Of a DNA stretch of 64,000 nucleotides, positions 1 through 64,000 are shown one piece after another. Within the stretch, counting starts at the first letter, position 1. The number at the start of each line of letters is the position of its first letter. The DNA comes from an uncultured Acidobacteriaceae bacterium (GTDB lineage: Bacteria; Acidobacteriota; Terriglobia; Terriglobales; Acidobacteriaceae), in the NCBI GenBank assembly GCA_963723135.1, contig CAVRPN010000007.1, forward strand, positions 1,229,373 through 1,293,372. Direction: 5' to 3'. The notes under the pieces are model-generated. The model saw nothing but the letters and a program-made list of their open reading frames with translations, was not told the origin of the DNA and ran no database searches. The position numbers were made by a program, and so were the translations under genes.

Positions 1-404
1 GTTCGTCCCTGCCGGTCGCGGCCGTAGGCGATTGATCCGGTGCCTGCGATCACGATCACGCCTGGACCCGAACCGAAGGCGGCTTCGAAAGCAATATCCG
101 CATCGCCGACGACTGTGACTTGGCCCGGAAGAATCTCCGCCAGTATCTGGCTGACGGAAGTTGAAATCTCAGCCCGGCCGGCGCCGGCCGCGCCGACGCA
201 GGTGCGATCAATCTGCCGCGGAGAAATTCCTGCGGCTGAGCAGGCTTGCCGCACCGCCTGGTGCAGCGATTCGCGAGCCCGAGCTTCGCCCACGCGGACA
301 ATGTTGCTCGGTCCGGCGGTCGAAGTTGCCAGTAGCGAGATAGTGTCGCCCACGGCACACGTCGTTTTGCTGCCGCCGCCGTCGATGCCGAGGTAGTAAG
401 GCAC
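1..404 (-). CDS. BadF/BadG/BcrA/BcrD-type ATPase (N-acetylglucosamine-kinase-like), N-terminal 134 aa only; the 3' end lies beyond the left window edge
   Basis: Missing from the ORF track because it runs off the edge. Reverse-strand translation starts at GTG 404, with an in-frame TAA immediately upstream. It reads VPYYLGIDGGGSKTTCAVGD...GPGVIVIAGTGSIAYGRDRQGR. The LGIDGGGSKT (phosphate-1) and AGTGS motifs are typical of ASKHA/BadF-family kinases. Confidence 0.6.
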   Translation of the reverse strand, partial: MPYYLGIDGGGSKTTCAVGDTISLLATSTAGPSNIVRVGEARARESLHQAVRQACSAAGISPRQIDRTCVGAAGAGRAEISTSVSQILAEILPGQVTVVGDADIAFEAAFGSGPGVIVIAGTGSIAYGRDRQGR

Positions 405-424
405 GGGTTAGTTCTATCACAGGG

Positions 425-490
425 CAGTTCTCAGTTCTCAGTTCTCAGTTCTCAGTTCTCGGTTCTCAGTTCTCAGTTCTCAGTTCTCAG
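425..490. repeat. Heptanucleotide microsatellite (CAGTTCT) x about 9.4, with one variant unit CGGTTCT
   Basis: Direct reading of 425-490. It sits in the divergent intergenic region between the BadF-like gene (start 404, minus) and the symporter (start 562, plus). Confidence 0.95.
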
Positions 491-561
491 TCGCTCGTCT
501 TTGGCAGGTTCACAGAGTCTCACTCGCGGGAAAGGCCTTCAGCGCCGATAATGACTCACAC

Positions 562-2004
562 ATGGGCCTGAACCGACTGGATCTCGCGATCATCGCGCTG
601 TACCTGGTGGCGATCACTCTGTTTGGGCTGCGCTTTCGCAAGCGGCACCGGTCGCTGCGCGACTACTTTCTGGCGGGGCGCGATATTCCCTGGTGGGCGA
701 TTGCGCTGTCGATCGTTGCGGCCGAAACCAGCACCCTGACCATCGTCAGCATCCCCGGGCTGGCCTACGACACCAACCTGGCTTTCCTGCAGGTGGTGAT
801 GGGGTACCTGGTCGGGCGGGTGATGATCAGCCTGGTGCTGTTGCCGCATTATTTCCGTGGCGATCTCTATACCGCCTACGAACTGATCGAACGCCGCTTC
901 GGGCACGGCCTGCGCTCGCTGACGGCCGGGTTGTTCCTGCTGACGCGGGCGGCGGCGGAAGGAGTACGGGTCTATGCGGTCTCGATTGTGGTGGGAATCG
1001 CACTGGGGACGGGGCAGGTCGCGTCGATTGCGATCATTACGATATTGACGCTGATCTATACGTTTGAGGGCGGCCTGGCGGCCGTGATCTGGACTGACGT
1101 GGTGCAGACGGGAATCTATGTGGGCGGAACCCTGGTGGGTCTGGCGACCATTGTCCATCTCGTGCCCGGAGGATGGCCGGCGATCCACGCCGCGGCGGCC
1201 AGCACGGGAAAATTGCGGGTGTTCGACTTCAGGCCCAACCTCTGGTTGCCCTACACGTTTTGGGCCGGGGTGATTGGCGGGACGTTCTTCACCATAGCCA
1301 GCCATGGCACCGATCAGTTGATCGTGCAACGCTTGCTGGCGGCCCGCAGCCAGAAGCAATCGGCAACAGCGCTGATTACGAGCGGCGTGGCGGTTCTTTT
1401 TCAGTTTGCGCTGTTTTTGATTCTGGGTGTGATGCTGTGGGCGTTCTATCGCGTGCCTTCGGCGACCTTTGGCAAGCCTGACTACATTTATCCGAGGTTC
1501 ATTGTCAGCCAGATGCCGCATGGCATTTCCGGACTGCTGATTGCGGCCATCCTGGCTGCGGCCATGTCGAACCTGAGCGCGGCGCTGAATTCGTTGTCGT
1601 CGAGCACGATCATGGACTTTTTTCTGCGTTTCCGTCCCCAAACCGACGACCGGAAACGCATGCTGCTTTCGCGGCTTTCAACATTCCTGTGGGCAGCGCT
1701 GTTGTTTGGGTTGGCAGTCATCGCCTTACAAAAAGCGGGTCGGGTGGTGGAGGTTGGGTTGCAGATCGCTTCGGTGGCGTATGGTGCGCTGCTGGGGGTG
1801 TTTCTGCTGGGCGTGCTCACGCGGCGGGCGAACCAACCGGGCGCGATGGTAGGCATGGTGTGCGGGTTTGGGGTGGAACTGTATTTGTGGCTGGGAACCC
1901 ACGTGCCCTGGACCTGGTGGGTGATGATTGGAACAGGCGTGACGTTTGGCGTGGGGTACGCCTGCAGTATTTTCTTTGCAGACAGCCTGGCAAAAAGCAC
2001 TTAA
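562..2004 (+). CDS. Sodium:solute symporter family (SSF) transporter
   Basis: 480-aa polytopic ORF. The N-terminus RDYFLAGRDIPWWAIALSIVAAETSTLTIVSIPG and overall hydrophobic architecture are typical of SSF permeases. Confidence 0.8.
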   Translation: MGLNRLDLAIIALYLVAITLFGLRFRKRHRSLRDYFLAGRDIPWWAIALSIVAAETSTLTIVSIPGLAYDTNLAFLQVVMGYLVGRVMISLVLLPHYFRGDLYTAYELIERRFGHGLRSLTAGLFLLTRAAAEGVRVYAVSIVVGIALGTGQVASIAIITILTLIYTFEGGLAAVIWTDVVQTGIYVGGTLVGLATIVHLVPGGWPAIHAAAASTGKLRVFDFRPNLWLPYTFWAGVIGGTFFTIASHGTDQLIVQRLLAARSQKQSATALITSGVAVLFQFALFLILGVMLWAFYRVPSATFGKPDYIYPRFIVSQMPHGISGLLIAAILAAAMSNLSAALNSLSSSTIMDFFLRFRPQTDDRKRMLLSRLSTFLWAALLFGLAVIALQKAGRVVEVGLQIASVAYGALLGVFLLGVLTRRANQPGAMVGMVCGFGVELYLWLGTHVPWTWWVMIGTGVTFGVGYACSIFFADSLAKST

Positions 2005-2258
2005 CCGCAAAGTTCGCTAAGAACGGCCGCGAAGGTCGCAAAGACAGGCAATGCTAAGTAGAAGTGCTTTGCGTGCTTTGCGGTTTTTCTTGGCGGCCTT
2101 TGCGGTCCAGCAGCATTTTCTTCGCAGGCAACGTGGCAGAAAGCACTTAACTGCAAAGTTCGCTAAGAACGGCCGCGAAGGTCGCAAAGACAGGCAATGC
2201 TTAAGTAGAAGCGCTTTGCCTGCTTTGCGGCTTTTCTTTGCGACCTTTGCGGTCCAAG
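1994..2258. repeat. Tandem duplication (about 146-bp unit, two copies) of a REP-like element; each unit is an imperfect inverted repeat
   Basis: AGCACTTAAC(C/T)GCAAAGTTCGCTAAGAACGGCCGCGAAGGTCGCAAAGACAGGCAATGC occurs at 1996-2055 and again at 2142-2201. Each copy is followed by a partner arm ...GCTTTGCGG(T/C)TTTTCTT(G/T)GCG(G/A)CCTTTGCGGTCCA. The stop codon of the symporter lies inside the first copy. Confidence 0.85.
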
Positions 2259-2350
2259 GTGTTTCGTTTCGGGAACACTCTCTGAATTTTTGCCGACAGT
2301 GGGATTGGCGCAGAGGTGCGTCGGAGTAGAGTTTTTGCTGGGGCCAAGAA

Positions 2351-2794
2351 GTGACCGGCGACATTACTCCTCAGATCATCGGAGCGGCGATCAAGATTCA
2401 CCGCAGGCTTGGACCGGGACTGCTGGAATCAGCGTACGAGGCCTGTCTGGCCTACGAACTCGAGAGGCTCGGCTTCCGCGTCCAACGACAGAAGCCGGTG
2501 CCGCTGGTGTATGAAGGCGTGAAACTGGAGTGCGGCTTTCGCGCCGATCTCGTCGTCGACGGCAAAGTGGTGATAGAGATCAAGTGCAAAGAGGCGCTCC
2601 ATCCCGTGGACCAAGCACAACTCCTGTCTCACTTGCGTTTGCTGGATCTCCGTGTGGGGCTCTTGATCAACTTCCACGTCGTCCTGCTCAAGGACGGGAT
2701 AAAGCGCATGGTAAACAACTACCAAGAGCAAACGGAAAGGAATCTTCCCATACAAGGCGAGATTCTCCACCGCCAGGAGTACCCAACCTCTTAA
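2351..2794 (+). CDS. GxxExxY protein (PD-(D/E)XK nuclease superfamily, TIGR04256-like)
   Basis: 147-aa ORF with a GTG start. It carries the eponymous motif GPGLLESAYEACLAYEL, followed by ...DLVVDGKVVIEIKC (a D..(D/E)xK-like core). Confidence 0.85.
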   Translation: MTGDITPQIIGAAIKIHRRLGPGLLESAYEACLAYELERLGFRVQRQKPVPLVYEGVKLECGFRADLVVDGKVVIEIKCKEALHPVDQAQLLSHLRLLDLRVGLLINFHVVLLKDGIKRMVNNYQEQTERNLPIQGEILHRQEYPTS

Positions 2795-2829
2795 CCGCAA
2801 AGTTCGCTAAGAACGGCCGCGAAGGTCGC
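2790..2829. repeat. Third copy of the 40-bp REP-like core CTTAACCGCAAAGTTCGCTAAGAACGGCCGCGAAGGTCGC
   Basis: Identical to 2000-2039 and one mismatch from 2146-2185. It again starts at the stop codon (TAA) of the preceding gene. Confidence 0.9.
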
Positions 2830-2882
2830 CGAGAAAATCGGGGGAAGCGCTTTGCTTCTCACGTATACTGCCCCTTTCATCC

Positions 2883-4301
2883 ATGAGTGGAACTGTGCAG
2901 GCTGCGTCCCGCGCCGAACTTTCCCGCGAGCTTGGGGTGAGCCACGCCTCGGCGGTGGTGGTGGGAACCATCATCGGCAGCGGAATATTTCTGGTTCCAA
3001 CCGAGATGATGCAGGCGGTGGGCTCGGCCCGGCTGGTGTATCTGGCCTGGCTGGTGGGCGGGGCGCTGTCATTCTTCGGGGCGCTCACTTACGCCGAACT
3101 GGGGGCGATGAAGCCGCAGGCCGGCGGCGAGTATGTGTACGTGCGCGACGGCTACGGTCCGCTGGCTGGGTTTCTGTACGCCTGGACCTGGTTCATCGTC
3201 GCCAAGCCCGGCTCGATTGCGACGGTCGCCACAGGATTGGTGCGAATCCTGGGCACGTTTTCGATTTTTTCGTTCTTCTCGCGGAGCGCGATCACAATAC
3301 CGTTCGCCGTCAGCTGGGGCCAGGTCGTGGCCATCGCGGCGGCGATTTTCATTTCTCTTCTTAATTACATCGGGGTGAAAAAAGCGGGTGAGTTCCAGTT
3401 GGTGTTTACGGTGCTGAAAGTGGCCATCATTCTGGGGATCGTCCTGGTGTGCTTCGGCGCGGCCTCGGGGGGCTGGAGCCATTTCAGCGGACGCTATGTC
3501 GGCGCCAAGGGTGGCATGGCCGGCTTCATGGCTGCGCTGGTGGCAGCGCTGTGGGCGTATGACGGATGGAACGACCTCAACATGGTGGCGGGAGAGGTGA
3601 AGCGTCCGGAGCGCAATCTTCCGATTGCGCTGATTGCTGGCGTGGCTACGGTGGGGGTGCTGTACGTGCTGATGAACGCAGCGGTGCAGTATGTTCTGCC
3701 TGCGAATGCGATTGCAGCCTCGCCCCGGCCGGCGTCGGACGCGGTGGCCGTGGCGGTTTCCGGAGTCTGGGGACACATGGGGAGCGGCGTGCTTGCGGCC
3801 AAGGTGGTGTCGCTGGGCATGGCCATCTCCATGCTGGTGACCCTGAATGGCACCATCATGAGCGGGGCGCGCGTGCCCTTTGCGGTGGCGCGGGACGGCT
3901 ATTTCTTCCGCGCTCTCGCGGATGTGCATCCCCGATTTCATACCCCTTCGGTGGCGATCGCGGTACAGGCGGCGTTGTCGATTGTGCTTCTGCTGCTGGG
4001 TGGGAGTTTTCGGCAGCTGTTTTCTTTGACGATTTTCGCGGAATGGCTGTTCTACATGATCGCGGGCAGCACGATTTTCGTCTTTCGCCGGCGAGATCCG
4101 GACGCGGTGCGGCCCTATCGTGTGCTGGGATACCCTCTGGTTCCGGCCATGTTTGTGGCTATTGCCGCGGTGCTGCTCTACTACACCTTCCGGGAGAACT
4201 GGCCGAATTCGCTGTATGGCGCGCCGGTGATTCTGGCCGGGGTGCCGGTTTTCGCTTACTTTTCGCGGCTGCGACGGGATCCTGGCAGGATTGGAACCTG
4301 A
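2883..4301 (+). CDS. APC-family amino acid permease
   Basis: 472-aa ORF with about 12 predicted TM segments. The N-terminal GTIIGSGIFLVPTEMM motif is characteristic of APC/LAT-type transporters. Confidence 0.85.
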   Translation: MSGTVQAASRAELSRELGVSHASAVVVGTIIGSGIFLVPTEMMQAVGSARLVYLAWLVGGALSFFGALTYAELGAMKPQAGGEYVYVRDGYGPLAGFLYAWTWFIVAKPGSIATVATGLVRILGTFSIFSFFSRSAITIPFAVSWGQVVAIAAAIFISLLNYIGVKKAGEFQLVFTVLKVAIILGIVLVCFGAASGGWSHFSGRYVGAKGGMAGFMAALVAALWAYDGWNDLNMVAGEVKRPERNLPIALIAGVATVGVLYVLMNAAVQYVLPANAIAASPRPASDAVAVAVSGVWGHMGSGVLAAKVVSLGMAISMLVTLNGTIMSGARVPFAVARDGYFFRALADVHPRFHTPSVAIAVQAALSIVLLLLGGSFRQLFSLTIFAEWLFYMIAGSTIFVFRRRDPDAVRPYRVLGYPLVPAMFVAIAAVLLYYTFRENWPNSLYGAPVILAGVPVFAYFSRLRRDPGRIGT

Positions 4302-4583
4302 ACGGGGAAGGACGCCAAGGAAAGGCCGCGAGATGGCAAAGAAATCCGCTTTCTTCTTGTTTTCGTGAGGCTCGTGGCGATTGGTCCGCGGGCTGGGCAG
4401 GGAAAGATTCCGCGGCAAAGCGCGCGGAAGGGGGCCATCTTGGGCCGATTCCCGCATTGATTCCCGCATTGGTTACCTTAGGTCAAGAGCCGTGGACACG
4501 TTTACCCCCTGTCCTATCTCCCGTATCTTAAAAACTCCAATCCCGGTCCCCTCCCTCGGCCTGGGTCCCCTTGGAGTAAATAC

Positions 4584-5627
4584 ATGGCTACGTATCAACG
4601 CGGGTTTCAGCTGGGAATTTTGCCCGAGCGCAAGATCGACAGGCGCGCGGTGGCGACCGGCTATTCGTTCCTGGTGGTGGTGATCCTGATCATTATCAAC
4701 ATCGGGCTCCTGCTGCCGGACCGAATCCAGCTGAAGCAGTATCGCGTGACCGAACTGATCCCATTGCCGGCCATGAGGCCGGAGCCGGCGCCGATCAAGC
4801 GGACACCGGTCAAGGCAAAACTGCTGCCGGCGGTCAAAATCCCGGTATTCGAGCAGCCAAAACTTATTGTTCCGCGCGAGGTTCGCCACGTTGCGGCGGA
4901 GAAAGTGGAAGCGCCCAAAGTGGTGCTGAACCAGTTTGCTCCGCCCCAGTTGAAGATGACTGCGGCCGGGGGCGCGCGTCCGCAACTGTTGCACACCGGC
5001 GACTTCCAGGGCAGTTCGGCCGCGCCGACGGTAAATGCGGCGGTGCAGAAAGTGCAGACCGGCGGCTTCGGCGATCCCAATGGCCTGAAGGGAACGGGGA
5101 AAGAAGGCGCGAAGTTGTACGCCGCGCAGGCCGGCGGATTTGACATGCCCGTGGGTCCGGGACAAGGAAACGGATCGGGCGGAGCGAAAGGAATCAAGGG
5201 AACCGTGGCCAGTGCCGATTTCGGAAACGGAATCGCCACCGGAGGCAACGGAGACGGCCGCAGTAACGGGCGTGGCAGCGGAGTTGCAACCGGTGGGTTT
5301 GGATCGGAGCAGGTAGTGCACGGGGGGCCGAGAATCCAGACGGATTCGGGTCCGGCGACGACCCCGGTGGAGATCACGTTCAAGCCTAACCCGGTCTACA
5401 CCGACGAAGCCCGCAGCCTGAAGCTGGAAGGCGAAGTGCTGCTGGAGGTGAGTTTCAGCGCCAACGGAACCTTGCACGTGATTCGCGTGGTGCGGGGCCT
5501 GGGACATGGTCTGGATGAGGCTGCGATGGCCGCCGCCAACAAGATGCGCTTCAAACCGGCGCTGCGGAACGGGCAACCGATGGATTCGACCGCGATCGTG
5601 CACGTGGTTTTTCAGCTTGCGTACTGA
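4584..5627 (+). CDS. Energy transducer TonB family protein
   Basis: N-terminal TM anchor, Pro/Lys-rich and Gly-rich spacer, and a C-terminal TonB domain (PVYTDEARSLKLEGEVLLEVSFSANGTL...KMRFKPALRNGQP). Confidence 0.75.
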   Translation: MATYQRGFQLGILPERKIDRRAVATGYSFLVVVILIIINIGLLLPDRIQLKQYRVTELIPLPAMRPEPAPIKRTPVKAKLLPAVKIPVFEQPKLIVPREVRHVAAEKVEAPKVVLNQFAPPQLKMTAAGGARPQLLHTGDFQGSSAAPTVNAAVQKVQTGGFGDPNGLKGTGKEGAKLYAAQAGGFDMPVGPGQGNGSGGAKGIKGTVASADFGNGIATGGNGDGRSNGRGSGVATGGFGSEQVVHGGPRIQTDSGPATTPVEITFKPNPVYTDEARSLKLEGEVLLEVSFSANGTLHVIRVVRGLGHGLDEAAMAAANKMRFKPALRNGQPMDSTAIVHVVFQLAY

Positions 5628-5757
5628 CAGTCAGGGAACAGGGAGTTTGGTTCGACCGATTCGTTTCGCGAACTTGAGTCAGCGGGGCGGATTGAAACGA
5701 GGGTACGGAAAGATCGATTTGCTGAATCTGGATTTAAGAAACCTGGAGAAAAGAGTC

Positions 5758-7533
5758 ATGCGTACTTGGAATTGGATGTTTACGGCCACGCTGCTGGTAT
5801 CGTTGAGCGCTGCGGCGCAACAGCCGTCGAATTCACAACCGCCGGCCCAGCCTGAGGCAGCGGCCACCGCGCCAACGGCCCAAGCGGGCTCACAGTCGCA
5901 GCCGCCTACGACTCCGGCTCCGCCGGTGTCGGCTTTGCCGCAGCCGACCACCATGGACCAGGTGGTGGACCGCTTCATCGAGCGCGAGCACAGCCTGATC
6001 AAGGCGCTCTCGACCCGCACCCCGGTGGTGGAGACCTATCTCCAGAACCTGAGCGCCGACCCGCAACTCGGACCCGTGCCCAGCGAGGACCATTATTTTC
6101 TGGGGCGCATGGACATGGGCGAGTCGGTCGACCGCAAGGACTATCTGAAGGAGCAGGACAAGAGCATGCAGATCCGCCTGATGGGCGGCTTCCAGAAGCT
6201 CTTCAAGGTGCAGTATCAGCCTCTGGGATTCTCCTGGATGGTCTATGCCGACCGCAGCGACTTCGACCGCCAGCACTACGACTTCAGCTACATCCGCCGC
6301 GAATTCCTCGGCGACGTGCGCTGCCTGGTATTTGACGTTAAGCCCAAAAAGAATTCCGGCAAGGGCCGCTTCTTAGGCCGCATCTGGGTCGAGGACCAGG
6401 ATTGGAACATTGTGCGCCTGAACGGCACGTACGCTCCGGCCCCGCACAACTCCTACTTCTTTCACATGGACAGCTGGCGGCTGAATCTGATTCCCGGCTA
6501 CTGGGTGCCGGCCTACATCTACAGCGAAGAAGGCGACTTCAGCGCAGGAGTGAAGAACAAGATGGCGTTCAAGGCGCAGACCCGCATCTGGGGATACGAC
6601 CTAAAGAAAAGCGACAAAGACGACGAGTTAACCCAAATCCGTGTGGACAGCGTGAAGGATGAAAGCCCCACGGCCCAGGACGCCTCTCCGCTGCAGGCCG
6701 AGCGGGAATGGCAGCAGCAGGCGGAAGACAACGTGATTGAGCGCCTCACGCGCGCGGGCTTGCTCGCACCCGAGGGCGATGTCGACCGGATTCTGCAGAC
6801 CGTGGTCAACAACCTGGAAGTCACCAACAACATCGACCTGCCGCGGCCGGTGCGCACGCGCGTGCTGCTCACGGCTCCTCTGGAAACTTTCAGCGTGGGC
6901 AACACCATCGTGATCAGCCGCGGGCTGATCGACGTATTGCCGGACGAGGCCAGCCTGGCCGCCGTTCTGGCGCACGAACTGGCGCACATTGTGCTGGGTC
7001 ACAACCTCGGCAGCAAGTTTGCCTTCAACGATCGCATGCTGTTCTCCGACGAGTCCACCTATAACAACCTGGGCTTCAAACACGTTCCGGAAGAGGAAGC
7101 AGCCGCCGACAAGAAAGCCGTCGAGCTGCTGAAGAACTCGCCTTACGCGCAGAAGCTCGATAGCGTGGGGTTATTCCTGAAGGCGCTGCAGGCGCGGGCT
7201 CCGCAGCTCAACGCGCTGCTGACCACGCACCTGGGCAACCCGCTGGCGGAGAACGGCACGGTGACGCGGCTGTCGGGGTTGATGACCACCGGGCCGGCGC
7301 TCGACATAAACAAACTGGACCAGGTCGCGGCCCTGCCGCTGGGCGGGCGCGTCAAGGTCAATCCCTGGGACGACAAGGCGGAAATGGTGAAGACGGCTCC
7401 GGTCGCCATCACTTCAGCCCGCGACAAGATGCCGTTTGAAGTCACGCCTTTCTATCCGCGGCTGGCTCGCTTCGGTGCGGGGAACGCCCCGAACGCGCCG
7501 ACTACGGCGGCGAACTCGAGCACGGGGAACTAG
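5758..7533 (+). CDS. Secreted M48-family zinc metallopeptidase with a large N-terminal domain of unknown function
   Basis: Start moved to ATG 5758 (GGAGAA Shine-Dalgarno at 5745). This gives the signal peptide MRTWNWMFTATLLVSLSAAAQQ. The HExxH motif is in AVLAHELAHIVLGHNLG. The track ORF start at 5506 would overlap tonB. Confidence 0.75.
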   Translation: MRTWNWMFTATLLVSLSAAAQQPSNSQPPAQPEAAATAPTAQAGSQSQPPTTPAPPVSALPQPTTMDQVVDRFIEREHSLIKALSTRTPVVETYLQNLSADPQLGPVPSEDHYFLGRMDMGESVDRKDYLKEQDKSMQIRLMGGFQKLFKVQYQPLGFSWMVYADRSDFDRQHYDFSYIRREFLGDVRCLVFDVKPKKNSGKGRFLGRIWVEDQDWNIVRLNGTYAPAPHNSYFFHMDSWRLNLIPGYWVPAYIYSEEGDFSAGVKNKMAFKAQTRIWGYDLKKSDKDDELTQIRVDSVKDESPTAQDASPLQAEREWQQQAEDNVIERLTRAGLLAPEGDVDRILQTVVNNLEVTNNIDLPRPVRTRVLLTAPLETFSVGNTIVISRGLIDVLPDEASLAAVLAHELAHIVLGHNLGSKFAFNDRMLFSDESTYNNLGFKHVPEEEAAADKKAVELLKNSPYAQKLDSVGLFLKALQARAPQLNALLTTHLGNPLAENGTVTRLSGLMTTGPALDINKLDQVAALPLGGRVKVNPWDDKAEMVKTAPVAITSARDKMPFEVTPFYPRLARFGAGNAPNAPTTAANSSTGN

Positions 7534-7637
7534 AGCAAGACTCCAACTCCAAGTTGCAGTAAGCGAGGGCTGGGATCCGGAAGCATATTCCGGGATACCC
7601 AGCCTTCGTATTTTGTGGGAACCTCTACCTGTACCGC

Positions 7638-10600
7638 CTATTTCGGGTTGGCTCCCAGATCGTCGTGCTCGTGATAGTTGGGGTAAGCTGGGCGCTTGAA
7701 CTCGGGCAACGGATGTTCTTTCAGTTCCTGCATCACGACCTCGATGGCCTTGTCCAGTTGCGCGTCGTGGCCCTGACGCCAGGCCGCGGGATCGAGATCG
7801 ATATCGTAGTCCGGAGCCACGCCGTGGTTCTCCACCTCCCATTCGCCTTTGAGCCCGTAGATCGCGGCACGCGGAGCGGTTACGTTTCCGCCGTCGATCA
7901 ACTCGGGATAGCCGCCGATCCCGACGAGTCCGCCCCAGGTTCTTTTCCCGATGAGCGGACCGATGCCCGCTTTGCGGAAATACCAGGGCAGCGCATCGCC
8001 GCCGGAGCCCGACATTTCGTTGATGATCATCACCTTCGGCCCGTAGATGGCTTCCGACGGGCTCGACCAGTCGTGGCCCTCGCGCGTCACGACCTTGCTC
8101 ATGATGGGGCGCTTCAGGTAGTCGATGATGTAGTCGGCCAGCTGGCCGCCTTCGTTGAAGCGCTCGTCGATGATGGCCGCGTCTTTGCCCACTTGCGAGA
8201 AGAAGTAGCGGTTGAAGCTGGTGTAGCCTCCACCGCCGGTATTGGGCACATAGACGTAGGCCACACGGCCACCGGTGGCCTTATCGACCTTGCGGCGGTT
8301 GCTTTCGATCCAGTCGAGGTGGCGCAGGCCTTCTTCGCTCTCCACGGGAACGACGGTGACCTCACGAGAATCTTTACCGTCGGGATTTGCACCCACCTTG
8401 AGCACGACCTGCTTGCCGGCAGTTTCCTCGAAGAAGCTGAAGATGTTGTCGGTGGAATGCAGTTCGCGGCCGTTTACGGCGAGAATGTAATCCCCGGCTT
8501 TGACGTTGACTCCGGGCTGCGTGAGCGGCGCCTGCATGCCCGGATTCCAGTTTTCGCCGTCATACACTTTGGCCAGGCGGTAGCGGCCGTTCTCCAGGCT
8601 GTAGTCGGCGCCCAAAAGCCCGCCGCTAACTTTCTTCGGTTGTGGCTGCTCTCCACCGCCCACGAACATGTGGCCGACGGTCAACTCTCCCAAGCATTCT
8701 TCAAACAGATAGGTGAGCTCATTGCGCGAGGCGATTCCATCCAGATAGGGCTCGTATTTCTTTTTCGCTTTCTCGAGATCGAGACCGTGATAATGCGGAT
8801 CGTAGAAGAAATCCCGCTCTATGCGCCAGGTCTCGTTGTAGGTCTGTTTCCACATGGCGCGGGGTTCGACGTAAACCTGCCAGCCATCCAACTTGAGCGG
8901 ACCAATTCCGGGTTTGGGTGGACCGCCGGGGCTGGGCGGTTCGTCGGAGGAGGCCGTCGCCCAGGATTCTCCTTTGCGGTAAAGAATCTTTCCACCATCG
9001 AAGGAAACGGCGAAATCGTTGACGTCGTCGAGAAACTTGTCGACTTTGCGCTTGCTGAGATCGAACTTCTGGATGGTCTGGGACAGGTTGGGCCCGTCCT
9101 CTTCGGTGATGACGGCTGGGCCTTCGGAGAGAAACAGGATTCCGGATTTGCCGGCCAACAGGTTGACGTAGTTCTTGGCGGGGATGGGTAGGGAGAGAAT
9201 GCGCTGTCCGATACCGTCGACGTCCATCTTGACGACGACCGGCTCTTCTTTCTTGTCTTTGTCTTTGTCTTTGTCTTTATCTTTATTTTGTGCGTCTTTG
9301 GCTTTGTCTTTGTCTTTAGACTGATCGTTTGATTTGTCGCCCTTGTCGGCAGACTTGTCCTTATCCTGATCGGCCTTCTTCTCTTCTTTCGGTTTCTCCT
9401 CGTCGCTTTCGGGAGCGAGCGGCGATTTTTCGTCCTTGCTCAGCACCGCGACGTAGGCGCTGCGGGTGATGCGATGCTCATCGCTGGTCATATCAAGGCC
9501 GGCGGTGGAAAGCGCCACGTCAGTTGACGCGGTGAAGTAGAGGTACTTGCCGTTCTTGTCGAAGACGGGATAGAGCGCGTCGCTCATGCCGTCAGTGATC
9601 TGAAAGAACTTGCCCTGTTCCAGCGAATAAACGAAGACCGCATGCTGTCCGCTGGGTAGCTGCCTGGCATAGGCGATCCACTTGCTGTCGGGCGCCCAGG
9701 TCTGTCCGAGCTGCGTGGGACCGAATCCGCCGAAGTAGTCGGTATCGACGAGCTTCGGCTTGGGGTTGTCCAGGTCGACATACCAGAGATTCAGCCGCTT
9801 GTCTGAGTATGCGATCTTCTTGCTGTCGGGCGACCACGTGGGGGTGTAGAAAAACGATGGCGGATTGCCCAGATTGATGTGCCGCACTTCGCCCAGGCCA
9901 TTCTGGTCGCGGATGCAAAGTTCATATTCTCCGGATTCGTCGGAGAAATACGCGATCGATTTGCCATCCGGCGCCCACGCGGGATCGCGGTCGGCCACCG
10001 CAGGGCTATGCGTGATGTTGCGGATGTCTCCCTTGTCGGTGGGAACGGTGAAGATTTCGCCCCAGGCCTCAAATAGAGCACGAACTCCGGTCGGGGAAAT
10101 CGCGAAATTCTGAATGCGCTTGGGATCGACCTTGGCAAAGTGCGGCCGCACGGCGTCGAGATCGCCGGAAACGCGAATGGGAACGGTCTTGGCCTGGTGG
10201 GTATTGAGATCGTAAAGCTTGATCGAACCGAATTGCTCAATCACGATCGCATCCGGCCCCGCCGATGCCGTCTTGAAATCGAGGCCATCGCTGTGCAGAG
10301 CTTCCGAGACTTCTTTGGTTTTCGTGTCGTAGGCGAACAGGCTCACCGGGCCATTGCGGTCGGAGAGAAAGTAAACGGTGTCGCCCACCCACATGGGGTA
10401 GTGATCGTTGGAGTTATCGCGGGGAACCCTGGTGATGCTGGAGTCCTTCAAGTCAGCCAGCCAAACGGGCGTGGTTTGGCCGCCGTGATAGCGCTTCCAG
10501 GCTGCCTCCCACTGAATATGAGGAACGTACGCCAGGTGAGTGCCGTCGGGAGAGAACGAAGCCTCGGCCGCGATTGGAATGGGCAACTCGGTGGGAAATC

Positions 10601-11045
10601 CGCCATCGACGGGCACGGTGTAGAGCTGAAATTCGAAATGGCGGAAGCTGTTACCCCAGCTCATGTAGAGAATCTTCTTGCCATCGGGCGTCCAGCCGAG
10701 AACAAATTCGTCGGCGGGATGGAAGGTGAGGCGTTTGGGCACGCCACCAGCGGCCGGGATGACGAAGACATCACGGTTGCCATCGTATTCCCCGGTGAAT
10801 GCGATCAGCGATCCGTCGGGAGAAAAATGGGGCGAAGTTTCGTCCCCGATTGCCGAGGTGAGGCGGCGGGCATCGCCACCGTCGCGGCTGACGATCCACA
10901 GGTCGCCGCCGTAGTTGAAGACGACTTGCGTCTTGCTGACGGTGGGATCACGCAGCAACAGTGGAGGATCGTTCTGGGCGACGGCGGAGGGAGAAAAGCA
11001 GGAAACCAAGGCGAGGGCGAAGATCCCCGCGAGAAGTTTGCGCAT
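7638..11045 (-). CDS. Tricorn-like protease (TolB/WD40-like beta-propellers + PDZ + S41 peptidase domain)
   Basis: ATG 11045 is preceded by AGGAG and gives the signal peptide MRKLLAGIFALALVSCFSPSAVAQ; the track start 11063 is a TTG. The N-terminal propeller repeats and the C-terminal S41-like region (INEMSGSGGDALPWYF) match tricorn protease homologues. Confidence 0.85.
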   Translation of the reverse strand: MRKLLAGIFALALVSCFSPSAVAQNDPPLLLRDPTVSKTQVVFNYGGDLWIVSRDGGDARRLTSAIGDETSPHFSPDGSLIAFTGEYDGNRDVFVIPAAGGVPKRLTFHPADEFVLGWTPDGKKILYMSWGNSFRHFEFQLYTVPVDGGFPTELPIPIAAEASFSPDGTHLAYVPHIQWEAAWKRYHGGQTTPVWLADLKDSSITRVPRDNSNDHYPMWVGDTVYFLSDRNGPVSLFAYDTKTKEVSEALHSDGLDFKTASAGPDAIVIEQFGSIKLYDLNTHQAKTVPIRVSGDLDAVRPHFAKVDPKRIQNFAISPTGVRALFEAWGEIFTVPTDKGDIRNITHSPAVADRDPAWAPDGKSIAYFSDESGEYELCIRDQNGLGEVRHINLGNPPSFFYTPTWSPDSKKIAYSDKRLNLWYVDLDNPKPKLVDTDYFGGFGPTQLGQTWAPDSKWIAYARQLPSGQHAVFVYSLEQGKFFQITDGMSDALYPVFDKNGKYLYFTASTDVALSTAGLDMTSDEHRITRSAYVAVLSKDEKSPLAPESDEEKPKEEKKADQDKDKSADKGDKSNDQSKDKDKAKDAQNKDKDKDKDKDKKEEPVVVKMDVDGIGQRILSLPIPAKNYVNLLAGKSGILFLSEGPAVITEEDGPNLSQTIQKFDLSKRKVDKFLDDVNDFAVSFDGGKILYRKGESWATASSDEPPSPGGPPKPGIGPLKLDGWQVYVEPRAMWKQTYNETWRIERDFFYDPHYHGLDLEKAKKKYEPYLDGIASRNELTYLFEECLGELTVGHMFVGGGEQPQPKKVSGGLLGADYSLENGRYRLAKVYDGENWNPGMQAPLTQPGVNVKAGDYILAVNGRELHSTDNIFSFFEETAGKQVVLKVGANPDGKDSREVTVVPVESEEGLRHLDWIESNRRKVDKATGGRVAYVYVPNTGGGGYTSFNRYFFSQVGKDAAIIDERFNEGGQLADYIIDYLKRPIMSKVVTREGHDWSSPSEAIYGPKVMIINEMSGSGGDALPWYFRKAGIGPLIGKRTWGGLVGIGGYPELIDGGNVTAPRAAIYGLKGEWEVENHGVAPDYDIDLDPAAWRQGHDAQLDKAIEVVMQELKEHPLPEFKRPAYPNYHEHDDLGANPK

Positions 11046-11181
11046 TGTAAGAGCTCCTGACAATGACTAGAAAAGCGACGAGGAATCTTAGTTCTCGGCC
11101 TACACGAGGGTCAACCCAGACGTAGACGGGTTGTCGGCTGTCCTCTCGGCCGGTACACTCTTTGAGGCACAAGGAGAATCC

Positions 11182-13185
11182 ATGGGAAAGCGGCGCAGCA
11201 GAGCTGGTCTGGAGGCGGTCACATCGCGGGGGCTGATTCTGGCGCTCGGCATGGCGGTGTTATTCATCGCGCTGGGCAACGGTTGGACGGTGCAGCCGCT
11301 CGCCGCTCAAACGGCGCAGCCGGCCGCGAGCCTGCCGAGCGAAACACCGGAAACATTTGCGCCCGTCACCGCCAGCTTCGATTACGTCAAGCGCGAGGTG
11401 ATGATCCCCATGCGCGACGGCGTGAAACTGCACACCGTCATTGTTATTCCCAAGGGCGCGAAAGGGGCTCCAATCCTGCTGACGCGCACGCCCTACAATG
11501 CCAGCGCGCAAGTCAGCCACGCTGCCAGCTCTCACCTCGGGCCCATTCTCAGCGGATACGACAATGCCACGGATGTGATCGTTGAAGGCGGCTACATCCG
11601 GGCGATTCAAGACGTGCGCGGCAAATACGGCTCCGAAGGCGACTACGTGATGACGCGTCCTCTGCGCGGGCCGCTGAATCCCACGCCGGTCGATCACTCC
11701 ACGGATACTTACGACACCATCGACTGGCTGGTGAAGAATGTGCCGGAGAGCAATTGCAAAGTCGGCATCCTGGGCATTTCGTACGATGGCTTCACGACGC
11801 TGATGGGGTTGGTCAATCCGCATCCAGCACTCAAGGTAGCGGTGCCGATGAATCCCATGGTCGATGGCTGGATGGGTGACGACTGGTTTCACAACGGAGC
11901 TTTCCGCGAGCAGAATCTGCCCTACATCTATGAGCAGGAAGCGACCCGCGCCAACGACGCGCAATGGTGGAGCAACCACTTCGACGACTACGACGTGTAC
12001 ATGGAGGCGGGATCGGCGGGCGAACTCGGCCGGAGCCACGGAATGGAGCAGGTTGGTTTCTGGCGCAAACTGCTGGAGCATCCCAGCTACGACGCCTGGT
12101 GGCAGGAGCAGGCGATGGACAAAATTCTGGCGGCGAAGCCGCTGACCGTTCCAACCCTGCTGGTGGACAGCCTGTGGGACCAGGAAGACATTTATGGCGC
12201 GCCGGCCGTGTACAAGGCCCTGAAACCGAAAGACAGCAACAACAAATTGTTTCTCGTGATGGGGCCGTGGCATCACGGGCAGGAGATCGGGGACGGCAGC
12301 AAGCTGGGCGCGCTGAATTTCAACAGCGACACCGGGCTCTACTTCCGCACGAAGATCCTAGGGCCATTCCTTGATCAATATCTCAAGGATGGCGCGCCCA
12401 GGGCCGATGTCGCGCCCGTGACCGCGTTCGAGACCGGGGCGAACACATGGGAGCGGCTGCCTTCGTGGCCCGCGGGATGTGCGAGTGGCTGTACGGTGCA
12501 GGCGAGGCCGCTGTATCTGAAAGCCGGCCTGAAGCTGAGTTTCGACGCGCCCGCCGCCGGGGATACAGTGTTTGACGAATACGTCTCTGATCCTGCCAAG
12601 CCTGTTCCCTTCCGGGCGCGGCCGATTCAACCGGTGGGATACACCGGCAGATTCACCTGGGCCGAGTGGCTGGTGGACGACCAGCGCGAAGCTTCGGGCC
12701 GTCCCGATGTCCTGGCTTTCACTTCCGATGTCCTGACCGCACCGGTGAAGATCAGCGGCCAGCCAGTGGCGAATCTGGTGGCTTCCACCAGCGGCACCGA
12801 TTCTGACTGGGTGGTGAAGGTGATCGACGTCTATCCCGACGAAGTGGCGGGAGACGAGCAGATGGGCGGCTATCAGCTGATGGTTTCCGCCGACATTTTC
12901 CGCGGTCGTTATCGCGAAAGCCTGGAGACGGCAAAGGCCATCGCCCCGGACAAGCCCTTGCTCTACAAATTCACTTTGCCAACGGCGAATCACGTTTTTC
13001 TGCCCGGGCATCGCATCATGGTGCAGATTCAGTCGAGCTGGTTTCCGCTTTACGACCGCAATCCGCAGACGTTCGTGCCCAACATCTTCTGGGCCAAACC
13101 GCGGGATTATCGCAAGGCGGTACAACGCGTTTACCACGAGCCGGGCGAGGCTAGTTTTGTGGAAATGCCCGTGGTGGGGAACTAG
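11182..13185 (+). CDS. CocE/NonD family hydrolase (S15 X-Pro dipeptidyl-peptidase-like)
   Basis: ATG 11182 with AAGGAG at 11171. Signal/TM segment present. Motifs LTRTPYNAS and GISYDGF (GxSYxG nucleophile elbow), plus a C-terminal beta-sandwich region. Confidence 0.85.
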   Translation: MGKRRSRAGLEAVTSRGLILALGMAVLFIALGNGWTVQPLAAQTAQPAASLPSETPETFAPVTASFDYVKREVMIPMRDGVKLHTVIVIPKGAKGAPILLTRTPYNASAQVSHAASSHLGPILSGYDNATDVIVEGGYIRAIQDVRGKYGSEGDYVMTRPLRGPLNPTPVDHSTDTYDTIDWLVKNVPESNCKVGILGISYDGFTTLMGLVNPHPALKVAVPMNPMVDGWMGDDWFHNGAFREQNLPYIYEQEATRANDAQWWSNHFDDYDVYMEAGSAGELGRSHGMEQVGFWRKLLEHPSYDAWWQEQAMDKILAAKPLTVPTLLVDSLWDQEDIYGAPAVYKALKPKDSNNKLFLVMGPWHHGQEIGDGSKLGALNFNSDTGLYFRTKILGPFLDQYLKDGAPRADVAPVTAFETGANTWERLPSWPAGCASGCTVQARPLYLKAGLKLSFDAPAAGDTVFDEYVSDPAKPVPFRARPIQPVGYTGRFTWAEWLVDDQREASGRPDVLAFTSDVLTAPVKISGQPVANLVASTSGTDSDWVVKVIDVYPDEVAGDEQMGGYQLMVSADIFRGRYRESLETAKAIAPDKPLLYKFTLPTANHVFLPGHRIMVQIQSSWFPLYDRNPQTFVPNIFWAKPRDYRKAVQRVYHEPGEASFVEMPVVGN

Positions 13186-13228
13186 AAAGGCCCAGTCGGC
13201 GCTGCAGTGTTACGTGTGGATTTTTCGT

Positions 13229-13660
13229 GTGTGGTCCACCGTGATTGCTCCGATTGAGCGAGACTGCAATAGGTCTAACGACGTGGATCCTAAGCTTTGG
13301 CAATCGAGATTTCGATCGCTCCTACGACTGGGCATTGTCTCCCTGTTCGGCCTGGCCATTCTGCTCCCCTGCATATTTATGGGACCAGTGGCTCCCCTCG
13401 CCCTCGCCCTTGCGGGCATGGTGCTCTTTATCCCTGGTGCGGTTTACCTGGTGCTGGTGACGATTTGGCACTGGAAAGAGCGATATCGCGGAAGGCACAG
13501 CGACCTTTGGGGCGGGCTGATCCTGCTAGAGACTACGGGCTGGTTCAAAATCGTTTATCTGTTCAGACACATTATCCCGGACGCCCGCAGGACGGGTCGT
13601 TATGCTCCACGTACTCCGCCGGACAAAGAGCAGGGGCAGGCTCCTGAGGCTGACCGCTAA
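13229..13660 (+). CDS. Hypothetical membrane protein
   Basis: ORF 13157..13660; the first 24 codons overlap the preceding gene, so an in-frame GTG (13229 or 13241) is the more plausible start. It has two to three hydrophobic segments and lower local GC. No recognisable family. Confidence 0.35.
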   Translation: MWSTVIAPIERDCNRSNDVDPKLWQSRFRSLLRLGIVSLFGLAILLPCIFMGPVAPLALALAGMVLFIPGAVYLVLVTIWHWKERYRGRHSDLWGGLILLETTGWFKIVYLFRHIIPDARRTGRYAPRTPPDKEQGQAPEADR

Positions 13661-13689
13661 CGGCGCTCGAGACGGGAAATCTCCAGCAT

Positions 13690-14967
13690 CTAGCCCTGTC
13701 CGGGCTTTGATCTTCCCTTCCCTGGCAGCCCGGCCGGGTTTTCATGCGTCCGCTCGCGGAATGTGCCCTTCATCCCTGCCGCCAGCTTGACGCTGGACTC
13801 GCCAAACCTATCGCGCAGGCGGTCGGCAGCGGCGAGGGCGTCTTTCCAGCGCTGCTGACGGCCGCCTTCGAGCAGATTCATCTGGTCGGGGTCAGCGGTC
13901 GTGAACGAGCCCGCATGCACGCCCAGCAACCGCACCTGCTGGCCTTTCTTCCAGTTCTTGCGGAACAGTGCGCGGATCTGCTCGAAGATTTCGGTGTCGA
14001 GCTGCGTGGGCGTGGGCAGCGTATGCGCGCGCGTGATGGTGGTGAAGTCTTTGTAGCGCAACTTCAGCTGGATGGTCCGGGCATAGAAGTTGGCTTCGCG
14101 GAGGCGGCGGCCCACCATTTCTGACAAGCGCATCAGCGTGGCCTCGAGTTGGTTGGCATCAGCGGTGTCTTCGTTATACGTGTGCTCGTGGCTGATGGAT
14201 TTGGCCTCAAGGTCCGCGCCGACTTCGTTGTCGAACCATCCCCCGGCGTCTTCGCCGCGCGCCTTGCCCGCGAGCGCCAGACCCCACTTGCCGAAACGTT
14301 CTTCCAACTCGCCCTCGTCCAGCTGAGCCAAGTCGCCGACCTTCCTGATGCCAAGCGCGTGCAGGTGGCTCTCCATCACTTTGCCGACGCCGGGAATCTC
14401 GCGCACGTCGAGCGGCGCCAGAAACTTCGCCTCCTCGCCCGTGACAATCCAGAGCACGCCGTTGGGCTTGGCCTGCGCCGACGAAACTTTGGCGATGAGC
14501 CGCGACGAGCCAATTCCCACGGAGCAGTTCAACCGAGTTTGGGCCTTCATGCGTTCATGCAAGGTGTTGGCGGCTTTGAGCGGCGGTCCGTGCAGGCGCG
14601 CCGTGCCGGTCATGTCGAGATAGGCCTCGTCGATGGAAGCCATCTCGACCAGCGGAGAAAAAGAACTGAGCACCGCGAAAACTTTCTCCGAGCATTCGCG
14701 GTAGCGCTCAGGATGGCCGTCGACAAAAATGGCCTGCGGACAGAGCTTGGCCGCGGTGCGCAGCGGCATGGCCGAGTGCACGCCAAACTTGCGTGCCGCA
14801 TAGGAGGCCGCGGAAACTACGCCGCGCTCGTTCCGTTGCCCGCCGACCACCACCGGCTTGCCTTTCAGCGAGGGGTCGTACAGCTCTTCCACAGAGACGA
14901 AGAAGGCATCCATGTCGACGTGGAAGATGGTGCGGGAGAAACCGGGGACGGTGGAAACCGCGGCCAT
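13690..14967 (-). CDS. dinB: DNA polymerase IV (Y-family)
   Basis: 425 aa. The N-terminus IFHVDMDAFFVSVEELYDPSLKGKPVVVGG and the SIDEAYLD motif are diagnostic for DinB/UmuC-family polymerases. Confidence 0.9.
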   Translation of the reverse strand: MAAVSTVPGFSRTIFHVDMDAFFVSVEELYDPSLKGKPVVVGGQRNERGVVSAASYAARKFGVHSAMPLRTAAKLCPQAIFVDGHPERYRECSEKVFAVLSSFSPLVEMASIDEAYLDMTGTARLHGPPLKAANTLHERMKAQTRLNCSVGIGSSRLIAKVSSAQAKPNGVLWIVTGEEAKFLAPLDVREIPGVGKVMESHLHALGIRKVGDLAQLDEGELEERFGKWGLALAGKARGEDAGGWFDNEVGADLEAKSISHEHTYNEDTADANQLEATLMRLSEMVGRRLREANFYARTIQLKLRYKDFTTITRAHTLPTPTQLDTEIFEQIRALFRKNWKKGQQVRLLGVHAGSFTTADPDQMNLLEGGRQQRWKDALAAADRLRDRFGESSVKLAAGMKGTFRERTHENPAGLPGKGRSKPGQG

Positions 14968-15118
14968 AGTTAGGGAATTTTAACAGCCATGCTGGAGTCC
15001 GGACGTCTCCAAGTCTCGGGACGTGAGGATCAGATGTGTGTAATCGCCTGATTACATCAGTTGAGAATGGAGTCATATTTGACCGGTTTAACCGGGACAC
15101 AGTTCGAGGTCGTGGCAT

Positions 15119-15595
15119 ATGAAGATCAATGTTGTTCGGCTGATGGGAGTACTTTTTCTGTTAGCCAGCCTTTCTAGGGTCACAGCTCAGACCCAATCTA
15201 ACGGCTCTGACCTGCAATCGGTAGATTACAAGCCGGGCCAGGTGTGGACTATGAACCAAGGCATCACCGTCACGATTCTCGCGGTCGGGGATGTTCACGG
15301 AGCCGGTAAGGTCGTCCACGTCAGGGTCGATAAAATCCCATGGCAAAGTTGTGGGGATATTCATCTGACGAGAGCAATCGAGCATCTCGCCGTGACCCAG
15401 AAGATGATGCTTAAGAGTGGTCTTGTACTGTCAAAGGACAACATCGAATTGCCTGAGTCATCTATTGAGGCGTACCGAAAGTGGCAGGGGCAAAGGAAGC
15501 ACGAAATAGCAAAAGTGCCATTGCAGAAGGCCATTTTGGATGAAGGCTCAGCGATGGGGCCAATGATCTGCAATTTTGTTCCGAGCCAAACCTGA
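15119..15595 (+). CDS. Hypothetical secreted protein
   Basis: 158-aa ORF with signal peptide MKINVVRLMGVLFLLASLSRVTAQ. Local GC is about 45-50%. Confidence 0.5.
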   Translation: MKINVVRLMGVLFLLASLSRVTAQTQSNGSDLQSVDYKPGQVWTMNQGITVTILAVGDVHGAGKVVHVRVDKIPWQSCGDIHLTRAIEHLAVTQKMMLKSGLVLSKDNIELPESSIEAYRKWQGQRKHEIAKVPLQKAILDEGSAMGPMICNFVPSQT

Positions 15596-15688
15596 ATAGC
15601 TGTTGCAAGATCGCCATAACGCTCATCGAGACGCAGAGAGCGGCTTGGATGGCCGCGCCCGACGGGCATAGAATGTTCCGACCGCTAA

Positions 15689-16093
15689 ATGCCGAGGATT
15701 GGGATGTTGAGGAACTACTACATTAACAAGGAATGGATGGTGTCTGGCACAGCCCAGCACATCTATCGGGTCACTGCCAGTCTATCCTTGGTGTTGTTTT
15801 TCATGTTGATGGCATTGCGGTTGATGGGTGAGATTCCCAATGGTCTCCTCCCCATTGTGAAGTTGCTTCTACTCGCCGGTGTACTCGGAACTGCAACCAC
15901 AATGGTTGCAATGGAATATTTCTTGTTCGGCTTCGATAGCTCCTCTGCGACGAAAAAGGTGTCCTGGTTTTGCGTGATGCTGTTCCCGCCGCTCGGCCCC
16001 GCTCTCTACTGTTTCATCGTTTACCTGCGCTCGGATGTGCTTAAAGACTATGCCAAACGGGTAGAGGGACCACCCTTGGGCCGGGGGTTTTGA
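15689..16093 (+). CDS. Hypothetical membrane protein
   Basis: 134-aa ORF with three hydrophobic helices, in a low-GC region. No recognisable family. Confidence 0.45.
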   Translation: MPRIGMLRNYYINKEWMVSGTAQHIYRVTASLSLVLFFMLMALRLMGEIPNGLLPIVKLLLLAGVLGTATTMVAMEYFLFGFDSSSATKKVSWFCVMLFPPLGPALYCFIVYLRSDVLKDYAKRVEGPPLGRGF

Positions 16094-16348
16094 GTGTTAT
16101 CGCCTGTTAACGCCACCTATGCCCAGACTCTCGGTTTGGGCAGCGACGCCATACGACGTTTGCTCCCACTGGTTGCCGGATACGGCACGTTTGCATCGAG
16201 CGTATGCATGAAGCATGCGAGAGTATGTGATCACGGCTAACCGAATTGACGCATTGCCCGTCCAAGAAGCCGAGAGGCGATGGAGGACGAGGATCAAATT
16301 GGCCAATCATTGCGAAGAGGGGACTGGTCGCATACATCGGGAGGCGGC

Positions 16349-18142
16349 ATGAATATGAGCAGGAAATCTCTTGCCGGAGCATTCTCATTGGCGGTTGCGG
16401 CTCTTGGATGCGCGGTCGTATTGCAGAGCCAGGGTTTCGGGCAAGCACAAGGCCTAGAAGGCGTCTGGGGTGCGAAACGGCACTTTGGACCGGAAGTCCA
16501 GGGCAAATTGGAGATTCTTCGCGACGATCAGAACTGCCGCGCCATCATTGCCCAGTACAACGTCGAGTGCGTTCATCACAACCAGCGGATATCGTTCGAT
16601 CTGCCATCCGATAAAGGCAGCTTTACCGGACGCCTGCAAGAAAACGGGGCGGTCATTCGCGGTTTCTGGATCCAACCTCCTACCGTAAACACCGGGGCTA
16701 AGTTTGCTTCGCCCGTCGTGCTCCGCTCCAAGGGTAAGGATGACTGGCAAGGTGAGGTTGTCCCGCTGCAAAACGAATTTACGCTTTATCTCGTGGTGAG
16801 CCGCAGGCCCGATGGCTCCATGGGAGCCTTTATACGAAACCCGGACAGGAACATCGGCGTGCTTTGGAAGGTAGACCGGCTGGAGCAAGATGGCAACCGG
16901 ATCAAGCTCGTGGGTCAGCCAACCGAGCAAAAGCCCGGGAGAGTGTTCGCGGAGGGAATCTACCATCCCGATGACAACCGCATCTCCCTCTACACCAATC
17001 GGGGCGGCACCTATGACTTCGAGCCCGTTTCTGACGACTCCAGTTTCTATGCGCGTGGGAAAAATCCGACCCCTTACGAATACAGGCCGCCGATTGCCGA
17101 GGGCGATGGGTGGAAGGTAGGAAGGCTGGAAGAGGTCGGAATGGAGCGAGGTCCTATTGCGGAACTTGTGCACACGATCGACAGTGTCCCGGCGAAATCA
17201 GTGCATGATCCTTACGTTCACGGGTTTCTCGTGGCCCGGCATGGAAAGCTGGTGGCCGAGGAATATTTCTACGGGTTTAGCAAGTTCAAGCCACACGACA
17301 CCCGTTCGGCAAGCAAGAGCGTAACGGCGACTTTGTTCGGTGCTGTGATGGAGAATGGGGCGAAGCTCTCTCCGTCGACGAAAGTTTATGATCTGCTCTA
17401 CCAAGGGAAATTGCCTGACGACATTGATCCACGAAAGAAAGAGATGACCGTCGAGCACCTCCTGACGATGTCATCCGGATATGACTGCGACGATTCGAAC
17501 GGCTCCCGTCCGGGCAGCGAAGACGTTCTGCTCGATGAACAGAAGGACCCTGACTACTACCGGTACACCTTGCAGCTTCCACTGGATCCTAAGCTGAAAC
17601 CCGGCCAGGAGGCCGTGTATTGCTCGATTAATCCCAATTTGGTGGGCGACGTGATCGCAACCGCCGCAAACAAGCCTTTACCTGAGCTTTTTTCCGACCT
17701 GCTCGCTGGGCCGCTACAACTGCGAGACTATCACTTGTATCTTCAGCCGACGGGAGAGCCGTATATGGGGGGAGGCATTTATTGGCTTCCCCGGGATTTC
17801 ATGAAGTTTGGGCAGCTAATGCTCAACGGCGGCGTATGGAACGGTAAGAGGATCGTCGGCAAGGAGTACGAGGCTCGAGCCTCCTCGCCCCTGGTCACCA
17901 TTCGAGGCACCACCAAAAAATACGGATACCTCTGGTGGGTAGCCGACTTCCCTTATCGAGACCGAACCGTAAGGTCCTATTATGCCGATGGCAATGGTGG
18001 AAATTATGTCCTGGTATTCCCGGAACTGGATATGGTCGTCGCATTCAATGCCGGAAATTATGCTGACCACGCAGTCAGGGTCATCCTTAACGAATACGTG
18101 CCAAAGTTCATCCTGGCGGCGCTCAAAGACGAATCTCGCTGA
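16349..18142 (+). CDS. Serine hydrolase, beta-lactamase/PBP-like family, with an N-terminal extra domain
   Basis: ATG 16349 (or 16355) gives the signal peptide MNMSRKSLAGAFSLAVAALGCAVVLQS. An SxxK motif sits in TRSASKSVTATLFG, and the C-terminal half resembles class C beta-lactamase-fold esterases/peptidases. Confidence 0.7.
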   Translation: MNMSRKSLAGAFSLAVAALGCAVVLQSQGFGQAQGLEGVWGAKRHFGPEVQGKLEILRDDQNCRAIIAQYNVECVHHNQRISFDLPSDKGSFTGRLQENGAVIRGFWIQPPTVNTGAKFASPVVLRSKGKDDWQGEVVPLQNEFTLYLVVSRRPDGSMGAFIRNPDRNIGVLWKVDRLEQDGNRIKLVGQPTEQKPGRVFAEGIYHPDDNRISLYTNRGGTYDFEPVSDDSSFYARGKNPTPYEYRPPIAEGDGWKVGRLEEVGMERGPIAELVHTIDSVPAKSVHDPYVHGFLVARHGKLVAEEYFYGFSKFKPHDTRSASKSVTATLFGAVMENGAKLSPSTKVYDLLYQGKLPDDIDPRKKEMTVEHLLTMSSGYDCDDSNGSRPGSEDVLLDEQKDPDYYRYTLQLPLDPKLKPGQEAVYCSINPNLVGDVIATAANKPLPELFSDLLAGPLQLRDYHLYLQPTGEPYMGGGIYWLPRDFMKFGQLMLNGGVWNGKRIVGKEYEARASSPLVTIRGTTKKYGYLWWVADFPYRDRTVRSYYADGNGGNYVLVFPELDMVVAFNAGNYADHAVRVILNEYVPKFILAALKDESR

Positions 18143-18267
18143 GCGCAGGACTTGCTGGAGGTCAACGAGCCAGTTTATCCGTAAACGGGCAGGGTCATTT
18201 GGCGATAAATCGCGATTACACTCATTGACCATTGAATCGGACGTCGAGATGCGTCATGCGCCAAACT

Positions 18268-19752
18268 CTAAACCAACACCCTTTCCCCCGCCGCCACGGC
18301 CGCCGTCCCCCGCATCTGCTTGACCCGCTCGTAGATCTTGCCGTACTCGCGCGCCGAAGCGTTCCAGGAGAAATCTTTATTCATGCCGTTGCGCATGAGC
18401 ACCTGCCACGAAGTCTGGTCGCGAAAAGCCTGCAGCGCCTGTTTGATGGTCAGCAACAACGATTCGCCGTTGTATTCGGTGAACTTGAAGCCCGTGCCCT
18501 TGCCGGAGCGCGCATCCCAGGGCTCGATGGTGTCGTCGAGGCCGCCAGTGGCGCGGACCATGGGCACGGTCCCGTACTTCAGGCTGTAAATCTGATTCAG
18601 GCCGCAGGGCTCGTACTTCGAGGGCATCAGGAACATGTCGGCCCCGGCTTCGATCTTGTGCGCGATGGCGTTGTCGTAGGCCACCTTCACCGCAATCTTG
18701 TTGGGGAACTGCTTGTTGAGCCGGACAAACATCTCTTCGTACTGCTTGTCGCCCGCACCCAGCGCGACTACGATCATCTCTTCGCGCGCCAGCCGGTCCA
18801 TGATCTGGGCGATCAGGTCGAAGCCCTTCTGCGCGGCAAAACGCGAAACGATGCCGATCACGGGCAGCTTCGGGTCGGCGTTGTTGACCCCGAAGGCGGC
18901 CAGCAGATCCTGTTTGCACTTGGCCTTGCCGGAAAGATCCTGCGGTGAGTACTTGGCGGCGGTAAACTTGTCCATCTGCGGACTCCACTCATCGTAGTCC
19001 ACGCCGTTGAGGATGCCGGTTACGGTGGAAGCGCGATCGTGCAGCACCCCCTCCAGTCCGAAGCCGTACTCCGCGGTCTGAATCTCCTGGCTGTACTTTT
19101 TGCTGACCGTGGTGATGTAGTCGGAATAAGTCAGAGCGCCCTTGAGAAAGTTGACCTGCCCGAAAAATTCCATCTTTGACATGGTAAAGAGGTCCCAGGG
19201 CAGCATCAGCAGGGGAAGCGTATCGGGCGGGAACAGGCCCTGGTAGCCCATGTTATGGATGGTGAAAACTGTGCCCACGTCGCGGAAGGCCGGGTCTTCG
19301 GCGTACACCGTGCGCAGCAGCACCGGCACCAGCGCCGACTGCCAGTCGTGGCAATGAAAGACCTGCGGCGCACCCAGAATTTTCGACGCCTCCAGAACCG
19401 CACGGGAGAACAAGGCGAAACGCTCGGCATTGTCGGGATAGTCGCCGGCGGGAGTGCCATACAACGCATCGCGCTCGAAAAACTCCGGATACTCGACAAA
19501 ATAAAAGCGCACTCCGGATTGGCTTCCACCGGTGACCACAGAAGCGAACCGATACTTATCGTCAAAGGGAATGGTGATGCTGCGCACCACGGTGACCGGA
19601 TCCGCCAGCTTGGTCTGCTTGTAACGAGGCAAATAAACGCTCACCTGATGTCCCAGCGCAGCCAGAGCGCGGGGCAGCGCCCCGACCACGTCCGCTAATC
19701 CGCCGGTCTTGGAGAACGGCACCCCCTCCGAAGCGACAAATGCGATGTGCAT
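18268..19752 (-). CDS. glgA: Glycogen synthase (ADP-glucose type)
   Basis: ATG 19752 preceded by GGGAGG. The N-terminus is MHIAFVASEGVPFSKTGGLADVVGALPRAL (KTGGL motif). The track start 19839 adds 29 poorly fitting residues. Confidence 0.9.
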   Translation of the reverse strand: MHIAFVASEGVPFSKTGGLADVVGALPRALAALGHQVSVYLPRYKQTKLADPVTVVRSITIPFDDKYRFASVVTGGSQSGVRFYFVEYPEFFERDALYGTPAGDYPDNAERFALFSRAVLEASKILGAPQVFHCHDWQSALVPVLLRTVYAEDPAFRDVGTVFTIHNMGYQGLFPPDTLPLLMLPWDLFTMSKMEFFGQVNFLKGALTYSDYITTVSKKYSQEIQTAEYGFGLEGVLHDRASTVTGILNGVDYDEWSPQMDKFTAAKYSPQDLSGKAKCKQDLLAAFGVNNADPKLPVIGIVSRFAAQKGFDLIAQIMDRLAREEMIVVALGAGDKQYEEMFVRLNKQFPNKIAVKVAYDNAIAHKIEAGADMFLMPSKYEPCGLNQIYSLKYGTVPMVRATGGLDDTIEPWDARSGKGTGFKFTEYNGESLLLTIKQALQAFRDQTSWQVLMRNGMNKDFSWNASAREYGKIYERVKQMRGTAAVAAGERVLV

Positions 19753-19866
19753 GAATGCGAGACCTCCCGAGCTAACCCGCATCTTGCGGGCGCACGCTAT
19801 GATGGATATTGATTCCGGACCCCAAGTCGCGCACGCCAACGCGCGCGGGTTACCATGTCAGTCTAA

Positions 19867-20754
19867 ATGCCGAAGGAAAAGAGGGTCAACGTGCCCAAGG
19901 TCGTATCCGCTCGCCGCCCCAAACACAAGCCCAAGCTGGGACAACATTTCCTCGCCAGCGACAGCTATGCGGTACAGATCGTAGACGCTCTGGGCGAGGT
20001 TTCACAGAGCACGGTACTTGAAGTCGGTGCCGGACGCGGCGTGCTCACCTCCCTGCTCGCCCGGCGGGTGCGCCGGTTGATCGCCGTGGAGTTGGACCGT
20101 GTACTGGCGGCACAGCTTCGCTTGAAGTTCGGCATGGCTCGCAACGTGGAGATTATCGAAGCCGACATATTGAACATCGACTTCGATTCCCTTTTTGGCC
20201 CCAAGCCCGGGTTGGGCCGTCCCGGCATCGAATTCAAGCCTGCGCCCGTGAAGGTGGTCGGCAACCTTCCTTACTACATTACGTCCGACATTCTTTTGCG
20301 CCTGTTCGAGTACGCGAAATACTTTCAGAGTATTGTTATCCTGGTGCAGCGCGAGGTGGCGGACCGAATCGCCGCCGAGCCGGGCAGCCGGGACTATGGA
20401 CTGCTCTCCGCAACCGCCCAGCTTTACGCCCGGGTGGAAAAGCTCTTCACCCTCCCGCCGGGAGCATTCGAGCCTCCTCCCAAAGTGCATTCCACAGTGC
20501 TGCGGCTCACCATGCAGCCTCGTCAGGAAGAACTTGGCGTTTCAGGGGACGGGTTTATCGACTTTCTCAGGCTCTCATTCGGCCAGAAGCGCAAGACCTT
20601 GTGGAACAATCTGAAGTCGAACTATGAAGGGCCGCTTCTCAAGGCAGCGCTGGCCGAGGCGAGAATCAAACCGACGGCACGGGCAGAGACTTTGCGGCTG
20701 GAGGAAAGCGCCGCGCTGTTTCGTGCCTTGCGCCACGCTACAACCGAGTCGTAG
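19867..20754 (+). CDS. rsmA: 16S rRNA (adenine1518/1519-N6)-dimethyltransferase
   Basis: KPKLGQHFLASDSYAVQIVDAL..VLEVGAGRGVLT (SAM-binding motif) and NLPYYITS are KsgA/RsmA signatures. Confidence 0.9.
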   Translation: MPKEKRVNVPKVVSARRPKHKPKLGQHFLASDSYAVQIVDALGEVSQSTVLEVGAGRGVLTSLLARRVRRLIAVELDRVLAAQLRLKFGMARNVEIIEADILNIDFDSLFGPKPGLGRPGIEFKPAPVKVVGNLPYYITSDILLRLFEYAKYFQSIVILVQREVADRIAAEPGSRDYGLLSATAQLYARVEKLFTLPPGAFEPPPKVHSTVLRLTMQPRQEELGVSGDGFIDFLRLSFGQKRKTLWNNLKSNYEGPLLKAALAEARIKPTARAETLRLEESAALFRALRHATTES

Positions 20755-20793
20755 CATTAGCTTGTCAGCCTGCCTGAACGAAGGGGAGGGCCT

Positions 20794-21615
20794 ATGGCTG
20801 CAACCACGCTTCGTCATCCAGCAGTTGCCGGACGTTTCTACCCGCGTGATCCCGAGGAGCTGCGCGCGGAAGTGCGCTCGTACACGTCCCATGCTCCAGG
20901 GAAAGCGCCGGTACGGTCCTTCGGCTGCATCGTGCCACACGCGGGTTACATTTATTCCGGGCACGTCGCCGGGGCGGTCTTCGCGCGGGTGGAAATTCCT
21001 GAATGCTGCGTTGTGCTGTGCCCAAACCACACCGGAATGGGACGCGCCCTCGCAATCATGAGCGAAGGCGAGTGGGAGACACCACTGGGCGCAGTTCCGA
21101 TCGACGGCACGCTCGCCGCCGCCTTGAAACAGGCCTGCCCTCTTCTGCAGGAAGACGCGGCCGCCCACCGGGCCGAGCACGCGATCGAAGTGGAATTGCC
21201 GTTTTTGCAAGTGCGCCAGCCCAAGCTGCAATTCGTGCCGATCGCACTGGGAACCCAGCTGTTCGAGCCTCTCGAGCAACTCGGCCTCGCGCTGGCCGAC
21301 GCGATCATGGCCAGAAAACGACCCACTCTAATCGTCGCCTCCAGCGACATGAATCATTACGAATCTGACGCTCTTACCCGCGTCAAGGATGGCCGGGCCA
21401 TTGAACGAATTCTCGCTCTCGATGCGCGCGGCCTGCACGAGGTGGTCACCCAGCAGGACGTCAGCATGTGCGGCTTCGGACCCGCCATCGTGACGATCAC
21501 TGCCGCGAAGAAACTGGGGGCCGGCTCTGCGGAACTGGTGAAATATGCGACTTCGGGTGACATTTCCGGCGACCGGCAACTGGTCGTCGGATACGCGGGC
21601 GTTCTCTTCCAATAA
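20794..21615 (+). CDS. AmmeMemoRadiSam system protein B (MEMO1-like)
   Basis: HPAVAGRFYPRDPEELRAEV and IVPHAGYIYSGHVAG are typical Memo-family motifs. Confidence 0.8.
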   Translation: MAATTLRHPAVAGRFYPRDPEELRAEVRSYTSHAPGKAPVRSFGCIVPHAGYIYSGHVAGAVFARVEIPECCVVLCPNHTGMGRALAIMSEGEWETPLGAVPIDGTLAAALKQACPLLQEDAAAHRAEHAIEVELPFLQVRQPKLQFVPIALGTQLFEPLEQLGLALADAIMARKRPTLIVASSDMNHYESDALTRVKDGRAIERILALDARGLHEVVTQQDVSMCGFGPAIVTITAAKKLGAGSAELVKYATSGDISGDRQLVVGYAGVLFQ

Positions 21616-21647
21616 ACCGTTTTCAGATATTGTGGATCAAAACACAT

Positions 21648-21744
21648 GTCATCCCGAGCGAAGGCGAGGGATCCAGGTTCCTGCCTGCAGCGTCAATATG
21701 CCCCTGCAGGCAAACAGCTAGATCTCTCGCTGCGCTCGGGATGA
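21648..21744. repeat. REP-like nested hairpin element (GTCATCCCGAGCGAAGG family)
   Basis: The outer arms GTCATCCCGAGCGAAGGCGAGGGATC (21648-21673) and GATCTCTCGCTGCGCTCGGGATGA (21721-21744) are imperfect reverse complements. An inner 9-bp inverted repeat TGCCTGCAG/CTGCAGGCA lies between them. The element sits between convergent genes. Confidence 0.7.
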
Positions 21745-21854
21745 AAGGGGATGGATACGGCGACCGTGAAGCTGCCTTGACTTGCTTAACGACGTCCAAA
21801 AAATCAGGGCGGTCTTTTCGGCCGCCCTCTGTCTATCTCCTCGATGGAAAATTC

Positions 21855-23183
21855 TCAGCGATGCGCGGCGCCTCCGGATACGTGCCCCGCCGGCGCGGAA
21901 CTGACGTGGCCGGCACCCACGGAGGAGTGCGGCGTGCTGGATCCGCCTCCGGCCATGCGGCCGCCTCCGAATCCGTATCCGCTGCCACGTGATCCGCTGG
22001 CGGAGAATTGTGCCCTCGGAGCCACTTCGACCGAACCCCTCTTTGCCACCTGGCTATTCATCTGGCGGAGGTTCCCGAAGGACCCTCGCGGAACTCCCAA
22101 CCCCGCTGAACCCCTGCTGACCACCGTCCGCATGGACGTTGCGTGGGTGAACACCGGCCCGCCTCGGCCGACAACCACCGTACGCACTCCGCTGGCCGGA
22201 ACTACAGGGACGTGAAAATGAACTGGCGGAGCGCCCGAAAAACGCGGCATTCCCGACCAGCCTCCCCAACCACCCGGCTGCCAGCCCCAGCCGAAGCCCG
22301 GAGCATAGATCCAGTTGCCGTAGTAGTAGGGCATCCAACCCCACGGGTAGGCCGACACGAACATGAAGCCAAATCCCGGATACCACGACCATGCCCCATC
22401 CATGAACGGATCCCAGCCAATGCCGGTGAAGTACGGCTGCCACAGCATGCCGTAGCCGGCGACATTGTTATAACCACCGTAGTAGTTCAGGTCGCTATAG
22501 CCATAGCCGTAAGGCGTTGAATTGTTCTTGGAATATTGTTCGTGGTACTGGATGGCCTGTTTGTCCCATTCATCGTAGGGATCCTCTTCAAAGTTCTTGG
22601 CCACGGTGGAACGGTCTTCGTCGTTCACCGCGAAGGTCACCATCTTTTTCTTATCCACCTTCACGGTGCCGGCCGGGCCGACCACATTCACATCGTTCTT
22701 GAAACTGGCAACTTCGGCCAGGGTCGGAGAAGTCGCGACCCGGAAGTGTGCTGCCTGGTTCAGCTCGATCTTTTCGTGGGAGAAATTCAGAGTGAACTGA
22801 TCGCCGGCTTTTCCCAGCCAGTTGACGTAAGCCTTGCCTTCAACCAGGTCCACCACCGAGACGCGCTTGCCGGCATCGTCGAGACCCAGCGTGCTGAACT
22901 GGACCGTGGTGTTGGGAGTGAGCCGCATCGTGCTGCCATCCTCGAACTCAATCTCGACCCGGCCGCTGTCCTTGGTACGCAGTTGCGTTCCCTGGGTGAT
23001 GGGAAGATTGAGAAACGCGTTCTCAAAGCCCAGTCCGGTGTTCTTGTCGATCTGAGCCGTACCCTGCACGTCGCTCAAACGAACGATGCGTGCTTGTGAA
23101 CCTGCCCAGGCAGGCAGCGCAGAAAGCGCGCAGGCCAAGGCGGCCAGGAGCAACAGGCTGAAACGTGGTTTGCACATAGGCAC
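21855..23183 (-). CDS. FecR-domain protein with an aromatic/Gly-rich (YxWGxW-like) C-terminal half
   Basis: Signal peptide, then a FecR-like region (ARIVRLSDVQGTAQID...GRVEIEFEDGSTMRLTPNTTVQF). This is followed by W/Y/G-rich repeats (GWDPFMDGAWSWYPGFGF...YPWGWMPYYYGNWIYAPGFGWGWQPGGWGGW) and a Gly/Ser-rich tail. Confidence 0.65.
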   Translation of the reverse strand: MPMCKPRFSLLLLAALACALSALPAWAGSQARIVRLSDVQGTAQIDKNTGLGFENAFLNLPITQGTQLRTKDSGRVEIEFEDGSTMRLTPNTTVQFSTLGLDDAGKRVSVVDLVEGKAYVNWLGKAGDQFTLNFSHEKIELNQAAHFRVATSPTLAEVASFKNDVNVVGPAGTVKVDKKKMVTFAVNDEDRSTVAKNFEEDPYDEWDKQAIQYHEQYSKNNSTPYGYGYSDLNYYGGYNNVAGYGMLWQPYFTGIGWDPFMDGAWSWYPGFGFMFVSAYPWGWMPYYYGNWIYAPGFGWGWQPGGWGGWSGMPRFSGAPPVHFHVPVVPASGVRTVVVGRGGPVFTHATSMRTVVSRGSAGLGVPRGSFGNLRQMNSQVAKRGSVEVAPRAQFSASGSRGSGYGFGGGRMAGGGSSTPHSSVGAGHVSSAPAGHVSGGAAHR

Positions 23184-23316
23184 CCCCGAAACACTTGGAC
23201 CTACTTATTAGAACACGCTTGCGGCCCCGGAGTTGTCAAGAAACCCCCCGCGTGCAGGTTACTCCAGACCGTCCAGCCTGCCACAGCTGGTGTGACAGTA
23301 GATGGTAACGACTTGA

Positions 23317-24006
23317 TTAATGCCTGCCCGTTGAAGCAGCCTTGCCCACTGCAATCAGCCTTTGTGCCCGTGCCCGCACCAGGTTGATCACCGAGGGGTC
23401 GTCGACAATCTCCTGCAAGACTGGACCTATCGCCTGTATCTCACTCAATTCATGACTGCTTGCCTGTGTTTCGAGGTGCCGTAGCTCGTCGTCGAGCGCC
23501 AGCTTTTGATAGCGGTGGGAGTAAGCCAGCATGCGTCCGTACTCAAGCGTGGTGCTCATGCTCTCGAAGAGCGCCGCCAATTGCTGGACTGCCGAGCTAG
23601 TTGAATAGTTGAAAGATGCACTGTATTTCCGCGGACCGTCCTGATAGCTAAAGGTTTTTGTTCCGGTAAAGGCCAGCTTGTGATTTCCAGAATCGAGAGC
23701 ACCGGCAAAGAAATCGGCCTGCTTGGCCCAGGCGAAAATCCGGTCGCGGTTCGTGGCCGACACCTCGAACTCGAACTCATAGAGCTGGTCTTCGGAATCG
23801 TCCGCAACTTTCGCCGAGCTCTCGTAGGCTCCGTGGCCGTCCTGGCGAACGGAGATCGAGTAATGGCTGGGGTCCGAGGCGGGAAAATCGAGCGTGAAGC
23901 TCACGATGGCGTCAGAGTTGCCGCCGGTGGCTTGCTGCGAGTAAAGCGGCGGGGCGGTTACGGCGACCAAAACTAATCCGGCACAGAAAAATAGCAAGGA
24001 CCTCAT
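23317..24006 (-). CDS. Hypothetical secreted protein
   Basis: 229-aa ORF with signal peptide MRSLLFFCAGLVLVAVTAPPLYSQQ, directly downstream of and co-directional with ruvC. No recognisable family. Confidence 0.5.
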   Translation of the reverse strand: MRSLLFFCAGLVLVAVTAPPLYSQQATGGNSDAIVSFTLDFPASDPSHYSISVRQDGHGAYESSAKVADDSEDQLYEFEFEVSATNRDRIFAWAKQADFFAGALDSGNHKLAFTGTKTFSYQDGPRKYSASFNYSTSSAVQQLAALFESMSTTLEYGRMLAYSHRYQKLALDDELRHLETQASSHELSEIQAIGPVLQEIVDDPSVINLVRARAQRLIAVGKAASTGRH

Positions 24007-24067
24007 GCTGGAAGAATTATGCCAGACTTTGGATCAGACAGACGACTCGCCGCGGCGTGGACCAAAC

Positions 24068-24589
24068 TCACCCTGACGCCCGGCTCCGGACGACCACCGC
24101 ACGCTGCCTTTGTAGAGTTCCCGCCGTGTGCAAATGGCAAATCGCGATGGCCAGCGCGTCGGAGACGTCCATAGGTTCGGGAGGTTGGGAAAGTTCCAGC
24201 AGCCGCGTCACCATATGCTGCACCTGCTGCTTCTCGGCGCGTCCATAACCCACGACTGAGGACTTGATAGTCAGGGGCGAATACTCCGCGACTTCGAGTC
24301 CTGCGGCGGCGGCGGCCAGCATCGCCACTCCGCGGACTTGTCCCAGCTTCAACGCCGACTTCACATTCAGCGCGTAGAACACGTCTTCAATCGCGACCTC
24401 ATCCGGCCGGTGCTCGGTGATGACGTCGCCAAGTTGGGTAAATATCCGGGATAAACGCCGGGGCAGAGGTTCCCGCAGCGAAAGCTTGATCGCGCCACAG
24501 GCGACACAGCACAGCTTCTCCCCGGAATTCATCTCGACCACGCCATACCCGGTGTATTCGCCGCCGCAATCGATACCCATAACCCGCAT
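24068..24589 (-). CDS. ruvC: Crossover junction endodeoxyribonuclease RuvC
   Basis: ATG 24589 gives MRVMGIDCGGEYTGYGVVE (catalytic Asp in GIDxG). The 173-aa length is typical; the track start 24748 adds 53 non-homologous residues. Confidence 0.9.
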   Translation of the reverse strand: MRVMGIDCGGEYTGYGVVEMNSGEKLCCVACGAIKLSLREPLPRRLSRIFTQLGDVITEHRPDEVAIEDVFYALNVKSALKLGQVRGVAMLAAAAAGLEVAEYSPLTIKSSVVGYGRAEKQQVQHMVTRLLELSQPPEPMDVSDALAIAICHLHTAGTLQRQRAVVVRSRASG

Positions 24590-24763
24590 GCACGCAGTGT
24601 ATCGCACCGGACAAATTCCGCAGTTTTGCGACTGCACTGCGGGTACCGGGAGAGTCCTCGACCACCCCCTGTTTTGAATCATTCCCATAAGAATTTTGAA
24701 TTTGCTCTGGCATAAGGAATCCATAAAGATGATGCCTACTCTGCTCATGCCGAGGGGGCGAAA

Positions 24764-25135
24764 ATGAAAAGACTTGCGCTTGGCGCGCTTGCCGTGGTTC
24801 TGGTCGCTTCTACTTTTGTTTTGGCCCAGAACGTGGCCAAACCGGCGGACGTTCAGCCCGTAAGGGTCAAGGCCGAGGGTCCCTCCGCCCCTGCGGTTAC
24901 GGCGAAGCCCCTCACTGTTTTGGGCAAAGTCGCAAACGACGGCAAGACGTTCGTGACCGACATCGACACGGAATGGGAGGTCAGCAACGTCGATGCCTTA
25001 AAGGGCTACGAAGGCCGGTTAACCACGGTGAAATGTTACGTCGACCCTGAGCGCAACCGGATGCATGTGCTTTCCGTAAAGGCGGCCGAAGTGAAGTATG
25101 CCTCCCGGCAAGGCGATTCCGCCTTCCGCCGCTAG
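24764..25135 (+). CDS. Hypothetical small secreted protein
   Basis: 123 aa with signal peptide MKRLALGALAVVLVASTFVLAQ. Confidence 0.5.
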   Translation: MKRLALGALAVVLVASTFVLAQNVAKPADVQPVRVKAEGPSAPAVTAKPLTVLGKVANDGKTFVTDIDTEWEVSNVDALKGYEGRLTTVKCYVDPERNRMHVLSVKAAEVKYASRQGDSAFRR

Positions 25136-25278
25136 GCGTGCCCGCAAACGCTCGGGGCCAACTCTCGCAGAGGCACCCTCAGCCTTTCGTTCGGCACCCT
25201 GTCTGGCCATGTTCTCAAGTGTGTTCCTTAGTTCTTAATTCGCTTCCCTGATCTCCCCCAAGCAGTCATACTGGCAAA

Positions 25279-26976
25279 ATGGTGCGTGCTTTCCTTGATG
25301 AGCGTTGGCTCCCGAAGTCTGTCCTTTGTTTTCGGGGCTACAGCGGTAACAAGTTTCTCCACGATCTGATCGCTGGAATCACCGTGGGCCTGGTCGCTCT
25401 GCCTCTGGCCATGGCCTTTTCGATTGCCTCCGGCTTGACTCCGCAAGCCGGGATCTATTGCGCCATCGTCACCGGATTTCTGATCTCGTTGCTGGGCGGC
25501 TCCAAAACCCAGATTGGCGGCCCCACCGGCGCCTTTGTGGTTGTCATCGCGGGTATAGTCGCAGCCCACGGTGTGGACGGCCTTTTCATGTGCACGGTGA
25601 TGGCCGGCGTGCTGCTGATGGTCATGGGAGTCACCGGCATGGGCACCGCGGTCAGGTTCATACCGCGTCCCGTGGTAATTGGTTTTACCAACGGCATTGC
25701 CGTGCTCATCGCCAGCACGCAGGTCAAGGATTTCTTCGGCCTGCAGCTGGAAAAAGTCCCGGGCATCTTTTCGCTGCGCATGGCCGCCCTGGCCGGCAGC
25801 TTTCACACGCTTTCCTACGCCGCCACCGCGCTAGCGGCAGGCACCGTGCTGGTGATGGTGGTGTGCCGCGCCGTCTCCATCCGCATTCCTGGGGCCATCG
25901 CCGCCCTGGTGCTAGGCACGGTTGCGGCGGTTCTGTTCGAACTTCCCGTAGAAACCATCGGGACGCGCTTTGGCGGCATTCCCGGCGGCCTGCCTCACCT
26001 GGTGATTCCCCGCTTCCGCATCGACCTCATCCATGGATTGCTCGGCCCCGCTTTCACCGTAGCCATGCTGGGTGCGATCGAATCTCTGATGTCCGCGGTG
26101 GTGTCCGATCGCATGAGCAACGACCGGCATAATCCCAACGTCGAACTCATCGGTCAGGGCGTGGCCAATGTAGTTTCGCCCCTGTTTGGCGGGCTCCCGG
26201 CTACGGGGGCGATCGCCCGCACCGCAACCAATATCCGCTCCGGGGCGCAATCGCCGGCAGCAGGCATGATTCACTCTGTCACACTGCTCTGTATCCTGCT
26301 TTTTGCCTCGCGCCTGGTGAGTCATGTTCCGCTGGCTATGCTCGCCGGAATTCTCATGGTGGTCGCTTACAACATGGGCGAATGGCGCGAGATTCCACAA
26401 CTGCTCAAGCTCACCAAAACTGACATCAGCGTATGGCTGGTAACTTTCGCTCTCACGGTTTTCGCTGACCTCACCGTCGCGGTTGAAGCCGGCATGATCC
26501 TGGCCGCTCTGCTGTTTATCAGCCGCGTGGCCAGCACCACTACCGTCTCTCAAGTCACCGACGAATACGTGGAAGATGGACGCATCCACATCCTGCAGGA
26601 TAAGGACATTCCCTACTACGCCACGATTTTCCGCATCCACGGCCCGTTTCTATTTGGCGCGACCGACAAGATCTCCGTGGTGACGGAAAGGCTGCACCGC
26701 TTGCCTCCGGTCGTGATCCTGCGCCTGCGCAACATGACGGCTCTCGATGCCACCGGCATGTTCGCACTCGAAGAGACTGCCCGCCAGCTCCACGCAACGC
26801 GGCGCACCCTGATCCTGTGTGGCGCTCGCGAACAACCTGCCAAGTTAATTCACCAGGCGGAGTTTGAAGAGGTAATCGGCCGCGAGAATATCTGTGAACA
26901 TGTGCAAGCCGCTCTGCGCCGCGCGGAAGAGGTTTTCGAAGGTCTGGAGACCACCTCCATCGTTGGAAAGAACTGA
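25279..26976 (+). CDS. SulP-family anion transporter with C-terminal STAS domain
   Basis: 565 aa. DLIAGITVGLVALPLAMAF and polytopic core, with a C-terminal STAS-like segment (ATIFRIHGPFLFGATDKI...VILRLRNMTALDATG). Confidence 0.9.
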   Translation: MVRAFLDERWLPKSVLCFRGYSGNKFLHDLIAGITVGLVALPLAMAFSIASGLTPQAGIYCAIVTGFLISLLGGSKTQIGGPTGAFVVVIAGIVAAHGVDGLFMCTVMAGVLLMVMGVTGMGTAVRFIPRPVVIGFTNGIAVLIASTQVKDFFGLQLEKVPGIFSLRMAALAGSFHTLSYAATALAAGTVLVMVVCRAVSIRIPGAIAALVLGTVAAVLFELPVETIGTRFGGIPGGLPHLVIPRFRIDLIHGLLGPAFTVAMLGAIESLMSAVVSDRMSNDRHNPNVELIGQGVANVVSPLFGGLPATGAIARTATNIRSGAQSPAAGMIHSVTLLCILLFASRLVSHVPLAMLAGILMVVAYNMGEWREIPQLLKLTKTDISVWLVTFALTVFADLTVAVEAGMILAALLFISRVASTTTVSQVTDEYVEDGRIHILQDKDIPYYATIFRIHGPFLFGATDKISVVTERLHRLPPVVILRLRNMTALDATGMFALEETARQLHATRRTLILCGAREQPAKLIHQAEFEEVIGRENICEHVQAALRRAEEVFEGLETTSIVGKN

Positions 26977-27164
26977 GGACCGAGAACCTCCCCATTCCTG
27001 ATGCTGCCCGCTGCCCCGCCAAGCAGGCTCGCTGGTTTTGATGGTAATCTAGTTTTTCCAAGCGATTGCCTATCCCGCGCCTGGGGCAACGGCCGCCCGA
27101 ACCCAGCCCCCGCCCGGGGGTGCATTCTGGGGTTCGCTAAGATTCAAAACCTGCATAGGAGCAG

Positions 27165-28235
27165 ATGATGAGAATCGGCGTATTAACCGGGGGAGGGGAT
27201 TGTCCCGGCCTGAATGCGGTCATTCGCGCAGTGGTGCGCAAGGGCATCTTCACCTACGGCGATCAATTTGTCGGCTTTCTTGAAGGCTGGCGCGGGGTCA
27301 TCGAGAACCAGAGCATGCCCTTAGACCTCGACGCGGTTGCCGGCATTCTGCCCCGCGGTGGAACTATTCTCCGCACTTCCCGGACCAATCCCTCAAAAAG
27401 GCCGGACGGCATCGACCGCTGCGTTTCTACCTTGGAGAAGAACAAGATCGAAGGTCTGATCGCCATCGGCGGCGATGACACGCTCTCCGTGGCTGAAAAA
27501 CTCCACGAGCGTGGGGTCAAAGTCATCGGTGTCCCCAAGACTATCGACAACGACTTGGGCGGGACCGATTACACCTTCGGCTTCGATACCGCCTGCAATG
27601 TCGTCTGCGAAGCCATCGACCGGGTTCACACCACCGCCGAAGCGCACAATCGCGTGATGGTCGTCGAAGTGATGGGCCGCGACGCCGGTTGGATCGCCAT
27701 GTACAGCGGTATCGCCGGCGGCGCCGACGTTATCCTCATCCCCGAGCGCCCTTTCGACGTCGATAAAGTGGCCGAGTCCATCCGTCAGCGCCACGAGCGC
27801 GGCCGCTACTTTTCCATCATCGTCGTCGCCGAGGGTGCGAAATTTTCCTCGGAAGGCCAGGGCTCTCCCGTTTTGCAGGACATGGGCAAAGACGAGTTTG
27901 GCCACGTCAAGCTGGGCGGAATTGCGAACATTCTCGCCCGCGAAATTGAGAAACGCACCGGCTACGAAACTCGCGCCGTCGTTCTCGGGCACATCCAGCG
28001 CGGCGGCTCACCCAGCGCTTTCGACCGCGTGCTGGCCACCCGCTACGGCTTGGGCGCGATCGACATGGTGCATCGCGGGGAATTCGGCTGCATGGCGGCG
28101 CTGCGCAGTAACAAAATCGTCTCCATCCCGCTGAAGGAGGCCATCGCCCGCAACCGGACGGTGGATGACGAAATGATCGAGATCATTGATGGCCTTTTCG
28201 AGAAGAGTTCCCAAAAGGAAGCTGCCGGTAACTAG
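27165..28235 (+). CDS. pfkA: 6-phosphofructokinase (PFK-A family); the Asp/Lys signature suggests PPi dependence
   Basis: MMRIGVLTGGGDCPGLNAVIRAVV. It has IGGDDTLSVA (not GGDGS) and GVPKTIDNDL (not PGTIDND), the residue pair classically associated with PPi-PFK. Confidence 0.9.
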   Translation: MMRIGVLTGGGDCPGLNAVIRAVVRKGIFTYGDQFVGFLEGWRGVIENQSMPLDLDAVAGILPRGGTILRTSRTNPSKRPDGIDRCVSTLEKNKIEGLIAIGGDDTLSVAEKLHERGVKVIGVPKTIDNDLGGTDYTFGFDTACNVVCEAIDRVHTTAEAHNRVMVVEVMGRDAGWIAMYSGIAGGADVILIPERPFDVDKVAESIRQRHERGRYFSIIVVAEGAKFSSEGQGSPVLQDMGKDEFGHVKLGGIANILAREIEKRTGYETRAVVLGHIQRGGSPSAFDRVLATRYGLGAIDMVHRGEFGCMAALRSNKIVSIPLKEAIARNRTVDDEMIEIIDGLFEKSSQKEAAGN

Positions 28236-28271
28236 AGCTTGCTGGCGTGGCTTGCTTTTGACCTCTCTGCG

Positions 28272-29969
28272 ATGCAGAAACTCTACATCTGGCTGGCTCC
28301 GGCGTTGGTCGCGATCCTGGAACTTCTCCTTATGATCGCCGCTGGATTGTTGATCCTGTTTTCTTCGAGAAGCCGCGCAAGCCACGGCCCTCCTCCCGCC
28401 TTTCATTCTCTGGAGGGCGTCTTCACGCGCCTCTCGCGGCGAAAGACTCTCTCGGTTGTATTTGTAGGACTCTTTGTCCTCGGTGTCCGCCTGGCGCTTA
28501 ATCCGATCCTCGGCATCCCCCAACCTGGTGCGCATGACGAATTCAGCTACCTGCTCGCAGCGGATACTTTCGCTCATGGCAGGCTCACCAACCCCACGCA
28601 CCCGATGTGGATCCATTTTGAGAGTTTCCACATCATCGAGAGGCCTAGCTACATGTCGATGTATCCGCCTGCCCAGGGCCTTGTGCTGGCGGCGGGGCAA
28701 ATCTTCGGTCATCCCTGGATCGGACAGCTGCTGGTCACCACCCTGATGTGCTCTGCCCTCTGCTGGATGCTGCAGGGCTGGCTCCCTCCGCCCTGGGCCT
28801 TGCTGGGAGGAATGCTGGCAGCGTTGCGGCTGGGGCTTCTCAGCTACTGGATGAACGGTTACTGGTGTGCGTCCGTCGTGGCATTCGGCGGCGCCCTGGT
28901 ACTGGGAGCGTGGCCAAGGCTACGCCAGCGTCTTCGAGTACAGGATTCCTTGCTGATGGGCGTGGGCCTCGTGATTTTAGCCAACAGCCGCCCTTATGAG
29001 GGTTTTGTCTTCGGAATTCCTGTGGCCGCAGCGGTGCTGTGGTGGATTATCGGCAGACGCCGGCCGGCATTTCACCTTTCGCTCAATCGGGTGGTATTCC
29101 CGCTGTTTGTGGTTCTCGCTTGCGGTGCGCTGGCTACGGGCTACTACTATCGCCGCGTAACCGGCGATGCGTTTCGCATGACGTATCAAGTCAACCGCGC
29201 TACCTACTCTACGGTCCCGTATTTTCTCTGGCAAACGCCGCCACCGGAGCCCGTTTACCACCACGACGTGATGCGTGACTTTTATCGTCAAATGCTAAGA
29301 GCGTTTGAAAGGGATCGCACGCTCAGCGGTTATGTACGGTTCGCCGCGCGGAAAGCTGCCGGCGCGTGGCAGTTCTATCTGGGACCCTTGCTGACGCTGC
29401 CGTTTCTGGCATTTCCGTGGGTGGTTCGGCAAAAGAAAATGCGTTTGCCGGTTGCGATCTGCGCCGCCATGGTTCTCGGCGTCGCGGCCGAAACCTGGAC
29501 CCTTCCCCATTATTTTTCTCCCGCCACTGGAGCTCTTTATATTCTTCTGGTTCAATGCATCCGGCAACTGTGGCACTGGCGGCCTGGAGGCCGCGAGATC
29601 GGACCAGCTTGGGTACGTGCGATCCCGGTGCTGGCCTGCGCTATGATTCTCCTGCGCGTCTCAACCGCGGCCGTCCACGTCCAGATCGAGCTGGCATGGC
29701 CACGAGGTAATTTGGAAAGATCGGGGATTTTGCGCCAGATGCAGCGGGAACCGGGCCCGCAGCTTCTGATTGTGCATTACCGACCGGATCACGATCCGAA
29801 CGTCGAGTGGGTGTACAACGATGCGGACATTGATCACGCCAAAGTAGTTTGGGCGCGTGATATGGGCATAGCTGGAAACCAGGAGTTGCTGGGCTATTTT
29901 CGTGGCCGGACGGTCTGGTTGGTCGAGGGCGACGACCCTGCGCCCCAGGCTATTCTCTACTCGCCCTGA
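28272..29969 (+). CDS. Polytopic membrane protein, putative GT-C-fold (ArnT/PMT-like) glycosyltransferase
   Basis: ATG 28272; the in-frame TTG 28239 used by the track is an alternative. About 12 TM segments. The first extracytoplasmic loop carries a DExxY-type acidic motif ([21 protein letters not shown]), as in GT-C enzymes. Confidence 0.45.
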
Positions 29970-30001
29970 CGGTGCAACCCGCACCTTGAGCAACCGAATT
30001 C

Positions 30002-31351
30002 ATGCGACCCATCGCTGTCAAACATCTCGCGCTTTTCTTGCTCGTGCTGGCGGGCTCGGCGAGCATGCACCTCTATTGGAGCCGCATCACGGATGCGGGC
30101 TATTCTTCGTCAGCGCCGGCCTCTGTCTTGAGGCCGAAGCCTCTCACCGATCTGTATCCCCGTTGGTATGCGGCTCGCGAATTCCTGCTCCATCATCGTG
30201 ATCCTTATGGCAGTGAGGTCAACCGTGAGCTCCAGATCGCGTATTACGGCAAAGTACTCGACCCCTCTCGTCCCGAGGAGCGGCTCGACCAGCAACGCTT
30301 CGTCTATCCGCTGTACTTTATCTTTTTCATCGCCCCGATCGCCTGGGTTCAGTTCCCTACGGCAAAGATCATCTTCTGGTGGGTCCTGGCCGCGTGCGCG
30401 GTTCTCTGCGTCTTCCTTTGGCTGCGCTTTCTCCGGCTGCGATTGTCTCTACCGGCGACGAGCGCACTCTTTCTCCTCGTCCTGACCAGCATTCCGATCG
30501 CCCAGAACCTCGGGATTCTACAACCGTTTCTCCTGCCCGCATGTTTCATTGCGGGGGCGGCGGTCGCCGTGGTCTCCGGACATTTGTTCATCGCTGGGAT
30601 GCTGATGGCCGCGGCCACCGTCAAACCGCAAATCTGTCTGCTGCCGATGGCGTGGTTCGGGCTGTGGCTCTTCAGCGACTGGAAGAGCCGGCGAACGCTA
30701 CTCTTGGGCTTCATGGCCACCCTGGCCGCACTCCTGCTGGCTTCCGAGTGGGTTTTGCCAGGCTGGCTGATTCGATACCCCGGCGCACTGAGCGATTACG
30801 CCAAATACACGAAAACTGTCCCATTTCTGAGTGTGCTCTTGCCCTCGCCCTTGAATTGGCTGGTCGCGATCCTGGCGTTGGCAACCGTGGCAGAGTTTTG
30901 CTGGCGCGTGCGGAGGCAACCAGCCGATTCCCCTGCCTTCGCCCTTGCTCTATCGTTTGTGCTGACGCTTACCACTTTGATTGTGCCCGCGGTGGTCCAG
31001 CCCTTTAACCACGTTCTACTTCTTCCTGTCGTCCTGCTTGCCATTCGGTATTGGCGGGGACTTCTTCAGGGCAGTGTGGTGACTCGTGCGGCTGTTTTTC
31101 TGTTCGGCTTGTGCGCCTTCCTCCCTTGGCTGCTCGCCATCGTGGCCGTATCCAGGCCGCTGACTCCGCACTCGGACTGGCTCCTGAAGATCTGGTCGGT
31201 CCCTCTCGCGGCCAGCATGGCGCTTCCTTTCGCCGCCTTCGGCGTCCTGATGTTGTTGCGCAAGGTGGTTTCGCTGCAGCCGAATCTTCTGGGCGCCGGC
31301 AGCGCGTCCGGGCAACCGGGCGGCCTGGCCGTAGTCAAGGGGCAGTCGTAA
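30002..31351 (+). CDS. Glycosyltransferase family 87 / DUF2029-like membrane protein
   Basis: 449-aa polytopic ORF. The N-terminal loop LTDLYPRWYAAREFLLHHRDPYG resembles the PimE/DUF2029 D..Y...Y motif. Confidence 0.55.
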   Translation: MRPIAVKHLALFLLVLAGSASMHLYWSRITDAGYSSSAPASVLRPKPLTDLYPRWYAAREFLLHHRDPYGSEVNRELQIAYYGKVLDPSRPEERLDQQRFVYPLYFIFFIAPIAWVQFPTAKIIFWWVLAACAVLCVFLWLRFLRLRLSLPATSALFLLVLTSIPIAQNLGILQPFLLPACFIAGAAVAVVSGHLFIAGMLMAAATVKPQICLLPMAWFGLWLFSDWKSRRTLLLGFMATLAALLLASEWVLPGWLIRYPGALSDYAKYTKTVPFLSVLLPSPLNWLVAILALATVAEFCWRVRRQPADSPAFALALSFVLTLTTLIVPAVVQPFNHVLLLPVVLLAIRYWRGLLQGSVVTRAAVFLFGLCAFLPWLLAIVAVSRPLTPHSDWLLKIWSVPLAASMALPFAAFGVLMLLRKVVSLQPNLLGAGSASGQPGGLAVVKGQS

Positions 31352-31352
31352 C

Positions 31353-32579
31353 GTGGCTGGGGGCGCCAACCTCGCTTCGTGGATCACCACCCATCGCGTG
31401 CGCGTTCACGGGACGCTTCTCGCTCTGTGTCTCTGGTCTCTTTATTCGTGGAACATGGCGACGCCGGGCCTGCGCGATCGCGCCGGCAATCTGAAGGGGA
31501 CGGACTTCCAGCATCTCTACACCCTGGGCTCGCTCGCTCTCGCCCACCGGGGCGCCGATCTTTACAACATGCAGGCCCAGACTGTGCTCTCGGCCCAACG
31601 CGTGCCCGCGGCAGTGGGCATCCGCTACTTGCCTCTGTATCCTCCGCAAGTTTCGATTTTTCTTGCGCCTTTTGCTCAATTCTCCTATGGCGGGGCGCTG
31701 GTTTTATGGCTGGTTCTGAGTGCGGGAATTTATGCGTCATGCGTCTATGCGGTGTGGCGCGCCTGCCCTGCCTTGCGCAACGAGTTGCGCGCTGTCTGGA
31801 TTCTGGCCTTGGCGTTCCCTGCCTTCTGGCATCTCATTTTGTGGGGACAAACCTCCGCTCTCGCCCTGGCTGGTTTCACGCTGGGTTACTTAGCGCTGCG
31901 GAATGACCGTGGATTCCTCGCGGGACTGGCTTTCGGCTGCCTTATCTTCAAGCCGCAACTGGGCATTGCAGCCGCCGTAATTTTTCTGGCCACGGGAGGA
32001 TGGAAGGTAATCGCCGGCGGGCTGCTTTCCGCCGCGGCCCAACTCGCTGCCGCCTGGACATATTACGGCTCGGGCCCTCTGCGTGAATGGATCCTGGCGC
32101 TTTTCCGTTTGCCTGGCTTGTTCCCCCTGCTGGAGCCCAAGCCCTACCAGACCCACTGCCTGCGCTCCTTCTGGACCATGCTATTGCCGTGGCCACGGAT
32201 TGCCGCCGGGCCCTACATCGTCACGGTGCTGCTCGCTCTGGTGCTGGCCGCCCGTTGCTGGAACAGTCGCATTTCCCTGCCCTTGCGCTATTCTGCGCTT
32301 CTGCTGGCGACGGTCCTGGTTGCCCCGCACCTTACCGTCTACGATCTCGTCATCCTCGGACCGGCATTTCTGCTGCTTGCCGACTGGTGCATCGCGAACT
32401 TCGACGACTCCACAAGCCCGTCGCTCAAGATTCTTCTCTACGCCGCCTACGCGCTGCCCCTGGTCGGCCCGCTCGCCCGCTGGACCCACGTGCAACTCAC
32501 CGTTCCTGTCATGTTTCTGATCCTGTACCTGATATCGCAGATCGGGCGACGATCGGCCCACAGCGCAGCAACAGCGTGA
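31353..32579 (+). CDS. Glycosyltransferase family 87 / DUF2029-like membrane protein (second paralogue)
   Basis: GTG start 1 nt after the preceding stop. 408 aa, polytopic. The loop KGTDFQHLYTLGSLALAHRGADLYN fits the same motif. Confidence 0.55.
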   Translation: MAGGANLASWITTHRVRVHGTLLALCLWSLYSWNMATPGLRDRAGNLKGTDFQHLYTLGSLALAHRGADLYNMQAQTVLSAQRVPAAVGIRYLPLYPPQVSIFLAPFAQFSYGGALVLWLVLSAGIYASCVYAVWRACPALRNELRAVWILALAFPAFWHLILWGQTSALALAGFTLGYLALRNDRGFLAGLAFGCLIFKPQLGIAAAVIFLATGGWKVIAGGLLSAAAQLAAAWTYYGSGPLREWILALFRLPGLFPLLEPKPYQTHCLRSFWTMLLPWPRIAAGPYIVTVLLALVLAARCWNSRISLPLRYSALLLATVLVAPHLTVYDLVILGPAFLLLADWCIANFDDSTSPSLKILLYAAYALPLVGPLARWTHVQLTVPVMFLILYLISQIGRRSAHSAATA

Positions 32580-32587
32580 ATCCGGTC

Positions 32588-33454
32588 TTACTTTCCAAAT
32601 AGAAATTGCAACCCTTCGGGAAACCGGCCCGCCCAAGCTGCCTCGTTGTGTCCAGCACCCTCTTCGATCACGAGCCGCAGCCGCTTCTCGGTGAGCACGG
32701 CTCTCCGCAGAATCCCCGCCAACTCCCGGACATCATTCAACACCGCGCGGCTGCGTTCCGGGCTGCCGCCCTCCGCCGTTCCCGCAGCCAGAAACATCCG
32801 CTCCGGCCAGACTCTCACCGCGCGGCTGTCTTTAATCAACTGACGGTGCGACGCCCAGAGCGACGGACTCTCCAGCAGCAACCTTCCGATCGCTCCCGGC
32901 CGCACCATCGCGGTATACAGCGCAATCAACGCCCCTAGCGACGATCCGCCCAGGCCCGTGTTCTCCGCCCCCGCAGCCACGCGATAAGTGCGGGACACGA
33001 ACGGCATCACTTCCTTGATCAGGAAATCAGGATAGTGCCTGCCCTGCACCCGCATCATCATCGGATGCAGGGAGCGGTGTGGCATGTATTCGCGAATCCG
33101 GTCTTTCGCTGCATTGTCGATGCCGACCAGAATCATTCGGGCGATCGCGCCCTCGCGGATGAGACGGTCCGCAGTCTCGTCTGCCTGCCACTCGACTCCG
33201 GTGAAGGACGTCGCCGCCTCAAACAGATTCTGCCCGTCATTCAGGTAAAACACCGGATACCGCCGACCATCGTTCTCTCGGTCGTCGTATCCCGGCGGGA
33301 GCCAGACTCTGAGAAAGCGGGTGTTGCGAAAGATGCGGCTGCGAAATTCATGCAACCGCAGATCTCCGAGGGCGCCGGCGGCGCGGATCACCGCAGCGGC
33401 GGCCCCTGCAGGGACGGGCGATAGTCCTTCTTCTGTTTTCTGGATTTCTTCCAT
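32588..33454 (-). CDS. Esterase-family alpha/beta hydrolase (PF00756-like)
   Basis: RVWLPPGYDDRENDGRRYPVFYLNDGQNLF and the nucleophile elbow LGGSSLGAL. Confidence 0.75.
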   Translation of the reverse strand: MEEIQKTEEGLSPVPAGAAAAVIRAAGALGDLRLHEFRSRIFRNTRFLRVWLPPGYDDRENDGRRYPVFYLNDGQNLFEAATSFTGVEWQADETADRLIREGAIARMILVGIDNAAKDRIREYMPHRSLHPMMMRVQGRHYPDFLIKEVMPFVSRTYRVAAGAENTGLGGSSLGALIALYTAMVRPGAIGRLLLESPSLWASHRQLIKDSRAVRVWPERMFLAAGTAEGGSPERSRAVLNDVRELAGILRRAVLTEKRLRLVIEEGAGHNEAAWAGRFPEGLQFLFGK

Positions 33455-33482
33455 CAGGAATTCTGCACGCGGAGACCTTGTC

Positions 33483-33971
33483 TCAGCCCGTTTCCGGTCG
33501 AAACCGAGCCGCAGCCGCCAGACCCGTGATCGTCGCGATCAAGCCCAAGGAGCCCAAACACAGAACACACCAGGTTCCTAGAACGTAAGCTTCGACATAG
33601 GTGAGGTAGAGCGCAAACGCCAAGCCGGCTGCGGCCACCACGAGCAGCCACGCCGGAGACTCTGCCAGCGAGCGGCAGCGCCACGACAACACCAGCAAAA
33701 CTCCGTATCCCACAACTCCGATCCCGGCAACCGGTATTCCCATCACGCTCGAATACTCGCTGCGGTTCACCACGTCGCAATCGAATTTCTCCCCCAGTTC
33801 GCAAAACGACGTCGCCGACTTCGCGTAATGCCGCTGCAGCGACAGACCGGACACAGCAATTCCAGCAGCGGCCAGAGCCGCAATTGCCACAAACAACATC
33901 CGGTGTAGCTTGTCAGGGATGGCTTTGGTCCTGTCGGGACGATTGTCCGCGGCATTGCTCACGGACTGCAT
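33483..33971 (-). CDS. Vitamin K epoxide reductase (VKOR) family membrane protein
   Basis: 162 aa with 4 TM segments. Loop cysteines are in FCELGEKFDCDVV and a CxxC in the last helix (GTWCVLCLGS). Confidence 0.8.
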   Translation of the reverse strand: MQSVSNAADNRPDRTKAIPDKLHRMLFVAIAALAAAGIAVSGLSLQRHYAKSATSFCELGEKFDCDVVNRSEYSSVMGIPVAGIGVVGYGVLLVLSWRCRSLAESPAWLLVVAAAGLAFALYLTYVEAYVLGTWCVLCLGSLGLIATITGLAAAARFRPETG

Positions 33972-34378
33972 CCAGTCCTGTCACTTAACTCTTGCGCCGA
34001 GAACACTCCCGGCGTCAGCGCAGCATCCGTAAATCGCCAGGTCGGAAATACCTTCACCCCCAGCGCTTTGCACTGTTCCGACTCCGCATGCGAACCAGGC
34101 ACGCCGCATTCCACATAGACGAAGCGGTAGGCCTTGCCGAGAATCTCTTTCTGATCCGCGCAATGCGGGCACCAGTACGCCCCGTACATTTTCACCTGGC
34201 GGGAAGCCATGCACTTTGCCAGCGAGTCGTAGCGATGATTCCTGTGATACCAGCCGGCTGCGTAGGCTGCCGCCAGCAGCACCAGGATCCCGGTCCCGAT
34301 CATGAACTTCCGCGAGCGCGGCTCGGCCTCGGCCGTTCCTGTCCGCCCCTGCTGCCGTTTGCGACGTTCCTCCGACAT
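33959..34378 (-). CDS. Membrane-anchored thioredoxin-fold protein (VKOR partner)
   Basis: 139 aa with an N-terminal TM anchor and a CPHC active site in MYGAYWCPHCADQKE. It overlaps the VKOR start by 13 nt. Confidence 0.7.
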   Translation of the reverse strand: MSEERRKRQQGRTGTAEAEPRSRKFMIGTGILVLLAAAYAAGWYHRNHRYDSLAKCMASRQVKMYGAYWCPHCADQKEILGKAYRFVYVECGVPGSHAESEQCKALGVKVFPTWRFTDAALTPGVFSAQELSDRTGCSP

Positions 34379-34432
34379 GCTTCATTTTTATATCATGCCC
34401 CATATTGCGACCAGTGGAAGTCCTCTCCGCTC

Positions 34433-35335
34433 TTACGCCACCACATTCAGCGAGCCGGGCAGAACATCCATCGCCTCACACTGCAGAGTAAGCACCTCGC
34501 CATCGACCATTACATCCACCGGCGCATCGAGGTTGAACTCCACGCGCCGCACTGCCTGCCGCTCCGCAAGAGGATGCTCGATGTGCGTCCCGTCGTAAAG
34601 CCCCGGCAAATTACGGATCAGCCCCAACCGCCCGATCGGTCCCCAGCGGACATATTCGATCAGGCCGCTGTTGATCTCAGCCTTGGGCGCAATCATCATG
34701 GTCCCGCCCGTGTACTTGCTGTTGTTGAAGCTGAGAAACAGGCACGGCCGCAGGTCAAATGCGACTTGCCCTTCCACGCGCACCGGAAACGGCCGCCGAT
34801 GGAATCGAGCCAGGGTGAGAAAGATCGAAACCACATACCCCAGCTCTCCCCAGCCACTGAAGCGGTGCGCCCGCAGCGTCGCCACGTCCGCTGCGAACCC
34901 CATGCTGAGAAGGTTAATCGAGTAGATCACTCCCTGGCGATGCCGCAGGCGCAACACGTCGCTGGGCTGGCTGCGCCCTGCAATCAGCGACTCGATGGCA
35001 TGCTCCACCCCGCGGTCACTGAAATCGCGCAGAAAGGAATTTCCCGTCCCGAGGGGTAAAAATGCCAGCGTCGGCCGTTCTCCGCCAGTTGCCTGGGGGA
35101 ATAGGCCGTTGACGATTTCGTAAGATGTTCCGTCCCCGCCGACGCCAATAAATCTCCGGACCCCGCGCGCATACGCGTCACGCGCCACCCTCGTGGCATC
35201 TCCGGGGGCCTGCGTCTCCACAACTTCAATCGTGACTCCACCTTGCCTCAGTCGTTCCAGGGCCGGAGCAAGCATCTTGCGGCTCCGCCCTCCGCCCGCC
35301 ACCGGATTCACTATGGCCAGATATGATTGCCTCAC
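34433..35335 (-). CDS. Diacylglycerol-kinase-family lipid kinase (YegS/BmrU-like)
   Basis: LAIVNPVAGGGRS...FIGVGGDGTSYEIVNGL...LPLGTGNSF are the DAGK catalytic-domain motifs. Confidence 0.85.
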   Translation of the reverse strand: MRQSYLAIVNPVAGGGRSRKMLAPALERLRQGGVTIEVVETQAPGDATRVARDAYARGVRRFIGVGGDGTSYEIVNGLFPQATGGERPTLAFLPLGTGNSFLRDFSDRGVEHAIESLIAGRSQPSDVLRLRHRQGVIYSINLLSMGFAADVATLRAHRFSGWGELGYVVSIFLTLARFHRRPFPVRVEGQVAFDLRPCLFLSFNNSKYTGGTMMIAPKAEINSGLIEYVRWGPIGRLGLIRNLPGLYDGTHIEHPLAERQAVRRVEFNLDAPVDVMVDGEVLTLQCEAMDVLPGSLNVVA

Positions 35336-35399
35336 GATGGTTGACCCAGGACAAAACCGATCCCCAAGCGCTTGTCATTCAGGGAAGAGAGACCACTGT

Positions 35400-37109
35400 T
35401 CACATCTCTACTACCGCACTCCGGTGCGCCGTCTTCCCAACGTCTTCCCCCAGTTCCTGCCGCTTGATCTTCATCGACGCCGTCCGGGGAAAATCCTTCT
35501 CCCACACCAGGTAGCCACCCACGCGCTTAAAATCCGGCAAGCGCCGGTTAAGCGTCGAAATCTCCTGCAGAAGTGCGCTATCGAACTGCTGATTCGGTTC
35601 CAGGCGCAGGACGATCACCAGTTTCTCCTGCCCCAACTCCTTGCGCGGCCACAGGTAGTTTGCGGCGAAAACACAATATTCTTTCACGGGCAGGCCATCG
35701 AAAACCGTCTCCACATCCTCGGGATAAATGTTCTTCCCGCCTTCGGTCACGATCATGTTCTTCTTACGTCCAAAAAGCTGCAAGTGTCCGTTGCCGTCAA
35801 ACCGGCCCAGATCGCCGGTCAGCAGCCAGCCCTCCACAATCGTCGCCAGCGTCAACTCCGGATCGTCCAGGTAATGCGACATCACCGTCTTGCTCTTGAC
35901 TGCCACTTCTCCGATTCCCTCGCCATCGGGATTCAGAATCCGCAGGTCGACTCCGGGCAGCGGTTTGCCGACGGTATCCGCGCGAAATGGTTTCAGGTCG
36001 TTTAGCGTCAACGCCGTCCCGGCTTCCGTCAGCCCATAACCATTTACCACCGGAATTCCCAGGTCATAGAAGAACTGCATCGTTGACGGCTCCAGAAACG
36101 CTCCGCCGGTGATCAGCGCCAGCAACTCGCCGCCAAATGCGCGATGCACCTGCGGCAGCAGAACGCGGCTCAATTTCACCTTCGGCCGGCTTCGCGTCAG
36201 CATCTTGTTGAGTGAGATCACCTGATTCAGGAACGCGCGTTTCCACGACGGCAACTCATCCAACTTCGCGCGCAGCCCGCGCTCCAGGTTCTTGACGATC
36301 ATCGGCACCAGCGATACATAGGTGATTCGATAGCGCACAAACGCATCGCGCACAAACTCCGGACGCAGCGTCCGCAAGTGCACCACGCACGCCCCGCACA
36401 CAAACGGCCCGATGAACCCCACCATGAAATCGATAGCATGGTTGGTCGGCAGAATGCTCAAATACCGCACCCCGGGCCAGAACGGATACCACGCCGTCAG
36501 TGCCCGGCATTGCTCCAGATAGTTTTCGTGGGTCAGCACGCAGCCTTTCGGCCGGCCGCCCGTTCCTGACGAATAGACGATGCAAGCCACGTCCTCGCGC
36601 TGCCGCATCACGAAGTCGGGAGCGCCCTTGCGTTTGAAGTCTTCCCATCGGAACCCGCCCGCCAGGTCGGCGCCCGCGGGAGCTTCCGTCACCAGCACCA
36701 GCTTCGTCTTGATGCTCTGAAACTCCGGCGACTGCATGATCGCCCGCCACAAGTGGTACTCGACTATCAGCATTTTGGGCTTAGAGTGCGCCAGCAGTTG
36801 CAGGTGTTCGGCGGCAGTGAGCTTGTAATCGAGCGGGACAAGAACTCCTCCACAATAAAAGATGGCGTACGCCGAGATCAGCCACTTCGACTGATTCGTC
36901 ATGATGATCGCCGCGCGGTCGCCGGCGTCGAAGTCCGCGTCCTCCAGGGCCCGCGCCAGGGGCGTCGTAATTTCCTTGAAATCGGAATAGGTGAGTCGCG
37001 TCTTCTCGCGCTCGCGGTCGGCTTCGATCAGGCAGGTTTCGCCGGCAAAGCGCTCCAGCGCATCGCGCAGGGCAGCGCCCAGACAGCTATATGTTCGGAG
37101 ATCGAGCAT
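35400..37109 (-). CDS. AMP-dependent synthetase/ligase (long-chain fatty acyl-CoA/ACP ligase-like)
   Basis: AMP-binding motif [14 protein letters not shown], plus GYGLTE and [28 protein letters not shown]. Confidence 0.85.
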
Positions 37110-37124
37110 CAGAGACTTATTTCA

Positions 37125-37261
37125 CCACAGAGACACGGAGACACGGAGAATAGCATGTTAATCAGTTCATTACCCGTTTGATGGAAGGGCAATCGACGGT
37201 CGCGACAGGGAAGGCTTTTCCAGGTCCTCTTTTTTCTCCGTGCCCCCGTCTTCCGCGGTGG
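37125..37261. repeat. Imperfect inverted repeat (CCAC..GACACGGAGAA family) forming a REP/MITE-like hairpin
   Basis: The left arm is CCACAGAGACACGGAGACACGGAGAA (37125-37150). The right arm is TTCTCCGTGCCCCCGTCTTCCGCGGTGG (37234-37261), whose reverse complement is CCACCGCGGAAGACGGGGGCACGGAGAA. It lies between the ACP and the ligase. Confidence 0.55.
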
Positions 37262-37268
37262 ATATCCG

Positions 37269-37511
37269 CTAGAGTCTGGCCTGAACCTTCTGTGCCAGCG
37301 TGCGGAAGTCGCTTACTCCCTGCAATTCATAATCCGGCAACTCGACGTGAAAATGATTCTCCAGCTTAGTCAGCAGGTCAAGCGTTTGCAGGCTGTCAAT
37401 GCCCAGCGTCTTGAAAAAGTCGTCGTCCGGCTGCAACTTCTCCCGCGGCACCTTGAAGTGTCCCGCCGCGAGGTCAAGAATCTCATCAAGTGTCTTCTCG
37501 GCAGTTTGCAT
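37269..37511 (-). CDS. Acyl carrier protein
   Basis: 80 aa with the phosphopantetheine attachment motif LGIDSLQTLDLL. Confidence 0.85.
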   Translation of the reverse strand: MQTAEKTLDEILDLAAGHFKVPREKLQPDDDFFKTLGIDSLQTLDLLTKLENHFHVELPDYELQGVSDFRTLAQKVQARL

Positions 37512-37615
37512 AGAGGTAACTCTAACCTAAGATTGTAATTCCCCACCGGGAGAAAGGCTTGGAAGGAATCCGCCCGGGCGGGGACTCGGCGCTCACTGCC
37601 CGCAACTCGGCGCTG

Positions 37616-38419
37616 CTAAGGCAAATACGGCTGCGCGTCCTTACTCTCCACAAACTTCTTCAGCCCCGCCTCCACCGCCGGCCGAGCGAATAATTCACAA
37701 AATAAGTCAATCTCGCGCTGCAGCTCTTCATGCGGAATCGGCTTGATGAACTTTTTTGCGGCAATCGCGGTCGCGCGGTCAAACTTCGCCAACTGTCTTG
37801 CCGCGACCCGGGCCGCGCGCAGAGCTTCGCCCTCTCCGACGACCTGGCTCACCAGCCCGATCTGCTGCGCTTTGCTCGCATTGAAGCTGCGCCCGGTCAA
37901 CAGCAAATCCCGGACTACCGCATTGCCCAAATCCCGTTTCAGGCGCGGTATCCCGCCGAACCCCGGAATCAATCCCAGCCTCAGCTCCGGAAAGCAAAAC
38001 CGCGCCATCTTGTCGGCAATAATCAAATCGCAAGCCAGAGCCAGCTCAAACCCACCCCCGAATGTGACTCCGTGCACGGCCGCAATCGTCGTCAGCGGAG
38101 CAGCATCAATCGCATTGAACACCCGGTGAATCCTCTCCAGAAAATCCCGCACTCCCTTGGCTGCGGCCGGCTTCTCCATCGCCTGCGAGCGTTCGTAAAG
38201 CTGCCGCAAATCCGCGCCCGCGCAAAACCCGGATTTGATTTCGCTGTAGATAATCAGCGCATGCGCTTCGCGCTGCAGCCCTTCCAGGGCCCTCGTGAAC
38301 TTCTCCAGATCCTCCAGCGAAATCGACCCAATTTCGTTGCAGGGCTCCCGATGCAGCGCCAACTCAATCACGCCGCCTTCCACCTGCCACGACATGGTTT
38401 GGTTGTGAGAGAGGCTCAT
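37616..38419 (-). CDS. Enoyl-CoA hydratase/isomerase (crotonase) family protein
   Basis: 267 aa. FCAGADL oxyanion-hole motif and GVTFGGGFELALACD. Its ATG overlaps the upstream stop (ATGA). Confidence 0.9.
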   Translation of the reverse strand: MSLSHNQTMSWQVEGGVIELALHREPCNEIGSISLEDLEKFTRALEGLQREAHALIIYSEIKSGFCAGADLRQLYERSQAMEKPAAAKGVRDFLERIHRVFNAIDAAPLTTIAAVHGVTFGGGFELALACDLIIADKMARFCFPELRLGLIPGFGGIPRLKRDLGNAVVRDLLLTGRSFNASKAQQIGLVSQVVGEGEALRAARVAARQLAKFDRATAIAAKKFIKPIPHEELQREIDLFCELFARPAVEAGLKKFVESKDAQPYLP

Positions 38420-40065
38420 GCCGTCTTCACCGACCGGTACATCTGGTCGATCTCATCCTTCATCCCGGCAGTGATCGTATCCCGCTTCAGCTTGCCGTTG
38501 ACCGTCAACATCCCATTCTCAATGGAAAACGCCTCCAGACGCACAACGAACATTCGCACCTGTTTGTAGTGCGGTAATTGCGGATTCACCGCGTCCAGCG
38601 CGGCCTGCGCCCGTTCCTGCGTCACATCCCCGGTCACGATCGCCGACAAATACCCGCGCCCATTTCCCACCACGACCACTTGCTGGGCCCCCGGCAGATT
38701 CTGCAGGATCGCATCCTCAATGGGCTCCGGGGCAATTTTGTGTCCCGAACCGAGGACAATCAAATTCTTGATCCGGCCCGCGATCCGCCAGTTCCCTGCC
38801 TCATTCACCTCGCCCTGGTCACCGGTGTGAAACCACCCGTCGCGCAGGGCCTCCGCCGTCTGCTGTGGCCGGTTCCAGTAGCCGGCAAATATGTTGGGAC
38901 CGCGCACCACAATCTCGTCACTTTCTCCCAGCTTCATCTCCATGCCGGGAATCGGCGGCCCGACCCGTCCAACCTCAACATGGTTGGGATCGTCCATGGT
39001 GCAGATCGCGGTGGTTTCGGTCAGCCCGTAGACTTGCAACACGCGAATCCCCAGCATCATGAACCAAAGCTGTGTTTCAGGGTTCAGCGAGGCCGAACCG
39101 CATATCAACCCCTTCAGATTATCGCCAATCATCTTTTTGCGAATCGTCGGAAATACCAGCGCCTTCGCCAGCCACAGCCACAGGCCATCGCCAGGCTTCG
39201 ACTGATTCTGCTGCCTGCGCGCCCAGGCACCTTTTGCCCGCGAGTAAACTGCCAGGGCTACCCCTCCGGTCTGCCAAAGTTGTTCATCCACCGCGCGCCG
39301 CATGCGCTCCAGCAACTGCGGCACGTTCAGAAAATAATCCGGGGCCACGGTCCGCATATCGCTCGCGATCCTGGTCAGGTCCATGTTGAGCGTGACCAGG
39401 CTCCGCCGCTTCAGAAACGTCAGCAGCGCAATCCACGATGCCGCAAACGTAAAGGGCAAATAATGGAAGACGCGATCCTGCCCGGCAGAAGCCGCCATCA
39501 ACTGACTCAAACGCTCCGCAGTCCGCTCCAGCATGAAGCCCACATTCGCCGCTGTCAAAACCACGCCCTTGGCCTCGCCCGAGGTCCCCGACGTGTAGAT
39601 GATGGTCACGGGTGAATCGATCCCCACCTGCACCCGGTCGAGCTGCACTCCCTCTACGCCGCGGAAAATCTCGTCAAACAAGAATTGCGGCGGGGCCTCC
39701 GTCCACCGTTGCGCGATCCCATCGCGCAGCGCCGCATCGCCGCAGCAAATGAGCGACGGCATGGAATCCTTCATCATCGCCACCAATTCTGCAGGAGCCT
39801 GCCGCGAGTAGAGCGGTACCACGATCAGCCCTTCGGCCATGATGGCCAAATCCATCGCCACCCAGCGAATGCTGTTGGCCGCCAGCAGCCCGCACCGCTC
39901 GCCCGGTTTCAGGCTCTTGGACGCGAGAAACGTGCGCGCCCGGCCAACCATCTCGAGCAACTCGCCGCCGGTCACACCCGTAACTGCGCCCTTGCGAATC
40001 TCGGCGAGAATCCGCGTGTCCGCAGCCGCTCTCAGTTGCGAGAAAATCTCGCCTACGAATGGCAT
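38416..40065 (-). CDS. AMP-dependent synthetase/ligase (long-chain acyl-CoA synthetase-like)
   Basis: IIYTSGTSGEAKGV, VYGLTET and GWFHTGDQGEVNEAGNWRIAGRIKNLIV. Confidence 0.85.
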   Translation of the reverse strand: MPFVGEIFSQLRAAADTRILAEIRKGAVTGVTGGELLEMVGRARTFLASKSLKPGERCGLLAANSIRWVAMDLAIMAEGLIVVPLYSRQAPAELVAMMKDSMPSLICCGDAALRDGIAQRWTEAPPQFLFDEIFRGVEGVQLDRVQVGIDSPVTIIYTSGTSGEAKGVVLTAANVGFMLERTAERLSQLMAASAGQDRVFHYLPFTFAASWIALLTFLKRRSLVTLNMDLTRIASDMRTVAPDYFLNVPQLLERMRRAVDEQLWQTGGVALAVYSRAKGAWARRQQNQSKPGDGLWLWLAKALVFPTIRKKMIGDNLKGLICGSASLNPETQLWFMMLGIRVLQVYGLTETTAICTMDDPNHVEVGRVGPPIPGMEMKLGESDEIVVRGPNIFAGYWNRPQQTAEALRDGWFHTGDQGEVNEAGNWRIAGRIKNLIVLGSGHKIAPEPIEDAILQNLPGAQQVVVVGNGRGYLSAIVTGDVTQERAQAALDAVNPQLPHYKQVRMFVVRLEAFSIENGMLTVNGKLKRDTITAGMKDEIDQMYRSVKTA

Positions 40066-40213
40066 GTTGGTCTTAGACGTCCGACTTCAAACGCCGGTGC
40101 TCTCTGGGAAACTCATCTCCGCATCCGCCGCTTCGGAGAGACTTCTGAAACTGTCCTCTCCGTGACCAGCCTGGCCTGAGCGAAGCCGAAGGGTGTTGGG
40201 TACCTTGACAGAC

Positions 40214-41619
<1,406 letters not shown>

Positions 41620-41623
<4 letters not shown>

Positions 41624-42753
41624 GCGGCTGATCCTCCCGCTGCCGCCGGCCAGCGCTGGTACTTGTATTCGAACTGATTCTCGCGGCTGAACTTCAGCAA
41701 GGGATAACAATATTCGGAAAACGCCACCGGCCTCTTGCCCAGCTCGGCCGTCACCCGGGTGTTGTCGAACACCGTATTCCACACCAGGTAGGGCATAAAC
41801 ACCTTCATCAGCGATGCGCCATATCCCACCGTCCCTTTGCGGCCGGAAAGAAAATTCACCGACCCGGCAAAGGGCCGCTCCACAAACGGAGCGAACACCG
41901 GAGCCCGCTTGCTCTGTGCCGCCGCCAGCCCCTTGGTGATCTCGCGAAACGTCTGCGATCCCACTCCCGACGAGAGGTGATAGGTGTCATACCGGGGATG
42001 GTCTTTCTGGTGCAAAGTCGAAATTGCATCGGCCACGAAATCCACATTCACGATGTCGATTTTGTCGGTCGACCGGAAGGGCAGCACCGGCAGCCCGGCA
42101 AGAAAAACAAAGGCTTTGACCATGTCGAACTGCGTGGTTTCCGCATAGCGGCTGTCCCCCAGCACAATGCTCGGCCGGAAGACCGTTTTCGGAGTCTCGG
42201 GCAGCAGCACCCGCATCATGTGCTCGCAGAATTTCTTGGTGCGCGCATAGGGATCGTAGTCCGAGCGCTCCCAGTCGATCGCCCGGTCCTCGGTCACAAC
42301 CTCGTTGTGGCGTTTGCCCGCGACCGCCACCGTGCTCACCTGGCTGAAGCGCCGCAGCCCGTGATAGTGCTCGGCATGCCGCGCCAGGGTCAGCACTTCC
42401 AGCGTCCCGCGCAGATTCACATTCAGGCAGCTCTTTTCCGACTTCCGGTTCAGCGACGCGGCGCAGTGGATCACCGAATCGGTGGTGTGCACCAGCCGGT
42501 CGTACTCGTCGCGCCCCAGCCCCAGCCCGGGCTGCGTCAGATCGCCACGGAAGACCCGCACCCGGGTCTGCAGATGCTCATAGAACTGGGGAAAATCCAG
42601 ATGCAGCTGCAGTGCCTGCCACAGCCGCTCTTCGGCCTCACGCGTGTCTCGCGCCCGTACCAGCACATTCAGCGCGGCGCCGTGATCGCGCAAAAGATTG
42701 GCCGCTACGTGTGCCCCAATGTAGCCCGTCGATCCCGTCAGAAAAATCGCCAT
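41620..42753 (-). CDS. SDR-type thioester/fatty-acyl reductase-like protein (NAD_binding_4)
   Basis: ATG 42753 gives [21 protein letters not shown] (Rossmann GxxGxxG). The catalytic YxxxK is in YARTKKFCE. Confidence 0.75.
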
Positions 42754-42867
42754 GCGCCGGTACCGCTCTTCCTGCCTGAAATCAGCATTACGACCTGGGT
42801 GGCACAGCCCTTCCGCGCTGCGAAAAACCCTCGCAATCAATTTCGGTCTTCCGCCCCTGAAGCAAAC

Positions 42868-45303
42868 TCACCACGTCCCCCCGTTCGTCCCCGTCCTCAC
42901 CGTCTCCCCGTTTCCCGCCAGATGCAGACTCCGCGGCGCCCGCGCCTCCAGCGGCCGGCCCTCAATCAGCGGATACGTCCAGCGCCGCAGCGCCGGAATG
43001 TGCACGTTGATCCAGTAGTCCCACCAGTCCAGCCACTGCGTCTTGTAGGCAAAATCTTCCCGCTCCTCTTCCACCAGCGCGTGCGACAGCTTCTCCACGT
43101 TGTCGGCCGCGAAATCGTGCTCATTCAGCAAAATGAAGGGCTCAAACAGCTCGATCAGCTTCTCCACCCGTTCCAGATTCCTCTCCGCCTTCACCAGCGG
43201 CGTCTTCTTCAGGGGCAGCGGCGACATGATCCGCTGAATCGACTTCACAATCGCCTTCTGCGCCGGCGCCGACATCCTCTGATACCGCGTCTTCGATACC
43301 GGAATGGCATCCAAGCGCAGCCGCAGCCACGACTCCAGCCCCTCCTGCGCCCGGTAGTGCCGGCGGTGGGCCAGCGACGTCAACTCAATCGACCGCCCCA
43401 TATCGCACGGATTGGTCACGGAGGTCGCCAGCTGGTACAGCGGTTCATGCCGCCGCTCCACAATCGCCCCCGCAATCAGCGTCATCCCGGCGCACACCGC
43501 ATCCACCGGAATAATATCCAGCCGCTTCCGCTCGTTCGATGGCAACTGCCGGAAATAGGTCCCCAGCAAGTACGACAGCGACGCCGAAGTATTGATGCCC
43601 TCATTCCAGCCCACAAACGGCTTGGCCACCGAGGTCTCTACAATCGCCGGCCGCACTACCGCAATCGGCAGCCCCGTACCGTGCTTCGCGATCAGCGACT
43701 CCGCCAGACTCTTGGTCAGCGTGTAGGTATTCGGCCAGCCCAGCTCTTTGGCCCGCCGGGTTCCAGCTTCCGTGAGATACGTCTTCAGCCAGCGCACCCG
43801 GTTCTTGCGAATCTGATTCTCCAGCGCCGCTCCCTGCAGACCCTTGGCCGCGTGCTCCCGGGCCAGCGCCTGCATCTTCAATCCGGCGCTCACCTCCGCG
43901 CTCTCCGCCTGCGCCTCCGCCTGCCGGATCAGTGCATGCAGCGCCTGCCACTCCCCTTCCGCGTCAAAATCCGGCAAGCCGCGCGGGTTGTAGTTCGCGC
44001 TCAGCTTCTCGACCACCCGGCCGTCACTTTCGCCCGCCACATAGCAGGTCGAAAGATGCAGCAGCCCGGCATGCTCGGTTCCCCGCACAAACTCCAGGAC
44101 GTTCACCGCCGCGTCCGTGTTGGTCGCCAGCGCATCCCGCAGGTCAGGATTAAAATCAGTTAACCCCGAGCTGTTCACCACCAGGTCCAAATCCCGTTGC
44201 AAACGCCGTGCCAAGTCCGCCCCCAGCCCCAGCCCTGCGTGCGTCACATCGCCTTCCACTACTTCCACCTTCGCCCGCAGAAAATCCGCCAGCCCCGCTC
44301 CATACTTTTCAAACAGCGGATCAAACACCGGCGACTCTTCCACCATCTTTTCCAGCCGCCGCTCGGCCGGATTCGACTTCTGCCGCCGGATCAGCAAGTA
44401 AATCCGCCCGATCTTCGGCAAGTCCATCAATAGATTCGCCAGCCACACCTTGCCGATAAATCCGGTTACGCCGATCAGCATGACATGCCGCCCCGCCAGC
44501 GCCCCCCGCACCGAGAATTCCGGCGCCTGTCTCGGCCCGCCGAAGCGCACCACGGGACGCTCCCCCACCGTGGCCGCAGCTCGTTCCGCCGGAACCGCCG
44601 CCGTCCGCAACTGTTCCCCCGAGATATCCAATAGCCGCGCCAACGTCTTCGGCGCCCGTCGCCCATCCGGCTGCGCGTCGCGAATTCTTGCGAACGCACC
44701 CCGCGGCCGAATCACCGGATCCAGCAGCCTTCCCGTCGCCGTGCCATCGCGAAACTCCAGCCGGTTGGCCACCACCCGCCGCGCCCCCAGATGTCGTGCC
44801 AGCGGCTTCATCACATGGTCCAGGCCCTGGCTCACCAGCGCCACGTCTGCGCCGGCGCGGACCAGTTCCTGCACCTTCTCGACGCCTCGCGCCTTCAATC
44901 GCGGCTTCAGTTTGTATTGGAAATATTCCTCTCCCAGCAGATCCAGCCGGTCGCGCGTCACCCCGCGCAGCGCGGTATGCACCACTCGCGTGGCAAACTT
45001 GCGGTTGGTCGAGTACAGGAATGGCCGTAGCACCGCCATGAGGAAGATCAATCCGCGCCGCCGGAAGCGCTCGGTGAAGGTCTGCGCGTTCCAGGTGAAG
45101 AACGCCACCGGTTCGACCACGGTCAGGTCGAGCAGACTGCCCTCCACCCGCCAGTACACGCTGGGGGACGCGCCGCTGGAATTGTGGTTTCCCTGTTCCA
45201 AGATGTGTTCGCCCGGCTGGAACCACCCGGTTACCGGGCGGGCGAATCTCCTATTGTAAACAATGCTTGCAAGTCCATGCGAAGAAAGGAGCAAACCCGG
45301 CAA
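42868..45303 (-). CDS. Fusion protein: degenerate HAD-IB-like domain + fatty acyl-CoA reductase (NAD_binding_4 + FAR C-terminal domain)
   Basis: The central part has MLIGVTGFIGKVWLANLL (Rossmann), YxxxK in NTYTLTKSLAE, and a long FAR-type C-terminal domain. The N-terminal ~230 aa resemble HAD-IB (…VALVSQGLDHVMKPLARHLGARRVVANRLEFRDGTATGRL). The exact start is uncertain. Confidence 0.7.
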   Translation of the reverse strand: MPGLLLSSHGLASIVYNRRFARPVTGWFQPGEHILEQGNHNSSGASPSVYWRVEGSLLDLTVVEPVAFFTWNAQTFTERFRRRGLIFLMAVLRPFLYSTNRKFATRVVHTALRGVTRDRLDLLGEEYFQYKLKPRLKARGVEKVQELVRAGADVALVSQGLDHVMKPLARHLGARRVVANRLEFRDGTATGRLLDPVIRPRGAFARIRDAQPDGRRAPKTLARLLDISGEQLRTAAVPAERAAATVGERPVVRFGGPRQAPEFSVRGALAGRHVMLIGVTGFIGKVWLANLLMDLPKIGRIYLLIRRQKSNPAERRLEKMVEESPVFDPLFEKYGAGLADFLRAKVEVVEGDVTHAGLGLGADLARRLQRDLDLVVNSSGLTDFNPDLRDALATNTDAAVNVLEFVRGTEHAGLLHLSTCYVAGESDGRVVEKLSANYNPRGLPDFDAEGEWQALHALIRQAEAQAESAEVSAGLKMQALAREHAAKGLQGAALENQIRKNRVRWLKTYLTEAGTRRAKELGWPNTYTLTKSLAESLIAKHGTGLPIAVVRPAIVETSVAKPFVGWNEGINTSASLSYLLGTYFRQLPSNERKRLDIIPVDAVCAGMTLIAGAIVERRHEPLYQLATSVTNPCDMGRSIELTSLAHRRHYRAQEGLESWLRLRLDAIPVSKTRYQRMSAPAQKAIVKSIQRIMSPLPLKKTPLVKAERNLERVEKLIELFEPFILLNEHDFAADNVEKLSHALVEEEREDFAYKTQWLDWWDYWINVHIPALRRWTYPLIEGRPLEARAPRSLHLAGNGETVRTGTNGGTW

Positions 45304-45353
45304 CCCACCAGGAAAGACACCGTTGGGTTGGGGCTCGCCGCCGGACTGTCAGG

Positions 45354-45500
45354 TCAGCCTGGGCGGGGCCCGATTTCAGGCGAAGTGAACGATCCAGCAT
45401 GCTCGTCCCGCTCCACAAACTCCCATCCCAGCCGCTTCGCCAGAAGGCGCCCAACCGTCGTTTTTCCTGACCCGGCCACTCCCATCACGATGACGACCAT
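45354..45500 (-). pseudogene. Truncated P-loop kinase remnant (gluconokinase/shikimate-kinase-like N-terminus, 48 codons)
   Basis: The reverse-strand ORF (too short for the track) reads [49 protein letters not shown] Walker A motif and the typical LGWEF segment are present, but the ORF stops where the substrate-binding part should begin. Confidence 0.5.
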
Positions 45501-45516
45501 GATTCACGACAATCCC

Positions 45517-46542
45517 CTATTTCTTTCCATACGTCTTACTGAATTCATTCCTGGCATTCACCACGGAAAACGATCCATCCGCCGACGCCGTCACCTTGAT
45601 GTAGTTTCCCGCGCACTCCTCCTCCACATTTGCAATCCGCTCCTCCGCGACGTTGTGCTCCTTGCCGCCTTCCATCGCGTAGTGTAGCTGCCACAAATCC
45701 TCCAGCCCCGGTGAGCCGTGCACGATCTGCCAGGCCGCCGGACTGCCTCCCTTGCGCGCGCCATTGTTCATGATCGCCACGCGCGGATGCAGCGCCCACA
45801 CCATAGCCTTCGCATTCGACTCATCCAGCCCGTGATGCGTGGTCAGATATAAGTCCACTGTCCCGATCAAGTTGTTTGGGCAAGCCAGCTCCAGCTCCTT
45901 TTTCTTCGTGAGATCCCCCAGATCGAGGAAGCGGAACCTCCCATACGTGATCAAGACGCCCAGCGAGCGTGCATTCTCGCTCGCATCCGCAGGCGCCTCC
46001 GGTTCCGCCGCGCAATAGGGATTCGCTTCACCCGCCCCCGGCAGCGGGTCCGCAATCAACTCTCCCGCTGCAGTCAGCGCCTGCACCGTGATCCCCCGCA
46101 TCGGCAATCCCTCGTCCGGTTTCAGGACGAGGCGCGCATGCCCTGCAATCGCCTTCTGGTAAGCCGCGTAGTCTTCGCGCGTGACGTCGGAATCTTCCAT
46201 ATTCGGCCCGTGATCCGCGAATGTTCCGATCTTGATCCGCGCCGCCAGTTGCGGCACTCCGCCCACGTGATCGCGGTGGTAGTGGGTAATCAGTACAAAA
46301 TCGAGCCGTTTCACCCGCGCATCGTGAGCCGCGGCCGCGATGCGGCCGGCATCGCGTCCATCAAACCCCGGCCATCCGGTATCGATCAGCAGCGACTGGC
46401 CGGACGGGCTCACCACCAGCGTCGCCTGCCCGCCCTCTACATCAATGAAATAAATCTGCAGCGGCTTCCCCGCCCGCCCCGCCGCCGTGCAAAGGCCCAT
46501 TGCCATCCACAAGAAGACTCCCACACCCAGCAATCGACGCAT
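45517..46542 (-). CDS. Secreted MBL-fold metallo-hydrolase
   Basis: ATG 46542 (GAGGAG upstream) gives the signal peptide MRRLLGVGVFLWMAMGLCTAAG. The HxHxDH motif is in LITHYHRDHVGG. Confidence 0.8.
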   Translation of the reverse strand: MRRLLGVGVFLWMAMGLCTAAGRAGKPLQIYFIDVEGGQATLVVSPSGQSLLIDTGWPGFDGRDAGRIAAAAHDARVKRLDFVLITHYHRDHVGGVPQLAARIKIGTFADHGPNMEDSDVTREDYAAYQKAIAGHARLVLKPDEGLPMRGITVQALTAAGELIADPLPGAGEANPYCAAEPEAPADASENARSLGVLITYGRFRFLDLGDLTKKKELELACPNNLIGTVDLYLTTHHGLDESNAKAMVWALHPRVAIMNNGARKGGSPAAWQIVHGSPGLEDLWQLHYAMEGGKEHNVAEERIANVEEECAGNYIKVTASADGSFSVVNARNEFSKTYGKK

Positions 46543-46636
46543 GTTCGGACTCCTCGCTGCACCCGATGATAATGCCTGTGCCCTCAGACCGTGGCACGTA
46601 GGATAAGATAATGGCTCTATTTCCCCGAGGCCAATC

Positions 46637-47353
46637 ATGCGGAGCATCCCGCTCGTCGCCTTACTTCTTGTCTGCTGCACCGCCAGCGCCCAACTTGACG
46701 ACGTTCTCAAGAAAGCCGGAGACGCTCTCAATCAGCGCGACACTTCCGGCCTCAGCAATGACAAAATTGTCTCCGGCCTCAAGCAAGCCCTCCAGGTCAG
46801 CACCGGCAAGGCCGTCGCTCTCACCGGCCGGCCCGACGGATTCCTCAAGAACGAGGCCATCAAGATTCTCGTGCCGCCGAAACTTGAAACCCTGGCCAGG
46901 GGAATGCGCATGCTGGGAATGGGCGCGCAAGTCGACGAACTGGAAGTTGGCATGAACCGCGCCGCCGAGCAGGCCACCCCTCAGGCTAAACTCATTTTTC
47001 TGTCTGCGCTAAAAAAGATGACCTTTGACGACGCCCGCCGCGTCCTCACCGGCGGCGATACTGCTGCCACCGAGTATTTCAAACGCACCAGCTCTGCCGA
47101 CCTCACCACCGCATTTTCTCCCATCGTGCATCGCTCCATGCTGCAGGTTGGAGTCGTTCAACAGTACGATCGCGTCCTCAAGAGTGCGCCCGGCGGCTCC
47201 GCACTCGCCGGCGAGTTCGACCTCGACAAATACGTCGTGGGCAAGACTCTCGATGGCCTTTTCTACACGCTGGGACAGGAAGAAAAGAAGATTCGCCAGA
47301 ACCCGGCCGCGCAGACTACAGCTTTACTGAAGGAAGTCTTTGGCAGGAAATAG
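46637..47353 (+). CDS. DUF4197-like secreted protein
   Basis: 238 aa with a signal peptide. LSNDKIVSGLKQALQVSTGKAV...FLKNEAIKILVPPKL resembles the DUF4197 family. Confidence 0.65.
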   Translation: MRSIPLVALLLVCCTASAQLDDVLKKAGDALNQRDTSGLSNDKIVSGLKQALQVSTGKAVALTGRPDGFLKNEAIKILVPPKLETLARGMRMLGMGAQVDELEVGMNRAAEQATPQAKLIFLSALKKMTFDDARRVLTGGDTAATEYFKRTSSADLTTAFSPIVHRSMLQVGVVQQYDRVLKSAPGGSALAGEFDLDKYVVGKTLDGLFYTLGQEEKKIRQNPAAQTTALLKEVFGRK

Positions 47354-47366
47354 CCGGACAACAGCA

Positions 47367-47399
47367 AAGGGCGCGGCTGTTGAGTCCGCGCCCTTTTCC
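47367..47399. terminator. Bidirectional hairpin terminator between convergent genes
   Basis: AAGGGCGCGG (47367-76), a 9-nt loop, CCGCGCCCTT (47386-95), followed by TTCC. Confidence 0.6.
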
Positions 47400-47425
47400 T
47401 CGCTGCAGTGTGATTCTGCCGACAC

Positions 47426-48445
47426 CTACTTCGCGTTGATCACTCCGAAATAGCCATCGGTGTCGCTCGGCCCGGCGGTGAAGAACAATTGGTTCTTCTG
47501 TCCGTTCGAACTCGACCCGCCCCCGAACTCGATTCCCCACAGCCCGTTGATGGTGATGTTCTTGCCCATCGCGTTCTGGATGGGCCCAATCAGTTTCCCC
47601 GTCGTCAGGTTGTAGCCGTTGATGGTCCCTTTGCTCGTGTTGTTCGAGATCAGCAACGCGCTGCTCAGCGTCCCGAAGTTCGCTGGAGCCAGCGCGAATC
47701 CCCAGGGCTGGTTCAGGGGCGCACCATGGGTAAAGTGCTTCGATAGAACCCCCGCTTCGGTAAAGATGTCGATGTACCCGCCCGCGCCGCCGGATGTGCT
47801 GGCGAACGAAACATACACCTTGCCTGCGATGTCCTGAATTCCAAAAGGCGCAAAGCCCGCTGGAATGCTTGGGTCGGTGAACGACTTCACCAGGTTGAAG
47901 CTCCCGTCGTAAACATCCACCTTGTTATTGGCGGAATCCGCGGCGAACAGGAAATTCCCCGAGGGCTTGCTGGTGATGGCCAGGCCGGTATACACCGCTC
48001 CCGGGCTTTTCACGGCGATCAGCGCCGCCGTCGGGCTGAATGACGACCACCCGCTGATAGTTCCATCCAGGGTAGCGAACAAAAATGCCGAAACCCAGGT
48101 ATCAATCTTGAACTCCTGCGAACCGTTGTAGACAATTCCTGTCGGCGAACCCGCTCCCTTGCCGCTGGCGGAAGGAATGACCACCTGCAAGCTCTGTGGA
48201 TTTCCTTTGCCATCGTAAAGCGTCGACCAGCCGTCCGCTTCATCACTCACCCAGAACGGCGCATTCGGACTATATGCCACTCCCCACGCATTCTTGAGCA
48301 GCGGATCTGTATGTTTCGCCTTGCCGGTCAGATCAGAAGTAAGGTTCGTCATTTGATATTGTGCCAGGGCCGTGCTGGAAACAAATCCCACCAGCAGGGC
48401 CAGGAAAGCAGTCAGAGCGAGAGTGCGACCAAGCAAACGCTGCAT
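47426..48445 (-). CDS. Secreted beta-propeller-like protein (resembles TIGR03118 family)
   Basis: 339 aa with a signal peptide. MTNLTSDLTGKAKHTDPLLKNAWGVAYSPNAPFWVSDEADGWSTLYDG is as in TIGR03118-type proteins. The family call is from memory. Confidence 0.55.
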   Translation of the reverse strand: MQRLLGRTLALTAFLALLVGFVSSTALAQYQMTNLTSDLTGKAKHTDPLLKNAWGVAYSPNAPFWVSDEADGWSTLYDGKGNPQSLQVVIPSASGKGAGSPTGIVYNGSQEFKIDTWVSAFLFATLDGTISGWSSFSPTAALIAVKSPGAVYTGLAITSKPSGNFLFAADSANNKVDVYDGSFNLVKSFTDPSIPAGFAPFGIQDIAGKVYVSFASTSGGAGGYIDIFTEAGVLSKHFTHGAPLNQPWGFALAPANFGTLSSALLISNNTSKGTINGYNLTTGKLIGPIQNAMGKNITINGLWGIEFGGGSSSNGQKNQLFFTAGPSDTDGYFGVINAK

Positions 48446-48579
48446 GCAGTTTCTCCTTGTGTAATCGATTTGGTGTCGAAGTACGAAGGCGGGCTGGAAC
48501 CCGGTTTATCGCACAGGCTCGGATTGAGCACTTTCCGGCCTGCGGAGCGACTACATCCTAGGGGCATGCCGTTTGCGGC

Positions 48580-48607
48580 TTGTCAAAAGCTTGTCACCAG
48601 TTTGTCA
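48580..48607 (+). promoter_or_regulatory. Three TTGTCA direct repeats phased at exactly 11 bp (Pho-box/OmpR-family-like site)
   Basis: TTGTCAaaagcTTGTCAccagtTTGTCA, with hexamers at 48580, 48591 and 48602. It lies 135-165 bp upstream of the minus-strand gene that starts at 48445. Confidence 0.35.
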
Positions 48608-48749
48608 TTTCTCGAGCATTGCAGGTTCTTGCATCTTTCCTGCGCGCCAGGCGCATCATGCGCGCTAGCACTGCGGGTCGCTCGCTCGGCGGAGGCGTCC
48701 TTAGGGACAAGTGGTGCCGGTGCGTGATCCTCAACCCGGATCTCAGGTT

Positions 48750-51689
48750 CTATTGCAGCTTCGTGTACTCGGCTTTGGCTTGCTTGAGGATGGGGGCTTC
48801 GGGATCGGCGTGTTTCCAGATCGCGAAAAAATTTGTGTAGTCAGCGCGGGTGCGGGCACGGGACGCTTCGGCATCCGCACCCTGCGATCGCCCAGTCTCG
48901 AGTGCATGGGCGCGAGCCAATCCCAACCGCGCCAGCGCTCCTGTCCAGCAGTTGCAGACGAGGCCGCTGTGGTCCAGCACCTTCTGAAATTCAGCGGCGG
49001 CGGAGGCTCCCTCGCCCATCGCCAGGTACGCCTGCCCGCGCACATAAGCGGCGTACAGGCAGGAGCCGTTCGCACTGAACGGAATCAACGCCAGTTCCAG
49101 CGGCCTGGTCTTCTGCAGCAAATCCACGGCCGCGGGCGCGTTCTTCTTCTCCAGCGCCAGTTGCGCTGCGATGACGGGAAGCCACAGCGACTGCATCTGC
49201 GTATCGAGCGGAAACCTTGCGGAAAGATTCTTAGCCAGAGCTTCAGCCCGCGGCACGTCGCCGCTCAGGGCGTAGGCCAGAATCGCTTCCACCTGCGCTC
49301 CCGGACTCTCGCTCCCCAGCCGGAGGGCCGCGGCCGCTGCCTGTCTGGCTTCTAGGGCGTTGCCGAAACCGGCTTCGCGCAGGGCGGCGTTGGCTTGCCA
49401 CATGGCGGCGTTTTCCTTGTTGGCCGCTCTCGTGGAGGCCTCCACGGCCTGTGCCGTCAACTCACGGGCTTTATGCAATTGCCCGCCGTAGGCCGCCGTG
49501 TCGGACTCCAGCGCAAGCCCGTGACTGCGGTACTCCGTCTGGCTTTCCAGCCAGGAGAACTCCTGCGCCATGCCCGCCCCATCCCCTGCCAGAAACTCCA
49601 CCGCATACAAATTCATGTGGATGTTCAGTTCGTCCAGTTTTCGCGCTTCCGCCTCCAGCAGAACTTGCCGTGCCTCGCTGCTGCGCTGCACCGCCAGCAG
49701 CGCCGCTGCCACGTTCACATAGCCAATTACGTTGTCAGGCGAGAGGCGCAGGAATTCCCGATTCGCCGCCAGCGCTTTCTCGTGCAATCCCAGTTCCGAC
49801 TCCGCCATCGCCAGGCTGCCGTAAGCCACGTAATCCCGCGGATAACTTTCCACCCACTCCTGGTAGATTTGCGCGGCTTTCTCCAGTTCGCCGGTCACGT
49901 CGAGATAGTAATACCCGGCAATCAGCAGCCTTTCGCGCTCGCTGGCGCGCTCGCGGAACTCAAACGCCTTGCTGTAGTACTCGCGGGCATGGCCGTATTC
50001 CGCGATGTCGGCATAGTTTCCGCCTACCGCCCAGTACGCCAATGCGAACTTCGGGTCCAGGGCAATGGCTCGCAGGCCGTGTGGCAGCGCCGCTGCGGAA
50101 CCTTTCTCCCGCATCGCTTTATATTGCAGGCTATATTCCTTCAGCGCCTCGAGCGACGAGGTCGTCGCTTGTTCCAGCGGCATATCAAACTTCTGCACGG
50201 TGGCCAGCGATTCGCCCAGTTCACTCCGGAGCTTGCCGGCCGCACCGCCCAGGGCATCGAGGACTTTTTCTTTCGATGAGGCGGTGATCTGCTGCTGCGC
50301 CAGAATGTCTCCGCTCTGGCAATTCACGGCCTTGAGGCCGATCACGTAGTCGCTGCCCAGGCTGGCGATAGCCCCGGCGATGTACGCCTTGCTGCCCGAG
50401 CGCTGGCAGATTTCCCGCGCCACTCCCGGCGCCAGCGGCGTGTCGGCGGGACGCGTCATTTGCTTAAGAGTGGCCGCGATCTGGTCATCGGAGAGAATGT
50501 TCAGGAACGGCGACTGCAGCAGGGTCATGCTGAGCCCCTGCTTCAGCGTGTCATCGAACACCGGGTCGCCGGTCGAGTTCGCGAAATCTCCCAGCACGAT
50601 GGTGTCTTTCTCGCTCAGTGTCAGGTTGCGAAGGGACCGATAGTACAGCGCGCCCGCGATTATCAGGGCGGCCATCACAGCAGCAATTGCGATCAGGATT
50701 TTTCTACGCGGAGCCACTGCTCCGGCCCGCGAAGACTCGGTGGCAACAGCTGCCGAACCAGGCCGAAAGATCTGTCCGGTCGAACCAACCCCGGTTCCAG
50801 GATCGGTCGCCGCCGTCGCAGAACGTCCCGACTCCGTATCCCGCTTCAGTCGTTGCAAGTCGGCCCGCATGTCGGCCGCGCTCTGGTAGCGCAGTTCGCG
50901 GTCCTTCTCCATGGCCTTGTTGATGATGCGGCCCAGCTCCGCCGGAACCTGGGGATTCACCTGCACCGGCGCAACCGGCGCCCCGTGCAGGATGCCATCG
51001 AAAATGGCGGCCGACGTGGTCCCCGAGAACGCCGCTCGCCCGGTCGCCATTTCATACAACACCACTCCGAAGCTGAACAGGTCGGTGCGCGCATCCAGCT
51101 GCTTCCCCAGCGCCTGTTCCGGCGACATGTAGGCGACCGTGCCCAGCGCGTTCCCTGCCGCCGTCAGATCGCCGCGATCGTCGCTCTGCGTAGGCGCAGA
51201 CTCTCCCGCGCTGTCGCTCGACACCACTTTCGCCAGCCCGAAATCCAGAATCTTGGCGTGGCCCCGCCGGGTCACGAAGAGGTTTCCCGGCTTGATGTCG
51301 CGATGAATGATTCCCGCCGCGTGCGCGGCATCCAGCGCGTCGGCGATTTCAACCGCTATCCGCAGCAGTTCGCCGAGCTCCAGCGGCAGCCCCGCAATGC
51401 GGTGCCGCAGCGCCACGCCGTCGAGCAACTCCATGACGATGAAGGCCCGTCCGTCGCTCTCGCCAATCTCGTGGATGGTGCAGATATTCGGATGGTTCAG
51501 CGCCGAAGCCGCCCGCGCTTCCCGGCGAAAGCGCTCCAGGGCAACCGGGCTTTGGGCCAGGTGATCGGATAGAAATTTCAGCGCCACGCGGCGCCCAAGC
51601 GTAAGGTCTTCCGCCTCGTAGACCACGCCCATGCCGCCGCCCCCGAGTCGGCCCACGATGCGGTAGTGCGAGATGGTCTCCCCGATCAC
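48750..51689 (-). CDS. Ser/Thr protein kinase with a TM segment and a large TPR-repeat domain
   Basis: GTG start. The Hanks kinase motifs are [28 protein letters not shown] and YMSPEQ. One TM follows ([20 protein letters not shown]), then about 600 aa of TPR-like repeats. Confidence 0.9.
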
Positions 51690-51754
51690 TCCAGAATCTC
51701 AGGCACACCGCCAGGGGACGTCAACGCAGCTCCGGGGGATAGGTGCACAACTCG

Positions 51755-51792
51755 GTATAAAAGCAAAGGGCCGCCTTCCGGCGGCCCTTTGC
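51755..51792 (-). terminator. Rho-independent terminator downstream of the radical SAM gene
   Basis: 13-bp stem GCAAAGGGCCGCC (51763-75), loop TTCC, GGCGGCCCTTTGC (51780-92). On the minus strand it is followed by TTTTAT. Confidence 0.7.
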
Positions 51793-51816
51793 TTTCCTGA
51801 AGGCTGCAGCTTAAAA

Positions 51817-54045
51817 CTAATCCCCTGCCACCGGTTCCGGCATCTCCGGCTTCGGAGCGTGCGCCCCGTTCCCATTACCCTTGGCCAGCGCGCCCAGCGG
51901 AATGAACCCGTTCTCCGCCACCACCGGCTTCTCTTTCAGCACCACCTCGCGATACAGAGAAGCCATGCGTGCGTTATAAGCCTCGTCATCTTTCTGCGGT
52001 CCGCGATGCCGCGCCACTGCCACCTCGCCCTCTGCGTCGGGTGCCCCATTTCTCGCATCTTTTGCGGGAAGTGGGGTAGCGACGGAGGCCGAAGCCGCCT
52101 TCGCATCCCGCGCCCGCTTTTTCTCCTCGCGCGCGTTCTTGGCAATGCCCAGCTTGTCGAGATCGTGTTGCAGTTCAGTGGTGACGATGTCATCGCGCAG
52201 CAGCAGAGAATGCGCCGTGTCTTCCATCTTCACCTTTTTGCCGCCGGCAAAGATCTCATGCCGGCCATGCTCCTCATACCACTTAGTGAGCGTCGCCGTC
52301 ATGTGCATCTTCTCGATGATGTTCCGCCAGCCCACGCCCGTGTTGTAGGCGCAGAAGCTGATCTCGCCCTCCTGCGTCGCGTACGGGATAATGCACTGCT
52401 CCGTCCGCCGGAAGTCATAGTTGAACAGGTCCTGGAACCACATGCCCGCGATGAACAGGAAATTCCACCGGTCCTGCCGCCGCTTCATGACGTCGTCAAT
52501 CGTCCGGTCCGGACCCACCTTCCCGTAATTCTTTCCCGTCGCGTTGAAGTTCTTGTCGAACTTCTTGAGCAGGTCCATCAACTTGAAGTGCGTCGGCGCC
52601 TGGAACGGATCGTAATTCTTCATCAGGCACAGCGCCATCCCAAACACGGTCAGAAATTTCCCGCGCGAAGCATCGTTCACCCGGGCAATGTCCTTGGCCA
52701 GCTGATCGCCCTTCAAAAACGCCGTAACCGGGACAGCTTCCTTGGTTTCCTTATCGATCATCACCGCCATGCCAGTTCCACAGTTAGGGTGACAGCCGCA
52801 TGATAGTTGGCCCCAGTCGTTGTTCTTGTCTTCGACGTGCATCAGGTCGGCCCAGTCGCTGAAGGTCGACATGAAGGAAATCGGGAACCAGTCGCGGCTG
52901 GGTTCGCCTAACCCGGTCTGATTTTTTACGTCGTGGGCGAGATGGCTCAGGGTGTAGCGCTGGGCCTGGCGGCGATCGTCGGTGACGGCTTCGTCGCGGC
53001 CGGTGAAGCTGACGGGCTGGAAGCTCAGGAATCCGATTTTCTTGGGATTGTCGAGCGCGAATTTGATGATGCGTCCGACTTGTTCGTTGTTGATTCCGTT
53101 CACGATGGTGACGACCGGAACGATTTCCACGCCCGCGCGGTGCAGGTTATCGATGGCCTTCAACTTCACGTCGAACAGGTTGCCGACCATGCGGTGGGCG
53201 TTGGCGGCGTTGCCGATTCCGTCGAATTGCAGATAGGCGTAGCGCATGCCGGCTTCGGCGGCCTGCTGCGCGAATTCAAAGCTCTTGGCGAACTCGATGC
53301 CGTTGGTGGCGGCCTGCACGGAGTTGTAACCCACCTGACGGGCGTAGCGCACCGCATCCAGAAAATAAGGCGACAACGTCGGCTCGCCGCCGGAGAACTG
53401 CACGCTCATCTGACGCCGCGGCTTGATGGTGATGGCGTTGTCGAGCATGGTCTTGATTTCTTCCCACTGCAGTTCGTGGACGAAGCCCACCTGGTTCGCG
53501 TCCATGAAGCAGGGATCGCACATCATGTTGCAGCGGTTGGTGAGATCGATGGTCAGCACCGAGCCGCGGCCGTACTTCACCGTGGATGAGCCGTGGTGGT
53601 GCAGCTTCTCGTCGTTGTGGGCACGGATGTCGCGGCCGGGGAAAACGTCTTCCAGATGGCGCGAGAATTCGGTGTCGATCGACATCACATCTTCGAAGTG
53701 GCCGTGCTTGGGGCAGTCCTTGACCATCAGGATCTTGCCGTCACGCTCGACGATGGTGGCCTTGATCTCGCCGATCTTTTCGTTCATCAGAACTTCGTGC
53801 GGGAGGTGGCCGTCGAGAATCTGCTGGCGAATTTCCGGGACACACTTGGGGCACAGCGAATCGGTGGAGCGGGGCCAGCCCAGCGGCGGCTTCGACTTCT
53901 CGTAGGACTTGAGCAGCGGCTTCTCGGACCACTTGGGAGTGGGCGAGGGGTTGGGCTTGATCTGGTTCAGGCGATCGAAGACCACCCATGTCGCCTTGGC
54001 GGCGGCGACGGCGACCTTTTCCACGTATTTGATCGGCTTGCGCAT
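51817..54045 (-). CDS. Radical SAM protein of the tetraether-synthase (Tes / GDGT-MAS, MJ0619-like) type
   Basis: 742 aa. N-terminal Cys pairs CPKC...CPKHGH, the radical SAM motif CNMMCDPC in TIDLTNRCNMMCDPCFMD, GGEPTL, further Cys motifs CGCHPNCG and ISFCAYN, and a ~120-aa Lys/Ala/Glu-rich tail. Confidence 0.75.
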   Translation of the reverse strand: MRKPIKYVEKVAVAAAKATWVVFDRLNQIKPNPSPTPKWSEKPLLKSYEKSKPPLGWPRSTDSLCPKCVPEIRQQILDGHLPHEVLMNEKIGEIKATIVERDGKILMVKDCPKHGHFEDVMSIDTEFSRHLEDVFPGRDIRAHNDEKLHHHGSSTVKYGRGSVLTIDLTNRCNMMCDPCFMDANQVGFVHELQWEEIKTMLDNAITIKPRRQMSVQFSGGEPTLSPYFLDAVRYARQVGYNSVQAATNGIEFAKSFEFAQQAAEAGMRYAYLQFDGIGNAANAHRMVGNLFDVKLKAIDNLHRAGVEIVPVVTIVNGINNEQVGRIIKFALDNPKKIGFLSFQPVSFTGRDEAVTDDRRQAQRYTLSHLAHDVKNQTGLGEPSRDWFPISFMSTFSDWADLMHVEDKNNDWGQLSCGCHPNCGTGMAVMIDKETKEAVPVTAFLKGDQLAKDIARVNDASRGKFLTVFGMALCLMKNYDPFQAPTHFKLMDLLKKFDKNFNATGKNYGKVGPDRTIDDVMKRRQDRWNFLFIAGMWFQDLFNYDFRRTEQCIIPYATQEGEISFCAYNTGVGWRNIIEKMHMTATLTKWYEEHGRHEIFAGGKKVKMEDTAHSLLLRDDIVTTELQHDLDKLGIAKNAREEKKRARDAKAASASVATPLPAKDARNGAPDAEGEVAVARHRGPQKDDEAYNARMASLYREVVLKEKPVVAENGFIPLGALAKGNGNGAHAPKPEMPEPVAGD

Positions 54046-54066
54046 GTGGCTCTTGGCTCCTAACTA

Positions 54067-54091
54067 CAGTTCTCAGTTCTCAGTTCTCAGT
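54067..54091. repeat. Second (CAGTTCT)n microsatellite, 3.5 units plus degenerate remnants up to about 54110
   Basis: CAGTTCTCAGTTCTCAGTTCTCAGT read directly. It starts 22 nt upstream of the radical SAM start codon (54045, minus). Confidence 0.9.
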
Positions 54092-54417
54092 TGCCAATTC
54101 TCAGCACAGGTCAAAACCAAAGCTCCGAGCTGCGACCCTGCTACTGGGAAAACACTTCTGCCCGGGCATTCCGGCCTGCTTTGGCACCTGAGTTCTTACA
54201 CTTTTCCCTGGGTCGTTGGCTGAAACTATCCTATGGGAAGCGGCGGGACAAGGGCATCCGTATGTCAGTGGATGGGGGAAAATAGGGGTTTAGCGGTGGT
54301 TTGGGGGATTGGGTGGGGTTAAGCCATTGATAAGAGAGGGGTTCGGTCCTACAGGGTCTCGTGGTGGAATCGTTCTATTCCATTGATAGAATATTCCATA
54401 TATGGCATAATGTGTGG

Positions 54418-54777
54418 GTGAGTTGGGAGATCGAATTCACGAACGAATTCGAGCAGTGGTGGAACTCTCTCGATGCAGCTGAACAAGAAGACATCGCGGC
54501 CAGCGTCATGCTGCTGCGAGAACGCGGGCCGAGCCTGGGCCGTCCGAACGCTGACGTGGTCATCGGCTCACGGTATCCGAACCTGAAGGAGTTGCGAACG
54601 CAGCATGCCGGAAGGCCTTACCGCACGCTCTTTGCATTCGATCCGCGAAGGGTTGCGATTCTGCTGATTGGAGGCGACAAGACTGGGAACGATCGATGGT
54701 ATGAAGAATTTGTGCCGCTCGCCGACAAGATTTACGAGCAGCATTTGCGGGAGATTGGGAAGGAGAATCGGAAATAG
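54418..54777 (+). CDS. Type II toxin, RelE/ParE superfamily (HigB/Gp49-like)
   Basis: A GTG at 54418 gives MSWEIEFTNEFEQWWNSLDAAEQEDI...LKELRTQHAGRPYRTLFAFDPRRVAILLIGGDKTG. The toxin-first order followed by an XRE antitoxin is HigBA-like. The start could also be 54412 or 54361. Confidence 0.75.
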   Translation: MSWEIEFTNEFEQWWNSLDAAEQEDIAASVMLLRERGPSLGRPNADVVIGSRYPNLKELRTQHAGRPYRTLFAFDPRRVAILLIGGDKTGNDRWYEEFVPLADKIYEQHLREIGKENRK

Positions 54778-54792
54778 GACCGGGGGGATACG

Positions 54793-55122
54793 ATGGCAAA
54801 GAACTTTCGTGAACTGGAAGCAAAGATGTCGCCGGGGTCACGGGCTCGGGCAGAGGCAAAAGTAAAAAGGATGCTGGCCGAGATGCCGTTGGATGAACTG
54901 CGTGAAGCGCGGGAGATGACTCAGGTGCATCTGGCGAAAATCCTTGGCGTGAATCAGGCGGCGGTGTCGAAGCTGGAGCGGCGCACGGATATGTACGTGA
55001 GCACTCTTCAGGACTTTGTGAAAGCCATGGGCGGAGAGTTGAAAATCACGGCGCGGTTCCCTGAGGGGACGGTGGAGATTAATCAGTTTGAGGCGGTCGG
55101 GAAGACGAGCACGGGGGAGTGA
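54793..55122 (+). CDS. XRE-family HTH antitoxin (HigA-like)
   Basis: 109 aa. The HTH lies in LREAREMTQVHLAKILGVNQAAVSKLERR. Confidence 0.85.
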   Translation: MAKNFRELEAKMSPGSRARAEAKVKRMLAEMPLDELREAREMTQVHLAKILGVNQAAVSKLERRTDMYVSTLQDFVKAMGGELKITARFPEGTVEINQFEAVGKTSTGE

Positions 55123-55331
55123 CCCGGTCTAAAATCTTTCCGTTCTCGGTTATCTATTTTGACGATCCTGAATTAGTCGCCATTGTGAGCGGTTGCGCAC
55201 GGCAGGCGGAAGCCGGGTTATTGGAAGGATCGGCTGGATTAGTGAATTGGCGGGGAAGTCAAAAGCCCATGGGGTTAGGCACCGTGGAATCCCACCTTTG
55301 CGCAAAGAACGCGCAAAGATGGGGCACCCGG

Positions 55332-55359
55332 CAAAAACGGCGCGGCTGGAAGCCGCGCC
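55332..55359 (-). terminator. Rho-independent terminator of the small secreted-protein gene
   Basis: Stem GGCGCGGCT / AGCCGCGCC (55339-47 / 55351-59) with a 3-nt loop, followed on the minus strand by GTTTTTGC. A second 8-bp hairpin GGCGGACA-GGAG-TGTCCGCC lies at 55382-55401. Confidence 0.6.
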
Positions 55360-55423
55360 CTTTCATGACAAAGTCAAGAGCGGCGGACAGGAGTGTCCGC
55401 CGCGCAACGCCGGCGAAGGAGGG

Positions 55424-55738
55424 TTAGTCGTTCTCCCAGATGACTTCGGCCTTCCTGGCGGCTTCGTGCTCTTTGCGCAAGAGGCGGGCGACGTCGCCGA
55501 GCGGGGTTACATGTTTCTCGGTGGCGAATTGCCACAGCGGCTGCTCGCCCTGGGCGTAGGTGTAGGGATTCGATCCGAACAGGCTCTGCTCCGAGGCCAT
55601 GTCGTGCTGCGAGGCGTGCAGCGGATGCTCCGACATGATCATCATGGCGGGGGTGTTGGGAAGCACGGGAGCGGAAGTCTGTCCGACTGCGGAGGCGATG
55701 CAGAAGAGGAAAAACACGGCAAACAAGGTAGTTTTCAT
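55424..55738 (-). CDS. Hypothetical small secreted protein
   Basis: ATG 55738 gives the signal peptide MKTTLFAVFFLFCIASAVGQ. 104 aa, lower GC. Confidence 0.5.
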   Translation of the reverse strand: MKTTLFAVFFLFCIASAVGQTSAPVLPNTPAMMIMSEHPLHASQHDMASEQSLFGSNPYTYAQGEQPLWQFATEKHVTPLGDVARLLRKEHEAARKAEVIWEND

Positions 55739-56608
55739 GGCAATGGTCCAAGTCTGGAGGAGCGCGGGCCGCGGCGTTTGGCGCGGCTTCGCAAGGGATA
55801 GATGCAACCCCGATGCCAAACTGGTGCGGCGGCGACTCGGTTTAGAGGCCGAAAAAACAGCCGACGGGCAAGTTTTTGCACAATTGTGGAACAAGCGTCA
55901 ATTCTAGCCGCTTACGGGGTGCGGCGGGGGTTCCGCGGGGGAGCCGGGTGGCTGGAAGTCCTTGCTGGACGGGGGTTTGAGCGGATCCCGGGAATTTTCC
56001 ATGAGGCCGCACGCATCCGGGGACTTGACAGCTAGTCAAGATGTGGTTTACTTCGATCATGGCCACCGAAAAGAATCCCACCAAAGATGTGATTCTGTGG
56101 ATTGTCGCGATCATTCTGGTTGTGATTGCGATCTTCTGGTACAGGCGCTAGGAATCGCAAACCAGTCGGCTTGCCTCCGAGCAGGCGAGCGATGAATGCG
56201 GAACGAACGCCGGCTCCCCGGTCGAAGAAAGTGGTTCGGCGGTTGCGCAACCTCCGGATCCAGGTTGACAGTTTCAAAAGCCGCGATGGCTTGATGCTTC
56301 GTCCTCGATTGTTCCCCATCTGTCCTCTTCCTATCCAAAGATGTCCTTAGATGACCTTCCGACGAGCGGTTCGCACGAGTGCGAGCGACCCAGAGCTGAT
56401 CGGCTCGGTTTCAGCGATGCAGGCTGCTCAAACGGCGCACGCAGCGGGAGGTTGCAGAAATTTTCACAGTTGACACAGACAGGAAACGCGATGACAATCG
56501 CTCGGACATTCTGCTGTCCTCTTGCGTTCTGTGGGGTACAGAGGAACGCAGCAGCCCCTGCGAAACTCAACTGTGTTATTCAACGACTTTAAGGAGAATC
56601 CCTGCCAT

Positions 56609-57718
56609 ATGAAGCAAAGATTAGCTGCACTCAGCCTGCTGGCTGCGTTTGCGGTAGTGGCCTGCCTGGCTACGACTGCGTTTGCCCAGGATGCACAAGA
56701 TACCCTGCCCGCACATCCCCTCTATACGCGGCTCCTGCCGCACCTTACAGCTGGCTCTGGAACGCCGGCCACTCCGCTCACCACGTGGAATGGATCGTTC
56801 GTATACAAGAGTCATACCTACAACTACAACATGGTGGGTACGGCGCCCTCGACGGGGACTTCCACGACCGTTCCTGTGTTCATTATTCCGATCGCGTTGT
56901 CGTTCACCAGCGGGGGGAAAACGACTATTTTCACTCCGACGACGAAGCTCAGCAACGGCCTGACCGCGGTACAGAGCACGCTGCAGTCACCCATCTTCCA
57001 GAATATGGACTGGGTAAGCCCTGAAGGAACCGACTTGGGCACAACCCAATACGAAGACGCATTCCAGCGCGGAAATTTCTGGGGGCAGGTATCGAGCGCT
57101 CCCGGGTACCACGTGTTGCTGGGAACACCAAGAGTAGCGCCGGTGCAGAAGCTGGTGGTTCCCGCGGCGGACGGCAGCGTAGGGAACGAGTTTGGCTTAA
57201 AGGTGGGCCTGGCGGACATCACCTGGTTCGACGGACAGTTGCAGTCGATCCTCACGAAGTTCAAATCGGCCATCAAACCGAACACGCTTCCGATTTTCAT
57301 CACATACAACTCGTACCTAACCGAAGGGCTGTGCTGCATCGGTGGGTATCACAGCTCGTTTGGGAGCGCCGCGGCTCCGCAGGCCTATGCGCACTTCACC
57401 TACATCGGCACGCCGGGAATATTCGCGCAGGACGTGTCGGCACTATCGCACGAAGTGGGCGAGTGGCTGGACGACCCTCTGGTCGTCAACACCGGCGGCA
57501 ACCCAGTGCAGTGCGGAATTCTCGAAACTGGCGATCCGGAAGAAGGTTTCGCCAACTTCGGAGCATTTCCCTACACGCTGAATGGGTCTACCTATAACCT
57601 GCAGGATCTGGTCTATCTGGAATACTTCGGGGCGCCGAATACCACTTCTGTGGATGGCGGCGCGTTGTCGTTCCACGACAATCCTTTCCACCTGGGCATC
57701 TGCAGCAACGGTGGCTAG
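56609..57718 (+). CDS. Hypothetical secreted protein
   Basis: ATG 56609 with AAGGAG at 56591. Signal peptide MKQRLAALSLLAAFAVVACLATTAFAQ. 369 aa, followed by a strong terminator. Confidence 0.55.
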   Translation: MKQRLAALSLLAAFAVVACLATTAFAQDAQDTLPAHPLYTRLLPHLTAGSGTPATPLTTWNGSFVYKSHTYNYNMVGTAPSTGTSTTVPVFIIPIALSFTSGGKTTIFTPTTKLSNGLTAVQSTLQSPIFQNMDWVSPEGTDLGTTQYEDAFQRGNFWGQVSSAPGYHVLLGTPRVAPVQKLVVPAADGSVGNEFGLKVGLADITWFDGQLQSILTKFKSAIKPNTLPIFITYNSYLTEGLCCIGGYHSSFGSAAAPQAYAHFTYIGTPGIFAQDVSALSHEVGEWLDDPLVVNTGGNPVQCGILETGDPEEGFANFGAFPYTLNGSTYNLQDLVYLEYFGAPNTTSVDGGALSFHDNPFHLGICSNGG

Positions 57719-57740
57719 CCGCTCAGGTTTCAAAAACCCA

Positions 57741-57770
57741 AACCCGCTCCGCAAGGAGCGGGTTTTTTTC
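57741..57770 (+). terminator. Rho-independent terminator
   Basis: AACCCGCTCC-GCAA-GGAGCGGGTT followed by TTTTTTC. Confidence 0.85.
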
Positions 57771-57822
57771 TCTTCGTTATTGCCGTTTCCTTTGCGGCCG
57801 GCCGTCAGAACCGTGTGACCGT

Positions 57823-58044
57823 CTAGAATCTCTTTCGAAGAAATTCGAAGAGGATATAGGCCGTGAGCGCAGCGATCGTGGCAATTTCAAAATTGGCGGC
57901 GGTAAAAATATCCACGATTGCCCATGCTACACCCCTCTTTTGCCCCATCCCCGAGCGTTCAAACTCTCCCATCAGGAGATTGGAATAGAACAAAAAGATG
58001 ATGAAGCCTATCTCGATCACTGCTCTCCAGACGCTGGTCTTCAT
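57823..58044 (-). CDS. Hypothetical small membrane protein
   Basis: ATG 58044 gives a 73-aa protein with two hydrophobic helices (MKTSVWRAVIEIGFIIFLFYSNLLMG...AANFEIATIAALTAYILFEFL). Confidence 0.4.
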   Translation of the reverse strand: MKTSVWRAVIEIGFIIFLFYSNLLMGEFERSGMGQKRGVAWAIVDIFTAANFEIATIAALTAYILFEFLRKRF

Positions 58045-58233
58045 GGCAGGTGGCGCTCCCCTGGTGGCTTCGATTGAGCAGAGATGCCGTTGCTGTGAAT
58101 CCTGAAGGCCGAGACACAATCCACGGCAGCTGCAGCTCGTATGATAGCCGACGCGGCGGCGGCTTGTGCCTTTTCACGCGCACCCGGTGGCGCTATTCGA
58201 TGACCATCCCGGTCATTTGGCGGAAGCGAATAA

Positions 58234-60003
58234 TCACGTCTGCCGGGTTTGGGCGCCGTACTTCTGGAAAACGGAATCGCGGGAGACGACACCTTCGAGT
58301 TGATGAGAGTCTGCCCGGTTAACCACGGGGACCAGGGGAAACTGGTTGACGTAACGAAGGGCGGTGTCGAGAGGTAGATCAGGGTAGAGGCTGGGCAGAC
58401 TCTGGGTGGGGAGAAGCGAGCCCAGCGTGTGTTCGCCCTTACCCTCCTGGAAAAGGCGCAGGAGTTGATCGCGCTGGATGGCACTCCAGCCCGTGGGATG
58501 AAGGCGCACAAGAAAGGCGGCTTCGGTGGAGTCCTGCACACGGCGGGCGTTGGCGTCGACGTAGTCCTGAGCGTTGAGGATGGTCTTGGGGACAGGGAGC
58601 ATGGCATCTTCGACGCGCAGTATGGTCTCTTCCCGGTCTTCTTCCAGGGAAGGCAGAATGAGGCCGTCCTGGCGGGTGAGCATGTCGAAGATGGGGATGG
58701 GCTGCAGGCTGCGCGAAACCACATACGCAAACGTGTTCGCCACGATGACGGGGACCACAATCTCGTAGTTGCCGCTGACCTCGAGAACCATGAAGACAGA
58801 GGTCATGGGAACGCGCAGAAATCCGGCAAAGAGGACGCCCATGCCGACCAGAACGTAGGTCCCGGTGGATCCGGGCAGATGGGGAAAAAAGATGCGCTCG
58901 ACGCCACCCACGGCGCCGCCGAGCATGGCGCCGACAAAGAGTGTGGGCGCGAACATGCCGCCGGGTGTTCCGCTGACGAACGAGACGGTGGTGGCGAGAA
59001 TCTTCAGGATGGCGAGGACGGCGAGCAACTTCCAGGCGTACTGCCCGTGCATGGCCTGGTCCATGGAGTCGTAGCCCGCGCCGAGGACTTCGGGCGCGCC
59101 GAAAAAGGCGATGACGCCGACCAGAAGACCGGCGAGGGCAGGCTGGAAGTATTGCGTCCAACGCGGCATGGCTTTGAGACGAGGGCGCAGATAACCGATA
59201 GCCTTGGCAAAAATGACCGCGGCCAGGCCGCCCGCGATGCCAAGAACGGCGTAGGCGATGAGTTCGGAGGGCCGCTTGAAAGTGGTGACGGGAATGCGAA
59301 ACAGCGGTTCGCTGCCGAGAAACCAGCGAATGATGACGACACTCGATACGGCCGAGAGGACGACGGAGCCGAGGATGCCGGCGCTCCAGCGTCCGATGAC
59401 CTCTTCAATGACGAACAGCACCGCGGAGATGGGAGCGTTGAAGGCAGCGGCCAAACCCGCGGCCGCGCCCACCGGTCCCATGAGCCGAAGCTTTTCGCGG
59501 GAAATTTGCAGTTGGCGGCCGAGAGCAGAGGCGATGCTGGCTCCGATCTGCAGAGATGGATCCTCGGGGCCGAGAGACTGTCCGGAACCGATAGCGAGGG
59601 CGGAGCAGAGGAACTTGCCGACGGCGGTACGAAAGGGGATGTAGCCGTTGAAGATGTAGAGCGCAGCCTTGGTCTGGTTGACGCCGCTGCCCCGGACGCC
59701 GGGGAAAAGCTGCATCACCAGCACCGCAACGACGAGACCAACCAGCGAAGGCACGGCAAGCATGCGCCAGCTATGAGTCTGCGGCAGCGGACCGAGCAGC
59801 GCGAGATGAGTCCAGTCAATGGCGAGACGGAAACAGACGACCGCGAGTCCAGAGAAGATTCCAATAAATACGGAGAGGATGAGGAAAAATACGTCCTCGT
59901 GAAAGACGCCTTCCAGCGTGGCGAAAAGGCGGTGGGGAATCGGGCGCGCTGCCGCCGGCGAAGCCGGCGCAGAAGCGTTGGGTAACTGGATCCGATCACT
60001 CAT
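58234..60003 (-). CDS. ClC-family chloride channel/transporter with C-terminal CBS domains
   Basis: ATG 60003 overlaps the upstream stop (ATGA). The ClC selectivity motifs are GVRGSG, GQSLGPEDP and GTPGGMFAP. The C-terminal ~140 aa are CBS-like. Confidence 0.85.
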   Translation of the reverse strand: MSDRIQLPNASAPASPAAARPIPHRLFATLEGVFHEDVFFLILSVFIGIFSGLAVVCFRLAIDWTHLALLGPLPQTHSWRMLAVPSLVGLVVAVLVMQLFPGVRGSGVNQTKAALYIFNGYIPFRTAVGKFLCSALAIGSGQSLGPEDPSLQIGASIASALGRQLQISREKLRLMGPVGAAAGLAAAFNAPISAVLFVIEEVIGRWSAGILGSVVLSAVSSVVIIRWFLGSEPLFRIPVTTFKRPSELIAYAVLGIAGGLAAVIFAKAIGYLRPRLKAMPRWTQYFQPALAGLLVGVIAFFGAPEVLGAGYDSMDQAMHGQYAWKLLAVLAILKILATTVSFVSGTPGGMFAPTLFVGAMLGGAVGGVERIFFPHLPGSTGTYVLVGMGVLFAGFLRVPMTSVFMVLEVSGNYEIVVPVIVANTFAYVVSRSLQPIPIFDMLTRQDGLILPSLEEDREETILRVEDAMLPVPKTILNAQDYVDANARRVQDSTEAAFLVRLHPTGWSAIQRDQLLRLFQEGKGEHTLGSLLPTQSLPSLYPDLPLDTALRYVNQFPLVPVVNRADSHQLEGVVSRDSVFQKYGAQTRQT

Positions 60004-61208
60004 TGCGTGGCGGCCTCGCGTTTTTGAGAGATGAGGAGCAGGGCGAGATCGAAACCCTGGGGCGAGCCACACTGGCTGGAGGTTTGCTGCTCAATGCGGA
60101 ACACGAGGTCCATGATGGAATCAGGAAGGTCGGTTTCCGCCGCCGAGCGCAGGTACGCGAGCTTGGGTCTCGTGGCGGACCAACTGGACTGGAGGGACGG
60201 TAGCGGAGATCTTGCCGGCTGGGCCGTGTTGCCGGCTGCGGGGGCGGACGCAGAGGCCTCAAGGCTGACGCCCTGTTGCCTGGCGCATTCCGCTAAACGC
60301 CGTTCGGCTTGAGTGAAGGCGGCAACGATGCGGCGGTTGCGTTCGGCATCGGAAATGTGGGTGCGAAATGGGTTGACGCGGAGCACAAGTTCGGCGACCG
60401 CGAGGAGCTGGCGTGAGCGAAGATCCTGCGGATTGGCGCTGACCGCGCGCTGCAAGTAAGGCTGGGCAGCGATGTAGTTGCCGAGGTTGTAAGCGGCTTG
60501 GCCCGCTCCGGCGAGGGCGATGGAATTGGAGGGATCAAGGTGCAGAACTTCCTCGTACTGAGCACGCGCGCCGGAGTAGTCCTGAGCTTGCTCGAACAGT
60601 TGAGCGGCTTCCACATGGAGGGCGGGATCCGAGGGCAAGCTGCTGGCCAGAGCGATGAGCTCCGACTCCGCCCTGGCCACGGCGTTTTCCTGCAGCAGAA
60701 ACTGGATGAGTTCGATACGGGCCTTGCGGCGGTTGGCGTCGGCATCGGAGTTCCAGACGCCATACATGGCGTTGTGGTAGTAACGGGTGGCCTCCGCGAC
60801 GGAGCCGCGGTGGGCGGCGACGCGGGCCAGGGCCAGATTGACCGCTGCGTCCTGGGGAGTGCGTTGCCAGAGGGCGAGGAGGTAGGATTCGGCCTCGTCG
60901 AGGCGAAGGGGATCGCCGCTGTCGCGCAGAGCACGGGCGAGGCTGAGCTGGTACTGGGAATTCGAGGGATCGCAGGTGAGGGCGGCGCGAAAGGCCGCAA
61001 TGGCGTCGTCGAAACGGCGGGCGTTGACGTCCTCGAGACCCAAGGCGTAGAGTTTGCGGCCGCGCGACTGCTGATTGGCGTTGAAACGGGCAACGAGATG
61101 ACTCACCGCGGCAAAGCCTGCCGCTGCCATCAGCGTCAGAACCAGCAGCACCAGGGGTGCGGAGCGCGGGACCAGATCGGAAAGGCGCGCGGAGAAATCT
61201 CGTCTCAC
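60000..61208 (-). CDS. TPR-repeat protein with an N-terminal TM anchor
   Basis: TM segment APLVLLVLTLMAAAGFAAV followed by about 8 TPR-like repeats. The start is uncertain. The track ATG 61406 would abut the divergent esterase gene, so the in-frame GTG 61208 is chosen. Confidence 0.55.
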   Translation of the reverse strand: MRRDFSARLSDLVPRSAPLVLLVLTLMAAAGFAAVSHLVARFNANQQSRGRKLYALGLEDVNARRFDDAIAAFRAALTCDPSNSQYQLSLARALRDSGDPLRLDEAESYLLALWQRTPQDAAVNLALARVAAHRGSVAEATRYYHNAMYGVWNSDADANRRKARIELIQFLLQENAVARAESELIALASSLPSDPALHVEAAQLFEQAQDYSGARAQYEEVLHLDPSNSIALAGAGQAAYNLGNYIAAQPYLQRAVSANPQDLRSRQLLAVAELVLRVNPFRTHISDAERNRRIVAAFTQAERRLAECARQQGVSLEASASAPAAGNTAQPARSPLPSLQSSWSATRPKLAYLRSAAETDLPDSIMDLVFRIEQQTSSQCGSPQGFDLALLLISQKREAATQ

Positions 61209-61407
61209 GATACTATCCGTCTCACGATAGTATCGTAAGGCATCGGAAGGGATTTCGTCTCGGCCTCGGAATAAAGCACGGCAACAGTCCCCCCTCACGC
61301 TTACGGCCGACCTCGAGCAGGCGGGCAGTAGGCCCCCGGGGCTGACATCGGGTAAGATACTTCGGCTGCAAGGGTCCGCCTTGGCCGGCAGCTTCTCCAC
61401 CTTCACG

Positions 61408-62118
61408 ATGAATCGCGAATATCACAAAGGATACAGCCAGGAATTGCACCGCGAGATGGAAGCGCTGGTGTTTGGGCACGCGGGAACACCGCTGCTGGTG
61501 TTTCCCACGTCGATGGGGAAATTCTTCGAGTATGAAGACCGCGGGATGATCGGCGTCCTGGCGCCCAAGATTGAGCGCGGCGATTTGCAGGTGTTCTGTC
61601 CCGACGCGGTGGATACCGAGAGCTGGTACAACAAGGGCGTTCATCCGAGGGTGCGTGTGCTCCGACATTTGCAGTATGAGCGCTACATCCTGCATGAATT
61701 TCTGCCCTTTGTGCGCTGGAAAAATCAGGCGCCGCAACTGGCCGTAACCGGCGCCAGTTTTGGCGGATACCACGCGGTGAATTTTTCGCTGAAGCATCCG
61801 GATGTGGTGACGCATTGCGTGAGCATGAGCGGAGCTTACGATATCCACCAGTTTCTGGATGGGTATTACGATGACGATTGCTATTTCAACTGCCCACCGG
61901 ATTATCTGCCCAACATGAACGATGACTGGTTTCTGAGCCGCTACCGGCAGATGAAGATCGTGCTGGGATCGGCGGATTGGGACATGTGCCTGGATCAGAA
62001 TGTGAAGCTGTCGGCCATGCTGAACGCCAAGGCGGTGGCCAACTGGCTGGACGTCTACAACGACAATTCCAAGCATGACTGGCCGCTGTGGCAGAGAATG
62101 GCGGGGAAGTATTTTTAG
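61408..62118 (+). CDS. Esterase-family alpha/beta hydrolase
   Basis: ATG 61408 gives MNREYHKGYSQELHREMEALVFGHAGTPLLVFPTS. The nucleophile elbow is in VTGASFGGYHA. Confidence 0.7.
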   Translation: MNREYHKGYSQELHREMEALVFGHAGTPLLVFPTSMGKFFEYEDRGMIGVLAPKIERGDLQVFCPDAVDTESWYNKGVHPRVRVLRHLQYERYILHEFLPFVRWKNQAPQLAVTGASFGGYHAVNFSLKHPDVVTHCVSMSGAYDIHQFLDGYYDDDCYFNCPPDYLPNMNDDWFLSRYRQMKIVLGSADWDMCLDQNVKLSAMLNAKAVANWLDVYNDNSKHDWPLWQRMAGKYF

Positions 62119-62267
62119 GCTTCTGGCTTCACCTGGGGGAGCACGACCCTCCCGGACGAGGTCAAAGAGTGCATGGGGTCCTGACTACGTAAGCGCTTCG
62201 CTTCGCGAAGCACTTACTCAGCTCAGGATGACAGGTCGTTAAGAATTCAAAGCAGGGAGAATCAGTC

Positions 62268-63257
62268 GTGAAGAAGATCGGGATTATTTTCGGGATGGAG
62301 AATACGTTTCCGCCGGCGCTGGTGGAGAAGATCAACGCCATGAAAGTGGACGGCGTTGAGGCGGAGTTCGTGAAGATCGGCGGCATCCGGATGGATGAAG
62401 CGAAGAAGTATGACGTGATCATCGACCGCATCTCGCAGGATATTCCCTTCTACCGAGCTTACCTCAAGAATACCGCGCTGCACGGGACGATTGTGGTGAA
62501 CAATCCCTTCTGGTGGACGGCGGACGACAAATTTTTCAACTACGCGCTGGCCCACAAGCTGGGCGTGGCCATTCCACCGACGGTGATCCTGCCGCACAAC
62601 AAGCATCCCGAAGGGACGACGGATCAATCGATGCGGAATCTGATGTTTCCGCTGAACTGGGAGGAGCTGTTTGACTATGTCGGCTTTCCTGCTTTCCTGA
62701 AGCCTTATTCTGGCGGCGGGTGGAAGCATGTGTACCACGTGCATTCGCCGGAAGAGTTCTTCCACCACTACAACCAGACCGGCGATCTGTGCATGACGCT
62801 GCAGCACGGCGTGGAGTTTGAAGAATATTACCGCTGCTATGTGGTGGGGCAGGAAAAAGTGCACATCATGAAGTACGACCCCAAGGCACCGCATCACGAG
62901 CGGTATGTGAAGGGGAATCCGCCGCCCTCGTCGGAGGCTTTAAGGGTCAGAATTGAAAAAGACGCGCTGACCTTGTGCCGCGCATTGGGCTACGACCTGA
63001 ACACCGTGGAGTTTGCCGTGGAAAAAGGCGTGCCCTATGCGATTGACTTTCTAAACCCGGCGCCGGATGCGGAGATTACGTCGGTGGGGCAGGCGAACTT
63101 TGACTGGATCGTGAATGCCGTGGCGGAAATGGCGGTGAAGATGGCGCTCAGCGGGAAGAATCCCGCGAAAGAGCTGCGGTGGGCCGGGTTCCTGGCGGGG
63201 AGTGAAGCGGCCCAGGAATCCAAACCCGCGCGAAAGACCAGGAAGGCGGCAAAGTAA
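62268..63257 (+). CDS. ATP-grasp domain protein (RimK/glutathione-synthetase-like ligase)
   Basis: GTG start with GGGAGA upstream. 329 aa. The central FPAFLKPYSGGGWKHVYHV and the C-terminal VEFAVEKGVPYAIDFLNPAPD fit an ATP-grasp fold. Confidence 0.7.
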   Translation: MKKIGIIFGMENTFPPALVEKINAMKVDGVEAEFVKIGGIRMDEAKKYDVIIDRISQDIPFYRAYLKNTALHGTIVVNNPFWWTADDKFFNYALAHKLGVAIPPTVILPHNKHPEGTTDQSMRNLMFPLNWEELFDYVGFPAFLKPYSGGGWKHVYHVHSPEEFFHHYNQTGDLCMTLQHGVEFEEYYRCYVVGQEKVHIMKYDPKAPHHERYVKGNPPPSSEALRVRIEKDALTLCRALGYDLNTVEFAVEKGVPYAIDFLNPAPDAEITSVGQANFDWIVNAVAEMAVKMALSGKNPAKELRWAGFLAGSEAAQESKPARKTRKAAK

Positions 63258-63275
63258 ACCACGCGGTGTAGCTGC

Positions 63276-63701
63276 TCAGAACATGAGCTTGTAGAGGGTA
63301 CCTTGCTTGTCAGCGCAAGCGCCCGAACCATGAGTCAGTGCAGTCGTGACGTATTCGCAGTCGACCACGGACCCTTTGTCGCCGGTCACAACCGCGGTGC
63401 CGTATTGATTTGATTTGCCAAGAGAAACACCGCTTGTGTAGGCGCTTCCTTCGGTGCCGTACACTTTCGCGTAGATGCTTCCCCAACTCACAGGCACGCG
63501 GGCAAAGGTTATGTACTCACCGCTCACTTTTTCCCCGGACGACGCCACAACCCCGCTAATCTTGCCCCTACCGCTTCCGCCATATGAGATGGTGACAGGA
63601 GTCACCTCTCCTGTCGTCAGGTTGTAGATCCGACCATGAAGGGTACAGGCCACTCCAACCAGAGAAATGAGCAGGGCCAGCGAGAGTAACAGTTTTCTCA
63701 T
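63276..63701 (-). CDS. Hypothetical lipoprotein
   Basis: ATG 63701 gives MRKLLLSLALLISLVGVACTL (lipobox-like LVGVAC). 141 aa, lower GC. Confidence 0.45.
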   Translation of the reverse strand: MRKLLLSLALLISLVGVACTLHGRIYNLTTGEVTPVTISYGGSGRGKISGVVASSGEKVSGEYITFARVPVSWGSIYAKVYGTEGSAYTSGVSLGKSNQYGTAVVTGDKGSVVDCEYVTTALTHGSGACADKQGTLYKLMF

Positions 63702-63720
63702 GACTATTTTCGGACAGTTG

Positions 63721-64000
63721 TCAAAAGTCGACATCGAGATCGCCTAACTGCTCCAAGGTGTCGCCGATGTGCTTAGAGAACTCCGTCGCCAGCTGTCTTG
63801 CGAAAGCCCCGTCTTCCGTTTGGACATCGTACGTGAACAGATTCCTCTTAAATTCGCCGCTTAGCGGAACGAAATGATCCACCACGGAATTAGCATGTAC
63901 TACCCTAAGAATTGGCTGGGATTCCGCTTGAGGAGACTCCGCACTGTCGCCCGCTCCTCCGGGCTGTGGGGGCCAGTCAACTATTTTCGGATGGGCTCGG
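63721..64000 (-). CDS. Hypothetical protein, C-terminal 92 aa only (the 5' end lies beyond the right window edge)
   Basis: An open reverse-strand frame from the window edge to TGA at 63721-63723 reads ...VVHANSVVDHFVPLSGEFKRNLFTYDVQTEDGAFARQLATEFSKHIGDTLEQLGDLDVDF*. It is not in the track because it lacks a start inside the window. Confidence 0.3.
   Translation of the reverse strand, partial: RAHPKIVDWPPQPGGAGDSAESPQAESQPILRVVHANSVVDHFVPLSGEFKRNLFTYDVQTEDGAFARQLATEFSKHIGDTLEQLGDLDVDF

Follow-up and report, generated by a model that had tools for sequence, protein, structure and literature searches.

The window, a 64,000-nucleotide stretch of DNA from an uncultured Acidobacteriaceae bacterium, contains an operon of eight genes that has no described function and whose gene order is kept in at least three bacterial phyla. 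Our reading, which we put forward tentatively, is that this operon combines a pre-formed fatty acid with phosphoenolpyruvate (PEP) to give a precursor of ether-type glycerolipids, by a route that would use neither glycerol-3-phosphate nor DHAP nor AGPS. If true, this would be a new way to ether membrane lipids, where a fatty alcohol is put on PEP and the resulting unit is made into glycerol.

An eight-gene operon without chain-building domains

The initial annotation, made from the sequence alone, had described eight co-directional minus-strand genes at 34433–45303, which was borne out by an open reading frame (ORF) check of the window and a Pfam search; the motifs it quoted, including GIDSL, are all in the sequence. 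The first gene to be transcribed (42868..45303) encodes a fusion of a degenerate HAD-like domain with a fatty acyl-CoA/ACP reductase (FAR) of the alcohol-forming kind, with Pfam matches to NAD_binding_4 (1.1e-50), HAD (1.1e-11), and Sterile (2.3e-09), and with the motifs GVTGFIGK and YTLTK. It is followed by a stand-alone thioester reductase with an SDR fold (41620..42840; NAD_binding_4, 2.3e-44), a 469-residue pyruvyl-transferase-like GT-B protein (40214..41623; PS_pyruv_trans PF04230, 31.9 bits for a cut-off of 25.3), and a FadD11-like adenylate-forming enzyme, ligase 1 (38416..40065; AMP-binding, 4.2e-52; AMP-binding_C_3, 1.1e-09). Next come a crotonase-fold protein, a predicted enoyl-thioester hydratase (37616..38419; ECH_1, 1.6e-42), an 80-residue acyl carrier protein (ACP) with the GIDSL serine (37269..37511; PP-binding, 4.6e-12), a second adenylate-forming enzyme of the long-chain fatty-acid ligase type, ligase 2 (35400..37109; AMP-binding, 1.2e-66), and a lipid kinase of the YegS/BmrU/Rv2252 family (34433..35335; DAGK_cat, 8e-27; YegS_C, 3.6e-24). 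The coordinates of the HAD::FAR gene are those of its maximal ORF, and translation probably begins somewhere from 45201 to 45150. For the thioester reductase, the likely start codon is an ATG (42753) instead of the TTG at 42840, since this gives a protein of 377 residues versus 376 in relatives.

The reductase, transferase, ligase 1, and crotonase genes are contiguous and translationally coupled. Both ATGA start/stop overlaps reported initially are in the sequence, with the thioester reductase stop overlapping the transferase start at 41620–41623 and the ligase 1 stop overlapping the crotonase start at 38416–38419. The three gaps of around 150 bp that had been called REP-containing are also present (148, 104, and 159 bp), but their REP content is not established because only the gap between the ACP and ligase 2 genes has a clear imperfect inverted repeat, and the motif CACGGAGA is weakly enriched (7 copies versus 2.7 expected, with at least 7 in 2 of 100 shuffles). 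Gene junctions are tight in relatives too. As originally stated, no ketosynthase, acyltransferase, or thioesterase domain was found within the 34433–45303 span. These findings support the view that the eight genes, which form one operon, act as a single lipid-dedicated unit that does no chain building.

The domains of the HAD-like::FAR fusion were confirmed, but HAD motif I reads RxE instead of the catalytic DxD in all the orthologues that were aligned. The HAD domain has thus lost its nucleophile and is a pseudo-phosphatase. In Myxococcota, HAD and FAR are separate genes.

Gene order across bacterial phyla

Conservation of synteny, a check that had been suggested for this cluster, turned out to be strong. 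Of 59 related species-level Terriglobales genomes, 54 have the whole eight-gene block in colinear form, and the same gene order is found at 60–72% identity in a second acidobacterial lineage and at 41–57% identity in Myxococcota, Bdellovibrionota, and one unplaced lineage. In 3 of the 59 relatives, the operon splits, only after the ACP gene, just upstream of ligase 2. No enzyme of the block is better conserved than the transferase, whose median identity of 88% is tied only by the much shorter ACP (78–92% identity among relatives). Every acidobacterial carrier found is a metagenome-assembled genome (MAG) of an uncultured organism; the source acidobacterium is a peat organism.

The lack of an acyltransferase is specific to the window lineage and does not hold for the system; a PlsC-type acyltransferase gene follows the kinase in three lineages (L086, L088, and L094). 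Other versions of the operon are without the full enzyme set, which counts against our PEP-based reading. These are 1) L090, which consists only of a FAR::transferase fusion, ECH, ACP, and ligase 2, followed by a transposase and the contig end, 2) L091, where an SDR and a membrane protein are found where the crotonase would be, and 3) L087, where no ACP gene was called.

The pyruvyl-transferase-like protein and its acceptor

The transferase matches the CsaB model with an E-value of 1.3e-15, at 57.5 bits versus an equivalog cut-off of 213, and aligns with Escherichia coli WcaK with a probability of 91% in hhalign. In this alignment, R176, D196, R346-x-H348, and R368 correspond to the R, D, RxH, and K of the family; in CsaB, PEP binding by R148, R306, H308, and K328 has been shown by mutagenesis (PMC10435577). 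The equivalent transferase residues are invariant or nearly so in 35–50 homologues, and the protein keeps the residues of the CsaB and WcaK PEP site intact. Its AF2 model (pLDDT 92.7) has a GT-B fold, which Foldseek groups with generic GT-B enzymes (UGTs and UDP-GlcNAc 2-epimerases, with a TM of about 0.5); Pvg1p is not a near neighbor in that search, and a profile search of PDB sequences gave no match. Both results count against our PEP-based reading. Like the PF04230 ketal-pyruvyl transferases CsaB, WcaK, and Pvg1p, the protein has a GT-B-like two-domain fold, and the PEP-binding R, GxDTAW, R-x-H, and K/R of CsaB align with it (PMC10435577). However, it is longer by about 100 residues, which include helices at the N and C termini, its partners in fusions or operons are fatty-acyl reductases and ligases, and it belongs to a separate subfamily with only 861 clusters at 50% identity within phmmer reach.

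The genomic contexts of the transferase suggest that its acceptor is a lipid, not a sugar. It is fused to FAR in a 1,014-residue protein from a Pseudobacteriovorax MAG (P0274) and, in another lineage, to ligase 1 (P0181; L091), in a 967-residue protein with the thioester reductase directly after it. One homologue is at the end of a Pfa-type fatty-chain synthase cluster, another adjoins a PEP carboxylase and an alkyl sulfatase, and glycosyltransferase or Wzx/Wzy genes are absent from all 13 contexts examined.

In other bacteria, FAR enzymes of this type supply the fatty alcohols that go into wax esters, and the Pfam name of the transferase points to polysaccharides. The product could hence be a fatty alcohol, a wax ester, another neutral or secondary lipid, or a lipid-anchored pyruvylated glycan, with the kinase and the transferase acting on unrelated substrates. 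We view this as very unlikely. In Terriglobales, the operon has an esterase (PF00756) as a conserved neighbor downstream, which would fit such a product, but this esterase and a thioredoxin-like/VKOR pair are not in the Myxococcota and Bdellovibrionota versions, no version of the operon has a wax synthase/DGAT or a glycosyltransferase, and the second ligase, crotonase, second reductase, and lipid kinase would all be superfluous.

A possible PEP-based route and its relation to known pathways

In the PEP-based route that we propose, a ligase, with or without the ACP, would activate a fatty acid for reduction by FAR to a fatty alcohol. The transferase, as a PEP:fatty-alcohol enolpyruvyl transferase, would then form the ether bond by joining this alcohol to C2 of PEP with loss of phosphate, which would give an enolpyruvyl alkyl ether (2-alkoxyacrylate). 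A ligase would activate the carboxylate gained in this step as a thioester of CoA or ACP, the crotonase would hydrate the activated double bond to a 2-alkoxy-3-hydroxypropanoyl thioester, and the stand-alone thioester reductase would carry out a four-electron reduction to 2-O-alkylglycerol, to be phosphorylated by the YegS-type kinase. Where a PlsC gene is present, acylation of the free primary hydroxyl would give a 1-acyl-2-alkyl phosphatidic acid (PA) analogue. The two types of fusion back the order FAR, transferase, ligase 1. A coupling of a fatty alcohol to a C3 unit followed by phosphorylation had been hypothesized initially, and this now has comparative support from the fusions, the PEP-site residues, and the PlsC gene after the kinase, while the chemistry (substrates, products, assignment of ligases to steps, and position of the ether) is what we infer.

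The later enzymes are consistent with this route. Both catalytic glutamates of the crotonase (in GGGFELAL and FPELRLG) and its CAGADL oxyanion motif are invariant in seven orthologues from three phyla. Since the glutamates are kept in all the lineages that were aligned, the protein is predicted to be a hydratase, and the enolpyruvyl ether is the only enoyl substrate that the operon itself can generate. It counts against the route, however, that no crotonase is known to us to hydrate an alpha-alkoxyacrylyl thioester. The thioester reductase scores 130 bits on TIGR01746, below the cut-off of 213. Among solved structures, it is most closely related to the MxaA reductase domain (4u7w), which we take to be alcohol-forming, and next to CAR and Mtb Nrp R domains. 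The kinase scores 122.3 bits on TIGR00147, above the cut-off of 118.65, and a kinase followed by PlsC would, by analogy, fit the steps from monoradylglycerol through lyso-PA to PA. Against the PEP-based route stands its cost, since each ether would take PEP, at least 3 ATP, and 4 NAD(P)H; the route also gives no role to the conserved pseudo-HAD domain.

The proposed ether-forming step resembles MurA and EPSP synthase, where a hydroxyl attacks C2 of PEP and phosphate is lost to give an enolpyruvyl ether, but in mechanism only, as fold and family are unrelated. Known members of the pyruvyl-transferase family produce cyclic ketals on sugars, whereas the acceptor and product proposed here are a fatty alcohol and an enol ether; we know of no characterized member that uses a simple alcohol or halts at the enolpyruvyl stage, which also counts against the route. 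A scheme retaining the ketal-forming chemistry known for the family (PMC10435577) would have the operon make a six-membered pyruvate ketal across an alkane-1,3-diol, as in 4,6-O-pyruvyl sugars. The crotonase would supply a 3-hydroxyacyl thioester, FAR would give the alkane-1,3-diol for the transferase to ketalize, ligase 1 and the thioester reductase would reduce the ketal carboxylate, and the kinase would phosphorylate the product. The minimal L090 gene set would be enough for this, and the SDR of L091, which is of the KR type, could give a 3-hydroxyacyl thioester just as the crotonase could. However, no operon version has an acyl-CoA/ACP dehydrogenase or a ketosynthase for the 2-enoyl or 3-oxo substrate, and the PlsC-type acyltransferase found after the kinase in three lineages would be left without a free hydroxyl on the end product to act on. 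Moreover, no dioxane-type pyruvate-ketal lipid is known to us, and we consider the scheme quite improbable.

Of the systems known, the elbABCDE ether-lipid operon of Myxococcus xanthus (MIBiG BGC0000871) comes closest, and the likeness to its multidomain ElbD noted initially is apt (PMC9131029). There, a HAD-like protein (ElbB) accompanies a FAR-ACS-ACP-AGPAT protein (ElbD) and NAD-epimerase-family proteins (ElbA/E) (PMC9131029, PMC13012113). Neither system has a ketosynthase, and both take fatty acids that are already formed as their starting material. The acyltransferase, of the AGPAT type in elb, stands alone as the last gene in L086, L088, and L094. Here, except for HAD::FAR, the domains are on separate proteins, the block of the window lineage has no acyltransferase gene, and the pyruvyl-transferase-like enzyme, crotonase, second ligase, and YegS-type kinase are found only here when compared with elb as described. 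The operon might thus be a disassembled Elb-type pathway, where ligase, ACP, and reductases give a fatty aldehyde or alcohol, the ether is formed by an ElbD-type mechanism or by an enzyme encoded elsewhere, and the transferase, crotonase, and second ligase are accessory proteins for head-group or chain modification. Overlapping domain inventories (PMC9131029, PMC13012113), the PlsC gene ending the operon in other lineages, and the HAD-like plus FAR core conserved in elb-like clusters (bioRxiv 10.64898/2026.06.23.733905), which is fused here, argue for it. Still, we find it unlikely: the transferase, as the best-conserved enzyme and one fused elsewhere to FAR or ligase 1, does not show the pattern of an accessory enzyme; pyruvyl transferase, crotonase, and lipid kinase are absent from elb descriptions; and this pathway explains less, because it would pass the ether-forming step on to ElbD-type chemistry that itself lacks an explanation.

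Compared with the aerobic FAR/GNPAT/AGPS pathway (animals; MXAN_1676-1674), the PEP-based route would likewise take the alkyl chain and ether oxygen from a FAR-made fatty alcohol and finish a PA analogue by acylation. However, the block has neither GNPAT nor the FAD-dependent AGPS, the C3 unit would derive from PEP instead of DHAP, and the ether bond would sit at sn-2, the middle carbon, instead of sn-1. Bacterial lipids of this predicted class, 2-O-monoalkyl glycerol ethers, have been described (PMC5552659). PlsA/PlsR and Ger also lead to bacterial alkyl glycerol ethers, sn-2 included (PMC13274423), but these oxygen-sensitive enzymes reduce finished ester lipids anaerobically, none is encoded in the block, and they are absent from most aerobic Acidobacteria (PMC13159169). 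Finally, the Tes-type radical SAM gene reported about 6.5 kb away is not a conserved neighbor, as one of the 59 genomes has it no more than 10 kb away, but a Tes-like gene is present in the window at 51817–54045, 6.5 kb upstream, scoring 314.9 bits on NF045702, below the cut-off of 450.

An eight-gene operon conserved in several phyla

All eight minus-strand ORFs that the initial annotation had placed between 34433 and 45303 are present, and the profile check for which it had asked, performed with Pfam and NCBIfam models, agrees with its list of domains. In order of transcription, the Pfam domains are HAD, NAD_binding_4, and Sterile on a single protein (FAR); NAD_binding_4 in a stand-alone thioester reductase; PS_pyruv_trans in a pyruvyl-transferase-like protein (transferase); AMP-binding and AMP-binding_C_3 (ligase 1); ECH_1 (crotonase); PP-binding (ACP, 37269-37511); AMP-binding (ligase 2, 35400-37109); and DAGK_cat with YegS_C (kinase). 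Every motif originally quoted was found in the window proteins, the two ATGA stop/start overlaps are seen in the window sequence, and the 34433-45303 span indeed contains no ketosynthase, acyltransferase, or thioesterase. The stand-alone reductase (41620-42840) probably starts at the ATG at 42753.

When one genome per GTDB species was scanned for relatives of the transferase, at least 595 genomes were found to carry one, the best 80 of which are all Terriglobales MAGs. We counted synteny in 59 related Terriglobales loci having full 10-kb flanks. Gene order, which had been suggested as a test, is conserved, with all eight genes colinear on one strand in 54 of these 59 loci. Junctions in relatives are overlapping or shorter than 90 bp, tighter than those of the window. 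Median amino-acid identity to the window protein across the related loci is highest for the transferase and ACP (88% each), followed by ligase 2 (86%), the thioester reductase (85%), crotonase and FAR (81% each), kinase (78%), and ligase 1 (75%). Since the operon stops cleanly after ACP in three related genomes (L008, L010, and L055, from about 14100), there is a suggestion of a module boundary between the FAR-to-ACP genes and the ligase 2-kinase pair. In L008, the genes beyond ACP are unrelated to the operon and encode a sodium:solute symporter, a BadF/BcrA-type ATPase, and glutamate dehydrogenase.

Outside these loci, the order HAD, FAR, reductase, transferase, ligase 1, crotonase, ACP, ligase 2, and kinase is found again in L094, from a second clade of Acidobacteriota (60-72% identity), and, at 41-57% identity, in one MAG each of Myxococcota (L085) and Bdellovibrionota (L086), in L088, a contig from Nannocystaceae, and in L087, an unplaced lineage in which no ACP gene was called. 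In Myxococcota, the HAD-like protein is encoded by a separate 226-aa gene. In L086, L088, and L094, a PlsC-type acyltransferase gene (PF01553) directly follows the kinase. No cultured operon carrier was found among the best 80 genomes of the GTDB scan, which are MAGs only; a search seeded from the second acidobacterial clade again returned MAGs only, and tblastn against plasmids gave no match. Conservation of the operon is much greater than could be known from the window, and even if the phosphoenolpyruvate (PEP)-dependent ether-lipid prediction made below is wrong, the operon would still be a lipid pathway, with no product assigned, that is deeply conserved in several phyla.

The transferase and its partner enzymes

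The window is from an acidobacterium of the Ca. Sulfotelmatobacter type, and its 469-residue transferase (40214-41623) is 100% identical to a protein of an NCBI MAG named Ca. Sulfotelmatobacter. It matches PF04230 with 31.9 bits (cut-off 25.3), distant subfamily members scoring 47-58 bits, and scores 57.5 bits against the CsaB model TIGR03609, below the cut-off of 213.1. Using hhalign, we aligned it to E. coli WcaK over 298 columns (probability 91.4%, E = 9e-7), which placed the WcaK R, D, R-x-H, and K residues at R176, D196 (in GTDTAW), R346-x-H348, and R368. In CsaB, R148, R306, H308, and K328 bind PEP, as determined by mutagenesis (PMC10435577). R176, R346-x-H348, and R368 match these residues by motif and spacing, with the H-to-K/R distance of 20 residues being equal in the two proteins (PMC10435577), and the PEP-site residues are invariant or at least 90% conserved across 35-50 homologues. 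An AF2 model (pLDDT 92.7) displays a GT-B fold. The top 50 Foldseek matches were UGTs, OGT, and UDP-GlcNAc 2-epimerases with TM scores of 0.4-0.55, a generic GT-B signal that did not include the solved Pvg1p (5ax7), and a sequence-profile search of the PDB with the transferase returned only noise. Neither search indicates an acceptor, and solved structures were dropped as a clue to it. When 1.84 billion cluster representatives were searched exhaustively with phmmer, no more than 861 clusters could be reached, of which 247 had E <= 1e-30. Most are full-length proteins of about 470-490 aa, which argues that the transferase forms a distinct subfamily.

Two subfamily members are fusions that bear on the position of the transferase in the pathway. 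P0274 (1014 aa, from a Pseudobacteriovorax MAG) combines NAD_binding_4, Sterile, and PS_pyruv_trans, i.e., FAR::transferase, and P0181 (967 aa) combines PS_pyruv_trans, AMP-binding, and AMP-binding_C_3, i.e., transferase::ligase 1, its ligase half being ligase 1-like by BLAST. These two fusions lie in variant operons: L090 reads FAR::transferase-crotonase-ACP-ligase 2-like, and L091 reads transferase::ligase 1-thioester reductase-membrane protein-SDR-[ligase::reductase]. The fusions and their contexts support a predicted order of steps in which FAR would act first, then the transferase, then ligase 1 (then the reductase). Polysaccharide genes (glycosyltransferase or flippase) are absent from all 13 transferase-homologue contexts, and by these contexts and its TIGR03609 score the transferase does not fall in the CsaB class of polysaccharide ketal-pyruvyl transferases. 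On the basis of the PEP-site residues, the fusions, and these contexts, the transferase is most likely a PEP-using family member with a lipid acceptor, the FAR product being the preferred candidate.

In the L091 variant, a polytopic membrane protein of 240 aa that matches no Pfam model (4534-5256) and a KR-type SDR stand in place of crotonase, and a 1093-aa AMP-binding + DIP2-like + NAD_binding_4 protein (6197-9478) stands in place of ligase 2, ACP, and FAR.

In cultured carriers of a homologue (Schlesneria paludicola, Endozoicomonas atrinae, and Chromobacterium subtsugae), the gene is found outside this operon, either by itself or in other lipid contexts. In C. subtsugae (L095, CP143257, 1-11434), a Pfa-type PUFA/secondary-lipid synthase cluster encoding KS-AT-ACP-KR, KS-CLF-FabA, an NMO enoyl reductase, a thioesterase, and a PPTase has a homologue with ~36% identity as its last gene. 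The subfamily is tied here a second time, and independently, to fatty-chain biosynthesis, in a cultured and tractable organism. The homologue of the planctomycete S. paludicola (L092, JH636435, 7313-14652; 51% identity) stands alone, with PEP carboxylase immediately downstream and, upstream, a divergent alkyl sulfatase, an enzyme that releases fatty alcohols; as a clue to function, this arrangement is suggestive but anecdotal. Some further homologues lie alone, and a homologue is present at the protein level in Amycolatopsis sp.

Among the partner enzymes, FAR (42868-45303) matches NAD_binding_4 with 172.7 bits and Sterile with 37.7 bits (cut-off 35.4) and displays both GVTGFIGK and YTLTK, the features of a predicted alcohol-forming fatty acyl reductase. 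Since motif I of its HAD-like domain is R-x-E (WRVEG, FRAEG, or VRIEG) instead of the catalytic D-x-D, in the window as well as in Myxococcota and other orthologues, this domain is a predicted pseudo-phosphatase. A role as a phosphatase countering the kinase was ruled out, the nucleophile being missing. The crotonase scores 146 bits against ECH_1 and contains CAGADL; because GGGFELAL and FPE(L/M)RLG are invariant, so that both catalytic glutamates and the oxyanion motifs are kept in all seven orthologues aligned, it is a predicted hydratase. The stand-alone reductase displays YARTK and scores 130.3 bits against TIGR01746 (cut-off 213.35), and its nearest solved structures are carrier-thioester reductases, i.e., the MxaA reductase domain and the CAR and Nrp R domains. 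MxaA and Nrp are alcohol-forming four-electron reductases. The kinase (34433-35335), in which DAGK_cat and YegS_C are both present, scores 122.3 bits against the YegS/BmrU/Rv2252 model TIGR00147 (cut-off 118.65). For ligases 1 and 2, no substrate could be assigned from sequence.

A possible PEP-dependent route to ether lipids

Most aerobic Acidobacteria lack Mss and Ger, from which an alternative ether pathway has been inferred, and how these bacteria form glycerol ether bonds is unresolved (PMC13159169). The branched GDGT ether lipids of peat and soil, whose producers are poorly constrained, underpin common palaeotemperature and pH proxies (PMC13274423). The closest described system is M. xanthus elbABCDE, with HAD-like ElbB, ElbD (FAR-ACS-ACP-AGPAT), ElbA/E of the NAD-epimerase family, and ElbC (PMC9131029, PMC13012113). 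ElbB and ElbD are the conserved core of elb-like clusters (bioRxiv 10.64898/2026.06.23.733905), and the ether-forming mechanism of the ElbD route is unknown (PMC9131029). By domain family, our operon has the elb inventory in disassembled form (PMC9131029), to which it adds the transferase, crotonase, a second ligase, and a lipid kinase. In contrast to ElbD, there is no single FAR-ACS-ACP-AGPAT polypeptide, the domains being on separate proteins with no AGPAT in the window block. The ElbD-like inventory noted initially is thus common to both systems, but the acyltransferase described as missing does exist, as a separate PlsC gene in the L086, L088, and L094 versions. We rated the operon as a variant of elb-type, ketosynthase-free fatty-alcohol/ether-lipid clusters. 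This common inventory would also fit an Elb-type system that has been split up and gives the transferase an accessory role, a reading that is unlikely, being at odds with the fusions and with the transferase as the most conserved enzyme.

The operon differs from the AGPS/GNPAT and PlsA/Ger routes in having neither set of enzymes: no Pfam domain of AGPS (FAD-linked oxidase) or PlsA/Ger (BcrAD_BadFG activator and dehydratase) was found in the eight proteins and flanks (30002-54045). Sphingolipid, PKS/FAS, and wax-ester readings were rejected, Spt, ketosynthase, and wax synthase being absent from every operon version. A full-text literature search found no paper linking a pyruvyl transferase with ether lipids or describing this gene combination.

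In the route that we infer, every part would be employed once. A fatty acid would be activated and reduced by FAR to a fatty alcohol, and the transferase would form an enolpyruvyl alkyl ether by joining this alcohol to C2 of PEP. A ligase would convert this ether to a thioester, crotonase would hydrate the activated double bond to give a 2-alkoxy-3-hydroxypropanoyl thioester, and the thioester reductase would release 2-O-alkylglycerol. The kinase would then phosphorylate 2-O-alkylglycerol and PlsC, where present, would acylate the remaining primary hydroxyl. Several observations fit this scheme. The enzymes that would take the enolpyruvyl to the glyceryl stage (reductase, transferase, ligase 1, and crotonase) are contiguous and translationally coupled, and a kinase followed by an acyltransferase corresponds to the logic by which monoradylglycerol is converted to lyso-PA and PA. 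The enolpyruvyl ether would also be the sole enoyl substrate that the operon can supply to its own hydratase. Among documented bacterial lipids are 2-O-monoalkyl glycerol ethers that carry an acyl chain at sn-1 (PMC5552659).

A pyruvate ketal of an alkane-1,3-diol as the product, which would retain the canonical chemistry of the transferase family and fit the SDR replacing crotonase in L091, is quite improbable, as it requires an outside source of enoyl or oxo substrate and leaves PlsC nothing to acylate. Fatty alcohol, wax, or glycan products are very improbable since they would make most parts of the operon superfluous. Several points stand against the PEP-dependent scheme: we know of no family member using a simple alcohol or halting at the enol ether, parts are missing from the variant operons L090 and L091, no ACP was called in L087, and the scheme gives the pseudo-HAD domain no role.

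The earlier idea that a fatty alcohol is coupled to a C3 unit is strengthened and made specific by the comparative evidence but stays a hypothesis. We tentatively put forward, as a real possibility short of a probable one, that the operon encodes a categorically new, oxygen-tolerant PEP-dependent ether-lipid route, in which a lipid-directed pyruvyl-transferase family member would form the ether bond, glycerol would be built on the lipid, and the products would be sn-2 alkyl glycerophospholipids. If true, AGPS, PlsA/Ger, and archaeal prenyl transferases would be joined by a fourth mechanism of ether formation, carried by dominant uncultured peat Acidobacteriota as well as by Myxococcota and Bdellovibrionota. 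It would also define a new ether-forming enzyme class and a new origin for the glycerol backbone of a lipid. Within the family named "polysaccharide pyruvyl transferase", a large orphan branch would then need re-annotation as lipid enzymes. The Ca. Sulfotelmatobacter-type lineage, which is dominant in peat, keeps the operon in hundreds of species-level genomes (by count, 54 of 59 loci, with transferase relatives in at least 595 genomes). At about 10 kb, the operon is a concrete candidate that can be cloned, and its predicted chemistry is set out step by step and can be falsified.

Flanking genes and intergenic gaps

The Tes-type neighbor pointed out initially is a radical SAM gene 6.5 kb upstream of the operon (51817-54045, minus strand), encoding a 742-aa protein with an HMPTM-type zinc ribbon and a low-complexity C-terminal tail of about 150 aa. 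The Tes model NF045702 is its best NCBIfam match, ahead of TrsS, but its 314.9 bits are below the cut-off of 450. In this peat acidobacterium, the protein is a candidate for a bacterial homologue of Tes. Since only 1 of 59 related genomes has it within 10 kb of the operon, the gene is not linked to the operon by synteny, and we dropped it as a functional clue. Between it and the operon are minus-strand genes for a TIGR03118 (PEP-CTERM-associated) family protein (47426-48445) and a 979-aa Ser/Thr kinase with TPR repeats (48750-51689). Upstream of the operon, 23 of 59 relatives have a gene for a metallo-beta-lactamase-fold protein (45517-46731 in the window).

Downstream, a minus-strand gene (33959-34378) encodes a 139-aa CPHC thioredoxin-like protein with one membrane helix, a WCPHC motif, and no Pfam match; the end of this gene overlaps with a VKOR gene (33483-33971, minus strand) at the start of the latter. 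The pair looks like a DsbA/DsbB-like disulfide-forming system. Of the 59 Terriglobales genomes, 55 have it after the operon, and the other phyla do not. An ORF at 33981-34403 was rejected as a ninth gene, the conserved frame being 33959-34378. Next is a PF00756 "putative esterase" (32588-33454, minus strand), which 54 of 59 relatives likewise carry downstream of the operon; the PF00756 family includes Ag85 mycolyltransferases. These downstream genes, conserved within Terriglobales only, probably have a separate function. Two tandem plus-strand genes for GT87-family membrane glycosyltransferases (30002-31351 and 31353-32579), preceded by a 576-aa ORF with no Pfam match (28239-29969), converge on the operon region. 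GT87 is the family of mycobacterial polyprenol-phosphate-mannose-dependent mannosyltransferases.

Consensus promoter and terminator scans gave results at or below shuffled expectation, and Rfam found no match over 32-55 kb. The gaps originally described as REP-containing yielded one imperfect inverted repeat and a weakly enriched motif, by which a REP nature is not established, and REP elements were rejected. The repeat, of 15-16 nt, lies in the ACP-ligase 2 gap (37127-37150 and 37234-37249) with its arms 83 nt apart, and is built on a tandem CACGGAGA motif that also occurs at 40157-40164 and is found 7 times in the window (2.7 expected). Since the same gap is ~20 bp in relatives, the window seems to have gained a small insertion there.

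Follow-up and report, generated by a model that had tools for sequence, protein, structure and literature searches.

Few terrestrial proxies for past temperature and pH are used as widely as brGDGTs, and the search for the enzyme behind their C30 backbone in Acidobacteria continues. The Tes-like gene described here, located in a window of 64,000 nt (the whole stretch of DNA analysed, to which all positions refer), raises the question of whether it encodes that enzyme. Acidobacterial Tes homologues were proposed in 2022 as candidates for iso-diabolic acid/brGDGT synthesis, and the papers searched agree with the original prediction on this point. In line with the original prediction, the literature searched contains no functional assay of a bacterial Tes homologue. 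The present analysis narrows the target and does not solve the problem.

The predicted open reading frame was recovered in full. Positions 51817..54045 of the minus strand encode 742 aa plus a stop codon, complete from an ATG start codon whose choice is backed by a conserved MRK/MHK N-terminus among orthologues. Three elements flank the coding sequence:

54057..54061, minus strand: Shine-Dalgarno sequence AGGAG, 11 nt 5' of the ATG.
54067..54104, minus strand: heptamer repeat array, (CTGAGAA)n, within the 5' leader; the repeat is dispersed, and this is one copy of it.
51759..51796, minus strand: intrinsic-terminator-like hairpin with a 17-bp stem and a GGAA loop, followed by UUUUAU.

The hairpin lies 3' of the stop codon (core 51763-51792, full stem 51759-51796; dG -34.8 kcal/mol, z = -4.8), so the strong terminator predicted at the core positions is real, even if a simple consensus terminator scan overlooked it. 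The heptamer array (period 7, 5.4 copies, 80% match) is likewise present but is not specific to the Tes-like gene, since it is one of two occurrences in the window, the second of which (425-491, 9.6 copies) precedes another minus-strand gene. A sigma-70 scan found no minus-strand promoter upstream of the gene, and an Rfam scan of gene and leader yielded nothing credible, which argues against a known riboswitch or leader RNA.

As predicted, the gene stands on its own: a 128-nt gap holding the terminator divides it from the next gene on the same strand, and 315 nt separate it from a divergent toxin-antitoxin pair. A synteny search of 80 orthologous loci revealed neither a conserved operon partner, the commonest neighbour family occurring in 11 of the 80, nor a consistently linked lipid-biosynthesis gene. 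A downstream acyl-ligase/reductase cluster is linked in nine of these loci, all from one closely related sub-lineage, and was set aside as functional evidence.

Among profile models, the best match is NCBIfam Tes (NF045702; E 8e-94, 314.9 bits), and the protein is neither a SPASM maturase nor a methyltransferase; there is no Pfam match to a SPASM domain, and SPASM-family NCBIfam models reach at most 72 bits, over the radical SAM core alone. Pfam identifies PF04055 (radical SAM, E 2.8e-17) and PF23545 (Zn_ribbon_HMPTM, 48.8 bits against a cutoff of 27), and residues 93-590 match PDB 7TOL (E=1.8e-62, 32% identity). For fold comparison an AF2 model with pLDDT 77 and pTM 0.80 was used; an earlier one, built from a shallow alignment in which all members were at least 76% identical, was discarded (pLDDT 47.7). 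The best Foldseek matches of this predicted structure are 7TOM and 7TOL (E 5e-31 and 2e-30, target-normalised TM 0.81-0.82, ~555 aligned columns), followed by MoaA at 4e-06. Sequence and predicted fold thus bear out the proposed MJ0619/Tes (GDGT-MAS) lineage and indicate a Tes/GDGT-MAS-family radical SAM enzyme that is peripheral, not transmembrane. A plain Tes identity, on the other hand, does not hold, as the score of 314.9 bits falls short of the curated equivalog cutoff of 450. Judged by sequence, the protein represents a distinct and very abundant acidobacterial subfamily and not canonical Tes.

What sets this subfamily apart becomes apparent from the domain map, which reads as follows up to the C-terminal tail:

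53875..54045, minus strand: N-terminal extension, residues 1-57, with AF2 pLDDT 88-97 and invariant residues; absent from MJ0619.
53680..53874, minus strand: rubredoxin-like zinc-ribbon domain, residues 58-122, assigned from PF23545, the ligand columns and the ligand list of Lloyd 2022.
53560..53679, minus strand: segment in place of the [4Fe-4S]N domain, residues 123-162, Cys-free, dN/dS 0.11.
52966..53559, minus strand: radical SAM core, residues 163-360 (PF04055), with C172-x3-C176-x2-C179 and the SAM-binding motif G219-G-E.
52246..52965, minus strand: C-terminal auxiliary-cluster and lipid-pocket domain, residues 361-600, assigned by ligand alignment.

The N-terminal extension consists of an amphipathic helix (3-27, muH 0.44) and a conserved stretch, PKWS-KPLLKSY-K-KPPLGWPR. 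All motifs named in the original prediction are found: the CPKC/CPKH pair (C65-P-K-C68 and C111-P-K-H114), the radical SAM motif C172-NMM-C176-DP-C179, GGEPTL from G219, and the downstream clusters C416-G-C418-HPN-C422-G and ISF-C565-AYN. C65, C68, C111 and H114 would ligate the rubredoxin-like site, for which the C33/H36 columns are conserved in the alignment; the spacing is C-x2-C-x42-C-x2-H, compared with x20 in MJ0619, an insert of ~20 aa. Residues C422, C551, C565 and M535 align with C338, C455, C470 and M439 of MJ0619 as equivalents of the [4Fe-4S]C ligands and show no variation in alignments A1 and A2, with C416 and C418 as further invariant cysteines. Residues of the radical SAM, rubredoxin-like and C-terminal-cluster sites are present in 352-356 of the 357 clade members.

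The N-terminal auxiliary [4Fe-4S] of GDGT-MAS is ligated by C73, C77, C80 and a His (Lloyd 2022). MJ0619 C73/C77/C80/H83 align with K147/H151/S154/K157 here, so that all four ligands are missing, and the 28 aa preceding the radical SAM motif are free of Cys in 356/357 members, whereas every family representative above the Tes cutoff retains the CCCH. Residues 123-162 carry a conserved H143-x-D145-x3-H149-x-H151 motif. The expectation of Tes-like Cys sites therefore stands for the rubredoxin-like site, the radical SAM site and the C-terminal cluster and fails for the N-terminal [4Fe-4S] motif, which is missing in its entirety from the presumed set of several Fe-S clusters. By alignment, three of the four GDGT-MAS metal sites are kept and the surface N-terminal [4Fe-4S] is lost, while a conserved N-terminal extension and a conserved modular C-terminal tail have been gained.

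The tail had been regarded as a Lys/Arg/Ala/Glu-rich, low-complexity segment specific to this copy. It resolves into the following parts:

51820..52245, minus strand: C-terminal tail, residues 601-742, modular and clade-specific.
52096..52158, minus strand: tail block 1, residues 630-650 (D-LGIAKNAREEK-RARDAK), dN/dS 0.067, pLDDT ~80.
51994..52095, minus strand: hypervariable linker, residues 651-684, column conservation 0.14, pLDDT <50, predicted disordered.
51922..51993, minus strand: tail block 2, residues 685-708 (AYNARMASLYREVVLKEKP), dN/dS 0.14.
51820..51840, minus strand: conserved carboxy-terminus PEPVAGD, with V739 and D742 invariant in Terriglobales.

Neither copy specificity nor a simple Lys/Arg-rich, low-complexity character survives. 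Close homologues are all 705-763 aa long and have the tail blocks in common, and the conserved modular extension is found across Terriglobales, Bryobacteraceae (whose members terminate in ..VGSFGD rather than PEPVAGD) and Vicinamibacterales. Block 1 contributes to a charged helix (638-656) and is conserved in three acidobacterial orders; block 2 has a helix at 688-702 and includes LYREVVLKEK. Residues 601-742 contain 23 K/R and 23 D/E, hence a net charge of zero, together with 17% Ala (24/142), and their sequence entropy is only slightly under that of the core. Conserved and under purifying selection, as the dN/dS of block 1 illustrates, the tail is not a low-complexity add-on. The linker, missing from most homologues and unusually long here, provides in its length the only truly copy-specific feature of the tail. 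Searched alone against Pfam and the PDB (E <= 10), neither the tail nor the N-terminal extension gave a match. Most likely the two mediate partner or membrane docking or regulation; more speculatively, they may make up for the loss of the electron-relay cluster.

The subfamily has at least 595 matches in a collection holding one genome per species, the best 80 of which are 73-91% identical, and the core is under strong constraint (dN/dS 0.05-0.09). Terriglobales (SD1), Bryobacteraceae (SD3) and Vicinamibacterales (SD6) are all represented, and iso-diabolic acid has been reported from SD1, 3, 4 and 6. The clade includes Terracidiphilus MAGs, and in the Occallatibacter/Terracidiphilus/Telmatobacter group iso-diabolic acid accounts for 27-49% of fatty acids. 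The only cultured carrier identified with certainty is Acidipila rosea DSM 103428. A T. roseus homologue of 41% identity that has lost both auxiliary clusters was considered as counter-evidence, since this organism produces iso-diabolic acid and the homologue has a degenerate catalytic cluster. This was rejected: the gene sits on a conjugative element, which marks it as an accessory paralogue and not an orthologue.

Taken together, these observations lead us to propose, with a probability of roughly 55%, that the acidobacterial subfamily couples iso-C15 chains tail-to-tail to give iso-diabolic-acid membrane-spanning lipids. In such a reaction, an iso-C15 chain of a membrane glycerolipid would lose a hydrogen from its terminal (omega) methyl to a 5'-deoxyadenosyl radical, and the C-terminal cluster would hold the resulting carbon radical on one of its sulfides; for this cluster the mechanism follows Lloyd 2022 and a 2026 review. 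A second SAM would then activate the second chain for attack and C-C bond formation, giving C30 membrane-spanning lipids built on iso-diabolic acid, which form the brGDGT skeleton. Iso-fatty acids end in the same isopropyl group as phytanyl chains. Both iso-diabolic acid and brGDGT-Ia are produced by E. aggregans, whose single Tes homologue (32% identity, 4e-61) shows the same level of homology as the present protein (32% identity). A published search of Acidobacteria for mss homologues was negative.

Of 14 acidobacteria that produce iso-diabolic acid, Sahonero-Canavesi et al. found only 3 with Tes homologues and concluded that an alternative pathway exists. Because their 30% identity cutoff is close to the 32% seen here, this figure may be a threshold effect. 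A bolder version of our proposal, which we advance tentatively and at somewhat less than even odds, is that the iso-diabolic-acid synthase long sought in aerobic soil Acidobacteria is this N-cluster-free, tail-bearing subfamily and neither canonical Tes nor Mss, that the 3/14 figure is a search-threshold artefact, and that the tail and the H-x-D-x3-H-x-H motif replace the electron-relay cluster, either through docking of a redox partner or by making activity subject to regulation by oxygen or temperature.

The most serious competing explanation, in our view unlikely, is that of a neofunctionalised paralogue using the Tes scaffold for another radical reaction on a lipid or hydrophobic substrate (cross-link, ring or C-S formation), while canonical-type homologues or another enzyme make the membrane-spanning lipids. 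An altered function is conceivable given a score of 315 against an equivalog cutoff of 450 and the loss of [4Fe-4S]N, and it would agree with the new conserved His/Asp motif, the new terminal extensions and the diversification of the family, exemplified by the TrsS sister model and the T. roseus paralogue without auxiliary clusters. Strict conservation of the coupling cluster and its labile Met, however, argues against it, as do the match of the global predicted fold to GDGT-MAS over ~555 aligned columns and a clade distribution that fits the subdivisions reported to make iso-diabolic acid.

Rather doubtful, and slightly more so, is a narrower substrate range, in which only ether-linked iso-C15 diethers are coupled, making the protein strictly a brGDGT synthase, and another enzyme produces the abundant ester-bound iso-diabolic acid. 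Archaeal Tes works on ether lipids, and a diether-condensation route with Tes homologues was proposed for S. usitatus (Halamka). Terriglobales, however, produce iso-diabolic acid mainly in ester-bound form, with brGDGT present in traces only, and the strong constraint on the gene and its wide spread are a better fit to a major membrane component than to a trace one. Moreover, GDGT-MAS also binds ester phospholipids.

Far less probable is a canonical Tes orthologue with four metallocofactors making GDGT-type tetraethers. Although overall homology is clear and some JGI records call clade members 'tetraether lipid synthase', the score below the curated cutoff and the absence of all four [4Fe-4S]N ligands from 356/357 members speak against it, and isoprenoid GDGTs are, according to the literature, not known from bacteria. 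Finally, a 7,8-dihydro-6-hydroxymethylpterin dimethyltransferase of methanopterin biosynthesis or a TrsS-type selenium-system radical SAM protein, suggested by the JGI name 'HMPT dimethyltransferase' of many members, the Zn_ribbon_HMPTM domain and a 207-bit partial TrsS match, is effectively refuted, as the pterin methyltransferase assignment of MJ0619 was not reproducible and the protein was re-identified as GDGT-MAS (Lloyd 2022), and as the TrsS score is far under the cutoff of 490 and weaker than that for Tes; nor is there any trs gene context around the gene or selenocysteine in the protein.

If the subfamily is indeed the iso-diabolic-acid synthase, the synthesis of most terrestrial brGDGT skeletons would start with this enzyme. 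A homologue widespread in the iso-diabolic-acid-rich Terriglobales can now be described as a distinct subfamily with three metal sites. Because it scores under the Tes cutoff and near the BLAST identity thresholds of published surveys, gene-based estimates of 'brGDGT potential' may overlook it or tally it inconsistently. For expression, deletion and truncation work there is now a concrete protein whose domains are defined, and its natural loss of the N-terminal cluster offers a test of whether Tes-type C-C coupling can do without that cluster.

Comparison with known systems places the protein closest to GDGT-MAS (MJ0619; 7TOL/7TOM) and the functional archaeal Tes proteins MA_1486 and Maeo_0574, with the same predicted fold (TM 0.81) and 32% identity over ~500 residues. 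It has in common with GDGT-MAS the rubredoxin-like Cys3His site, CX3CX2C and GGE, the C-terminal [4Fe-4S] with three Cys and a labile Met, and the absence of transmembrane segments. It differs in having a 57-aa N-terminal extension, a 142-aa modular tail and a zinc-ribbon insert of ~20 aa, and in being without the N-terminal [4Fe-4S] (C73/C77/C80/His); the lipids of its host are of the iso-branched fatty-acid type and not isoprenoid ethers. Canonical-type bacterial Tes homologues, found in some acidobacteria (S. usitatus Ellin6076 and K. versatilis, with 40% and 42% identity to MA_1486, respectively) and represented here by P0186, P0190, P0192, P0193 and P0205, are, like the present subfamily, family members proposed as brGDGT makers and could be the real synthases. 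In contrast to our protein, with which they are only 34-38% identical, they have all four metal sites, score 504-593 bits, measure ~500-630 aa and carry no acidobacterial tail blocks. TrsS (NF045646; 207.7 bits, partial match) is a sister model in the same radical SAM lineage, to which the N-terminal two-thirds of the protein aligns. Mss from Thermotoga and Thermoanaerobacter, a radical SAM enzyme that has been demonstrated to join pairs of fatty-acyl tails into diabolic or iso-diabolic acids, has been postulated to use an auxiliary-cluster mechanism like that of Tes, and T. maritima has no Tes homologue; by published descriptions, Mss belongs to another radical SAM lineage, found so far in anaerobes only.

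The open reading frame predicted at 51817-54045 is real: it lies on the minus strand, starts with ATG and encodes a 742-aa protein, and its start is backed by a matching MRK/MHK N-terminus in the orthologues. Each of the Cys/His and radical SAM motifs named in the original prediction was recovered in the protein:

C65-PK-C68 and C111-PK-H114
C172-NMM-C176-DP-C179
G219-GEPTL
C416-G-C418-HPN-C422-G
ISF-C565-AYN

Pfam domains are Zn_ribbon_HMPTM (residues 58-122) and Radical_SAM (168-330). Among NCBIfam models, 'tetraether lipid synthase Tes' fits best (E 8e-94, matching positions 2-483 of the 486-position profile), with TrsS second at 208 bits; the SPASM-type families matched the radical SAM core alone. 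The nearest solved structure is 7TOL, the Methanocaldococcus jannaschii GDGT-MAS (E 1.8e-62, residues 93-590, 32% identity). With an AF2 model built from a diversified alignment (pLDDT 77, pTM 0.80), Foldseek retrieved 7TOM and 7TOL at E 5e-31 and 2e-30 (target-normalised TM 0.81-0.82), MoaA ranking next at 4e-06. A SPASM maturase or methyltransferase as best homologue, the outcome named beforehand as contradicting a Tes assignment, was thus not observed. Sequence and predicted fold agree with the proposed Tes/GDGT-MAS identity, but the score of 314.9 bits on the Tes model lies under the curated equivalog cutoff of 450.

GDGT-MAS carries four metal sites: a rubredoxin-like site (C9-x2-C12-x20-C33-x2-H36), a [4Fe-4S]N cluster bound by C73, C77, C80 and a His, the radical SAM cluster, and a catalytic [4Fe-4S]C cluster with a labile Met439 (Lloyd et al., PMC9433317). 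The 7TOL sequence was reconstructed from the printed alignment, its numbering agreeing with the residues in that paper, and was aligned with our protein, members of its clade and full-length representatives that an exhaustive search had supplied. Like GDGT-MAS, our protein retains C111/H114, C172/176/179, C422/C551/C565 and M535; unlike it, K147, H151, S154 and K157 occupy the four [4Fe-4S]N ligand positions. Representatives with the complete CCCH set all score 504-593 bits on the Tes model and those without it all 171-414 bits, so that, judged from sequence, the types with and without these ligands divide cleanly. In 356 of the clade's 357 full-length proteins the 28 residues preceding the radical SAM motif are free of Cys, and each remaining metal-site motif is kept in 352-356. 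The segment replacing the [4Fe-4S]N domain (residues 123-162; 53560-53679) is constrained (dN/dS 0.11) and bears a near-invariant H143-x-D145-x3-H149-x-H151 where the C-x3-C-x2-C...H motif stood, which might constitute a replacement metal site.

A rough neighbor-joining tree arranges the Tes-like sequences in three tiers: canonical Tes; our clade, without the N-terminal cluster and with the C-terminal cluster intact; and a more degenerate group including a Terriglobus roseus protein that also lacks the C-terminal cluster Cys. This 624-aa paralogue of strain DSM 18391 (WP_014786616.1; 6001-7875 in the related locus L083/L084) is 41% identical and has lost the ligand sets of both auxiliary clusters. 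Its gene is a passenger of a conjugative element, where genes for a TrwC relaxase, a TraG/TrwB coupling protein and two tyrosine integrases flank it; it was rejected as an orthologue.

The C-terminal tail had been considered peculiar to this copy, a view that does not hold, as the best 120 homologues (705-763 aa) have its blocks in common:

Residues 630-650: tail block 1, D-LGIAKNAREEK-RARDAK
Residues 651-684: linker, hypervariable in sequence and length, missing in most homologues
Residues 685-708: tail block 2, AYNARMASLYREVVLKEKP
G713-F714: conserved pair
Carboxy terminus: EPVAGD, with V739 and D742 invariant

Block 1 also occurs in members from Bryobacteraceae and Vicinamibacterales, most of which have block 2 as well, and Bryobacteraceae members end in -x-G-D. 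In canonical Tes proteins all of these blocks are missing. Purifying selection acts on the tail: dN/dS is 0.067 in block 1, 0.14 in block 2 and 0.18 over its full length, compared with 0.05-0.09 in the catalytic domains. It had been described as Lys/Arg/Ala/Glu-rich and of low complexity; complexity is only mildly reduced, and 23 K/R against 23 D/E make it net-neutral. AF2 places a charged helix at 638-656 (10-residue block means of pLDDT about 63-90 over 601-660) and predicts 661-685 and 707-742 to be disordered. The 57-residue N-terminal extension is conserved across the clade and confidently modelled; its residues 3-27 form an amphipathic helix, and it has a conserved strap rich in proline and lysine. 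Neither extension matched Pfam or PDB, and no transmembrane segment was found in the protein (maximum Kyte-Doolittle value over a 19-residue window, 1.1). Any role for the tail is speculative.

The gene is surrounded in the window by the following features:

425-491, minus: heptamer array (CTGAGAA)n, 9.6 copies, 96% match
38416-45303, minus: cluster resembling a set for activating and reducing fatty acids
48750-51689, minus: Ser/Thr protein kinase with C-terminal TPR repeats, 979 aa, directly downstream of the Tes-like gene
54067-54104, minus: heptamer array CTGAGAA, period 7, 5.4 copies, directly upstream of an AGGAG Shine-Dalgarno sequence
54361-55122, plus: divergent Gp49/HigB-like toxin (138 aa) and HTH_37/Xre antitoxin (109 aa), upstream of the Tes-like gene

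The predicted strong terminator at 51763-51792 proved to be the core of a GC-rich 17-bp hairpin (51759-51796; dG -34.8 kcal/mol, z -4.8) followed by UUUUAU, 21 nt past the stop codon; it escaped a simple terminator scanner. Monocistronic expression, as proposed, is plausible given the terminator-bearing gap of 128 nt to the kinase and that of 315 nt to the divergent pair. The kinase adjoins a Tes-like gene in none of 80 related loci and is therefore probably a lineage-specific insertion. Among these loci the toxin-antitoxin pair is common only to L001, the antitoxin also to L053.

The heptamer microsatellite predicted in the leader is present but not specific to this gene: the array at 425-491 has equal orientation and likewise lies in a 5' leader, ~25 nt upstream of a minus-strand BadF/GlcNAc-kinase-like gene that begins ..LYYLGIDGGGSKT and extends past the window end. 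An exact three-copy array was found among related loci in L023 only, right after the Tes-like stop codon. The nearest orthologues (L001, L002, L005-L009, L012, L016, L079) carry another purine-rich leader of 7-nt periodicity, roughly RGCYARR x 3-6, within 75 nt upstream of the start and reaching into the Shine-Dalgarno sequence (for example AGCCAAA GGCCAAA AGCCAAT GGCCAAA AGCTAAA), alike in period and position but not in sequence. It may act in translation or as a standby site, or may reflect simple-sequence drift.

Surveying one genome per species yielded at least 595 confirmed matches, the best 80 of which (73-91% identity) all come from Terriglobales: Sulfotelmatobacter, Acidobacteriaceae, Angelobacter, Terracidiphilus and the isolate Acidipila rosea DSM 103428. 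A Sulfotelmatobacter-like member of Terriglobales is also the probable source of the window. Seeding with remoter members adds Edaphobacter, Korobacteraceae, Bryobacteraceae and Vicinamibacterales MAGs, and some 90%-identity clusters hold >2,000 metagenomic sequences. No neighbouring family recurs in more than 11 of the 80 loci. The cluster at 38416-45303 codes for an acyl ligase of the AMP-binding type (549 aa), a 522-aa pyruvyl-transferase-like protein, a 406-aa thioester/fatty-acyl reductase and an 811-aa fatty-acyl reductase that is fused to a HAD domain and carries a C-terminal 'Sterile' domain. It might supply the synthesis of fatty alcohols or ether lipids, and is found downstream of the Tes-like gene in 9/80 loci, all of one sub-lineage. 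In one Acidobacteriaceae MAG lineage (L081/L082), an A-type Fe-S carrier gene (PF01521, HesB/IscA-like; 222-716) lies two genes upstream on the same strand.

We favour, with a probability of roughly 55%, a function in tail-to-tail coupling of iso-C15 chains, which the enzyme would join by analogy with GDGT-MAS, because the catalytic cluster is strictly conserved, sequence constraint is at housekeeping level, the distribution fits the producing subdivisions (iso-diabolic acid is reported from SD1, 3, 4 and 6) and mss is absent from Acidobacteria. For the Occallatibacter/Terracidiphilus/Telmatobacter group, levels of iso-diabolic acid as high as 27-49% of fatty acids are recorded. Mss has been demonstrated in anaerobes, and the same study, which found no mss in Acidobacteria, detected Tes homologues in only 3/14 iso-diabolic-acid producers (E <= 1e-50, identity >= 30%) and suggested an alternative pathway (Sahonero-Canavesi et al.). 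Of the main rivals, that the protein is a neofunctionalised paralogue appears unlikely, and a substrate range restricted to ether lipids is quite improbable.

In papers and reviews up to 2026, bacterial Tes homologues are treated as a proposal and, as originally stated for Acidobacteria, as biochemically unproven candidates for iso-diabolic acid and brGDGT synthesis. That candidacy has been in print since 2022. What seems absent from the literature searched is that the type widespread in Terriglobales forms a subfamily of its own without the N-terminal cluster, that it scores under curated and near published search thresholds, and that its terminal extensions are conserved. The single Edaphobacter aggregans homologue (32% identity, 4e-61) of Zeng et al. 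(2022), who proposed such proteins as brGDGT makers, and the protein described here have matches of an equal level.
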